Assembly (NCBI RefSeq): GCF_964213995.1
Contig: NC_135822.1
Coordinates: 17,608,001-17,672,000, forward strand
DNA from: Mustelus asterias
Taxonomy: Eukaryota
DNA length: 64,000 nucleotides
Direction of reading: 5' to 3'
Under the pieces are notes generated by a model. The model saw only the letters and a list, made by a program, of their open reading frames with translations, was not told where the DNA came from and made no database searches. Shown here piece after piece: positions 1 to 64,000 of this stretch. Both the position numbers and the translations under genes were made by a program. Numbering within the stretch: position 1 is the first letter of the stretch; the number at the start of each line of letters is the position of its first letter.

Positions 1-822
1 GCAAGGGTCTGGCAGATGGAGCACAATGTTGGTAAATTTGAGGTCATCCATTTTGGTAGGAATAACAGCAAAATGGACTATTATTTAAATGGTAAAAAAT
101 TGCAGCATGCTGCTGTGCAGAAGGACCTGGGTGTCCTTGTGCATGAATTGCAAAAAGTTAGTTTGCGGGTACAGCAGGTAATTAAGAAGGAAAATGGAAT
201 TTTGTCCTTCATTGCTAGAGGGATGGAGTTTAAAAACAGGGAGGTTATGTTGCAGCTGTATAAGGTGCTGGTGAGGCCGCACCTGGAGTACTGTATACAG
301 TTTGATCTCCTTACTTGAGAAAGGATGTATTGGCACTGGAAGAGTGCAGAGGAGATTCACTAGGTTGATTCCGAAGTTGAGAGGGTTGGCTTATGAGGAC
401 AGACTGAGTAGACTGGGACTATACACATTAGAATTTAGAAGAATGAGGGGGGATCTTATAGAAACATATAAGATTATGAAGGGAATAGATTAGAAGTAGG
501 GAAGTTGTTTCCACTGGTGGGTGAAACTAGAACTAGGGGGCATAGCCTCAAAATAAAGGGGAGCAGATTTAGGACTGAGTTTTTGGAGGAACTTCTTCAC
601 CCAAAGGGTTGTGAATCTGTGGAATTCCCTGCCCAGTGAAGCAGTTGAGGCTACCTCATTGAATGTTTTTAAGGCAAGGATAGATACATTTTTGAACAGT
701 AAAGGAATTAAGGGTTATGGTGAGCTGAGTCCACAAAAAGATCAGCCATGGTCTTATTGAATGGCGGAGCAGGCTCGAGGGGCCAGATAGCCTACTCCTG
801 CTCCTAGTTCTTATGTTCTTAT
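1..822 (+). mobile_element. CR1/HER1-type LINE 3' fragment (RT C-terminus + 3'UTR), degenerate
   Basis: Broken ORFs 16-318 and 302-493 carry CR1 ORF2 motifs (LYKVLVRPHLEYC, RRMRGDLIETYKIMKG); ends in a TTCTTATG tail at ~822. Confidence 0.9.
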
Positions 823-1560
823 CACAGAAAATATTATGTATGAAACATAAGTGACACTTACCAGTTGGGTTAACTGTGATGGAAGGCTACATTCCCCAGG
901 CAATGAGAAAGAGACAGCGAGAGAGAGAGTGGTCTGACAGTAAGTAATACATTTAGATTACACAATTTTCCCTTTGGCCCCACTACCCAACCTTTCATCC
1001 ACTGTATCAAAAATGATGCATTGAGGGTTTTAAAACTTTAATCAAATAATAAATTGCAGGAAAATCTATCTTCTCCAATGAATTCTCCGCTAGTTGCGTT
1101 ATTTTTATATATCTCTATGACCCACATGGGTGGGATGTTCTTTCGGAGAGTTGGTGCAGACTAGATGGGCCGAATGTCCTCTTTCTGCATTGTAAAGATT
1201 CTATGATTTTTATCTTTGCTGAATCCCCATTATCAATATCTTGGCAATTACCTTTGACCAGGAACTGAACTGGACTAGCCATCTAAATATTGTGGTTACA
1301 AGAACAGGTCAAAGGCTAGGAATCCTGAGGAGAGTAATGGGCATATTGCTGTTGATCAGCCTGGCTTATGAAATACAGGTGGCCTTTGCATAGCTCTTTT
1401 TGAATTTGGTCTGTGCTCCCACAGGGAGTCGTTAGTGCCTCTGCAGAGATAATGATTTACAAGTTTCCTCAATGCTAATGGGTAGCTTCTTTTGTTCAGC
1501 AGTCACATATATAGATTTTAAAGTATGTGTCCAGATATAGCAATGAGTATATCTCTATAT

Positions 1561-1642
1561 GGTAGTGTGGCCAAGCGGTCTAAGGTGCTGGATTTAGGTT
1601 CCAGTCTCTATGGAGGTATGGGTTTAAATCCCACTGCTGCCA
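1561..1642 (+). pseudogene. tRNA-Leu(TAG) pseudogene
   Basis: 82-nt colinear match to vertebrate tRNA-Leu-TAG (GGTAGYGTGGCCRAGCGGTCTAAGG...GATTTAGG...CCCACYGCTGCCA); differences are mostly CpG-type, and the T-loop TTCGAAT is now TTTAAAT. Confidence 0.85.
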
Positions 1643-1663
1643 AAATTTCTAGGGAAAGTATGA

Positions 1664-1945
1664 TGGCACAGTGGTTAGCACTGCTGCTTCACAGCGCCAG
1701 GGACATGGGTTCGATTCCTGGCTTGGGTCACTGTCTGTGTGGAATTTGCACATTCTCCCCGTATCTGTGTGGGTGTGTTCCGATTTCCTCCCACAGTCCA
1801 AAGATGTGCTGGTTAGGTGCAATGGCCATGCTAAATTCTCCCTTGGTGTACCTGAACAGGCACAGGAGTGTGGTGACTAGGGGATTTTCACAGTAACTTC
1901 ATTGCAGTGTTAATGTAAGCCTACTTGTGACTAATAAATAAACTT
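1664..1945 (+). mobile_element. HE1/V-SINE-type tRNA-derived SINE (tail type B)
   Basis: GGCACAGTGGTTAGCACTGCTGC head, GGTTCGATTCC B-box, V-domain core, tail ...GTAAGCCTACTTGTGACTAATAAATAAA. Confidence 0.85.
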
Positions 1946-2159
1946 TTAAAACTTTTATATATTTTTACAAGAAAAAACATATATGGTGAAGTTCCTCACA
2001 AATTCAAACCTGGTTTTCAAAAGGGAATTGGATTATTATTTTGTGCAGGGCTACTGAGAAAGGGTGAGGGAATGGGTCTAGCTGAGATGCTCTTGCAGAG
2101 CTGGCACAGACAGAAGGGTTCACATGGTGCTGCTGTGTATAATCACTGTATGAATCTAA

Positions 2160-2645
2160 GTGGTCAATCCATGACTGCTGCTTCTGAGAATCACCTCTTC
2201 ACACTTAGGATTGTTCAGCAAGTGCTGGCCAATTGCTGAATCACACCTTGCAGTTGACATTCTGTTTGGGTTTTGCAAGTGTGGGCTGGTTGCTGTAATA
2301 ATTTGAATGACCTCAATTGATTGGTCAAGGTCAGTGAATGTATCTTCATTCGCCAAATCCTTGAAGCTGATTCACTAGCTTCACACTCTGCTCGATTTGC
2401 CACAGTCCCTTCACTCACCTCGCAACAATCGCTTTTTTTAATTACCTGGAGGCTTGGGAGTCTATAGTTCCCCTTTACTTTCTCTTTGGAAATGCTTGGC
2501 CAATCAGAGTCGACCTGCCAACCAATCAACAGCCATTTCTCCTGTAGCACAAATTGCTGTGATTGTTTGAAATTTGGTATTCTTGCATTTATCCTCATGG
2601 GTGCAAGGCAAAAACCTTCAGCAACATGACTCGTTTTTCAGCAAT
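2160..2645. mobile_element. degenerate Penelope-like element remnant
   Basis: Minus-strand peptide TARCDSAIGQHLLNNPKC resembles the C-terminal part of a PLE GIY-YIG domain; the adjacent plus-strand segment resembles a PLE terminus. Confidence 0.5.
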
Positions 2646-2994
2646 GGTTTTGAAAAGTTCTTCTTCAAGCAGAAATCACTATTTGATTGCAGGTTCCTAA
2701 TATCTAATATATCCAATAAATATTAGAAGGGGATTTCCAACAAGTATCACAGAAAATATTATGTATGAAACATAAGTGACATTTACCAATTGGACTAACT
2801 GTGATAGGAGGCTATCACAGCTCTTTTCTCTCCTTACAGATGCTGCCAGACCTGCTGAGATTTTCCAGCATTTTCTCTTTTGGTTTCAGATTCCAGCATC
2901 CGCAGTAATTTGCTTTTTTACTCCAAAGACTGCTCCGCCAGTTGGGTTATATGTATCTATAACCCACCCCCTACTCCCCCAATCCTATTCCCAC

Positions 2995-4430
2995 TAAACT
3001 GCCAACCATCCATCTTTCCTCCTTAGTCCCCATGTTAGGCAGTATTGTAAATGATTCTCTCCCGGTGTTGTCCCTCTCTCCTGTAAATCCTTAAATCATT
3101 ACCTCTCTCCTCAGAAAATCAAGCCTTATTCCCACTGTTCTGAAGTCCTTAAACTTGACAGTCACCAAATCCATTTCCATCTTTCCTGGTGCTCCAAGTT
3201 TGAATCCCTCCAATCCCTGCCACATTCCGAAATAGCTCCGACCAAAGTCATAAATGGCATTCCATCTGCCTGCGAAGGTAAACTTTCCTTCACCATGCTT
3301 CTTGACCTGTCTGCAGCTTTGACATAGTTGACCACACCATTCACCTCCAACACCTCTCTACAGTCAAGAGTTGTGTGGGACTGACCTCACCCGGTTCAAT
3401 TCTTATCAGTCTAATCATAGCCAGGGTAGCTGCTCTTCCCACTCCCAAACAATTATCTCAAGGATCTATCCTTGAATCCCTCCTATTTCTCACCCACATG
3501 CTGTCTCCATATTTGCCTCCAATTCTATATTGGGAGTAATGAAGCTATTGGTCGCTGCTCCAAACTTTATTCCCTAGATAATGATTCCATCTCTCTCCCT
3601 GGCAGCAGTCTGAGACTAAACCTGTCTGTCTACAACCTAGGAGTCTTATATGACCATGAGATGAGCTTCCGACCCCATAATGCCATCACCAAGATCGTCT
3701 ATTTTCACCGCGCCTATCTTTGTACTTGTCTCAGCTCATCTGCTGCTGAAACCCTCATTCATGTCCTTATTATCTTTAGACTTGATTATTGCAATGCATT
3801 CCTGGCTAGTCTCCCACATTCTACCTTCCAGAAACTTGAGATCTGGAACTCTACTGCCCCGTCTGCCAAGGAATCGGAGCGGGTGAGGGGCTGACAATGG
3901 AGACGTCCATTGGGTGGGAATTTCGGTCTCGCTCGAATGAGGCCGTAAATTCCCACCCTAAATCATCCAAAATTCAGCTGTGTCTTTATTCACACCAACG
4001 CCATAACACCCCTGTGCTCACTGACATATTGGCTTCTGATCCAATAACATCTTGATCTTAAAATTCTCATCCTGTTTTCAAATCCATCCATGGCATTTCC
4101 CCTCCCTATCTCCATCTCCTCCAGCCCCACAACTCTCTGTGACATCTGTGCTCATGTAATTCTGGCCACTTGAGCATCCCAGTTTTTATCACTCCACTAT
4201 TGGCGTCTGTGCCTTCATCTGGCTAGGGCCCAAAGCTTTCCCTCCATCTCCACCTCACTTTTCACATTTAAGATACTCCTTAAAACTTACCACCTTGACT
4301 ACGATTTTGGTCATCTGACCTGATATCTCCATACATGGCTCAATGTTGTATTTTGTTATATAATGTTGTTGTGAAGTGCCTTGGAACATGTTATTCTATT
4401 AAAGGTGCTAAATAAACATAAGTTGTTGTT
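2995..4430 (+). mobile_element. L2-clade LINE 3' fragment
   Basis: Peptides LLDLSAAL and NLGVLYD...AAETLIHVLIIFRLDYCNAFLASLP; L2-type tail AAAGGTGCTAAATAAACATAAGTTGTTGTTG. Confidence 0.85.
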
Positions 4431-5022
4431 GAATGCTGTTGAATTATATTCCTGATGTCCAAGGCCATGTGGCTTGTACTAAATCAGGTTTGATCTCTGT
4501 GTAAAGAATGATTTTTTGATATCAGTCCTACATTCAAACTTCTCTTCTTTTCTATTATAATAGGAAAATTCTTTGTACATTTTCTCTGCACTGGCCCCAG
4601 CACACCAGTAACTCTGTGTCGCCTCAGTGCCCTGTACATCACAAGGGGATCTGTGTGGTCTGAACAACTGACTCATTGCTGACATTTGACATTAAGGCTT
4701 GAACTAATGAAACTGACCCAATTATGGGTGATGGTCTGGCAAATGACGTTGAGCAAGACCCCCTCAGTCAAAGCCCTGCACCAGAATGGGCCACTGCTCA
4801 TGCCTGCCATGACCTCCATCCCATGCCGTCTAGAGGGACCTGGTCAGTCTGCAGTGAAAGGGGGTGGGAGGAAAGGGCTGGCACAAAGGAATGCAATTCC
4901 CAAACACAGTTTCAACCAGGATGAATCTTTAGGTTGAAACTGCTGTTTCTGGGCAGTCAAGACTACTTTGTAAGCATTCCATTGATGGAAACAACACCAG
5001 TTGCCAGTCCAGTAACATCTAA

Positions 5023-5315
5023 CGGCACAGTGGCTAGCACCGCTGCCTCATAGCGCCAGGGACCCAAGTTCGATTCCCGGTTTGGGTCACTGTCTGTGTG
5101 GAGTTTGCACGTTCTCCCCGTGTCTGCGTGGGTTTCCGCCAGGTGCTCTGGTTTCCTCCCACAATCCGAAAGATGTGCTGGTTAGGTGCATTGGCTATGC
5201 TACATTCTCCCTCAGTTGTACCCGAACAAGCACCAGAGTGTGGCGACTAGGGGATTTTCACAGTAACTTCATTGCAGTGTTAATGTAAGCCTACTTGTGA
5301 CTAATAAATAAACTT
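5023..5315 (+). mobile_element. HE1/V-SINE-type SINE (tail B)
   Basis: Same head, core and tail as the other copies in the window. Confidence 0.85.
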
Positions 5316-5727
5316 TGTTTGGATTGAGTTCCACATGCATCAGAGTCTTCCATCATGTCCTGCTTTCCTTGTTGCATAGGTTCTGAACTCCTCCAACTGT
5401 CCCATTATCAGCATCGTGAAAGAAAGCATCGCCACTGTTTGCCTGCAAGACCAAGCTTCCTGACTCATTGTTCCCAAGTCTTGGAATTCTCTTACTATCC
5501 CACCGCTGGGGACAGATACCTCCTCAAACTGCCCCCAGCTTCTTCTCCTCACTGCTGCTCTGGAATCTACCCAGTAATATCAGCACTGTGTCCACGATAC
5601 TGCTTTCCTAAGTGGGTACATCTCAGCTGCTGTTTGAGTGAACAAGGTGACAGGGCAGAGTTAGTGATTCGGATGCAGAAAGTGTTCTTCTGGAGCTGTT
5701 TAGGTGCTTCTTTCTCACAGCATTCAA

Positions 5728-6085
5728 CGTGCAGACTCCGCACAGACAGTGACCCAAGCTGGGATTCGAATCCGGGTCCCTGGTGCTGTGAGGCAGCAGT
5801 GCTAACCACAGCCTCACATCGCCAGGGACCCAGGTTCGAATACCGGCTTGGGTCACTGTCTGTGTGGAGTCTGCACGATCTCCTCGTGTCTGTGTGAGTG
5901 TCCTCCGGGTGCTCTGGTTTCCTCCTATAGTCTGAAAGACATGCTGGTTAGGTGGATTGGCCATGCTAAATTCTCCCTCAGTGTACCCGAACAGGCGCCA
6001 GAGTGTGGCAACTAGGGGATTTTCACAGTAACTTCATTGCAGTGTTAAGGTAAGTCTACTTGTGACACTAATAAATAAACTTTTA
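5728..6085. mobile_element. head-to-head SINE pair: minus-strand head (5728-5809) fused to a 5'-truncated plus copy (5810-6085)
   Basis: CACAGACAGTGACCCAAGC...GCTAACCAC is followed directly by GCCTCACATCGCCAGGGACCC...GCTTGGGTCACTGTCTGTG. Confidence 0.8.
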
Positions 6086-6656
6086 AAAAACTTGAGGGAT
6101 GTAAAGGATAACCAACGTGCATTATGCCGCTTATTGCTATCAGTGTTTCTCTGCATCTCCTTTGAGAGCTGATTGCTGCCATTGTAAAATGTTGCCGTGA
6201 TTCGCACAGAATCTTGGTCCATGCCCACTTCAAGGTGGATTGTAATCATTAGAAGTGTTGATGACCTTACATCAGAATAAATAGCTTACATGTATCCCAC
6301 ATATTAGTGACAAGACACTGGGGAAGCGATGGACAAGTGATATTATCGCTAGACTATTAATCCAGAAACTCAGCTAATGTTCAAAGGGGTTCCTGTCATG
6401 CTTCTGGGAGGGAGGGGAAGGAAGAAGTGCAGGAAATGGGTCAAACACAGTTGAGAACCTTGCCAACCACAGTGGGGCGGGTGGTAGGGGAGGGGAGGGG
6501 ATCCCTGGCTGAGGAAAAATAAAGACATTAGAAATGTAGCATCATCAGAACAGATTGGAAAAACTAGGAGAATGGGATAGGATCCTTGGAGGAAGCAGGC
6601 TGTGAGGAGGTGCGGTTAAGGTAGCTATGGCAATCGTTGGGCTTGGATTTGATATT

Positions 6657-7008
6657 CATAGAATCAGAATTCCTACAGTGCAGAAGAAGCCATTTGGCCC
6701 ATCAAGTCTGCACCGACTCTGACAGAGTACCTTACCCAGGCCTTCTCCCCTGTCCTATCCCTGTAACCCCACACATTTCCCATGGCTAATCCATCTAACC
6801 TACACATCTTGGGATACTAAGGGGCAACTTAACATGGCCAATCCACCTAACCTGCACATCTTTGGACTATGGGAGGAAACCGGAGCACATGGAGGAAAAC
6901 CACGCAGACACGGGGAGAACGTACAAACTCCACACAGACGGTGACCCAAGCTGGGATCAAACCTGGGTCCCTGGCGCTGAGAAGCAGCAGTGCTAACCAC
7001 TGTGCCGC
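6657..7008 (-). mobile_element. HE1 SINE (CR1/HER1-like tail A)
   Basis: Reverse complement of the HE1 head and core with a ...CTGCACTGTAGGAATTCTGATTCTATG tail. Confidence 0.85.
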
Positions 7009-7106
7009 CCCTCTTTCACCTTCACATGGTTCATCCCTGCCGCTTCCCTTCCTTGACCTCTTTATCTCCATTTCTGGTGATAGACTGTCTACCACTTGAA
7101 AGTGGT

Positions 7107-7465
7107 GGCACGGTGGCACAATGGTTAGGTATTGCTGCCTCACAGCTCCAGGTTCAATTATGGCTTGGGCGACTGTCTCCACTGTCTGTGTGGAGTTTAC
7201 ACGTTCTCCCCATGTCTGCGTGGTTTTCCTCCATGTGCTCCGGTTTCCTCCCATAGTCCAAAGATGTTCAGGTTAGGTGGATTGGCCATGTTAAGTTGCC
7301 CCTTAGTATCCCAAGATGTGTAGGTTAGATGGATTAGCCATGGGAAATGTGTGGGGTTACGGGGATAGGACAGGGGAGAAGGCCTGGGTAAGGTACTCTG
7401 TCAGAGTCGGTGCAGACTTGATGGGCCAAATGGCTTCTTCTGCACTGTAGGAATTCTGATTCTAT
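7107..7465 (+). mobile_element. HE1 SINE (tail A) inserted in a Penelope-like element
   Basis: Interrupts PLE RT-like sequence (LPFLDLFISISGDRLST | NIKSKPND). Confidence 0.85.
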
Positions 7466-8299
7466 GAATATCAAATCCAAGCCCAACGATTGCCATAGCT
7501 ACCTTAACCGCACCTCCTCACAGCCTGCTTCCTCCAAGGATCCTATCCCATTCTCCTAGTTTTTCCAATCTGTTCTGATGATGCTACATTTCTAATGTCT
7601 TTATTTTTCCTCAGCCAGGGATCCCCTCCCCTCCCCTCCCCTACCACCCACCCCACTGTGGTTGGCAAGGTTCTCAACTGTGTCTGACCCATTTCCTGCA
7701 CTTCTTCCTTCCCCTCCCTCCCAGAAGTATGACAGGAACCCCTTGTCCTCACTTTCCACCCCACCAGCCTCCATATTCAAAGGATCACCCCCTGCTATTT
7801 CCACCAACTGCACCATGATGCTACCACCAAACACATCTTCCCCTTTCTCTCCTAGCATTCCGAAAGGACCATTCCCTCTGTGACAGGCTGGTCCACTCCT
7901 CTATCGTCCCCAGCTCCTCATCCCCTTCCCACAGCACCATCCCGTGCAATCGCACGATGTGTAACATCTGCCCCTTTACCTCCTCCCTCCTTACCATCCA
8001 AAGCCCCAAACATTCCTTCCAGATGAAGCAGCAATTCGCTTGCATTTCTTTCGATTTATTTGACTGTATTCGCTGCTCCCAATGAGGTCTCCTCTACATT
8101 AAACGCATTTTGGGTGACCGCTTTGCAGAACACCGTCTCTCAGTCCACAAGCATGATCCTGTCGCTTGCATTTCAATTCACCATCTTCCTCTCATTTCTG
8201 TCCTTGGCCTACAGTGTTCCGAGGCAAGTTGGAGGAACGGCACCTCGTCTTCCGATCAGGCACTTCACAGGGTTCTGGACTCCACGTGAAGTTCAAAAG

Positions 8300-8608
8300 T
8301 GGCACAGTGGTTAGCACTGCTGCCTCACAGCGCCAGGGACCCGGGTTCAATTCCCGCCTCAGGTGACTATCTGCGTGGAGTTTGCACATTCTCCCCGTGT
8401 CTGCGTGGGTTTCCTCCAGGTGCTCCAGTTTCCTCCCGCAGTCCGAAGATGTGGAGGTTAGGTGATTAGCCTTGCTATATTGCCCTGTAGTGTCAGGAGG
8501 ATTAGGAGGGTAAATATATGGGGTTACGGGGATAGGGTCGGGGTGGGATTGTTGTCAGTGCAGGCTCGATTGGTCAAATGGTCTCCTCCTGCACAGCAGA
8601 TTCTATTC
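8300..8608 (+). mobile_element. HE1 SINE (tail A)
   Basis: Family head, core and tail. Confidence 0.85.
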
Positions 8609-9260
8609 TAACAACCAGACCATGCACTTTGTCCTTCATTGGAATATTTCCAGTGCCATTCTGTATTATGTTCTCATTTTTTTGCTTTTGGACAGTGCGG
8701 ACCCTTTCCCTGTTATTAACACATTCTGCTATTTGGTTTTCAGACAGTGCTGACCTTTACTCTGCTATTAACACCTACCCTAAACCAGAGCTTTGGTCTT
8801 TAATACTATAATTACTGCACCCTTTGTTTTATGTTCAATGACATCATTGTCATTTAAACTATTCTGACCTCCAACCTATCCCTGATTTTATGTTCTGCTC
8901 CGCCTTTCCCGCTCCCATTTATGTTGCAGCATAAAACCCATCACATTTCTACCTCTCTCTAGTTCTGAAGTTATATTGGACTTGAAACATTAACTCTGTT
9001 TCTCTCTGCACAGATGCTGCCGAACCTGCTGAGTTTATCCAGCATTTTCTGTTTTTATTTCAGATCCCCAGCATCCACGGTATTTTCCATTTACATTCGC
9101 TGATCCATTCCCACTTTCAGATCTTAACACATCCGCTCAGCATTTTTTGCTGTCATTTCATATCTGCTCCTCAGCATTTACCTACAAAGCTGTGTCTATT
9201 TGAATGATAAACATCCAATGAGGTTACTTCTATTTAAGCCAAAATGAGATTTGGTGCTAA

Positions 9261-9346
9261 TGACATCCAGTGATAGAAAGCAGTGATCAAGCGCCATCTG
9301 GTGTTCGATTTAATATCTGCAGCAAGGGAACAGCACCCTCCAGTGG
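9261..9346 (-). promoter_or_regulatory. cluster of up to three same-orientation CTCF-like motifs
   Basis: Minus strand: CCACTGGAGGGTGCTG (9331-9346), ACACCAGATGGCGCT (9290-9304, preceded by a TGCAG upstream module), TCACTGGATGTCA (9261-9273). Confidence 0.55.
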
Positions 9347-9695
9347 AGAACAGCCAAAACTGAGTTGATTCCTCAAATGTTATTTCACTGATTTGTACTT
9401 ACACCGAGCCAGTTCATCAACAGAAAAACACAATTAGAGTCATACATCTTCATTTGGATTTGAATATTTCACTAATACTGGGTACACACTGGCTGCGATG
9501 ATTGAAGATTTAATAACACGTCTGTCAGTAAATGAATCATAGAATCATACAGCGAGACCATTCAGCCCAACGTGCATCTGGCACATTGAATTAGTCCCAC
9601 TCTGCGTGCTCCTTCCGCACAACTCTGGGAAATTAGATGGGCTTTCATTCCCTTTGCAGTCACCGATTCTACCTGCCCCTTCCATGGCGTGTACG

Positions 9696-10012
9696 GGTGG
9701 CACAGTGGTTAGCACTGCTGCTTCACAGCGCCAGGGATCCGGGTTTGATTCCCGGCTGGGTTCACTGTCTGTGCGGAGTCTGCACATTCTCCCCGTGTCT
9801 GCGTGGGTTTCTTCCGGATGCTCCGGTTTCCTCCCACTGTCCGAAAGACGTGCTGGTTAGGTGCATTGGATGCTAAATTAGGTGCATTGGCCATGCTAAA
9901 TTCTCCCTCAGTGTACCCGAACAGTTGCCGGAGTGTGGCGACTAGGGGATTTTCACAGTAAATTCATTGCAGTGTTAATGCAAGCATACTTGTGGCACTA
10001 ATAAGTAAACTT
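9696..10012 (+). mobile_element. HE1/V-SINE-type SINE (tail B) with a small internal duplication
   Basis: Family sequence; TTAGGTGCATTGG..ATGCTAAATT is duplicated. Confidence 0.85.
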
Positions 10013-10169
10013 TGAATCACAGCTCATCTTGACATTGCCCTCACTTGACCACCAACCACACAGGTTTACCAGAAGGTGGTCACTCTCTAATCAGGGAACA
10101 GTTCTTTTTTTAAGTAAACATAACTGCTGCCAAACCAAGATTAGTGATCTGGGCACAGGTCATATATAT

Positions 10170-10262
10170 CCCGGGGGGAGTGGGGTTCAGACTGGATCCC
10201 CAGAGGAGAGGGGGGTTCAGATTGGATCCCGGGAGGAGGGGGTGGGTCACACTGGATCCCCA
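10170..10262. repeat. short tandem repeat, 3 x ~30 bp
   Basis: GGGG(T)TCA(G/C)A(C/T)TGGATCCC occurs three times. Confidence 0.6.
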
Positions 10263-10645
10263 GGCCAGGGCTCGGAGGCCTCGGGCTTTCCCCGGGCTGT
10301 GGTGCTGAGGTTGCCAGCCACCCAACGGGTGTGTAGGCCGCGATCCGAGGTGTATATCCAATACTGGTCTGAGGTATATTTGGAGAACGCAGATTTTCAA
10401 GGGATGTGGGAACTTCAGCTATGTGGGGTGACTAGAGAAACTGGGATAGTTCTCCTCAGAGCATAAAAGATGAGGAGATATTTAATAGAGGTTCAAGTAA
10501 ATTAGGAGCATCTGATTCCATTGGGCAACATAAGAGGCAAGATGAGGACATTGTTAATGTTGCGATCTGGAAAGGGTGACGGAAGCAGATTCGAATAGTA
10601 ACTTTCAAAAGGGAATTGGATGGATATTGGAAAAGGCAGCCCACC

Positions 10646-10980
10646 TAGAAATCATAGAAACCCTACAGTGCAGAAGGAGGCCATTCGGCCCATCGAGTCT
10701 GCACTGACCACAATCCCACCCAGGCCCTACCCCCACATATTTACCCGCTAATCCCTCTAACCTACGCATCCCAGGACTCTAAGGGGCAATTTTTAACCTG
10801 GCCAATCAACCCAACCCGCACATCTTTGGACTGTGGGAGGAAACCAGAGCACCCAGAGGAAACCCACGCAGACAAGAGGAGAATGTGCAAACTCCACACA
10901 GACAGTGACCCGAGCCGGGAATCGAACCCAGGACCATGGAGCTGTGAAGCAGCAGTGCTAACCACTGTGCTACCGTGCCG
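10646..10980 (-). mobile_element. HE1 SINE (tail A)
   Basis: Family sequence, reverse orientation. Confidence 0.85.
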
Positions 10981-11809
10981 CACCTGATTTCATCCAGTCA
11001 CCCAGCCACTTGGTCAACAGCCATTGCAGCTGCACCTGGTGTCAGCTGCTTTGGAGATGGAGTTCAATGGCAAAAAGCAATGGCAGGAGTTTGGGAGAAG
11101 GGGTGATGGCAGTGGGAGGTTGTGATAAACCTCGAGGAATCTGTCTAGAGTAAGCAACCACATCCCCATCTCCTTCCTCTGAGCCACATTCTATTGGGAA
11201 GGGATCTACACCTTCAGGCTGAAACCACAAGAGAGTGATTGAGCTACTCAGAGATCAACAACCACTACCTCAAAGTGCTCATGATAATTGCGGTTTTATT
11301 TTATTTTCCATTTTTCTCCCCTCATCTCCTGAAGGTGTCAGCTCAAGTCGGGAGCAATCCCGCTGGTAACTTTCCCCATCAGCCTGGACAGTGAATACCA
11401 GCCCGCTGCTCAATCATGCGGATGGTCACACCCATTTCCAAGCTGGATAGGGATATGGAATTGCACTCCCTCCCCTACCACGGTGCTGAGGCTAGTGGCA
11501 GCCCCCATGGCAGTGAGGGGCTACTGCCGCCCAAAGCTGAATCAGCCTAGATAAAGGAATTGAACCTGCAGCCCAGTACGAGATGACAGCACACGCTGCA
11601 TTTATTCACTGATGCTTAATCTGCTCCATTTATTTAGCTGTTTCCTTTGTCAATTACGGTTTTGAGATGTATTGCTTTGTGTTTAGGGTGAGGGATATTC
11701 AGTATCAGGAAATGAAACAGTTTCATGCTTTGTGCACCCAGTGTGAGGGTCAGCATGAAATACTCCCAGGTTGGATAGAGCATAGGTTAAATACAGAGTA
11801 AAGTTCTCA

Positions 11810-12000
11810 GTGCGCTGGGTGCAGCTCATGTTATGCTGAGTGCGGCTCACGGTACATTGGGTGCGGCTCACGGTACGCTAGGGAAGTACAGGGTGCCACT
11901 TCTGGTACACTGGTTGCAGCTCCCGATACGCCGGCTGCATGCAGGGTGTAATTCCTGGTACACTGGGTACATTGGTAAATACAGGGCGCGTACCCCGGTA
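11810..12000. repeat. degenerate ~21-bp tandem repeat
   Basis: GGGTGCGGCTCACGGTAC(A/G)(T/C)T-like units. Confidence 0.55.
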
Positions 12001-13035
12001 GACTACCTCAATTACGCCAGTCTGAGATATTTCATACAATAGCCATTTTGTCTTGTAACCTTTCTCAGTAAATACATCAACCTAGTGTGAACTTGTGCTG
12101 TGTCGGGGGCACCTTTGTACTATAGACCACTGTACAAGGTGAACTAACTGGAGGCTACTGGAATCTTAGAGCCTACAGTCAGAGAAGTCTTTCAGCCTAT
12201 TAATCTGGGCTGGATTTGAATTCAAGTCCTGGAGATAGAAGACCAGTGCCTCGCCCACTCGCCTGTCAGCAGCATGTGTAAGGACAATATAGAGAGAGTT
12301 TATTCTTCATTAAGTTTGAATGGCACTAGACAGCATCCAAGTCGTGTTCCAACACGACTGATACCAGCGACAGTACAGTAGATAGCATTTAAAAACCATA
12401 GGCCAACTAAGCTGCTTGGTATCTGTACCTTGAACAGATGTACAATGCACAGATTTCCTTACTGTTAGCAGTTCGTGCCCGAGGGATTTGCTGCTATACA
12501 TTAACAGCACAGGAGCTTGTAGAAGGAATTAAACTGGGAGATAATACATCAGAGCAGCAAAGGAATTGACAGTTTGAGCATCAGGCATTTCACACAAAAT
12601 AAACCTGATATCTGGCACGCAAGCACGGCACTATTTGAATGTCAAAGCTTCTTATTGACTAGAGCGCAGTCCAAAAAAGATCGGAGACTTGTGATTGCAA
12701 GCTGGCTGTCATCACAGGTCACTCCCGACTTACAACGGCCTGTGACAGTCCACAGTGAGAATTCCTTTTGACTGGCTGCCGAGAAGCTTCCTGGGATCAG
12801 GACGACATTGCAGGGTGCAACCATGGAGAGGGGAGACAACTTGAAGTGTGATCAGCTTGATTTACATCCCGGCCATCATTTCTGGATTAAGAGTGACCGT
12901 CTGTACTTCCCCTTTTAAACTGTTCAAACTTCACTTGCTGCAGTTTGTTTGCATTGCCAGTTTTACCTTGTGGACTGCACAGTAACTCTAAGTTGTCCCC
13001 CTCACTCACCATCTCATTGTCCTCCAATCAGTGAC

Positions 13036-13356
13036 TTAGTTCATACAGCGCTGTAGCTGCGTTATGCCTGCGAGGTTCAGTCCGCTGGCCGTCAACAGAC
13101 TCTTGGCTCTCAAGTCTTCCAGCTCGTCCTTAACCGCTTGCCACTTCTTCATCATTCTCCTCATCTCCTCCTGCTTTACCTTCAGCCGTTTCCTCAACTT
13201 CTCGTTCTTCTCCAGGGCAGAGAACAGCCTCTTCTTCATCATGCCCAGGTTGGTGGCAGCGTAAGTGTGGTCAGCACTGCCCTCGGAGGGAGCACCTTTC
13301 TCCAGACTTGCCTGAAGTGGGTTTTCCTCTCCTGCGCTTGGAGGGGGCAGGGGTAC
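13036..13356 (-). CDS. THAP3: THAP3 last coding exon (DHTY motif, coiled coil)
   Basis: Acceptor TTCTGTTCCCTCAG|GTA; VPLPPPSAGEENPLQASLEKGAPSEGSADHTYAATNLGMMKKRLFSALEKNEKLRKRLK...CMN*. Confidence 0.9.
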   Translation of the reverse strand, partial: VPLPPPSAGEENPLQASLEKGAPSEGSADHTYAATNLGMMKKRLFSALEKNEKLRKRLKVKQEEMRRMMKKWQAVKDELEDLRAKSLLTASGLNLAGITQLQRCMN

Positions 13357-16300
13357 CTGAGGGAACAGAAATCCGAGACTGAGTAATCGGAATAAATACT
13401 CTCATCATCTGGGCTGACACGCGTGACCACGTGACCTCCCGCAGTCACGGGTGACCAGCTCACACCCTTGCAGAGGTGCATGACCACATGGTCCCCTGAA
13501 GACATGCATGGCCACTAACCCCCTGCAGAGATGCATGACCCTCCCTCCTTATGTTTCGGATGATATCAATAATGTGTCCTTAATCCAGGAGCACCTAACG
13601 CTGTGTACTCCTGTGTATTACGTCACAAAACTTGTAAGTTCACCAATGGAGCATGCATCACATTTGTGATGATACTGTGCCTTTAAGAAATGTATCTGTG
13701 TCATGTTTCTCGTGAAGGGACTGTTTTAAACTTCAGCTCTGATTACGGTGCCGATTGTCTGTAAGAGGCAGCCCACATGCTGCACATGCAGAAGAATAAT
13801 TGCTCCTAGTTAATGGGATGTTTGTTTCAATCTGAGTTAATACAATTTTATTTTAGATTGTCCCCTGGGATCCCAGAGTAGGGTTTAATTATGTTGATTG
13901 ACAAGAAGAGAGAGTCATGGGAATGGGTGGAGCTAGGCTTACAGAGAGACAAGCAGGCAGTTGCTGTTTGAATTTGAAATGTGCAGCTCTTTCTCTGGAA
14001 ATTGGAGTCTGGGAGGTATCTCTCTCTAGAGTTCTGCAAAAGGCAAGGGGTGTTTTCTCCCTCTCTGGAGTTCTGCTGTGTGAAAACAAGTCTCTTTCTC
14101 TGCAATTCCACTGCGTGAAGACAGGTCTCGCTCTGGGATTCCACTGTATGAAGACGGGTCTTTCTCTGGAGGCTGCTGTCTGAGAGTCAGAAGTCAGGTG
14201 TCTCTCATTATCTCTGTGCAGAGGTGTTAAAAGGATGGAAGAAAAGCAGCACATGTAAACCTGTGTGTTTAGCTGACTGATTCTGAAGAGGAGTTTACAC
14301 CGATGGGGAATATTGCTTAAATTGGAACTAACAAGCGAGCAGTTAAGAATTATACCCTGTCATGTTTAAGAATTTCAATTGGTAAAAGTTATGCTAATTA
14401 TTTTTGTTATAGTTACACTGTGTTGATGAATAAAGTTTGTTTTAATTAAAGCTTCCAAATGCGTCAATAGAATCACACCTGGAGTGAAACACAGTGGATG
14501 GGATTTTGAGTCCTCGCCCGCTCCGATTCCGCGGCGGGAGTGGTGGTAGAGTTCCGGCGCTTATGCTTGGATTAATGCCAAAATCAAACATAGCTGTGGT
14601 CTAGTTTAACTTCATAATAAAGCCTGGGAGTTTCTGATCTGGCCCTTAACACATCACATTAATTGGCACAGACAATCCCCATCACTTCCATTGGATTAAA
14701 AGCGCCAACAGTTAGCTGATCATATCATTATCAACTGTAGTGAATTAAATGCACTGTTTGTTTCTGGGGAAAACAGTATGTTCACTCACTATTTTGCACC
14801 TTGTTAAATATTTAAATCAATATGTCAGTAATATGTAAATAACAACTTGTGACGAAATATCACTGACCTGAAAGGTTAAATACCGTTTTTCCCTCTCTAG
14901 ATGTTGCCAGACCTGCCGAGTATTTCCAGTTTCTGATCTTCAGCATCCACAGTATTACGTTTTAGGTCTCCAATGATGTTCAATTATCTTTTGGGTACTT
15001 AAGGCTTCAAATTCCCACTCAGCAAGGGAGGTGTTAGACTCTATACTAAGCAATGACTGCAGTTTAAACAAAGCTGCAGGACAGAGTAGAGCTAAAGCGA
15101 ACAGTGCCTTTTGCATCCTTGGAAGCTGTGTTTAAATCCAGCCCAGCCATGTGGAATGAAAGGTTCCCCGCTCTGGCTGTTGAAAGTGAAATTACTTTGA
15201 TCGTCTTAAACTACCTCTGTGGATAGGAATTCAAAAAGCACATTTGACACAATTCCCACTTTAACGCAGCAGCTTCACTCAGTGGATTGCTGAGGATATA
15301 TAATATATGGCCAGCTAAAATAAGATGAATAACAGTGATACATTTAAGGCAAAGTTAAATAAGGAGGAGCTACCGGAAGGACATGCTGACTGGGTGAGAT
15401 GAAGGGGGACGGGGGGGGGAGGAGGCGGTGGTTGGAGGAGAGATGTATGAAGTGTAAACACTGCTAGGCTGAACTGCCTTGTTTCTGTACTCGACTGTGT
15501 AATTCTACGTAACTGTGGATAAAGGACAACACAAGGAATAACTTGCGTGTTATGGAGTACTGTAATAATGTGACCAGGGGGTCTTATGGTGCAGTGGGTA
15601 GCATCCCTCTGAGCCAGAAGCTCCAGGTTCAAGTCCCACCTCAGAATTGATGGCCAAGGAAGGAGTGTTCATAACGCAGCCAAACAGGTGGAGTGTCAAC
15701 TTGCAAATCCTTTCAAACACGCCAATGGCTGGTGGTAAGGACGGGAGAGACTCCTAGTCAGCCATGCTGGATGTGGAGTGGCACCCTTCAAGCTATGAGA
15801 CCCTGGTGCCAGACCAGCGATCCATTCCAGGAATTACTAGCTATTGAAACAGACAAAAGTCTGACTTTGTGCAGCGCGAAGTGTGGGAACGAATTGGAAT
15901 AATGTGACCACTGGATATCACAGGCAAATCATGTTCGCATGATCACACCCACTATCAGGTGTAACAGAATTTATCCAACAATGAGGTGACAGCTAAAAAC
16001 AGCTCACAATATTCAGTCACAAAGAATTTGAAGTGTAAATGGAACCGAGCTACAAAGAACAAAGAACAGTACAGCACAGGAAACAGGCCCTTCGGCCCTC
16101 CAAACCTGTGCCGCTCCTTGGTCCAACTAGACCAATCGTTTGTATCCCTCCATTCCCAGGCTGCTCATGTGACTATCCAGGTAAGTCTTAAACGATGTCA
16201 GCGTGCCTGCCTCCACCACCCTACTTGGCAGCGCATTCCAGGCCCCCACCACCCTCTGTGTAAAAAACATCCCTCTAATATCTGAGTTATACTTCGCCCC

Positions 16301-19300
16301 TCTCACCTTGAGCCCGTGACCCCTCGTGAACGTCACTTCTGATCTGGTAAAAAGCTTCCCACCGTTCACCCTATCTATCCCCTTCATAATCTTGTACACC
16401 TCTATTAGATCTCCCCTCATTCTCCGTCTTTCCAGGGAGAACAACCCCAGTTTACCCAATCTCTCCTCATAGCTAAGACCCTCCATACCAGGCAACATCC
16501 TGGTAAACCTTCTCTGCACTCTCTCTAACGCCTCCACGTCCTTCTGGTAGTGCGGCGACCAGAACTGGACGCAGTACTCCAAATGTGGCCTAACCAGCGT
16601 TCTATACAGCTGCATCATCAGACTCCAGCTTTTATACTCTATACCCCGTCCTATAAAGGCAAGCATACCATATGCCTTCTTCACCACCTTCTCCACCTGT
16701 GTTGCCACCTTCAAGGATTTGTGGACTTGCACACCTAGGTCCCTCTGTGTTTCTATACTCCTGATGACTCTGCCATTTATTGTATAACTCCTCCCTACAT
16801 TATTTCTTCCAAAATGCATCACTTCGCATTTATCCGGATTAAACTCCATCTGCCACCTCTCCGCCCAATTTTCCAGCCTATCTATATCCTGCTGTATTGC
16901 CCGACAATGCTCTTCGCTATCCGCAAGTCCAGCCATCTTCGTGTCATCCGCAAACTTGCTGATTACACCAGTTACACCTTCTTCCAAATCATTTATATAT
17001 ATCACAAATAGCAGCTGCCCGAGATGTGGCTGTGCCCAGCACAAGGACGAACAATAGCGATCCACACGTTCAGATCCCTCTCCCTCCCACAAGTGGCTTG
17101 TATCTCCCTCAAAGGCACAGCTGGTATAACTGGTTCAGTGTGTGGAGAATCTTCAGCAGGCACCCATGGTGTGGCACCCGTGAGATAAAACAAGTAAAGG
17201 AAGGCTTTCATTTATGTACTGCCTTTCATGCCCACCAGACCTCAGTCCTTCAGTGTAATCACTATTGTAATATTAGAAGTGTGGCAGCCAATTTGCACAC
17301 AGCAACCTCCCATAAAGAGTCATGTGACAATAACCAGAATATTTCCTTTTAATGATAATGGTTGAAGGACAACTATTGGCCAGGACAGTGAGATCCTTTA
17401 CACTACCCAAGAAGGACCTCATCCAAGAGTCTACACCTCTGACAGTGCAGCATTCTCCCTGAAGCAGTGGGGAGTCAGCTTGGATTATATAATCTTTGGA
17501 ATGAGATTTAAATCTATAACTTTCTGGCTCCAAGGTACGAGTGCTACTCTGTGCTATTCACTGCTAGTCTGACCAGCGTCAAATTTGAGTACTGTTTCCC
17601 CAATCGGGAGAAATATTTGACTCCTCGGAGTGTCAAACACACTGAACTAAACCAATTACTTACCGTCTCGACCTTTTCCTCAGTTACTTCAGGAGTTATT
17701 ATATCTGTGGCCATTTTCAACTTTTTCCTTGCCCGATGTCTCTGCTGCAATAACAAACAAGATCACACCTTGAACCATTGCTTCAGAACAAGGGAGAAAG
17801 AGACAAAGATCTTTATGCAAAATCTTACATAAGTAATGACTGTCTCAGATATGGCTTCCATCAGGCACCTTGTAAAATCGCACCTTCTTCACTGGAGACT
17901 CTGAGTAGTGGGTTTTGGCAGGCTGCTGACTGTGGCAGCAACCAAGCTTGAGTCTATCCCCATGCAATGCACTGACAAAGGTCACTGAAAGGTGATCAGG
18001 AGTGTGAGCCCTAAAAGAGGCAACCATTCCACGGAACATTGAGATATACAAATGGCAAAACCTCTCATTTAAGTTCTCAGTGGCAAGGTTAGGTTACCGC
18101 GCCAACATAGAATACAGCTTCCCCCCTTTTCTGCTGCCTCAGCCCCCAGCCTCAATGGAGCACTCACTTTTGCACGTCTGCCATCCTACAGCCTCGCATT
18201 GGGGACTGGGTGAGATATTCAACTTCATTTCCCGCATGACCCTGGCAGCCAGCAGAAACTTTTGCCTCATGAATTTAAGTTATCAAGATCCCAGAGGTGA
18301 AAGGCCAGTTTTTACACCCCTCATCACCCAGACCCTCCACACTCTTCTCTGCTTCAACAACAATTTGAATGTGTACAATGTCTTTGGTGCCCTAAAACTT
18401 GATGTGGAGATGCCAGCGTTGCACTGGGGTAAACACAGTAAGAAGTCTAACAACACCAGGTTAAAGTCCAATAGGTTTATTTGGTAACAAAAGCCACTGG
18501 CTTTCAGAACAGGCTGTTCCTTCGTCAGGTGGGTTGGAGTTCTGATCACAAACAGGGCACAAAGACACAAACTCAATTTACATAAATAATGATTGGAATG
18601 TGTCTTTACAGCTAATCAAGTCTTAAAGGTATAGACAATGTGAGTGGAGGGAGCATTAAGCACAGGTTAAAGAGATGTGTATTGTCTCCAGACAGGACAG
18701 CGAGTGAAATTTTGCACATCCAGGCAAGTCGTGGGGGTTACAGATAGTGTGACATGAACCCAAGATCCCGGTTGAGGCCGTCCTCATGCGTGCGGAACCT
18801 GGCTATCAGTTTCTGCTCAGCGACTCTGCGCTGTCGTGTGTCATGAAGGCCGTCTTGGAGAACGTTTACCCGGAGATCAGAGGCTGAATGCCTGTGACCG
18901 CTGAAGTGCTCCCCAACAGGAAGAGAACAGTCTGGCCTGGTGATTGTCGAGTGGTGTTCATTGATCCGTTGTCGTAGCGTCTGCATGGTTTCCCCAATGT
19001 ACCATACCTCGGGACATCCTTTCCTGCAGCGTAACAGGTAGACAACGTTGGCCGAGTTGCAAGAGTATGTACCGTGTACCTGGTGGATGGTGTTCTCGCG
19101 TGAGATGATGGCATCTGTGTCAATGATCCGGCACGTCTTGCAGAGGTTGCTGTGGCAGGATTGTGTGGTGCTGTGGTCACTGTTCTCCTGAAGGCTGGGT
19201 AATTTGCTGCAGATAATGGTTTGTTTGAGGTTGTGCGGTTGTTTGAAGGCAAGAAGTGGGGGTGTGGGGATGGCCTTGGCAAGATGTTCGTCTTCATCAA

Positions 19301-22300
19301 TGGCATGTTGAAGGCTCCGGAGGAGTTGTCGTAGCTTCTCCGCTCCGGAGAAGTACTGGACAACGAAGAGTACTCTGTCCACCGTGTCCCGTGCTTGTCT
19401 TCTGAGGAGGTCAGTGCAGTTTTTCGCTGTAGCGTGTCGGAACTGTCGATCGTGAGTCCAGCGCCATATCCTGTTCTTATGAGGGCATCTTTCAGTGTCT
19501 GGAGGTGTCTGTTGCGATCCTCCTCATCCGAGCAGATCCTGTGTATACGGAGGGCTGGTCCGTAGGGGATGGCATCTTTAACGTGTTTAGGGTGGAAGCT
19601 GGAGAAGTGGAGCATCATGAGGGTATGCGTGGGCTTGCGGTACAGTGAGGTGCTGAGGTGACCGTCCTTAATGGAGATGCGTGTGTCCAAGAATGCAACC
19701 GATTCCGGAGAGTAGTCCATGGTGAGTCTGATGGTGGGATGGAACTTGTTGATGTCATCATATAATTGTTTCAGTGATTGTTCACCATGAGTCCAAAAGG
19801 AAGAAAATGTCATCGATGTATCCAGTGTATAGCATCGGTTGAAGGTCCTGTGCGGTGAAGAAGTCTTGTTCGAACCTGTGCATGAAGATGTTGGCAGATT
19901 GAGGTGCGAATTTGGTCCCCATGGCTGTTCCGTGTGTCTGGATGAAGAACTGGTTGTTGAAGGTGAAGACATTGTGATCCAGGATGAAGCGGATGAGTTG
20001 TAAAATTGCATCTGGAAACTGGCAGTTGTCGGCGTTGAGTACTGAGGCAGTTGCAGCAATGCCATCATCGTGGGGGATGCTGGTGTAGAGTGCCAAGACA
20101 TCTATTGTGACGAGGAGTGCTCCTGGTTCAACTGCTCCAGGTGTGCTGAGTTTCTGTAGGAAGTCCGTAGTGTCGCGACAAAAGCTGGGGGTTCTTGGTA
20201 CAATGGGTTTCAGGATGGCCTCGACATAGCCGGAGAGGTTCTCGCACAGGGTCCCATTGCCCAATACGATGGGACGGCCTCCCGAAGATACACAAAGCAA
20301 ACACACCCGGCCGACAACTGCCAGTTTCCAGATGCAATTTTACAACTCATCCGCTTTATCCTGGACCACAATATCTTCACCTTCAACGACCAGTTCTTCA
20401 TCCAGACACACGGAACAGCCATGGGGACAAAATTCGCACCTCGATATGCCAACATCTTCATGCACGGGTTTGAACAAGACTTCTTCACCGCACAGGACCT
20501 TCAACCGATGCTATACACTAGATACATCGATGACATTTTCTTCCTTTGGACTCATGGTGAACAATCACTGAAACAATTATATGATGACATCAACAAGTTC
20601 CATCCCACCATCAGACTCACCATGGACTACTCTCCGGAATCGGTTGCATTCTTGGACACACGCATCTCCATTAAGGACGGTCACCTCAGCACCTCACTGT
20701 ACCACAAGCCCACGGATAACCTCACGATGCTCCACTTCTCCAGCTTCCACCCTAAACACGTTAAAGAAGCCATCTCCTACGGACAAGCCCTCCGTACACA
20801 CAGGATCTGCTCGGATGAGGAGTATCGCAATAGACACCTCCAGACGCTGAAAGATGCCCTCGTAAGAACAGGATATGGCGCTCGACTCATCGATCGACAG
20901 TTCCGACGTGCCACAGCGAAAAGCCGCACCGACCTCCTCAGAAGACAAACACGGGACACGGTGGACAGAGTGCCCTTCGTCGTCCAGTACTTCCCCGGAG
21001 CGGAGAAGCTACGGCATCTCCTCTGGAGCCTTCAACATGTCATTGATGAAAACGAGCATCTCGCCAAGGCCATCCTCACACCCCCACTTCTTGCCTTCAA
21101 ACAACCGCACAACCTCAAACAGACCATTGTCCGCAGCAAACTACCCAGCCTTCAGAAGAAGTGACCACGGCACCACACAACCCTACCACAGCAACCTCTG
21201 CAAGACGTGCCGGATCATCGACACAGATGCCATCATCTCACGCGAGAACACCATCCACCAGATACACGGTACATACTCTTGCAACTCGGCCAACGTTGTC
21301 TACCTGATACGCTGCAGGAAAGGATGTCCCGAGGTATGGTACATTGGGGAAACCATGCAGACGCTACGACAACAGATGAATGAACACCACTCGACAATCA
21401 CCAGGCCAGACTGTTCTCTTCCTGTTGGGGAGCACTTCAGCGGTCACGGGCATTCAGCCTCTGATCTCCGGGTAAGCGTTCTCCAAGGCGGCCTTCACGA
21501 CACACGACAGCACAGAGTCGCTGAGCAGAGACTGATAGCCAGCGTCCGCACACATGAGGACAGCCTCAACCGGGATATTGGGTTCATGTCACACTATCTG
21601 TAACCCCCACAACCTGCCTGGATGTGCAAAATCTCCCTAGCTGTCCTGTCTGGAGACAATACACATCTCTTTAACCTGTGCTTAATGCTCTCTCCACTCA
21701 CATTGTCTGTACCTTTAAGACTTGATTAGCTGTAAAGACTCACATTCCAATCATTATTCATGTAAATTGAGTTTGTGTCTTTGTGCCCTGTTTGTGATCA
21801 GAACTCCCACCCACCTGACGAAGGAACAGCCTGTTCCGAAAACTAGTGGCTTTTGTTACCAAATAAACCTGTTGGACTTTAACCTGGTGTTGTTAAGACT
21901 TCTTACTGTGCCCTAAAACATCCCAGGGCACTTCGGGGGAAAATTATCAAACTGGATTATAGACTGACACATTTGATAATATTTGGACAGATGTTGAGAT
22001 AGGTTTTAAGGATCACTTAAAGGAGGAAATAGAGGTGGAGAAGCAGACAGATTTAAAGAGTGAATTTATCCTGAGCAGCTGAGGGCATAGCCACCAATGG
22101 TGGATCAATGAAAATTGCACTACAGGCCAGAACCACATCCATACTTTACCTTCACAATCTCGGAGTAGCGGAAAACTGTGGGTACTGCATTATGCTTCAG
22201 ATTTTTTCGGTTGCCCCAAGTGTTGAAGCACTCTGGTTTGAAATGCTCCGAGCAAATGACCGTGTGTTGGTTGGGTTTAAATTCTGCTCTTCCAACATTG

Positions 22301-25300
22301 TTCATCCACTGTTTCAATAGGTCCGGCTTGCTGAAGGGAAACCTGAGCAACAGTGAAAGGTCATCAATAAAAGAAACTCTCCAATGTTAAACAGCAAGTC
22401 TCACCCTCCTCTTACCATGAACTGGAGCCCAGGTTACCCCCTTCTCCCTACCATTTTGCACTCTCTCCTTTCCTTCCCTATGTATTGTTTGCTTTGTCTG
22501 TATAGTGCACAAGAAACAATACTTTTCACTGTATACTAATACACGCGAGAATAATAAATCAAATCAAATCAACATTTGCACCGAGTTATCCCCCAGATAT
22601 CTTCTTCCCTCCTGATCATTGCTCCACACTTATCTGCGGTCCCTGCCACTATCAGGATCCTGTGGAGAAACCTTGGTGATTTTGATATGTCAAAGTCACA
22701 AATTGTTGTTGTCTAGTCACACAGGCACAGTTATATTATACAGCCACCACATCAGATATTATTTTTATCATTTCCGAGGGAGTCTCTCCTATATTAATTA
22801 TGTAACTCGCTATTAACTCTCAGGATCTACAGTAATCATTATTTTGGGCTCCTGGCTGAGTGACCTATGGAAGATTAACTCCTACTTCCTGATGTTGATG
22901 GTTTACAAATTAATTAATTACATCAGTGGCTGCTCACCCTCACTACAGACATTATTAATATTTTACAATTCAGGCTGACCGACCTGTAGAAGGTAGGCTC
23001 CTTGTCTCTGATATGTTATAATTTGTATTTTAATAATTAATTGATTCATTATGTATTTACATAAATGGTTGCTCCTTCTCAGTTTCAAAGCTAATAATTC
23101 TGATCCCGACCTGTTACCTGTGGCAAGTGAGTCACTCATTCTGTTGGGAGCTATATTTTAACTTTACTCATTAATTCATTGAATCATACAACCCCCCCCC
23201 CTCCAAAAAAGGCCATTGGGTCCATCCTGGCTATGCCGGCTCTTCGAATTAGTTATCCAATTCGTCACGGTCTCTTGCTCTTTCCTATTGCCCCACAGAT
23301 TTTCCCTTGTTGAGTATGTATTCAATATTCTTTTGAAAATTACAATTAAATCTGCTTCCAACCCCTTTTTAAGGCATGCATGCCAGATCATAACACTGTG
23401 CATAAAAATAATTATATGAAACACACAATATATACAAATTCTGATTATTAATATTCAGGACCACTGGCTGATTTACCAGTGATATGAGTTCATTGTTCCG
23501 GATATGCTATTGGTGATTTATATCATTACTTTAACACATTTATTCATTAATTATTTATATATAACTAAGTTTAAACTTATTTTTTATTACTGTCACAAGT
23601 ATGCTTACATTAACACTGCAATGAAGTTACTGTGAAAATCCCCTAGTCGCCACACACCGGCGCCTGTTCGGGTACACTGAGGGAGAATTTAGCATGGCCA
23701 ATGCACCTAACCAGCAAGTCTTTCGGACTGAGAGAGGAAACTGGAGCACCCAGAGGAAACCCACACAGACACAGGGAGCACTTGCAGACTCCGCACAGAC
23801 AGTGACCCAAGCTGGGAACTGAACCCTGGTCCCTGGCACTGTGAGGTAGCAGTGCTAACCACTGTACCATCGTGCAGCTACGATATTTTGTCTTTATAAA
23901 AATTACTATTCAGCACATACTTTAATTTTCAGGCTCCCTGTCTGATTTACCTGTAAGAGTTTCAAAACTCTTACTGTGTTTACCCCAGTCCAACGCCGGC
24001 ATCTCCACATCATGATTTACCTGTGACAGGTGAGTTTTGTCCCTGATATCCTGTTGGTAGTTAGGATATTTTTCTAAACACATTGATTAATTATTGGTAT
24101 GAAATGATCTTTCTCTCTCAGTACGTATCTATTACAGTATATCAGCAAAGTAGTGGAGATGCTGGAGATCCAAAATTAGGACAAAGCGATGGAAAAACTC
24201 AGCAGATCTAGCAGCCTCTGTGGAGAGAGAAACAGTGTTAAAGTCTCGAGTCCAAAATGATTCTTCTTTTGAAGAAGATTGGTACTGGAGTTCAAACATT
24301 CACAATGTTTCTCTCTCCACAGATGCAGCCAGACCTGTTGTGTTTTTCCAGCACTCTGGTTTCATTTTATAATACAGTACTGATTTTCTGGGCCCTATCT
24401 GATTTTATATTACAGTACTGATGTTCTGGGTCCCTGACTGAGTTTATGTTACAGAAATGTTGTTCTGGGTCCCTGTCTCATTTTCTGTTACAACACTGAT
24501 GTTGTGGCTCCCCATCTGATTTTGTGTTACAGTACTGATGTTCTGGATCCCTGACTGGTTTCATGTTACAGTACTGATGTTCTGGGTCTCTGTCTGATTT
24601 TACGTTACAATACTGATGTTCTGGGTCCCTGTCTGATTTTCTGTTACACTACTGATGTTCTGGCTCCCTGTCTGATTTTATATTACAGTACTGATGTTCT
24701 GGCTCCCTGTCTGATTTTATATTACAGTACTGATGTTCTGGCTCCCTGTCTGATTTTATATTACAGTACTGATGTTCTGGCTCCCTGTCTGATTTTATAT
24801 TACAGTACTGATGTTCTGGCTCCCTGTCTGATTTTATATTACAGTACTGATGTTCTGGCTCCCTGTCTGATTTTATATTACAGTACTGATCTTCTGGCTC
24901 CCTGTCTGATTTTATATTACAGTACTGATCTTCTGGCTCCCTGTCTGATTTTATATTACAGTACTGATCTTCTGGCTCCCTGTCTGATTTTATATTACAG
25001 TACTGATGTTCTGGCTCCCTGTCTGATTTTATATTACAGTACTGATGTTCTGGCTCCCTGTCTGATTTTATATTACAGTACTGATGTTCTGGATCCCTGT
25101 CTGATTTTATATTACAGTACTGATCTTCTGGCTGCCTGTCTGATTTTATATTACAGTACTGATGTTCTGGCTCCCCGTCTGATTTTATATTACAGTACTG
25201 ATGTTCTGGCTCCCTGTCTGATTTTATATTACAGTACTGATGTTCTGGATCCCTGTCTGATTTTATATTACAGTACTGATGTTCTGGCTCCCCGTCTGAT

Positions 25301-26919
25301 TTTATATTAGAGTACTGATCCTCTGGCTCCCTGTCTGATTTTATATTACAGTACTGATCTTCTGGCTCCCTGTCTGATTTTATATTACAGTACTGATGTT
25401 CTGGCTCCCTGTCTGATTTTATATTACAGTACTGATGTTCTGGCTCCCTGTCTGATTTTATATTACAGTACTGATCTTCTGGCTCCCTGTCAGATTTTAT
25501 ATTACAGTACTGATGTTCTGTCTCCCTGTCTGATTTTATATTACAGTACTGATGTTCTGGCTCCCTGTCTGATTTTATATTACAGTACTGATCTTCTGGC
25601 TCCCCGTCTGATTTTATATTACAGTACTGATGTTCTGGCTCCCCGTCTGATTTTATATTACAGTACTGATGTTCTGGCTCCCCGTCTGATTTTATATTAC
25701 AGTACTGATGTTCTGGCTCCCTGTCTGATTTTATATTACAGTACTGATGTTCTGGATCCCTGTCTGATTTTATATTACAGTACTGATGTTCTGGCTCCCT
25801 GTCTGATTTTATATTACAGTACTGATCTTCTGGCTGCCTGTCTGATTTTATATTACAGTACTGATGTTCTGGCTCCCCGTCTGATTTTATATTACAGTAC
25901 TGATGTTCTGGATCCCTGTCTGATTTTATATTACAGTACTGATGTTCTGGCTCCCTGTCTGATTTTATATTACAGTACTGATCTTCTGGCTGCCTGTCTG
26001 ATTTTATATTACAGTACTGATCTTCTGGCTGCCTGTCTGATTTTATATTACAGTACTGATGTTCTGGCTCCCCGTCTGATTTTATATTGCAGTACTGATG
26101 TTCTGGCTCCCTGTCTGATTTTATATTACAGTACTGATGTTCTGGATCCCTGTCTGATTTTATATTACAGTACTGATGTTCTGGCTCCCTGTCTGATTTT
26201 ATATTACAGTACTAATGTTCTGGATCCCTGTCTGATTTTATATTACAGTACTGATGTTCTGGATCCCCGTCTGATTTTATATTACAGTACTAATGTTCTG
26301 GATCCCTGTCTGATTTTATATTACAGTACTGATGTTCTGGATCCCTGTCTGATTTTATATTACAGTACTGATGTTCTGGCTCCCTGTCTGATTTTATATT
26401 ACAGTACTGATGTTCTGGGTCCCAGTCTGATTTTATATTACAGTACTGATCTTCTGGCTCCCTGTCTGATTTTATATTACAGTACTGATGTTCTGGGTCC
26501 CAGTCTGATTTTATATTACAGTACTGATGTTCTGGGTCCCAGTCTGATTTTATATTACAGTACTGATGTTCTGGATCCCTGTCTGATTTTATATTACAGT
26601 ACTGATGTTCTGGCTCCCTGTCTGATTTTATATTACAGTACTGATGTTCTGGGTCCCAGTCTGAGTCACTTGTGACAGCTGAGTTACTTGGCCCTGATGT
26701 GCAGCTGGCAGTTATAACACTATTTGTGCACACTAATTCTTCACACAAAATTAATGTGTGTATATATTTTTTAAACTTCTCGTTTTTGTAAAATGACTGT
26801 CCCACCTCAGCATATATTGATATTCGGCGACTCTGGCTGATTTACCTGTGGAAGGTGAGCTCCTTATTTTTGCTGCTGTACCTGTTGGTACAGTTATAGG
26901 CAGCGCACGACTTGGGCAT
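13036..26919 (-). CDS. THAP3: THAP domain-containing protein 3, join(26919-26846, 22342-22150, 17744-17664, 13356-13036), ~222 aa
   Basis: Assembled exons give MPKSCAAYNCTNRYSSKNKELTFHRFPFSKPDLLKQW...HTVICSEHFKPECF...RKNLKHNAVPTVF (C2CH THAP finger + AVPTxF box), a DHTY HCF-1-binding motif and a coiled coil; all junctions are GT-AG and phase-compatible; adjacent to PHF13 as in human. Confidence 0.92.
13665..14651 (+). mobile_element. solo-LTR-like element (TG...CA)
   Basis: Starts TGTGATGATACTGTGCCTTTAAGAAATG, ends ...CCCTTAACA; flanks CATT/CATC; related inverted copies at 57472 and 61209. Confidence 0.65.
15576..15900 (+). mobile_element. tRNA-headed SINE of a different family
   Basis: A-box TGGTGCAGTGGG and B-box GGTTCAAGTCC head; body differs from HE1. 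Confidence 0.55.
16052..17014 (-). mobile_element. young 5'-truncated CR1 LINE with open RT C-terminal frame
   Basis: ORF 16127-17092 includes YINDLEEG..SKFADDTK...[13 protein letters not shown]; (TTCTTTG)n tail. Confidence 0.92.
17190..17550 (-). mobile_element. Deu-domain SINE (SacSINE1/AmnSINE-like), degenerate
   Basis: GTGCAGCATTCTCCCTGAAGCAGTGGGGAGTCAGCTTGGATT segment; similar copies at 35525-35950, 39550-39900 and around 30600-31710. Confidence 0.6.
17664..17744 (-). CDS. THAP3: THAP3 coding exon 3
   Basis: TTGTTATTGCAG|CAG acceptor, ACG|GTAAGT donor, 81 nt, phase 0-0, QRHRARKKLKMATDIITPEVTEEKVET. Confidence 0.75.
18494..18532 (-). ncRNA. minimal type I hammerhead ribozyme motif (PLE terminus), degenerate
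   Basis: CCAC-CTGACGA-AGGAACAG-C-CTGTTCT-GAAA-GCCA-GTGG. Confidence 0.6.
21811..21849 (+). ncRNA. minimal type I hammerhead ribozyme motif (PLE terminus)
   Basis: CCAC-CTGACGA-AGGAACAG-C-CTGTTCC-GAAA-ACTA-GTGG. Confidence 0.65.
22150..22342 (-). CDS. THAP3: THAP3 coding exon 2 (THAP domain)
   Basis: CTCAG|G TTT acceptor, AAG|GTAAAG donor, 193 nt; FPFSKPDLLKQWMNNVGRAEFKPNQHTVICSEHFKPECFNTWGNRKNLKHNAVPTVFRYSEIVK. Confidence 0.95.
23570..23875 (-). mobile_element. HE1/V-SINE-type SINE (tail B)
   Basis: Family sequence, reverse orientation. Confidence 0.85.
23955..24012 (+). mobile_element. ~58-bp Penelope extreme-terminus insertion
   Basis: CTTACTGTGTTTACCCCAGTCCAACGCCGGCATCTCCACATCA flanked by the 12-bp TSD TGATTTACCTGT. 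Confidence 0.75.
24140..24365. mobile_element. old palindromic PLE-terminus-derived element
   Basis: CTGTGGAGAGAGAAACA (~24219) versus TGTTTCTCTCTCCACAG (~24306); same family as 8961-9095. Confidence 0.55.
24372..26662. repeat. 39-bp minisatellite, roughly 58 copies, in THAP3 intron 1
   Basis: Unit TTACAGTACTGATGTTCTGGCTCCCTGTCTGATTTTATA. Confidence 0.97.
26846..26919 (-). CDS. THAP3: THAP3 first coding exon
   Basis: ATG at 26919; MPKSCAAYNCTNRYSSKNKELTFH(R); donor CACAG|GTAAAT; 74 nt. Confidence 0.95.
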
Positions 26920-27320
26920 GACCCAGCCCCGCTTCTGCCCCCCACAATAATGGCGGCCTGGCGGCAACAGCCGGCCCGCCGCGACCCCTCACCACAAAAT
27001 GGCGCCGTTGCTTGGCGGCACAGCCAACACATCCGACCAGCCGAGAAATACAGGCGGGTTTTAAAAAATCCCACACACTGCTCCCGAACCGGCCCCTCGC
27101 GCGTTTAACTTACGGAGGAAGATTTAATTCTACACACAAGTACAGACTACATATTTATATATAAAAATCTCGCAGGCGCGAGCCCTTTTACCGCAAACGC
27201 TGCTGGGATTTTTTTCCCGCGCGGGGGGGGGGGGGGGCGAGGAGTTCGCTCATGACGCATTCGTGCGTAAAGGAAACGTGATCACGCCATGCGTGATGAC
27301 GTCACATGGAGGTGCATTGG
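26920..27320 (-). promoter_or_regulatory. THAP3 CpG-rich promoter/5'UTR
   Basis: CpG-rich island next to the ATG; CRE TGACGTCA at 27297-27304, TGACGCA, YY1-like AAAATGGCGCC and AATGGCGGC, E2F-like TTTCCCGC. Confidence 0.75.
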
Positions 27321-27497
27321 CTTGGTGGCTGTTGGGCAAGAGTTGGATGGCCAATGTACCTTTTCTTGAGAGATTTTCTTTTTCCATCACCAGCCCTCAC
27401 TGTGGGGTGGCACCGTAGTTATCACCGCTGCCGCACAATGCCAGGGACCTGGGTGATTTGATTTGGTTTACTATTTTCACATTAACTTTTAAGCTTA

Positions 27498-27795
27498 AGT
27501 TTATTTATTAGTGTCACAAGTATGCTTACATTAACACTGCCAATGAAGTTACTGTGAAAATCCCCATGTCACCACATTCCAGTGCCTGTTCAGGTACACC
27601 AAGGGAGAATTTACCATTGTCAATGCACCTAACCAGCACGCCTTTCAGACTGTGGGAGGAAACCAGAGCACCCGGAGGACACCCACGCAGACACGGGGGA
27701 AAACGCGCAAACTCTGCACAGTGACCCAAGCCAGGGATCGGACCCAGATCCCTGGCGTTGTGAGGCAGCTGTGCTAACCACTGTGCCACCATGCT
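27498..27795 (-). mobile_element. HE1/V-SINE-type SINE (tail B)
   Basis: Family sequence, reverse orientation. Confidence 0.85.
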
Positions 27796-27799
27796 GCAA

Positions 27800-28218
27800 G
27801 GGGAGAAGGAAAGGAGAGGGTGCAGAATATGGTGTTGCAGTTACAGATAGGGTGAAGAGAAAGATCAGCTTAATAAGTGGTAGGTCCATTCAAAAGTCTG
27901 ACGGCAACAGGGAAGAAGCTGTTCTTGAGTGGATTGGTACATGACCTCAGACTTTAGTATCTTTTTCCCGAAGAAAGAAGGTGGAAGAGAGTATGTCCAA
28001 GGTGTGTGGGGTCCTTGATTATGCTGGCTGCTTTCCCGAGGCAGCGAGAAGTGTAGATGGAGTCAATGGATGTGAGGCTGGCTTGCATGATGGATTGTGT
28101 TATTTTCACAACCCTTTGTAGCTTCTTGGAGTCTTGGTCAGAGCAGGAGCCATACCAAGCTGTGATACATCTGGAAAGGATGTATCACATCTGTACATCT
28201 GTAAAAGTAGGTGAGAGT
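27800..28218 (-). mobile_element. LINE 3' fragment, probably Rex1/Babar clade
   Basis: Minus strand reads like an RT C-terminus (YCITAWYGSC..D.KKLQRVV...RLKNSFFP). Confidence 0.6.
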
Positions 28219-28299
28219 CAAATGACCAAAGTGCATTTTCTTGGAAGATTTTCTTTTTCAGTTGATTGATTTCCATCACCAGCCCTCATCTCCATCTAT

Positions 28300-28830
28300 C
28301 TCACTGCCCAATCGAGTATACATTATTTTCCTTCTTGAAGCCAGCTCCACACAAGCCAATCAGACAAAACTTCTACAAGATAAATTTGGATGGTCTGGAC
28401 TTTGTCTGGATGGTTGAGAAGTTTCTTACCAACCTGGTCTTGTTATTTATTTTAACCCTCAAATGGCCAACATTCCAGGGGAGGACAAACAAAACCTTGG
28501 AAAGGCACTTTGAAGTTCTACTTGAAGTATGACAGCATTGACAATAATGATTGCGACAAACTTGCTACCAATTGCTCAAAATGGCAACAACGTGTCCATC
28601 AAACTATATCATGCTTTGCATCACAACATTTTCATGATGAGGCAGAGCAGCAACAGAGAAGGAAAGAAAGGGAAGCAATTACTGCTCGCTGGATCCCACT
28701 GACTCATGGAACCTCCTGCCCAATGTACCCAAAGTTCTGTGGGTTTAGAATTGGCCTGTTCAGTCACATGTTAGAAACCCCATGGCCCAGCGTCAACGTC
28801 ATCCTGAATTAAGGCATAGCCAATGATGAA
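28300..28830 (+). mobile_element. RTE-clade LINE 3' fragment
   Basis: ORF 28510-28812 ends with the RTE-type C-terminal motif W...CP.....C.FRIGLFSH. Confidence 0.65.
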
Positions 28831-29204
28831 ATTATTTCCTACTCACCTTGCTGTCGAGAAGACTACATTGAAAAGTCCAAACACAGTTGGGTGATCATGA
28901 CAAAGGCCTCAAGTTATTCATTCCTCAAGCTTGAGCAAACTTCCCATTTTAATTATTTGTCCCACTTCCGTTCTGACCTCTTTATTCTTGGCATCCTACA
29001 CCATTCCAGTGAAGCTCACTGGAAGTTCAAAGAACAGCACCTCATCTTTCAATAAAGCACTTTGCAACCTTCCAGACTCAACACTGAATTCCACAATTTT
29101 AGTTTGTAACCATTGCTAATTTCTTTGCAGTTCTGACACTAGGTTGTCCACCTAAAATGTCAACTGTTTCCCTCTCCACCAGCCTGTCCACATGAAAGAC
29201 TGAT

Positions 29205-30327
29205 CTAGAAGGTGAGATCACAGGGGATTGGGAGTAGACAAGATTGAATTGAGGATTGGCGGACTGACGAAAACAGAGGGTCGGGATAAATGGATCCTTC
29301 CCTGGCTGGCGGAATGTAAGTAGTGGGGTGCTGCAGGGGTAAGTCCTCAGACCACAACTGTTTACAATTTAAATAAATGATCTTCAAGCAGGGACAGAGT
29401 GTAACATAGCAACATTTGTGAATGATACTAAAATAGGTGAGAAAGCAGGCAGTGAAGAGAATGTAAAGATTCTACAAAAAGATATAGATAGGCAAGGAGA
29501 ATGGGCCAAAATTTGGCAGATGGAGTTCAATGTGGGTAAATGTGAGGTTATCCATTTTGGCAGAGAAAATAGAAAGGCAGGCAAATTATCTAAATGGAAA
29601 GCAGATTCAAAATCCATCTGGGCAGAGGGGTGTCTACGTTCATGAATCGCAGAAAGTCAGTTTGCAGGTTCAGCATATATGCAAATGGAATGTTGGCATT
29701 TATTGCAAAAGGATTGGAGTATAAAAGTAGAGAAGTGTTGCTGCAATTGTATAGTCTATTGATGAGGCCACATCTGGAGTATTATGTCCAATTTTGATCT
29801 CCTTATTTAAGGAAGGATGTGATGGCATTGGAGGCAGTTCAGAGGAGGATCACTAGATTGATTCCAGGGATGAAAGGGTTGACATATGAGGAGAGATTAA
29901 ACAGTTTGGGCTTGTACTTGCTGGAGTTTAGAAGGATGAGAGGGAATCTGATCAAAGTATATAAAATTTTAAAAGGGATTGATAAAGTAAATGTAGACCA
30001 AATGTTTCCTCTTATGGGGCAATCTAGAACAAGAGGTCACAGGTATAGGTTGAGAGGCAGTAGATTTAAAATTTAGATTAAGAAGAATTACTTTTCACCG
30101 AGGGTGGTGAATTTGTGGAACTTGCTGTCCCATAGCGCGGTGGAGTCTGAATTGTTGAATGATTTCAAGAGGGAGATAGGCATATTTATAATAAAAAAAG
30201 GGAAAGAGGGATATGGAGGGAGGTGGATTTGAGACCAGCGAGAGATCAGCCATGATCTGATTGAATGGCAGAGCAGGCTCAAAGGGCTGAATTTGCCTAC
30301 TTCTGCTCCCAATTCCTATGTTCTTAT
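29205..30327 (+). mobile_element. degenerate CR1 LINE 3' fragment
   Basis: WQMEFNVGKCEVIHFG, RPHLEY and RRMRGNLIKVYKILKG in broken frames; CR1 tail. Confidence 0.9.
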
Positions 30328-30905
30328 ATTGGGTTTCCCTATTGCTCCCTTAGTTCCATTCCTACCTTTCACTAAGTGTACTCATTGAGAATCTGTTTGC
30401 CTGGACGGTCATCTCAGGCTGTCACTGGCTTCCCCTGTCACAACAATTTCAATTTCAAGATCCATATCCATCTTTAAATATGTCCATGGATTTGATCCAC
30501 TCATCTTCAACTTTATATCCCTACTTGACACCACCCACAACACTCGTTCTACACCTTGTACTAGTGCTTTAGTCGTTTTGGTGACCAATTATTGTAGAGC
30601 AAGGCTCCTCATGCTGTAATGAGATAAATGGATAGTTTGATGGTGTAAATTGAGGAATAAAATGGTCAGGTCATTGGGGTGAACTCCCTTGCTCTTCTAT
30701 GTTAAAAGGCTTTAATGTCCACCTGAATCAACAGATTGGGTGAGACTTTAACTGAGTTGCCAACAACAGCATCTCAAACAATGCAGCATTCCACCTGCAC
30801 TGGAGTATCAATGATGTGGAGATGCCGGCGTTGCACTGGGGTAAACACAGTAAGAAGTTTAGCAATACCAGGTTAAAGTCCAACAGGTTTATTTGGTAGC
30901 AAAAG

Positions 30906-30945
30906 CCACACAAGCTTACGGAGCTCCAAGCCCCTTCTTCAGGTG
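30906..30945 (-). ncRNA. hammerhead motif with GAAA->GTAA core substitution
   Basis: CAC-CTGAAGA-AGGGGCT-TGG-AGCTCC-GTAA-GCTT-GTG. Confidence 0.5.
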
Positions 30946-31541
30946 AGTGGGAATTCTGTTCACAAACAGGGCATATAAAGACACAGACTCAATTTACATG
31001 AATAATGGTTGGAATGCGAATACTTACAGCTAATCAAGTCTTTAAGATACAAACAACGTGAGTGGAGAGAGCATCAAGACAGGCTAAAAAGATGTATATT
31101 GTCTCCAGACAAGACAGCCAGTGAAACTCTGCAGGTCCAGGCAGGCTGTGGGGGTTACAGATAGTGTGACATGAACCCAATATCCCGGTTGAGGCTGTCC
31201 TCGTGTGTGCGGAACTTGGCTATCAGTTTCTGCGGCCTTCACGACGGCGCAGAGCAGAAACTGATAGCCAAGTTCCGCACACACGAGGACGGCCTCAACC
31301 GGGATATTGGGTTCATGTCACACTATTTGTAACCCCCACAGCCTGCCTGGACCTGCAGAGTTTCACTGGCTGTCTTGTCTGGAGACAATACACATCTTTT
31401 TAGCCTGTCTTGATGCTCTCTCCACTCACGTTGTTTGTATCTTAAAGACTTGATTAGCTGTAAGTATTCGCATTCCAACCATTATTCATGTAAATTGAGT
31501 CTGTGTCTTTATATGCCCTGTTTGTGAACAGAATTCCCACT

Positions 31542-31578
31542 CACCTGAAGAAGGGGCTTGGAGCTCCGAAAGCTTGTG
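31542..31578 (+). ncRNA. minimal type I hammerhead ribozyme motif
   Basis: CAC-CTGAAGA-AGGGGCT-TGG-AGCTCC-GAAA-GCTT-GTG. Confidence 0.7.
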
Positions 31579-33042
31579 TGGCTTTTGCTACCCAATAAAC
31601 CTGTTGGACTTTAACCTGGTATTGTTAAACTTCTTACTGGAGTATCAACCCAAGGGTGGAATGGCTCTTGAACCCATAATGATCTGCCTCAGGTGGGAGT
31701 CCTATTGACTGAGATAAAAAAAGAACTTTTTCCTTCAATCAGTTTATCAGCCCTACCATCAATTGCATTCTACCTGTTCCATTCTAATGATGCTATTTAT
31801 TCTCTGCTGTATGCAGCATTCTATGAATTAGGCTTTGGATGTTGAGCAATGGGGCCATTAACTGGGATCACTGGGTAGCAATAAAGAATAGCAATATAAT
31901 CTATTCAAATTATTCAGTCACAGCTAGGCAGGTTATGAAAATATCACAGTGCTACAGCAAGGGGGAATTGTTCTGTGGTTGGGGCTGCCTAAGTCTTATC
32001 TTTTTTTCTACATCAAACTGTTCCATACCTGACCTGGATCCTTGATGAGAAAGATAGCTCTCTGTATCAACCCATTCTGCACTTTTTCCACGTCTTCTAT
32101 TTCCTTTGCAAGGTGCAGAAGCCAAGGGGGGGGGGAAGTAAATTACAACAGGTTTGTTATTTAAAATACCAATAGTTAAATCTTTATTTACAAAATAACT
32201 TCCGATATACATGTACAAAGTTTCACAGAAACAAGGTTTTCTTTGTTCCACTTTAACGTTTCTTCCAAGGAGACAGTCCGACATTCCTGGCAACATCACT
32301 GGACACAGTTTCAGAGTCAGAGACTTGTTATATATCCATGATAATCTCATGCAGGTATTCCCATCAGGAGCAAGAGCAACACTCGTGCTTGAAATATCAC
32401 AATGCTGCTTTGCAAAATAGCATTCGCCCTCATTTTCAACAAAATAAGTTAAAAGTCAAGAGAATATGGTAGAGACAGAGACAGAGTTTTCAGCATGTAA
32501 TGAAGACCAGAGTACACCAATGTTTTAATTAGTGTTTTACATAGTGTGGGTATCCAGGGCCTTTTGGCGTTTAGGTTGACTGATGCTGGCTAAAGATTCT
32601 CTCCTCTTCTGAAGGGGTTAACTCTCCAGTTCCACAAGAAAGTCACCCTTCACTTGCTGATCCCAGCAGTTGTTCTTCACACATGTCTTGAAAGTGTGCC
32701 TCAGCCAACTAATTCACTGTGGTTAGCAAGTTGAGCCTGATTCTGTCCCCACCCAGTGTCCATGTGTGCACATATTCCCAGCAGATATTGACCAAGGGCG
32801 GGAATCCTGGCTGATTTCTAGTGGTAACTTGACACGCAAGCTAGGCTGCTGTACAGGAACCGTCTTGCCCACCCCACGCTTCTGTCTTTCTCCCTTCTCC
32901 CCTCCATCCATGTAGGATGTTTGAAGGGTTACTTTTAATCAACAAAAGGGAAGCCACCGGGAAAAATAGAGAAAAATCATTCCCTGACAGCAAGATTACA
33001 TTTCTATTATTTGAATTTGGGTCCGAGGCCAATTAACTCTTT

Positions 33043-33179
33043 GGGCGCGATCTTACCAGGCGTTCAGGCCAGATTTCCACTGCAGCGAAGTTGGAGAATT
33101 TGGCAGCCAGCCAAATCTCCGTTCCCTGCAGCGGGATGGGATAATCCCGCCAGAATGAATGGTGGTAAGATTCTGGCCC
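33043..33179. mobile_element. MITE with GGGC-starting TIRs (Harbinger-like)
   Basis: GGGCGCGATCTTACC ... GGTAAGATTCTGGCCC plus an internal palindrome. Confidence 0.6.
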
Positions 33180-35257
33180 TTGTGTTTGATGGTGGTGACA
33201 GGGATGCTGGTTGATTGTCAGACATCTTTTTAAGTGCTCGCTATGTCTTTAAATTGTCACCTAAAACCAATCGTTACAGAAGAGAAGAAAATAGTATATT
33301 GCTGGTTTGAGGTAACCTGGAACCTTGGTTAAAGGGGAAAAAATGCGGAAAGGGAGACAAGTGAAAGGCTTCTTATTCCATGTACTGAGTTCTTTCCTGT
33401 CACTGGAAACATCAGATTGAGCAGACCCAACTTGGCAAATATTTGTGGGATAAGACATTTGAGTAAAAATACATTAGCAATATTTTTATGGCAATATATA
33501 TTTTACAATATACAATGATGGAAGGTTGAACAAGGATACCTCCTCATCTCTCCCCCCACAACTTATTTTTATGGAAGGATTCAAAAGGATGAAGTCTCTC
33601 GATTAATGATGCACAAAGCTATAGTGTCTGTATCCATTCAAATGCTCAGTCACAGGTTGTGACTGAACCATACGGATCACCCACAAGAGGTTGTCTAAAT
33701 GAAACCACATCACCACTGAACACTTAACCTGCCACACAACAGGTCCGTTGAATGGGTGCGGCAACATCTTGGGAACCATAATCATGTTCCTTGCTGTCAA
33801 CATGTCCTCAATATCTTCATGTATCATGACGTGCAGAGTAAGGGATAGAAGATGGCAGAGGGGACGATGGTGATTTCCTTCTCCCCTCACCCAACTTTTG
33901 AGTTCAGATTACTGTCCTGAATTTATTGCACATGGTGCCAAGTTTGGACCAAATAAACTTAAACTAAGGGATAGGATTCTACGTCCCCCCTCCCCTCTCC
34001 CCAAACAAAAGAATCTGGACTGCTGCCTTTTTAGCAGAATTCTCTGTCCAGACCTTTTAAAAATTGATACAATGTTGAGTTTGTCATCTCCTCCCCTCGC
34101 GGCTCATAAAACAACTGTTCAGATGCATAGAAGAGGTTCAGAGTTAATTAATTGATCATTTAAAAGCCACAGTCCTGGCACTTAAGGATTTTGTTTCCTC
34201 CTTCTCACTGCAGTACTAAGTTTGGTTTTAAATACTGAATTTCAGGCATAGCAATTGTAAAGATCTCCTTGAGGAATAGTCAAAGAAAAATGGTAAATAA
34301 ATTGTTTGTGTAGCCCAAACCTTTTAATAGCAACCGTCAAACCCAAAAAATTAACCGAGAATGTTACCACACTTGCCCCATAGAATTTTAACCCTTTGTC
34401 AACTCGCCTCCTGCAGCTTCAGGAAAGAATATTTGGACTCGCTTGGGTTTTGACTGGTGCAAAATTTAAGAAAAGTCCAGTGGAAGCAAAAGGCATTAGT
34501 TACTCTCATTTTGACCAAAGTAAGTTTTGTCATGTTAAAACTGAAAATGTTGGCAATCCGAAATAAAATCAGAAAATGCTGGCAGTACACAGCAAGCTAG
34601 TCAGCACATGTAAAGAGAGAGAAGACAGGGGTATGTACCCCTTTGGTCAGAACTCATGAACAATAAAGTTTACTAATTCGGATATTGACAGATTGGTGGT
34701 GTATTTCCAGCATTATTTGGTTTTATTGTACATTAGGCCACTAGGTATTGATTATCGATTTTTCCCCTTCCCATTTCTTTTGCTAATGTTAATGCTTGAA
34801 GCCTTTGTCTATTGCACAGGGCCCTGTTTGTCTGCTTGCAGCTCCATTAGCAGCAAGCATTGTAGGGATTGCACAGAAAGGAAAGCGTGAGAGACCAGAC
34901 TGGCTACTACCGTCATCCTTGGAGACCTTGGTGGGTTAAGGCCTTTTCAGATGCAATGGACTAGGAGGAAGAGCCAAAGGACAGAAGGTAATCTCTCTTG
35001 TGCTGGTTTAGCCAGGGTGTGAAAACAAAAACTTAACCTGTCTTGATCTCTTGGACTGTGAGGACGAAAGGAGAGACAGAGAGTCAAAAAGCAGGCAACT
35101 CCTGTGCACATGGATGGAACTCTCCAAACAAGTGCATCATCAAACTATTTTGTTTTAAATGCAATTTTTTTTTTGTTGCCCCCGTTGCCATTTCAAAGTT
35201 CTCCTTTCTTTCCCCGGAACAAAACAAAACCAAGAAAGAAAGAAAGACTTGAACCCC

Positions 35258-35484
35258 TCAGTCGAGGAAGTGCTTTCTGCAGCCGGTTCGAGATCGGTTC
35301 GATCGTCGAATGTCGAATTTGGAGTCTCGACACCTTTGACAGACATACACCTCCGGGACATTGGACTTGCGGATTTTGGCACAGGACAAATGGATCCAGG
35401 TACCACACTCGTTGCATTCAATCATTGGCCTGCCAGCAAAGGGCTTCATGCAGTAACACGTCACCAGGTCCCAGGAATCATCAT
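35258..35484 (-). CDS. PHF13: PHF13 last coding exon (PHD finger)
   Basis: CTTCTCCAACAG|AT acceptor; C4HC3 PHD finger; stop at 35258. Confidence 0.95.
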
Positions 35485-38400
35485 CTGTTGGAGAAGGTCC
35501 AAAGATTAAATCACAAATCAGATCAACAATAATTTGCATTTATATAGCATCTTTTGTAAGCTCAGGATGTCCCAAAGCACTTTACATCCAATAGAGTGCT
35601 TTCAGAGAGCGATCATTGTTGTAACATAGGAATAGAAGTAGCTCATTTGTGCACAGTGAGATCCCACAAAGAGCAATGTGATCATCACTAGACTACCTAT
35701 TTTAGTGATGTTGATTGATGGATAATTATTGACCAGGACATAAAGGACATGTACTTTTTAATATCCACCCGAGAGGGCCAATGGAACCTTGGTTTAAATG
35801 TCTCAGCCAAATGAGGGTATCTCTCTGATGGTGCAGCAGTCCCTCAGTATTGCAACGGGAGTGTCAGCATGGATTTTGTGCTCAGGTCGTTGAGAGTGGG
35901 AAATTAACCCATAGACTTTCTGGCTCAGTGACAACAGTGCCATACACTGAGCAGCAGCTGTGGGCTCACATGGGAAAAGTGACCATTTGGACAAGGTTCT
36001 GCAGGATGGCCAGAAGTTGTACCATGCAGATCTCAGGCTTCAGGAGATTCCAAGTTTTCTAAGGAAATTGGTGGTTTGAGAAGTACAAGAAACATTTACA
36101 ATTAAATAACCGACAGCCAAGAACATGTGAACAAGGCAAAGCTTGATGGATATCTCTACAGGGTCAATAGGGGCCGCAAACTTCATTTTAAAATTGTTAA
36201 TTAACTAGTGTGCAAACACATCGGCATCTCTCGGTCTCCAGTTCAAAAAAGCCACCCTGTGTTTGATCATTCAGCCTATCTACTATTTTTCTAAGCAAGA
36301 TTGGCACTTAACTGCTGTGGAGTTCTGCTCTTGTTTTTGTATAGGGCAGTTCCCCTTTAAGGGGCTGCCCCTTTCACTTTATCCCTCATTTGTTCAATCA
36401 TTTAAACTCAAAAGAGTCGGAACTGGACTGAGCAGGACTCAAGTCATATCACTGAGAAAGAGAGAGAGAAGACAGAGGAACAGTGAGGCACCATTCAGCC
36501 CCTCGAATATGTTCTACTATTTAATTAGCTGTTTATTACCCTTAATACCTTTGCACAACAAGAACTGTTGATGTCAGATTTGAAATTTTCAACTGACCCC
36601 AGCCTCAATGTGATGTGTCTCGGGGGGGGGGCATTAGAATGGCCATGTTCTAGTTTTGAGGTTATACCCTTGTTCTGGACTCCCCACCACAGAGCAAGTA
36701 GGCAAGATAACGAGAAACTATCAAATAATTAATCATCATCTTAAACACATCAATGTAATCACCCCATACTCTTTGAAACAAGTCCAGTCCATGAAACCTT
36801 TTGGGTTTCTCAATCTGTAATAATCCCTTCAACATTGGAAAGCTGGAAAGGACTCCCGTGTAGCTGTCTATAGTCATTGAAGAATTAGTTTGGTTTACAA
36901 ATGCAGTCATGCAAATCGCGAACGTCCCTTGTTGCTGTCACAGACCTGAGCAATAGTAGCTTTAGGGGCAGCTAAAATTGGCCTCAGTACCCCTGAACTA
37001 GGGAGGGGGAATCAAGCAGAATGTTCCCTTCTGGAAGGTGAATATAAATTTAACAGCTGTATAAAAGGCTTGATGTGATTCCCCACAAGTAGGGTGGTCC
37101 TCACCATGAAGAAATGACAATGGACAGGATCTATTGAAAACCACCTGAGAGCAATAGAATCAAACCCCAACAACGTTCAGCATGTCAAAAGTAAAGGGAG
37201 GAGTAGCCTTGGAAATGTTGGAATACAAAGGTGTATCATCTTAAATATTACAAAAGTAATTATTTAATTCACTGAGGTGTACACTAGGAAACAGGGTTAA
37301 TACGTGGTTAGACAGCAGTTTATCCCATGCATGATTGTAGAGTGTCTGACACGGGGAGATCGTACAGGGTCTGACACGGGGAGATCGTACAGGGTCTGAC
37401 ACGGGGAGATCGTACAGGGTCGGACACGGGGAGATCGTACAGGGTCGGACACGGGGAGATCGTACAGGGTCGGACACGGGGAGATCGTACAGGGTCGGAC
37501 ACGGGGAGATCGTACAGGGTCGGACACGGGGAGATCGTACAGGGTCGGACACGGGGAGATCGTACAGGGTCGGACACGGGGAGATCGTACAGGGTCGGAC
37601 ACGGGGAGATCGTACAGGGTCGGACACGGGGAGATCGTACAGGGTCGGACACGGGGAGATCGTACAGGGTCGGACACGGGGAGATCGTACAGGGTCGGAC
37701 ACGGGGAGATCGTACAGGGTCGGACACGGGGAGATCGTACAGGGTCGGACACGGGGAGATCGTACAGGGTCGGACACGGGGAGATCGTACAGGGTCGGAC
37801 ACGGGGAGATCGTACAGGGTCGGACACGGGGAGATCGTACAGGGTCGGACACGGGGAGATCGTACAGGGTCGGACACGGGGAGATCGTACAGGGTCGGAC
37901 ACGGGGAGATCGTACAGGGTCGGACACGGGGAGATCGTACAGGGTCGGACACGGGGAGATCGTACAGGGTCGGACACGGGGAGATCGTACAGGGTCGGAC
38001 ACGGGGAGATCGTACAGGGTCGGACACGGGGAGATCGTACAGGGTCGGACACGGGGAGATCGTACAGGGTCGGACACGGGGAGATCGTACAGGGTCGGAC
38101 ACGGGGAGATCGTACAGGGTCGGACACGGGGAGATCGTACAGGGTCGGACACGGGGAGATTGACCTGGGCCCACATCCATGGTGATCAGGCACATATGCA
38201 GGGTAGTGAGTACTGCCTCCAGGATTTCAATGAAGTGTAGGTGTGGGATATTTCCATACAATGTGTCCTTGAAATATGAAAAATGGAATCATAAACTCAA
38301 GACACTCAAACCAAGACCTGGAGATCACCGGCCCCTTGCATGGTTCTCTGGCACTATTCCTGGTGGGTACATGTGTCATTAGTATCGGTGATTATCATCC

Positions 38401-41400
38401 ATCACTAGTTCTGGCAGTTAGAAACCTGATGCATACAGCCCAACACTAGTCCTACCTAGTAGTTTGATGCTAGTTTTGCAGGTCTGTCGGTATTGCTACC
38501 TGTATGGAGCTGTCTCTGATCCTGTCCATTAGTCAGCCTGTTGTCATGCTCATTAGTGTTGGTCTGTCATTAGTGACAGTCCTTTCATTGTCTCAGCTGA
38601 GAGCTGGACAGTTAGCCCTGCAACTTTCCTTACCCACACAATTCAGTCCCACATTGGAAAGGGAATTTATCAACTGAGACACAGGGGATTGACTCTGCAC
38701 TACAGCCATACTGTCTAAGTACAGCAGTTTGTGGCAGACAATTATTTGGTGTTTAAAATGCTCACTTACCAGAATCCACCATGATGTCTTCATCATTCCC
38801 AGTCGTGTCCACGTCCCTGAACACAACCTGCTTTCCCTGTCGGAAAACGGTCCTCTGTCGCAGAACTTTCTCACATTTTATCGTCTCATTCATCACCTCT
38901 GTCGCAGGGGCCAGCAGAAAAGAACTGTCCTGGCCGGTGCTTGGGGAGTCTGTGAGGGGCTCCTGGATGAGTGGCTGCTGGGGAAGGGGTTCTGGAGTGA
39001 GGGGCTCCGAGGTGAGTGGCTGCTGGGCGCAGGATTGCTGGGAGTGAGGTTGCTGGGCGAGAAACTGCTGGGAGTGAGGTTCCAGGGAAATAGGTGCCGG
39101 TGCTGCATCCTCTCCTTCGTGGTCAGCAGAGTCTGGATTGGTTTCTGCGGCCGGGTTAGGGGGTTCCTGCTTGACCGTCTCCTCAATCTGAGGTTCCTCT
39201 ATCCTTGGGCTGCCTTCCTTTGCCCTCACCTCGCGCCTCCTCTTCACTTTGTCAGGCTTCCTGCGGTTGAAGGGGGGCAGCATGAAGCTGCCTGATTTGT
39301 GATGTTTCAGGAACGAGTATGGTTTGGCCCGTTTGAAGCTGGTGAATGTTTTCCTGCCTTTATTTGTGTCTGGGACAGAGAGCGGAAGGTCCCAGGGTTC
39401 ACTCTCTGCAGTGCTACCTGTGCTGTTGGGAGGACTGGAGCTCGTCCGCAGAGGCACCTCCTGAAAAAGGGAGAAAGACAACGGGTCAATAAACAGCTGC
39501 ACAGTTTCACCTCACCTCATGTCAGAGAATAATAAAGAGTCAGCTGAGGTTCAAAGGGCAGCATTCTTGGGGTCAAGTCCCACACAAGAGACGTACGCAC
39601 ATAATCTAAGTTGATACTCTTGGGCAGTACTGAGGGAGTGCGGCACTCTCAGAAGTGCCATTTTTGGATGGGACAAGGTCCCATCTGCCCATTCACCTGA
39701 AAATAAAAGATCACATTACACTATTTCAAAGAGGAACAGGGAAGTTCTCCCTGGCATCCTGAACTAATGCTTATCCCTCAATTAACCGCACTATAATTAA
39801 TTATTAATTAATTGCTTCTGGAACCTAGCTGGGCACAAATTGTCTGTGAGGCATTTAGGAGCATCCAGAGGTCGTGAAAGGTGCTATAGAAATGCAAGTC
39901 TTTCCCTGAATTTGAACAAATCTGCCTGGTGCTCTGCAGAGTCTTAACCAGCAGGTGGGTGGCTGCTCACAACTGGCAAAACCCGTGAAAATCAACACTT
40001 CAGGATGGAGAAGCAGCTTAGCTTCACAGAGTCAAACACAACACTTCTTTGGCCAAATGTCCCTGGTTTTCTTTGGAAATTGGCACATTCCAAGCAACAT
40101 GCTCAGAATGCCACAACATCAACAACAAAACAAAGAGTTTTACCCATAAACGGGATTGAAATAAGAAACAGATTACACTCAACTATTGACTCAATGTGTG
40201 CGAGTGGGAAGGGGAGGGGCTGGATAGAGAGAGGGCAGGTCTCCAGTTTGAGCCTGTGAGCTGACTGAAGAGAAACAGCTGCTGAACAGAAATCTCAACG
40301 CTGTGACATTATTGCAATACATGTCTAGTAATTGAAGGGGTGAAGGGAGGAGGTGATAAGTCTGCCCATCAAATTCGGAAGCAATGATCTTCCTTTTAAA
40401 AGCCCTCCATTCTCCCCCAGTTGGATATTGTTACAGAGATGTCACCTCTGGGTGCATACTACTAGTCCGATGCTGAGAGTTGTAACTTCTTCCTGGCCAG
40501 GTTCATTTTCACCTGGCAACAATCACAGAATCCTCTCCCCTCCCACTCCACATCATCATTCTCTTATGCACCATCTTCCTCTAGGCTGCAACAAAATCAG
40601 ACAAGTTTTGTAACAATTTATTATGCTCGTGTTTAAGGATACTGACTTCTCATCCCTTTGTCAGCCCTCTTTCCTCTCATACATTTTGTAAACACTAACT
40701 CCTCTCTGATATCGGGAGGCACGATGGCACAGTGATTAGTACTGCTGCCTCACAGCACCAGGGACCGGGTTCAATTCCAGCCATGGGTGATTGTCTGTGT
40801 GGAGTTTGCATGTTCTCCCTGTGCCTACGTGGGTTTCCTCCGGGTGCTCCGGTTTCCTTCCACACTCCAAAGATGTGCAGGTTAGGTGGATTGGCCATGA
40901 TAAATTGTCCCTTAGAGTCAGGGGGATTTGGAAGGTAAATATGTGGGGTTACAGGGATAAGGCCTGGGTAGGATTGTTGTTGGTGCAGGCTGAATGGGCC
41001 GAATGGCCTCCTTCTGCATTATACAGATTCTATGATCTCAATCAAGCAGCCCCTGTCTCCAGACAGTGACTGACGAACAGCTGAATATAGTCTCAGTCAG
41101 CTCATCTCATCTTCATCTGAAGTGCATGGTTACATACATACATGGTGTGACAAGTTGAGGAAAAAGATTTTGGATTGGGAAAGAGTAGATTTCAACAAAA
41201 TTAGGCAGGATCTGGCCAAGGTAGACTGGAACAAGTTACTTGTGGGGAAATCTACAGAAGAGCAGTGGGGGATGTTCAAAGATGAAATGGAGAGGGTACA
41301 GGCTCACCACGTTCCCTCTAGATAAAGAGGAAGGTGTAACAAACTCAGAGAACCATGGATGACCAGAGACATTCAGGGTACAATGAGAAGGAAAAGAGAG

Positions 41401-44400
41401 GCTTTTAACAAGTATCATAGAATCACAGAATTCCTACAATGCAGAAGGAGGCCATTCGGCCCATCAAGTCTGCACCAACCACAATCCAACCCAAACCCTA
41501 TATATTTACCCTGACATTAGGGTCAATTTATGACCAGTCAACCTAACCCACACATCTTTGAACTGTGAGAGGAAACTGGAGCACCCGGAGGAAACCCACC
41601 CAGAGACGGGGAGAATGTGCAAACTCCACACAAAGAGTGACCCGAGGCCGGAATTGAACCCGGTTTGTGAACAGAACTCCCACTTACCTGATGATGGAGC
41701 AGCGCTCCGAAAGCTAGTGGCTTGTGCTACCAAATAAACTTGTTGGACTTTAACCTGGTGTTGTGAGACTTCTTGCTGTGTTCACCGGGGAGGTGCCAGA
41801 GACTGGAGAACAGCTAATATGGTCCTACTATTTAAGAAAGGTTGTAGAGACAAGCCAGGGAACTACAGAGCAGTGAGTCTCATGTCTGTGCTTGGGAAAC
41901 TACTGGAGAAGATTCTGAAGGAGAGAAGCTATCTCCATTTGGAGAGGCAAGATTTGATCAGGGATAGCCAGCATGGTTTTGTCAGAGGGAAGTCATGCCT
42001 AACAAATTTGATTGAATATTTTGAGCATGTAACCAAGTGTGTGGACGAGGGTAGTGCGGTTGATGTAGTTTACATGGATTTCAGCAAAGCCTTTGACAAA
42101 GTCCCACATGGGAGACTTATTAAGAAGGCTAATGCACATGGGATACAGGGTGATTTGATGAGGTGGATTCATAATTGGCTTAGCGGTAGGAGACAGAGGG
42201 TGGTGACAGACTGCTGCTATAGTGACTGGAGGCCAGTGACCAGTGGCGTACCACAGGGATCTGTGCTGGGCCCCCTATTGTTCCTCATTTATATAAATGA
42301 CATAGATGACTATGTGGGGAGTAGGATCAGTAAATTTGCCAATGACACAAAGATTGGCCGGGTGGTTAACAGTGAGGTTGAGTGTCTTGGGTTACAGGAA
42401 GATATGGACGAGATGGTCAAATGGGCGGATAAGTGGCAGATGGAATTTATCCCTGAAAAGTGTGAGGTGATACACTCTGGAAGGAGTAATTTGACAAGGA
42501 AGTATACTATGAAAGGTCTGACAGTGGGAAGTTCTGAAGACCAAAGGGACCTTGGCGTGTTTGTCCATAGATCTCTAAAGGCGGAAAGGCAGGTTAATAG
42601 GATGGTGAAAAAGACATATGGCACACTGGCTTTTATCAATCAGGCTACAGATTACAAAAGCAGAGAGGTCATGACGGAGTTGTTTAGAACTTTGGTGAGG
42701 TCACAGCTGGAGTACTGTGTGCAGTTCTGGTCGCCACTTTATAGGATGGACGTGAACACACTGGAGGGGGTGCAGAGGAAATTCACCAGGATGCTGCCTG
42801 GGATGGAACATTTAAGTTATAAAGAGAGGTTGGATAGGCTTGGAATGTTTTCTCTGGAGCAGAGAAGACTGAGGGGGCGACCTGAATGAGGTGTTCAAGA
42901 TTATGAGGGGCATGGACAGGGTGGATAGGGAGCAGCTGTTCTCCTTAGTTGAAGGGTCAGTTACGAGGTGACAGAAATTAAAAGTGAGGGGTGGAAGATT
43001 TAGGGGGATTTGAGGAAAAACCTTTTTACCCAGAGGGTGGTGACGGTCTGGAATGCGCTGCCTGGGAGGGTGGTGGAGGCGTGATGCTTCACATCCTTTA
43101 AAAAGTACCTGGATGAGTAACTTGGCACATCATAACATTCAAGGCTGTTGGTCAAGTGCTGGCAAGTGGGATTAGGTGGGCAGGTCAAGGCCTTTTATAC
43201 GTCGGTGCAGACTCGATAGGCTGAAGGGCGCCTTCTGCACTGTTGTATTCTGTGATAGTAGGTGCAGGAATAGACTATTTGGCCCATCAAGCCTGCTCTG
43301 GCATTTGACAAGATCAAGCTTTATCAGATTGTGGCCTCTACTTTCCTGTCTATTCCCTTTGACTCCCTCGTCAATCAAGAATTTACCTGACTCAGTCTTA
43401 AAAATATTCAACAACCCTGCCTTCACTGCTCTTTGGGGAAGAGAATTCCACAGACTTATGACCCTCGGAGAAAAAATTCTCCACATCTTTGTCTTAGATG
43501 GGAGACTCTTATTTTTAAACTGTGTCCCCTAGGACTAGTCTTTCCCACACGGGGAAGCACCCATTCAGCATCTAGTTACCTTCCGGTAATCAGGAGCAGG
43601 AACCCTAGCTAGATTCTCCCCTCCTCAAGGCCAACTGCTCTGCCCCTATTCCCATCCCAGCTGAGGTCAACTAATTCAGCACGGATAATAAAACCATTCC
43701 GCACAGAAAGAGACAATTTGACCCCCTAGTATCGAGACTGTCTCTTTAGAAACGTTACCCCATTGGTCTGACTCTCTTTATTCTTTCTTCTTGGCCTTAC
43801 AGTTTCCACCCCTAGTATTTCTCTTTTTCCCCCTTTCCCAAATTACTATTGAATCTGATTCCACCACCTTTTCAAGGCATTGCAATCCAGGTGACCAATC
43901 AAACTGGGAATTTTCCAGCTTGGTTAATTACTGGATTAAATTCACTGAGCCATTGGGTGGAGGCTTACATGGGAATTAGGAGCAGAAGTAGGTAATTCAG
44001 CCCTTCGAGCCTGCTCTGCCATTCAATCAAATCATGGCTGATCTCAAATCCATCTCCCTACCTGTGCCCCATATCCCTTTAACCCATTTTTAATCAGAAG
44101 TACATCTATCTCCTTCTTGAAACCATCGTTACTGGAATTTAAATTGAGAACACTATCCACATTATCAGCATGTCTTTTCCAACAATCTGAGCAGGAAAGA
44201 CCCTTACTTCGTCAAATCGTAAAGGGTCAGAGAATAAAAGATTGGGGTTTGAAACAGGAACAGCTCAACTCACTTCTTGAGGGTAGGGGATGTATCCAGC
44301 ATAAACCAAGACAAAAGTACAGAATTTGTTAAAATCTTCCACTGTCCTGCACCTCTTATCTGTTGGAGTGTAGTCCTGGGAAGAAGGGAGAGAGAGAGAG

Positions 44401-47270
44401 AGATACAAGGTTAGAAATTAATCTGTGCAATCAGTACTGACACACACTGGCTCTGTACTGGCAGTCATGTGTGTTAACACAACTATATCACATTTTTCCA
44501 TTTGTTTTCTTCCTTTCTCGCTGAAGGGGGACAGTGCATGAGATTATACGTATGAATGAGGCTACATATTTTGCTTAGCTTTGCTTATACTTCACAACAA
44601 TCACTAATACGTCAAACCTTCAACATCTGAACAAAGTCTTGTCCAAAATCAGCCATGGTTTCTGCCATTATCTAGAAAATCAGTGGTTTAATGGGGTAGT
44701 ATGACTGAAAGAGAGGTGGGACTATTGTTTTGTGTCATCCCCAAGGTTTCCATATTTATTTATTAAAGTTTATTATTAGTGTCACAAGTAAGCTTACATT
44801 AACACTGCAATGAAGTTACTGTGAAAATCCCCCAGTCACCACACTCCAGTGCCTGTTCGGGTACACTGAGGGAGAATTTAACACAGCCAGCACATCTTTT
44901 GGATGAAACCGGAGCACCCAGAGGAAACCCACGCAGACACGGGGAGAACGTGCAGATTCCCCACAGACAGTGACCTAGGCCGAGTATCGAACCCAGGCCC
45001 CTGGCGCGGTGAGGCAGCAGTGCTAACCACTGTACCACCGTGCTGCCCCACAGTAAGTGGAATTTTCATGCTATTTTCAGCTAGGTAACACAGGGATACA
45101 GTATTGGTGAGGCAGATCAGTCACTGTATGTGAACTGAAAATGCTCCTGCGAAGCTGCTTTACTATGTTAATGGTGCTATATAAATGCAAGTTGTTGCTG
45201 TCTAACACTGGGATCCTGTTCTTGTGGATACAGAGGTCTGTCACTTATGCTGAGACAGCAATTTAAGCAGTGACTCTCAAATTATAGCTTAAGACTAATG
45301 ATAATTCCTGCCCTTTAACCACTGACACTGCAGAGCACAGGTATCACAGTGAGAACTGGAATAATATGCATCCATGTTACGTTATATAGTTTAAGTTTGC
45401 AAAGATCTGGACAACATCTTTCATCAACACCTTATAAAAAACTAATTTGACAATCAATTATTTTTTTGTCATTGATGCGTGTGAAATAATTTGGAACAAA
45501 AAAGACATTGTACATTGGAGGCAAACAGCCTGAACCTCTCTCCCCCCCCCCACAATACTACAGGACCTGTCCCGGGGAAGGTCAAATGCCCAATTAAACT
45601 CCAGGCACACAGTGTCCAGAATTATTACACTCCATCCTATCACTGTATCACCCTGGGGTGTCTAATAAACTGCTCTGCAATCATGCTAGAAATCATAGAA
45701 TCCCTACAGTGCAGAAGGGGGCCATTCAGCCCATCAAGTCTGCACCGACAATCCCACCCAGGCCCTATCCCTGTAACCCCACATATTTACCCCACAATCC
45801 CTCTAACCTACACATCCCAGAACACTAAGGGGGCAATTTAGCATGGCCAACCAACCTAACCCGCACATCTTTGGACTGTGGGAGGAAACCGGAGCACCCG
45901 GAGGAAACCCACGCAGACACAGGGAGAACGTGCAGACCCCGCACACAGACAGTGACCCAAGCCGAGAATTGAACCCGGGTCCCTGGAGCTGTGAGGCAGC
46001 AGTGCTAACCACCGTGCCGCCCCACATGATGGGATTGAAGCAAGTGGGTGGGGGGGGGGTACAAATTCAGGAAAATTCTGAAGGTGGACGATATGGAAGA
46101 GTTGACCTCTTGCCATCTAACCCCTCCCCCCTATAGCTGAGCAATGAAACAGGTCAGACAAGTTGCGCTCCAAAGCAGATCTCCATGTGAAAAATGTCAC
46201 CTATTTTAAAACAGCTCAACCCCAACAATAAACACAGTCCCGCAGATCAGGGAAAAAACATATATATACCAGGACTGCTGTGGCTTCCCGATTGTATCAA
46301 TCTCAATCCAACACTTCTCCCCAAGACTGGGCGGCATTGCTGTTATAATGCTGAGCTTTCTACCTCTCTGGCAGAGAATCCACACGCCAACAGCAGGGGA
46401 GTCCCTCCACCCACAATCACAACATTTGTACAAATGACACCACTTAACAAAGGGACCGATTCATTCCTTGTATTATGTTTAATACAATTCACTATCAGGT
46501 GAACCTTTTCATTTGGGCATAAACTAAGAGGGCGCCTCGGGGGAAGAGGGGACAGACACACATGCGAATGGAGGACGATTTGTCTTGGGTGTATTTTTTT
46601 TAAATAGGAGGGACATTTTTGGATTAGTAAAATCCAGGGCGGGGGATCAGAGCCCGGGGGTGGGGGCAGAGACAGGACGGTGCGGGACCATTAAAGTAGG
46701 AGAATGGAATTACTTTGAGAAAAGGAGGGAAGGACAGGAGGAAAAAGGGACGGGTCAGAGGCAAGATGGCGAATATTCATCATTAAAAAACACACACACA
46801 CCGGGATTGGCGATCTCGGAGGAACAGACAGGCAGCAGACACTTGGAGGGGAGGGAATTTATAAAACAGGACAGCTCTGATTTAAAAGGGAAATGTTCCC
46901 CCCCCCCCCCGCCTTCCCCTTCCCCGACAATAAATCCCCAACTTCAGATGGAAGCACAGCAAGGAGGCGGGATACAGCTTTATACAAAAACCTTAATCTG
47001 TTCAGATAATAACAATAAAGGGTTTTTAAATATATATTAATATGGTAAATTGACAAGATGGCGCAACGGAGCTGTGGTAGAATCAGAAACCTGTAGGCAT
47101 GAAATCCACACGACTGTCGACTGAAATTGACCAGCGTTCTAAAGAGAGATTTACCCCCCCCCCCTCCAAATTAAATCAAACATCATTCCCAAACCCCGGG
47201 GCCAGCCCACCGTTCAAAATTATTATAGAATTACCTCCGAGTCTAAAGTTGAAGGCGATGCAGAATCCAT
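35258..47270 (-). CDS. PHF13: PHD finger protein 13 (SPOC1), join(47270-47235, 44375-44274, 39460-38770, 35484-35258), ~351 aa
   Basis: MDSAS...; conserved N-terminal [23 protein letters not shown]; [13 protein letters not shown]; PHD finger [52 protein letters not shown]; GT-AG, phase-compatible junctions. Confidence 0.95.
35525..35950 (-). mobile_element. Deu-domain SINE
   Basis: GTGCAGCAGTCCCTCAGTATTGCAACGGGAGTGTCAGC core with an L2-like tail. Confidence 0.65.
37346..38160. repeat. 25-bp minisatellite, ~32 near-identical copies, PHF13 intron 3
   Basis: Unit GACACGGGGAGATCGTACAGGGTCG. Confidence 0.97.
38770..39460 (-). CDS. PHF13: PHF13 coding exon 3
   Basis: TTTTTCAG|GAG acceptor, TCTG|GTAAGT donor; [17 protein letters not shown]...DEDIMVDS. 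Confidence 0.93.
39550..39900 (+). mobile_element. Deu-domain SINE, degenerate
   Basis: GTTGATACTCTTGGGCAGTACTGAGGGAGTGCGGCACT core; tail AAAGGTGCTATAGAAATGCAAGT. Confidence 0.6.
40717..41036 (+). mobile_element. HE1 SINE (tail A)
   Basis: Family sequence. Confidence 0.85.
41416..41662 (-). mobile_element. HE1 SINE (tail A), 5'-truncated
   Basis: Family sequence ending at the B-box. Confidence 0.8.
41663..41786 (+). mobile_element. Penelope terminal fragment with hammerhead motif (41686-41720)
   Basis: TAC-CTGATGA-TGGAGC-AGC-GCTCC-GAAA-GCTA-GTGG followed by CAAATAAAC.TGTTGGACTTTAACCTGGTG. Confidence 0.75.
43255..43570 (-). mobile_element. CR1 3' end fragment
   Basis: [20 protein letters not shown] on the minus strand. 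Confidence 0.8.
44274..44375 (-). CDS. PHF13: PHF13 coding exon 2
   Basis: CTTCCCAG|GAC acceptor, GAA|GTGAGT donor; [34 protein letters not shown] (102 nt). Confidence 0.95.
44755..45047 (-). mobile_element. HE1/V-SINE-type SINE (tail B)
   Basis: Family sequence. Confidence 0.85.
45686..46022 (-). mobile_element. HE1 SINE (tail A)
   Basis: Family sequence. Confidence 0.85.
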
Positions 47271-49300
47271 GTCTATAAAGGAAAAGAGAAAATTCATTAG
47301 AGTTTTTACACTCCCAAAAGAGATTAGGAGGGAGAGGGAGAGGGAAAATGCCGAGGGCTCGCTGGAGGAGTTCAGGGTGTCGGGAGAAATCGCCGTGGAG
47401 AATAAAGAGGGCAGGTCAAACTTAAAAGTTACCCCAAATACCTCCCCCCCCCCCCCCCCCCGTAAATGTACGAGGGTGGCCTCGATGGGGGAGAGGAGTG
47501 GAGTCGGCTTGGGAGCTTTTTAATGTTTATTTCGCAAGGCTGATCAGTCTGAGACCAGACTGGCGGAGAGAGTGGGGGGCGGGGGAGAGACAGACAGAAG
47601 AATGGTAAAGCAGAAACCTCCCGGCTTCAACACAGAGGGGAGAGGGGAAGTGTTTCCCCACCATGGAAATAATACTCCACACCGATGTTGCCACCTCTCT
47701 TTCTCTCCATCCGAAAAATTAACACGAAAGGCGCCGAGTTAATTGTGAAAAGGGGGAAAATTCCCCAATTAATAAAAAAATTACACGCCCGCTCAGTCTG
47801 ATCTTTGGCTGCAATTGATCCGAATTGATGCTCTTTCGAAGGAAGAGAAAGAAAGTTACCAATCGTTTAAACGTAGCATTTAAAAGGCAGGGAGAGGGAG
47901 AAAATGCAGGGATCCGGAGCCCACCTTGGAAAGATTCTCGGGTGACACGATTTGTCATTCGGAATAAAAGGTTCTCCCACATCCGAGGCTTGGCTGTAAC
48001 GGTATTCCTCCAGATTTCAATCGGTTTCCAGAAAGAAAATAATTTAAAAAAATAAATTGATCCCTTTTCCCCCGCCGAATGATACAATGTAACAAAATCC
48101 TGATGTCAACCCTTAATCTTCATGTAAATGAGGTCCCTTCCATCAGCCTCGCGCCTTGGGGGTGGGACATGGATTAATCTTCTTAGCACAGTCTTTTATA
48201 AAAGAACAACTTCACTTGCACACACACACACAATGATTAATCTACATTTTTTGCCATCCTGTAAATGCCCTCTTCTTTATTGTTGTCTAACTAATGGTTT
48301 TAGATCAATCCAAAGTGTCCTCCCTACCTCTCCCGCTGGGTGTGTTTGTGCCCAACCCAACCCCCTGAAATAGTTGCTAGCAGGAATTTGCAAGAAGTTT
48401 TTTTTTCCACCCTTATCTTTGCTTACAAAGTCAGTTACAGATTTCCAAATTCACTTCGAAAGTGCACGGAGGGAGATGGCGAGGTCGGAGGGGCGGCTGT
48501 TGTGAGTTGATTTTCCCGGTGAGTGTAGCTGATTCTGTTGCAAGTTTGTTTCCCTCGCCCTCCAGACCCTCCCTCTCTTATTCCAAGGGCCAGTGGGGAG
48601 GGGAGGGGAGACAGATACAAGACAGCTTCAGGAAACAGACCCGTATCAGTTGCACCGTCTCTCCAGCCAGCACTTCCAGCCTCGTAGCGGAGGCTTAACT
48701 GGGGAATTTCTATGTATGATTCTGCTACATGTTTCTCCCCCTTGTTACTTAATAACAAGAGCTTGTTCTCGGTCTTCTATATCTTTCTCTAAAGGGTCGG
48801 GAGTCGCTCCCTTTGCAATGACAAAGGGTTTTCAATGGGCCTGTTCTCCAGACTACACGTGTGGGGGGAGACTGGCAGAGGGAGTTTCAGCCTGTATGGG
48901 GCCCACGTCACCAGTTTTCACTCTCTCCCGCAAACAAACGGGGGACTATTTTTGGCTTTTAATTAACCAGATCTTTGTGAAAGTAGATGCTTTGTGGTTA
49001 GGAGCCACAGCGCTCCGTGCGGTTTGTTTATAACCGTGTAAGGTATAAAACATTTTCCCCAATTGAAATTAGGCGTACCAAATGAGTATTATTTTTCAAA
49101 ATCGTTCTTCTCGCGATTCGACGGTTGCATGGAATTTTGGTGGGGTTTATATATAGAATACTGGATAGCCAGCAGGCAGTTACAGGCTGCAATCTAATCG
49201 AGGTGTCCAGTTAGTGTCTATGTATAGAATAAGTGAATCCCGGCGGTGAGTTTTCAAGGCTTGAGATTTAAGCGACGGGTTTAGGTAGGTTTGTATCCAT
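46500..49300 (-). promoter_or_regulatory. PHF13 5' CpG-enriched, repeat-free regulatory region
   Basis: Elevated CpG, no recognisable TEs, YY1-like CAAGATGGCG at ~46762 and ~47054, G/C tracts. Confidence 0.6.
47235..47270 (-). CDS. PHF13: PHF13 first coding exon
   Basis: ATG GAT TCT.. [12 protein letters not shown], donor GAG|GTAATT, inside a CpG-rich region. Confidence 0.8.
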
Positions 49301-50606
49301 CTATCGCTTTGAAGTGAATGAGGAGGGCGTTGGAAATTTTCTTTACGGTTGTTGGAACATGGAATGCTTTTGAGTTTTCATTTTATGAGGCAGGCATCAT
49401 TCAAGCACCTTGAGCTATTCTCTACACTTAAAGGTACTAAATGAATGCAAAGATGTCGCTTTTGATGGATAACTCGAGAAATATATGGTGTTGAGTATCC
49501 GAGGGGGCTTAAAGTGGAATTATAGAATCAATTTTGATTGTTGGAGAGGAAAATCAGTACAGATTTGACAGGCCAAATAACAGAACATTTACTGATTTAT
49601 CCCTCGCTTAATCGTTTTGCCAGGACGATTAACAGAATGTTTTTGCCCCTCAGTTGATTCAATTTAGTTTAATTGTTTTACCAAAAAGATTAACAGGCCG
49701 AATGGCCTTTTGGCCAGTAACCTTTTATAGTTTCTTTTGTGGCTGTCCTTCGTTACACATTTTCATGAGCTTATTCTTGGGTCATTCATTACGAAAATGA
49801 TTCTGCCATTTATCATTGAGGGATTTCACCTGGTGTTATGATCTGGTTGGGGGAGGTTAACATTTATTGAAGAAATCCAAACAACCAGCAATTAACTGAC
49901 ATAACTACAGCACAAGATCACTTTTTTAAAACAAAAATAAACTTTATTGTATATCGAAAATAAGTTGGCAAGTTGAGCACTATTAACACTAAAGCTCAAA
50001 AACTTGTGTTCCAGCTCTCCCAATAATTCCCTTCCCTTCACAAAATCTTTAACATTCATTTCCTTCTCCTGGGACCAATTTAAAAGATGTATCACAGCCC
50101 ACTGGAATTCACTGTGATCTTTCTTCCATGTTCCAGCTATTCGCCAAGTTACAAGATTTCATGGGGGTCCTTCCATTAACTTTTTGACTGAGAGACTCTT
50201 AATTTATTTACTGACCTCTGGATTCCAAAGCTCAAGCATAAGCCTCCCTCTGACTTCTGTGGAGTGACTTAACAGATATTTTAACACCTTTTACTCCAAT
50301 AGACTTCTGCTGTGGTTTTAAGCTACAACCAAGCTGATTACTTCGAGAACTACAACAAGATTACAACTGCCTTTTAGAGTATAACTAGATTTCTTCCTTT
50401 AGCTTCCAACTAAACATATCTGCCTGTACTCTTTTACCCTTACCTACTTTGTCTTATACTGAATACCAGCTCCCACTCATGTATGATAGATTTAGTATTT
50501 CCTCTACTTCAGGTGTAGGTCTGGCTTTTTCACTTGACTTCTAATGAGCTACAAATTATATACAACCCAAAGCTAATACAGTTCCGTAGTTGCTTTTCCA
50601 AACATC

Positions 50607-50654
50607 TTCCTACTGTGATTACCCCAGTCCAACGCCAGCATCTCCACATCATGA
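50607..50654 (+). mobile_element. ~48-bp Penelope extreme-terminus insertion
   Basis: TACTGTGATTACCCCAGTCCAACGCCAGCATCTCCACATCATGA flanked by the TSD TTTCCAAACATC. Confidence 0.7.
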
Positions 50655-50840
50655 TTTCCAAACATCAACCAACCTTGCCTGCTGGTTATGTTCTAACTGA
50701 ATTCACAGAGGGAACTAAAGTCAAACTCCACCCATCTCCATGGCAATGTGACAGACCTGGCCTGTTCCCAGGCAGAAATGCAAATGAACTGGCTTTTAAT
50801 TCCAAAGCTTTCCTTAATTCTGGGAAACCACACGAATGAC

Positions 50841-51192
50841 TTTTTTTAAAATACTTTTCTAATTCAATCAAATCAAATCCAATTCAGAGTCTCAACAAGT
50901 TGAGACATTTCAGATCCAGGCTGACAAGACAGGGTGAGCGACCAAACTACCCTGTCCTGGGCCTGATCTACATGAGCCAAGCTGATTGGAGAAGGGGGAG
51001 GTTCCTCCTCCAAGACTTGAGCTCATTTGCATCTTAGCCAAAAGGCCGAGATGCCGCTTTAAAAAATTGCTTCATATGAAACATATGAAGCTTCAGTGTA
51101 ACCTAATGACCTCAACCAAGTGCGGCTGACCATGGGCTGCCGATCATACTACACTTGATCTTAGCCAAAAGGCCGAGAAGCGAATAGGCCAA
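50841..51192 (-). mobile_element. U2 snRNA-headed short retroposon (candidate SINEU-like or Keno/Utopia derivative)
   Basis: U2 nt 2-39 at 51183-51146, second U2 copy (nt 7-27) at 51051-51031, A-rich 3' end, TSD GAAACCACACGAATGAC at 50824-50840 and 51193-51209. Confidence 0.8.
51146..51183 (-). ncRNA. U2 snRNA 5' fragment (nt 2-39), not a full U2 gene
   Basis: TCGCTTCTCGGCCTTTTGGCTAAGATCAAGTGTAGTAT, identical to the vertebrate U2 5' end. Confidence 0.9.
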
Positions 51193-53128
51193 GAAACCAC
51201 ACGAATGACTTATCCTTTAATGGACAAACTGTAAACTCCTGTTCTTTAGTTAAGTAAGCCCACCTGCTGTTCATGATCTTGTCTATCTTGCTGTTGACCT
51301 CTTAAGTCAACATGTCCCAACCTTTAAGTGTAATAAACTCCAAGCTTATTTTAATTGTATCTACTTCAGGGCTGCTTTTATTCATTTCGCAACCAGATGA
51401 GCTTGTTTTCTGCAGTTAAGAATTTTAATTGCTAAAATTGAAAGCCATATTCTAAAACATAAATTATAAACTAGATATTTGCAACATTAGGTTAACCTTT
51501 CAGTGCAGATATTAATTTTTAAAAAATGTTCCACGGGTCCGCAACTTGGATGGTTATCATTCAGTGCCTAAAAGATTTTTGTTACTTTGGGATATGTAAT
51601 TTAATGCAATAAAATCACTCATTTAGAATATACAGAAAAACGCTCTTCGCAACAGGAAAATAAACTGGAGCCACAATATCTGCCGTCTCCAAAATTAACT
51701 TCTGCATAAACTCACCCAATGTGAACATTTAATCATGTGCTGTTTTAAAGAAGCACAGCTATATTTTAGCAGAATATTGTTTTTCAAGAACAACCCTCTT
51801 TACAGTAATATTACAACAGTAATTAACCTGAAATTTCCAAGGTTGCAAGTGTCCTCTACACTTTTTTGATCGTTGGTGAGGATGACACATCATTTAATCA
51901 AATTAACAAAAAGTGTTCCCTTTTTCAAAGAACATATAAACTATAAAATCAAAATATTAAATTTTTTAAAATGAAGGAAACTATCAAGTTAAATCATTAG
52001 ATTATTTGGTGTTTGCCACACTTTGGCCTTGCCAATCAAGGATGGCCTCGAATATAGCAGCAGACACTGTCCTTAAGTATCCTGGTGTGGACATAGCTGC
52101 GGAAAGGAGATAGGTAGTGACAAGTGCCGTCTACGCAGTGTGTATACAGTTCCCTAGATTTAACTTTCTAATTATAGGATACATCAGGAATTAGGAATAG
52201 GCTTTGGAATTAAAAGATAGTTCATTTGCATTTCCATCTGGGAACAGGCCATGTCTGTCACGTTGCCATGGAGATGGGTGGTGCTCAGTGGGTTTCTTTG
52301 GCTTGAGTTCCCTCTGTGAATTCAGTTGGAGCATAACCAGCAGGCAAGGTTGGTTGATGTTTGGAGGAGCAGCTAAGAAACTGTTAGCTTTGGTCTTGTG
52401 TAGCTTGTAGCTCCTTGGAAGTCGAGAGAAAAGGCTTGGCCCTACACCAGGCATCTGACATCCCTATGAACAATGCCACGGGAGATCAGCTAATGTATAC
52501 TATAAATGTTTAATGATCTACCTTGAGCTGAATCTACATGCACATACACTTCCTGCAACCGGAAGCTAATGACAGCATTGTCTGAGTGGTGATGCAGTGC
52601 AGTCATTGCTTCCAGTCAGTCTATTAGAACAGGCGCAAAAAGAAATGCATTAAATGGTAATAACTAGGCACCCTAAAAGCAGAAAAGCCTGTTTCTGTTG
52701 CAGCTGGGGAGTGAAACCTCAGCAAATGTGTTTGCAGTTCTGAGCCTGGTCCTTGCCCCTCCTTCACTCCAAAGAGGGTTTCTCACAGATGGTGTGTGTT
52801 ATGCAAATCAGATGAGATGTGCTGTTATTAATTTTATAATGATGGACCCACACACAGCTCTTCAGTCAGTGAGAATGTATTTGGTTATTTAATTGTATAT
52901 TGTCTCTTGGGTTAGTGACCTTCACCAGTGGTTGCTCAATGAAAAGTGCAAGCTGTCAGTTTCACTGATGACACGGTGGGTAATTGCATCATGGGGATTT
53001 GGTACTGAGCGATATTACAGCAGTTCAAGAAGAAACCCGATCACCCGCTTGTCAAGGGACAGGCAACACGTTCCAGCCTTGTCAATAACACCCAGATCCC
53101 CTGATTTGATTTGTTTTTCAAAAGACCA

Positions 53129-53698
53129 GGGCCTGGATTTAATGGAGTCCACCAGAACAGGCTGGGTGGATCCACATAATCAGGGGTGAACCCTGCAGCC
53201 CTTTCCTGCCAGGGGAAACCAATCCCCAGTTAGTCAGCAGAAAATGTGGCAAACCTGCCTGCTGGCTAATGAAGTTCATTATTGAGCCACTTATCTAAGG
53301 CCATTATCCCGTAGCCCGGCAGGAATTAGTGATGGCTCCGAGATTCTGACAAACGCATGTAGTGCCTTCAGAAAACCCTGTTAGTTCTGCCAGTGGCCTC
53401 TTAGCATGGGGGGCTTCAAAGGCATTTAGTATCCAATCAAGGAACCCCATATTGGGAAGAGGAGAACCATCCCCATCTTTGTATTCAAACCCCCCTCCCT
53501 GCAACCTCCGACCGGTCAACACTCACCTGCCTCCAGGGATCCAGCGATGGTGCCTGCTGAAGGTGTCTGATTGGCCAGCAGCTCTTGGGGATTTAATTCT
53601 GTGGGAGGCCCGATTGCACATGAATATCGACGGGAAGCCCTTGGAGATGTGACATGAGTTCTCACCGGTGGCCACGTCACCTACATTAAATTCCACCC
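53129..53698. mobile_element. non-autonomous DNA transposon (Harbinger-like), degenerate
   Basis: Imperfect TIRs GGGCCTGGATTTAATG ... CATTAAATTCCACCC. Confidence 0.45.
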
Positions 53699-54374
53699 AA
53701 AAGATTCTAGGTTTGGCACCCAGTCTGCTGTATTTAAGTGCTTTAATTTGGGGCAGTAGTTGGTGGGGTGGGCAATAATTGGCCTCCATACTCTTGTTTT
53801 AAGGGGCAGGAAAATCAGTTTGCATTTCTGCACCTTCAGGCGAGTATCTGGGAGGGGCACTGCTGGGTGAGGTCAGGATTGTTGGCTGTGACCAAGTAGC
53901 CAGCCAACATAACCACAACTTGCATTTATATAGTGCCTTTAACTTAGCAAAGTGTCTCAAGCCAATTGAAAGGGGCAATTATCAGATACAATTTGATATG
54001 AAGGCAGGTACCAGTAGTCAAAGAAATAGTGTCTTAAAAGAAAATGAGGCAGAAGTGTTTAGGAAGGAATTTGAGAGCTTCAGTCCAAGGCAGTTACAAG
54101 CATGGCTGACAACCCTGAGATGATGAAAATCTCTGTCTAGGCTGAAAATTACTGAGCGACCACTTTGCAAAGCTCCAAGTGCATCTATCTCTTGGCAACT
54201 TCAAGTGCAAACAAGAGAAAATAGGGATAGAAGAAATCCCAGCTGACAGCTCGCCACTCCTGTGATGGTGCCAAGCAGCACAATATTTAATGAAGTTATG
54301 ATGCTGGACCAAGGGTCAGATGGTCGACAGGGTTTTAATTTCTAGTTGCTTTGAGTGACTGAGTTATTCAAATC

Positions 54375-54656
54375 GTAGAATCCTACAGTGCAGAAGAGAC
54401 CATTCGGCCCATCGTGTCTGCACCGACCACAATCCCACCCCGGCCACAATCCCATAACCCCACAGAGCTACAGTAGCTAGTCCTCCTGACACTAAGAGGC
54501 CAATGAACCTCACCCACACATCTTTGGAGTGTGGGAGGAAACTGGAGCACCCGGAGGAAACCCACGCAGACTCTACACAGACGATGACCCAAGCCAGGAA
54601 TCAAACCTGGGTCCCTGGTGCTGTAAGGCAGCACTGCTAACCACTGTGCCACCGTG
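54375..54656 (-). mobile_element. HE1 SINE (tail A)
   Basis: Family sequence. Confidence 0.85.
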
Positions 54657-57471
54657 TGTGATATTTCAGTCTAACTGGTATTCAACATGCCTGACTAGTA
54701 CAGATGTAAAACCATTTTCTATAATAAATATTCTGCTGCCTGAAATCTATAAGGAACTGCAGGTGTCCTCTGACCTTGGCACACCACAATACTTATGATT
54801 TCCTGCTGATGCCTATTTGGAATTGGCCTTAAAGAGACAGCAAGTTAACGACCACAATCCAGGTCTGTCCTGTGTAAAACACATTTGGTATAGTACTCTG
54901 TATATCAAATAACACACATGTTCATCTGCCTGTTTATCTGTGTATATCTATCTGTGTGCATGTGTTACTGCATATATCTGAGTGCCTTGCTGTGTGTTCT
55001 AACAGGTGGGCATGTTACTACATGTGTATTTTACACTGGGGTATGATTTCAGTTACTGTTCATCATCTTGCACCTTACTCTGAGTGTGAGTAGAGCTGTT
55101 CCATCATGGTGTGTAAGTATTAGATGATCTTTATCTTGTCTTCACCTGATATATGCAAAACACTTTGCAGCTGGGGTCACTACATAGTGAGTCGGAGCCG
55201 TGTCTGATTTCCTCCCCTTAACCCAGGAGTGCTGAACTATCGCTATAGTGCTAACTGAACGTAGAGCGAGACCTTCCTTCTCTGCTTGGCAATGCTGAAC
55301 CAGATGAGTCTCAGAAAAGCCTCTTTCAAATACACCCAAAGGGAATGAATAAGGAACTTGTGCACTGGTGTTAAAGTATTCCTCGGTTAGTTTATTTTGC
55401 TTCCTTTCTACTTGTGGAAATGCAACAACAACTTGAATTTCTGTAATGCCTTTAGTGCAACTAAATGCCCCAAAGGTCTTCATAGGAATTATTGATTCAG
55501 AGTAAAGTGCTGATATGATGTGTGTTGCAGTATCAGCTTTGGGGGAATATAAACCACACCCGCCAGGGACACTGGATGTCAGAAGCTGTCACTTCCTCGT
55601 GTGCTTGGATTAACTGTGCAGACCAATGCTGCCTTTTTGCTTTACAGTGGCTATCTACGTAAACCTGACAGGCTGTCCTCAGTCAGAAACTCTGTCAGCT
55701 ACAATTCTTGTTTGAAAGTGGTTGTGCATTTGCAGTCAATTCCCTGTTTGCTCCTTCCTGAAATCAGTCCTATGGATCTTTGCACTGGAACCAACCACAA
55801 GGCAGGCGTGTATCTTGTGTTGCTTGAGAACCTATTTTAATATTGAGAACCTTGGGTCAAGGCTGAAGCCCAGGACTACAGCAAGTTGGGGAAGTAAACT
55901 GAGCAGTGACTGTGATGCTGAGCATTAAAACTTATAGAGACTAAGGGAAGTGAGGAGCTCTGCAGTCCCAGGAAACAATGAGTTAGAGAAGAAAAGTGTG
56001 ACGTGTCCTGATTTTAATATAGCAAGAATGCAAAGAAGAAGGTGTAGAAATGGGGGGGTGGGGGGGGGATGAAATTAGAAAGAAGAGGGATCGGGGGAAG
56101 CATTGTCAATAAAAGAATTGTGGGGTTGAAGGGTTTAGGTTTTAGATTGAAGCCAGTCACTCTGTGACTGACACCATGTGGCGCAGTGAATTCTCTGTCT
56201 GGTGTTATAGACCTGTCACCTAGCAATAGGCTGTGATCTTGAGGGGTTTTTTTGTGTGCTGGTGTTCGGAGCCCTTTTGTAAGTTTGCTATTAACAGAGG
56301 GGCTTGGGCTGAGTGACATGGAGGGGTGGGGAAGGACAGTTAGCTCGCAGTTGAATGTTTTGGGTTAATGACCATTTAACTAGTGTCATCTATTGACTCA
56401 GGATGGAAATGATACTCCTACAAATGCAGTCCCCATCAGATGCTGCTGATTCCCAACCATTAGATCAGAGCCTGGTGCAGCTGCAGTCACACAGCATGGG
56501 TTAAGTAGGAAATAAATACTTCAAGGGGTCAAGTTTCTATATGACCTCTTCCCAGATAACATTCTGAGCAGAATTAAATAAGGACTGTGCTGCATTGAGC
56601 TTAAATGAGTTGCACGTTTTGCACTGGAGTATCCAAGATGTTTCACATTGATTCAAAAGTTCATCCACCTCCCCGAAACTGTCCACATCCCAATTGAAAT
56701 GGCATGTTTCCACAAATTGAGCCCAGATTCCCGGCTGTGTGGCACCCGTGATAACTTGAGTCCAGTGTTTAATCACAGACGACCAACCCGCTCTATTATG
56801 TTTCTCCTCCTGCTGCTGTTATTCCTTTAAACTCAGTTTAAATTGGGCTAAATGTCATCAATGACAACACAGCAGGATGCGCCTGTGTCATTCCGTTTAC
56901 CGTTGGTCACAGGTATTGTATACCAAGGGCAGATCAAAGTAGTCAGTTCAAGCCCATTTAAGAAGAGCATTAAACCAGTCAGTTGAAGGATGGCTCTTTT
57001 CCTAGCAATCCCAGTCCCTGGTGATGTTGGAGTATTGCTATGATTCTCTCATGAATTGATTGTGATCGATCATGCTGCTTGGTTGCGGAGACTCATGGTA
57101 GATTTTACATTTGGGTTTAGGCTGATGAGTTTGCTAGATATTTCAGCAACACCTCATGGAGCAGCAGAAGAATGTTCTGTGCATTCTGTTCATTCCACCA
57201 CTGGCATAAACTCTGCCCGCATTTGTATCAGAATTAATCACTTTTTGGAACATGGTGGCTTGTATAGGTAAATGTCAATTCTGTGCCAATACACCCCCAC
57301 CAACAGCAATGAATGTCTAATTCGTTGTTATGGTGATTGAGGGCAAAATGTGGCCAAGACACTGGGAAGAAAGAAGAATGTTCTCTGAACAGCCTGCCGA
57401 TCTTGAACATCTGTGTCAAAAAAGATGAAGGTCTCTGTTTAATGTCTCAGCATCTCTGCAATACTGAGGAG

Positions 57472-58226
57472 TGTTAAGACCCAGGCCAGAAACTCCAAGG
57501 TGTGTTTTGAAGTTAGACTAGACCCTAAATTTCACAGTTGATTTTGGCATGGGTGAACACAAGGTATGATTCAAGTGTCCCACTTGGAAGCTTTTATCAA
57601 ACAAAGTTTATTTAAGAACACCATTAAAATATGACAAAAAGGAATGAGCATAACTTTTACCAATTACAAGATTTAAACATAACACAGTATAAACCATAAC
57701 AGCTAGCTATCCAAGTTGTTCCAAATCAAACACCATACTACAGACACACACTCCTCTTCAGACTTGGCACAGAAACAAGTATGCTGACATGATGCCGGGT
57801 TTTCAGATTTTTAACACTTGTTGCGAATTGGTCTTTTGAATGTTGGATCAATTCTCTGAGGTTTCCTGGTTCCGGAACTTTCAGAAAGCCTCTGGAGAAG
57901 AGAGAGGCAGAGACACTCTTGTTCCACCAACTTCTAACAGCAACTGAGAAAATGAAACTAAAACTTGTACTTTTCTGTGGAGGAAAAACTGACTCTGGGA
58001 GCATCACCTGACTTGTCAATCAGGCTCCAATCCCCAAAGGACCATAAAACCCCAGAACACTGCATTAGGCCAGATTAAAATCAACATGATATCAATTGTA
58101 CTGCCTCAGCAGCAACAAAGGACGCCGGTCACGGACATCACAGTGCCGACAACTTCTAGGGCCTGCTAGAAACATCCCGCACAGGAACATAATTAAAATA
58201 CATTTCTTAAAAGCACAGGAGTGACA
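57472..58226 (-). mobile_element. solo-LTR-like element related to 13665-14651
   Basis: TGTTAAG...CATTTCTTAAAAGCACAGGAGTGACA; shares GAAGCTTTTATCAAACAAAGTTTATT with the other copies. Confidence 0.6.
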
Positions 58227-58229
58227 GGT

Positions 58230-58568
58230 TCATAGAAATCATAGAAACCCTACAGTACAGAAAGAGGCCATTCGGCCCATCGAGTCTGCGCCGACCACAA
58301 TCCCACCCAGGCCATACCACCATATCCCTACATATTTTACCCACTAATCCCTCTAATCTACTCATCCCAGGACACTAAGGGGCAATTTTAGCATGGCCAA
58401 TCAACCTAACCCGCACATCTTTGAACTGTGGGAGGAAACCGGAGGAAACCCACGCAGACACGAGGAGAATGTGCAAACTCCACACAGACAGTGACCCAAG
58501 CCGGGAATCGAACCCAGGTCCCTGGAGCTGTGAAGCAGCAGTGCTAACCACTGTGCTACCGTGCCGCC
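58230..58568 (-). mobile_element. HE1 SINE (tail A)
   Basis: Family sequence. Confidence 0.85.
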
Positions 58569-59480
58569 CGTACCGGTTGTCAAAGGGCTATGAGCCTGGG
58601 GGTGTGGGGATGGGGTTATCTAACCCTGCAACCTGCTGATCCAGAGGTGAAAACGTTGTCCATTGAGTCAAGCTGACACCAGCCCTGTTACAAAGACAGA
58701 AATTACTGGGAGCACGCGCAGGATCAGTGATTTTAAAAAAATACATGTTGTGACATTTGTGACAAGTATGCATCCTTCGCAGATACTGATGGTGTGTATT
58801 TCTGGCATTTGCATCTTGTCCTCTTTATTTGATATACCTGTCTTCATGCCCGCATGCATTCTCACTATCAATTGAATTATAACCAGCTGCTGGGAGATGC
58901 ATTAAGAGTTGGGAATGGGGATGTTTATCATTGTGTTTTCCTTCATGTCACATCTGAAATCAGGAACTGTAGCGATATGGTAGTGTTGTGGTTATGTCAG
59001 TCGCCGAGCAAACCAGAGTCTTGAACTAGTAATTAAGGGAACATGAGTTCAGATCCCACCATGGCAGATGAGAAATTGAATTCAATTTTTAACGTCTACA
59101 AATAAAACAATTGGTCTCTGTAGCACTGACATGAAACTGCCGGATTGACACAAATCCTCAATGGGTTCACTAATATCCTTCAGGAAAGCTGCCATCTTTA
59201 CCCAGTCTGCCTGTAAGACTCCTATCTCTAAAGTGGCCTAGTGCACAATTATGTCAAACCTTCCAGGAAGACTAAAGATGTGCAATAAATACAAACCTTG
59301 CCATCAATGCTCACACTCTGAGAGTAGATGTAAAAAAAATAAAATTCTGGAATATCATGGATGTTTGCCACTGGGGGTGCAGTTCGTATGGTGGACCCAA
59401 TTTATGTAGAACACAGTGAAACAGACAAATCTCTCGCATCCAAACCAGAGATGTTGGGTAGAATTCTTCGACCACGCCCA

Positions 59481-59591
59481 GGGCTAGGATTCTCCAGTCC
59501 TGCTGCAGTGAATGGAATTTTGCCTGCACGCCAAACTCTCCTTTCTTGCTGGCAGCAGGACCGGAGCGAATGAGATCGGAGAATCCCAGCC
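59481..59591. mobile_element. MITE (Harbinger-like)
   Basis: GGCTAGGATTCTCC ... GGAGAATCCCAGCC TIRs; similar to 33043-33179. Confidence 0.55.
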
Positions 59592-60301
59592 ATTATTTTA
59601 CAGAGAAGGTCTGTGTGGAGATCATTTTTGCTGGGCAGAAGTTAGCTATGATCTTACTATGGTTCTTGCACATAATGGATAATACAGTGCAGGGGTTTAC
59701 ATTGTACTGTTGTCCCTTTTGACCCTACATCAACTAATGGTTAGGACCAAGCAAGTTAGAAGCCAACTAAACAATATTAATTCAACGTGGATCAGCCAAG
59801 TTACTTTGTAAATCTCTTCTCTCCTCCAATAATGTGTTTCCAACTACATCTCGCTCTGTGCAGGCAATTTCTACAGATTGTGTAGGGTACCAACAGCAAA
59901 AGCTTTAGATATCACTCCTCTGCGGTAAGAGCTATATAGTCTTGAAAGTGGATTAATAAGGAGAATCCCCATAGATGTACATGAACTAATACTGCAGAAA
60001 ATGAAGATATAGGACAACACAAGGGGACAAGCTAGTCAGGGGCAAATGTTCTGTGCTGAGAGCTGATGCATCTGGAAGTTTAAAAACAAGGGTTCCCTTA
60101 ATGCTGCTTGGTCTGCACTGAGTGCAACTTTGAATGCATAGAGTGTCAAGCTGGGCGTTCGGTGAGTGAGGTGCTCCTTTCTTTTACCTTTTTCAGCCTC
60201 CAGCAATTGGCCCTTATTCTGTACAAGGAAGAAGCTGATTGTTAAACAACTGGTAAGTTATTACACTTATTCTAATTGTAATAAGTTTTAAGTTATGGTC
60301 A

Positions 60302-60620
60302 AGCAGTCTTTTTCCGCTGAGGCTAGGGGAGAAAAAAACCAGAGGGCATGGGTTAAGGGTGAAAGGAGAAAAGTTTAAAGGGAATATTAGGGGGGGCTTC
60401 TTCACGCAGAGAGTGGTGGGAGTGTGGAATGAGCTGCCGGATAAAGTGGTAAATGCGGGGTCACTTTTAACATTTAAGAAAAACTTGGACGGGTTCATGG
60501 ATGAGAGGGGTGTGGAGGGATATGGTCCAAGTGCAGGTCAGTGGGACTAGGCATAAAATGGTTCGGCACAGACAAGAAGGGCCAAAAGGCCTGTTTCTGA
60601 GCTGTAATTTTCTATGGTTC
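60302..60620 (+). mobile_element. CR1 3' end
   Basis: KFKGNIRGGFFTQRVVGVWNELP; TTCTATGGTTCTA tail. Confidence 0.85.
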
Positions 60621-61208
60621 TAAGTGGAATGTACATCCTGCAGTATGTGGGAAGTCATGGGCGCACTGTGTGTCCTAGGCAAACACAACTGCAAAAGGTG
60701 TCCCAGCTGCAGTGGCTGGAATCTACAAGAAAGTAAATGATTTTTATATAATTATTTTATACAATATAGAAGTAAATGTTTGAAAGTGAGGTAGTTTGAA
60801 GCCAAATTTAAACAAAATAAATTATTAAGGGGCAAATTGGCTGAGTTAGGAAAATGCATTAAAAGATATGACTACACAAAGACATTGGATAGTTTTAAAA
60901 TAATTATTACATTGTTTACAGCAACTATCCATTCCTTCAAGGCTCAAAAACCTAAAAAGAAGTAGTCAGCTGTGAGTAAAAAGGAAATTAAAGATTGTAT
61001 AAGATTGCCAGAAGTAGTAGTAAACCTGAGGATTGAGAGCATTTTAGAATACAACAAAGGACCAAGAAAGAATAGAATAGGAATGTAAAATAGCAAAAAT
61101 CATAAAAATGAATTGTAAAAGCTTCTATAGGCATGTGAAAAAGGAAACATTTTGGCTAAGATAAACGTGGGTCCATTACAGGCAGTCGGGAGATTTTATA
61201 ATGGGGAA

Positions 61209-62265
61209 TGTAAGGTATTAGATCAGAAACCCCAAAGTATATAATGAAGCTCAACTAAACCCCAACAGTTTTTCTATTTTGGCATTAGTGTGAGGATAAG
61301 GTGTTTCACTCCAGGTGTGATTCAATTGACACACTAGGAAGCTTTTATCAAAACAAACTTTATTTAACAATACAGTTTAACTGTAACAAATTAAATTTTA
61401 CCAATTGAAATACATAAGCATGACAGGATACAATTCTTAACTGCAAATCTATCTCTTGGTTCCAATTCCAGCAATATTCCTCTTTAAACTCCTCTTCCAA
61501 ATCAGTTAGCAACACACAGGCTATATGCTTGGGCTGCCAGTCCTCGAGCCTTCAGAACACCTCTGGAGAGAGACAGCGAAAGGAGCCCACTTCTCCTAGC
61601 AGATCCCAAACAGCAGCCTCCAGAGAGAGAGATACCTCTTGCGTATTTCAGAACCCAGCAGGAACAGCTGCCTCTTCCCTGTAAGCCCAGCTCCTCCCCT
61701 TAAGCACATGACCCTGTCAATCAACCTAATCAAAACCATACTCCGAAAACCCTGGGGAAAAACCAAATGAACAAATGCATTACCTCAGATTAAAAGCGGT
61801 ATGGTGGCACAGTGGGTTAGCACTGCTGCCTCACAGCATCAGGGATCCAGGTTCAATTCTGGCCTCGGGTCACTGTCTGTGCAGAGTCTGCATGTTCTCC
61901 CATGTCTGTGTGGGTTTCCTCCAGGTGCTCCAGTTTCCTTCCACAGTCTGAAAAGACGTGCTGGTTAGGTGCATTGGCCATGCTAAATTCTCCCTCCGTG
62001 TACCCGAACAGGTGCTGGATTGTGGCGGCTAGGGGATTTTCACAGTAACGTCATTGCAGTGTTAATGTAAGCCTACTTGTGACACTAATAAACTTTTTTT
62101 TTTAAAGTCCCTAGCTAAAAATCAAACGTTAGCCTGCATTCTCAGCATGTGACCTGCCTGTTTTTCAGTCAAATTGGCACCATATAAAACAGCGCTGAAT
62201 TTTAAACCTACCCCTCACAAGAAACATGTTATAAGTACATTTCTTAAAGGCACAGTATCATCACA
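61209..62265 (-). mobile_element. solo-LTR-like element (contains an HE1 SINE at 61797-62100)
   Basis: Right end CATTTCTTAAAGGCACAGTATCATCACA is the exact reverse complement of the start of the 13665 copy. Confidence 0.7.
61797..62100 (+). mobile_element. HE1/V-SINE-type SINE (tail B)
   Basis: Family sequence. Confidence 0.85.
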
Positions 62266-63282
62266 AATGGCAGAGAGGCTAAACGATAACTTTGTGAATG
62301 TTTTCACAAAGGACATGATTTCTAATTCTAGAAGATGCAAGAAATCTTCCAGAATTAGAGATCCAAGGGAATAGGGAAAATGAGGAATTGAAGGAAATTT
62401 AGTATTGGTAAGAAGGTTGTATTGGAGAAATTAATAGGATTGGAGGCTGATAAGCCCCCAAGATCTGATATACTACACCCCAGAGTGTTGAAAGAGGTAG
62501 CTTTGGAGATAGTGGATACATCGGTGATCATCTTCCAAATTTCTGTCGATTCTGGAATGGTTCCTACAGATTGGAAGGTAGCAAATGTCATTCCACTATT
62601 TGAAACAGAGATAAAGAGAAAATGGGGAACTAATCATTTTTAGGAAAAATAAAATGTATGTTAAATGGGCACTTGGATAATGATGACCTGTTTGGACATA
62701 GTCAACATGAATTTATGAAGGGACATCATATTTGGTGAACCTGTTGGAGTTTTTTGCTGATATCAAAAACTGAATTGATAAAGGGGAGTTGGTGGATGTA
62801 GTATACTTGGATTTTCAGAAGGCTTTTGATAAAGTCTCCTGGGGTCGGTTAGCAAAAGTGAAGCACACGGGATAGGAGGTAATGTACTGACATGGATTAA
62901 GGATTGGTTAACCAGCAGAAAACAGAGTAACAGGATCATTTTCACTGGCTGGCTGTGACTAGTGGGGTACCACAAGGATCAGTACTTGGGTCCCAGCTGT
63001 ATATCAATGATTTGGATGTGGGGACCAAAATGTAACATTTCCAAGTTTGCAGATGACACACAGCTAGGTTGCTGCGAGGGCATTAGATGATTATTTGAAG
63101 AGAAGCAATGTGCAGGGATATGAGGAAAAGGCAGGGGAATGGCACCAAGTCATTATGATTGTTTTGAGGGCTGGTGCAGACACGATGGGCCAAATGACCG
63201 AATGCTGCAATTCTGTGTGGCTGGCTTTTTATAAACACAAGAAATTCTGTTGTAGTGTGAGCCATTCTGTACAGTCGGATTA

Positions 63283-63619
63283 AGTAAGAAGTCTCACAAC
63301 ACCAGGTTAAAGTCCAACAGGTTTATTTGGTAGCAAATACCATAAGCTTTCGGAGCGCTGCTCCTTCGTCAGATGGAGTGGATATCTGCTCTCAAACAGT
63401 GCACAGAGACACAAAATCAAGTTACAGAATACTGATTAGAATGCGAATCCCTACAACCAGCCAGGTCTTAAAGGTACAGATAATGTGGGTGGAGGGAGCA
63501 TTAAACACAGGTTAAAGAGATGTGTATTGTCTCCAGACAGAACAGCTAGTGAGATTCTGCAAGTCCAGCAGGCAAACTGTGGGGGTTACTGATAATGTGA
63601 CATAAACCCAAGATCCCAG
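63283..63619 (-). mobile_element. Penelope 3' terminal fragment
   Basis: Homologous to 18436-18770 (ACACCAGGTTAAAGTCCAACAGGTTTATTTGG...GTATTGTCTCCAGACAG). Confidence 0.85.
63340..63376 (-). ncRNA. minimal type I hammerhead ribozyme motif
   Basis: CCAT-CTGACGA-AGGAGC-AGC-GCTCC-GAAA-GCTT-ATGG. Confidence 0.72.
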
Positions 63620-63674
63620 TCGGAATAAGCCACTGAGAGGCACAGTAATATTCATATTGAGCATGAGACGTCTG

Positions 63675-63757
63675 CCAGTAGATGGCGCTGTGTAGCAGTG
63701 TCTGGCGCCATCGAGTGGATAGAATGTGATACTGCAATGTCTGACGCCGCCTAGCGA
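63675..63757. promoter_or_regulatory. cluster of three CTCF-like motifs
   Basis: CCAGTAGATGGCGCTG (+, 63675-63690), CCACTCGATGGCGCC (-, 63704-63718, with TGCAG upstream module), TCGCTAGGCGGCGTC (-, 63743-63757). Confidence 0.65.
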
Positions 63758-64000
63758 CAGGAATTTACATGGTAACTACACAGATTTCTGAGGAACATTC
63801 TCTACCCATCTGGAGCAAAAGCATCATTAAGTGGGATAAGTGAGGATTTTTTCACCTTTTTTTGTGCTTGTGCCATTTATATAAACTCGCTTGAAAACAC
63901 AATGAACATACTTCAATGTATGTAGCACCTCTACCATAGAGGTAAGAGGGCAAGGCACTTCACAAAAACATCCGACAGGTGCCAAAAGATTGAGCAAAGG

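Follow-up and report, generated by a model that had tools for sequence, protein, structure and literature searches.

The 350-nt insert located ~2.9 kb upstream of PHF13, on the same strand as this gene and outside its mapped coding exons, is best explained as a young copy of a retroposon that is short, non-coding and non-autonomous and carries a head of U2 snRNA sequence, a shark parallel to the SINEU elements of crocodilians; we put the probability of this explanation at slightly above one half (about 0.55). The first-pass annotation of the window (the entire 64-kb stretch of DNA that was analyzed) had proposed a retroposed, U2-headed, non-coding shark unit flanked by a target-site duplication (TSD), and this general picture is supported. 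The features of the insert are listed in Table 1.

Table 1. Features of the U2-headed insert and of the adjacent repeat, in the order of the minus strand
Feature	Position	Strand	Basis
5' copy of the TSD, 19 bp exact (17-19)	51193..51211	-	repeat search
8-9 extra bases ahead of the U2 match	51184..51192	-	sequence; start of U2 alignment
Head 1: U2 snRNA nt 2-39, stem-loop I and branch-point recognition motif	51146..51183	-	Rfam; by-eye match
Antisense arm: complementary to U2 nt ~11-37, diverged	51100..51132	-	folding, duplex energies
Perfect 10-bp hairpin	51069..51091	-	predicted fold
Single-stranded AAT6AA linker between hairpins	51057..51068	-	predicted fold, motif scan
Head 2: U2 stem-loop I, stem longer by 3 bp, without branch-point motif	51029..51054	-	blastn, Rfam, folding
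Three further hairpins: 51026-50972, 50970-50911, 50906-50889	50889..51026	-	folding
3' tail: fewer than three GATTT-like units, then A/T-rich end	50843..50888	-	sequence, Tandem Repeats Finder
3' copy of the TSD	50824..50842	-	repeat search
Older ~300-bp repeat, broken by the insert	50512..50823	.	repeat comparison within the window

Genomic context and boundaries of the insert

The coding exons of PHF13 span positions 35261-47982 on the minus strand and match Mustelus asterias, with the first annotated codon mapping to 47982. PHF13 of this species matches the exon at 38765-39511 with 100% identity, and that of the white shark with 81%, so that the adjoining gene bears out the shark origin claimed for the locus. 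CpG-rich patches are found in the PHF13 region at 47.0-48.0 kb and at 49.0-49.5 kb.

The insert, annotated as a minus-strand unit of ~350 nt, indeed extends from 51192 to 50843, between exact 19-bp direct repeats at a spacing of 369 (50824-50842 and 51193-51211); about 2e-4 such pairs are expected by chance in 64 kb at spacings of 100-1000 bp. The duplication length is given as 17-19 bp because the two inner bases merge with the A-run, and the range in the annotation was right. The U2 sequence had been placed at the very start of the unit; it is present at the 5' end, but 8-9 additional bases (51192-51184), which may be untemplated, a template-jump remnant or flanking sequence of the source, intervene after the duplication. 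At the opposite end, the tail described as (GATTT)n contains fewer than three units and Tandem Repeats Finder reports none, so that the tail is weaker than the annotation has it. Comparison with the LINE ends in the window and Tandem Repeats Finder likewise leave a microsatellite tail of the CR1/L2 type unsupported. The A-run at the 3' end is only 5-7 nt long and is partly common to the duplication, and neither AATAAA nor ATTAAA is found in the tail (50843-50888).

The cut context on the nicked strand is ACTT/AT, only a loose fit to the L1 consensus. According to PMC2912911, insertions of the L1 type show long TSDs, TTTT/AA-like cuts and extra 5' bases, and LINE1 is reported from all vertebrate lineages surveyed in PMC4350176, the elephant shark included. 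Given the long TSD, the T/A-type cut, the A-rich end and the extra 5' bases, the insert most likely arose when an L1/Tx1-type enzyme carried out target-primed reverse transcription. A Dada DNA transposon was considered and rejected: Dada elements are described as generating TSDs of 6-7 bp within U1, U6 or tRNA genes (PMC3706591), and here the duplication is 17-19 bp long and the insert lies outside RNA genes. The copy is probably young, given that the duplication and head 1 are undamaged; the CpG content (observed/expected 0.40 in the insert vs 0.38 in the window) lends no support to its youth because the depletion equals that of the window.

The insert is located at the inner end of the older repeat, the inverted partner of which (52188-52448) is 76-84% identical to 50512-50820. 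The homology with the partner picks up weakly at ~51205-51237, just beyond the duplication (a score matched by 10 of 2410 control tiles), which points to an insertion into older DNA. The partner does not contain most of the duplicated bases, so that its support for an empty site is modest. The two arms of this pair (50512-50823 and 52188-52448) lie ~1.4 kb apart, are the sole two copies in the window and could be the terminal repeats of a DNA transposon that has decayed. A scan of 18 flanking frames, with 11 of the 28 listed ones outside it, gave one sub-threshold, unrelated match and no transposase domain, and none was detected between the inverted repeats. In addition, the older repeat contains a 60-bp insertion at 50595-50673 that is bounded by short direct repeats (16/19 identical) and matches the end of a repeat present at 18394, 23969 and 30811.

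The two U2-derived heads

Head 1 matches human U2 nt 2-39 at 38 of 38 positions, as judged by eye from the U2 line in S1 Fig of PMC4640811, and includes the branch-point recognition motif GTAGTA (51152-51147). An Rfam search identifies U2 with a score of 46.3 bits (E 4.5e-6); only the first 39 positions are well aligned, posterior values are low beyond nt 39, and the part of the alignment past this point is not real U2 similarity. U2 nt 40 and following are absent downstream of the insert, in accord with the annotation of a non-U2 locus. Judged by the same alignment, the insert also lacks the complete 3' domain of U2, which comprises stem II, the Sm site and stems III-IV.

The description of the remainder of the unit as non-U2 sequence needs correction, since a second U2 stem-loop I is present. 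Its core (51051-51031) corresponds to U2 nt 7-27 and is identical to head 1 at 21 of 21 positions, and positions 7-26 of the Rfam U2 model match it. Both changes flanking the core add base pairs, and the stem is predicted at -16.2 kcal/mol, vs -8.2 kcal/mol for the corresponding part of head 1. A dimer of two related monomers is a weak candidate architecture: the two bodies align with a score of 28, and 39 of 1000 dinucleotide shuffles and 20 of 300 plain ones score at least as high. In the 408 nt upstream of the insert, there is no octamer, and the four loose PSE-like matches, found at two mismatches to a generally known motif, are uninformative.

As the annotation noted, the U2 match stops at the insertion site of Keno (Tx1 clade) and Utopia (NeSL clade), both U2-targeting LINEs; head 1 ends at nt 38/39, where these elements are described as cutting U2 (PMC4640811, PMC6136364). 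The position fits, but it is a necessary rather than a diagnostic feature and the argument is weaker than stated, because retroposed snRNAs tend to be truncated within their single-stranded segments (PMC4476161), because the U2 head of SINEU-3 breaks at 32 bp (PMC4494074), and because a 20-bp Utopia duplication of the reptile type would predict a head longer than nt 39. Judged by its sequence, the insert does not belong to Keno or Utopia: it contains no open reading frame (no reverse transcriptase or endonuclease), and it lies outside a U2 gene, with a 3' flank that consists of the duplication and the old repeat.

The junction also fits a unit that, much like the R2 SIDEs (PMC3414825), derives from a LINE, here a U2-targeting one of sharks (Keno/Tx1 or Utopia), either by internal deletion or by retention of the UTRs only. 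Such a derivative would have been co-transcribed with U2 nt 1-38 and inserted off target, and repeat libraries may already list it as a LINE fragment or among unclassified repeats. R2 RNAs may retain target sequence from upstream, as much as 36 nt (PMC3774820), some Tx1-Mar LINEs bear U1 or U2 heads (PMC4494074), and reptile Utopia, which generates 20-bp duplications of U2, is described as inserting off target as well (PMC4640811). Like R2 SIDEs, the insert is a short non-autonomous unit that may have been co-transcribed with a structural RNA gene and carries a part of it; unlike them, it has no detectable HDV-like ribozyme, its host gene would be U2 rather than 28S, and the copy is off target. 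A figure in PMC4640811, compared by eye, reveals the 8-mer AAAAGTCA at the 3' junction that is common to the insert and the alligator Utopia end. This is a weak lead, and it is offset by the location of the 8-mer partly inside the duplication, so that it is partly target DNA. Furthermore, there is no clear U2-like target at the junction, the duplication is non-U2 sequence, unlike the Utopia duplications, no coding remnant is present, and cartilaginous fish are absent from the Utopia table in PMC4640811. With these points taken together, we consider a LINE derivative unlikely.

Coding, ribozyme and promoter content

All searches agree with the insert being non-coding, as far as can be judged from its sequence. 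The longest frame inside it consists of 65 codons, and no Pfam matches were obtained for four frames. A search of the 65-codon frame against a set of 5.8 billion proteins yields no candidate, and a search against 1.84 billion representatives yields three matches, all of which are summed weak matches in repetitive proteins and were rejected; a pooled protein search with the three other frames gives no candidate either.

Scans for RNA families other than U2 detect only chance-level matches in the body, none at the gathering score, and for the three 3' hairpins, too, the Rfam scan for a known source gave nothing above this level. No Rfam ribozyme and no hammerhead core were found in the insert. 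An HDV-like ribozyme was rejected: a loose descriptor matches the insert three times, always through the same perfect hairpin, and it also matches 4 of 30 control windows. A SINE transcribed by RNA polymerase III was rejected as well: by generally known motifs, the insert has no B box, one loose A-box-like match and an internal T6, which would stop this polymerase. A 3' box was not found in the insert.

Antisense arm and predicted fold

Read in reverse complement, the stretch between the two heads (51126-51100) aligns with U2 nt ~11-37 without gaps but with divergence; of 25 nt compared, 14 are identical and 6 are wobble-compatible. In the predicted structure, which, like all folds reported here, was obtained from one sequence, the arm and head 1 form a rod that covers the branch-point motif, with a probability of 0.99 for its central 10-bp helix. 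The arm-head 1 duplex is predicted at -34.7 kcal/mol, and none of 1000 shuffles and none of 1548 window tiles is as stable, with the qualification that the best shuffle, at -34.4, and the best tile, at -33.3, are not far behind and that the arm segment was picked after the fold was seen. The pairing of head 2 with the same region is weaker (-23.3).

The entire insert is predicted to fold into seven hairpins with a free energy of -143.6 kcal/mol (z -7.46; 0 of 100 shuffles as low), compared with -120.7 for the best of 104 GC-matched tiles and -115.1 kcal/mol for the opposite strand of the insert. Among all 182 tiles, only two fold lower, and these are the two strands of a single GC-richer tile at 5601. 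The 3' body alone (51027-50884) has a z of -6.4, and the flanks have values of 0.1 and 0.7. The excess of G.U over A.C (10 to 3, p = 0.046 under strand-neutral scoring) is weak, and 7 of the 10 G.U cases are in the 5' rod. Perfect hairpins can also come from palindrome repair at the DNA level.

Such a fold could also belong to a host RNA. The insert might be a processed pseudogene of a structured RNA derived from U2 (a long U2 variant or a regulator), transcribed from an snRNA-type gene and rarely retrocopied. It starts at the U2 5' end, two-thirds of its bases are predicted to be paired (118 pairs), the folding is strand-biased, and an AU6 stretch (T6 at 51066-51061) lies between two hairpins near the position of the Sm site in U2. 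The linker is Sm-site-like but lacks a G, which the Sm-site consensus usually includes. Moreover, the U2 motifs required for splicing are predicted to be paired away, the insert includes neither the U2 3' domain nor the 3' box, and no Rfam family reaches the gathering score in the body. A host-RNA pseudogene therefore appears quite unlikely.

The arm and head 2 also bear on the possibility of a one-off chimera, in which the reverse transcriptase switched from another structured RNA to U2 and thus added head 1 without any U2-headed master. snRNA chimeras (including snRNA/LINE ones) and 3'-truncated U2 retrocopies or pseudogenes with TSDs are well described (PMC4476161, PMC4494074, PMC5322556), and the insert resembles them in having a 3'-truncated U2 5' end between long TSDs. 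A late addition of head 1 would fit its undiverged state next to the altered head 2, and a single copy is seen in the 64-kb window. However, the insert differs from U2 retrocopies in its structured body of ~300 nt, its second U2 head and its arm complementary to the first head, and an arbitrary partner RNA is not expected to hold both a 25-nt complementary arm and a second U2 piece; should the arm itself capture U2 in trans, this would still make the body a unit adapted to U2. The arm has drifted with the pairing mostly kept and head 2 has been reshaped, next to an undamaged head 1 and duplication. Because the copy is probably young, these changes should predate the insertion, so that the template RNA probably evolved with the U2 leader. 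This argues against the one-off chimera, which we regard as improbable.

Comparison with snRNA-headed and shark SINEs

Among the published snRNA-headed elements, the closest design is that of SINEU, reported in PMC4494074 from crocodilians only. Like SINEU as described there, the insert is shorter than 500 bp and has a U2-derived 5' head, internal oligo-T (T6) without a B box, an A-rich end and 5' extensions. More than one of its segments is snRNA-derived, as in SINEU-1C/E/F/H and the dimeric 1D; in SINEU-1, head addition (U2/U1) and duplication occurred repeatedly (PMC4494074). Mobilization by a Tx1-type enzyme is plausible in both cases, and both are found within older repeats: SINEU, like Tx1-Mar, favors a Mariner-type transposon as the insertion site (PMC4494074), and the insert, with a single insertion to compare, sits in one arm of the old inverted repeat pair. 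The differences are the shark host, the lack of a U1 part, the lack of the U2 middle or 3' part when compared with SINEU-2 and -3, and, relative to the descriptions in the text of PMC4494074, the antisense arm and the locked second head. Thus, the best reading is that the insert is SINEU-like in design, a likeness that is drawn from the published description and from one shark copy. Given the lineages concerned, an origin independent of the crocodilian SINEU families is more likely. With a shark element of this design, snRNA-headed retroposons would have more than one origin.

The known shark SINEs, SacSINE1 and the CmiSINEs, are short retroposons as well; they have tRNA heads, and those of Callorhinchus have L2-type tails (PMC5499810). 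The insert differs from these tRNA-headed elements in its U2 head, and the tRNA-SINEs and LINE ends of the window share no sequence with it. Two types of tRNA-headed SINEs, with a common 5' part and different tails, are present at ~16 sites in the window (e.g., 5024-5316 and 10645-10984); one of the tails resembles the ends of local CR1-type LINEs, the other ends in AATAAATAAACTTT, and the copies are ~70-89% alike. None of 16 local tRNA-SINE copies examined has a flanking repeat longer than 6 bp; these SINEs are older and their duplications may have decayed.

Search for further copies

A second copy of the insert was sought in the 64-kb window by blastn with word size 7 and by a local-alignment scan with 10 tiles of 60 nt, and nothing was found above shuffled controls; nor does the end of the insert match a partner LINE tail in the window. 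Two exact patterns from the insert, searched in prokaryotic genomes for possible shark contamination, gave 0 and 0 matches, and plasmid and phage collections contain no match to it. These blanks, along with those in the protein sets, are nearly silent on copy number because such collections hold no shark genomic DNA. Titles and the openings of abstracts, with most of the subscription literature outside this scope, yielded no report of an snRNA-headed SINE from sharks. If the insert is single-copy, it is merely an unusual retrocopy.

Proposed mode of propagation

A retroposon of this kind would be propagated in three steps. First, a master copy would be read by RNA polymerase II into an RNA that starts with the U2 leader. 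The simplest source would be a U2 gene promoter, with the body inserted at the nt 38/39 site; the alternative is read-through from a flanking promoter, as proposed for SINEU, the transcription of which is described as an open question (PMC4494074). We would rate the two sources roughly 3 to 2, and the promoter would be identified if a master copy turned up within a U2 gene. Second, in the predicted fold, pairing between the arm and the U2 leader would bury the branch-point motif, and the older head 2 would be kept shut in its extended stem. With the leader covered and head 2 shut, the RNA would not be expected to take the role of U2 in splicing, and hiding the leader to keep the RNA out of the spliceosome may be the purpose of this arrangement. 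Third, an L1/Tx1-type LINE protein would nick the DNA at a T/A step, reverse transcription would be primed on the A-rich 3' end, and the RNA would be copied up to the U2 start, with a few bases added and the 17-19-bp duplication left behind.

An extended version of this scheme, in which an active shark family parasitizes the U2 promoter and has evolved an anti-U2 arm that hides the leader in cis, so that the RNA escapes the spliceosome, and grips U2 in trans, is a tentative possibility that we consider doubtful. If it is correct, the trans grip of the arm on cellular U2 could drive repeated capture of fresh U2 heads or tie up U2, and the family would mean that snRNA-headed SINEs originated independently a second time and would offer a concrete mechanism by which they are transcribed and re-headed. 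The arm predicts covariation with the head and a protected branch-point motif.

Other features of the window

Several other features of the 64-kb window appear worth recording. An inverted pair of 1.6-kb segments (18434-20033 and 20310-21910; 94.6% identity) with a weak reverse-transcriptase match is presumably Penelope-like. Two young tandem arrays are located at 24364-26664 (39 bp x 59, 94% match) and, in a PHF13 intron, at 37333-38160 (25 bp x 33, 99% match). An exact 19-bp direct repeat, the copies of which are 889 bp apart (27381-28288), surrounds a SINE copy and other sequence; with no clear tail present, it is an uncertain candidate for a TSD. Direct repeats of 70 bp (820-889 and 2745-2814; 91% identity, 1925 bp apart) enclose a degenerate tRNA-Leu-like sequence (1560-1643) and a SINE. 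Finally, an open frame on the minus strand at 13036-13401 encodes a coiled-coil-like sequence with only sub-threshold Pfam matches; given that THAP3 adjoins PHF13 in other vertebrates, this frame is a candidate for the final exon of a gene with a THAP domain.
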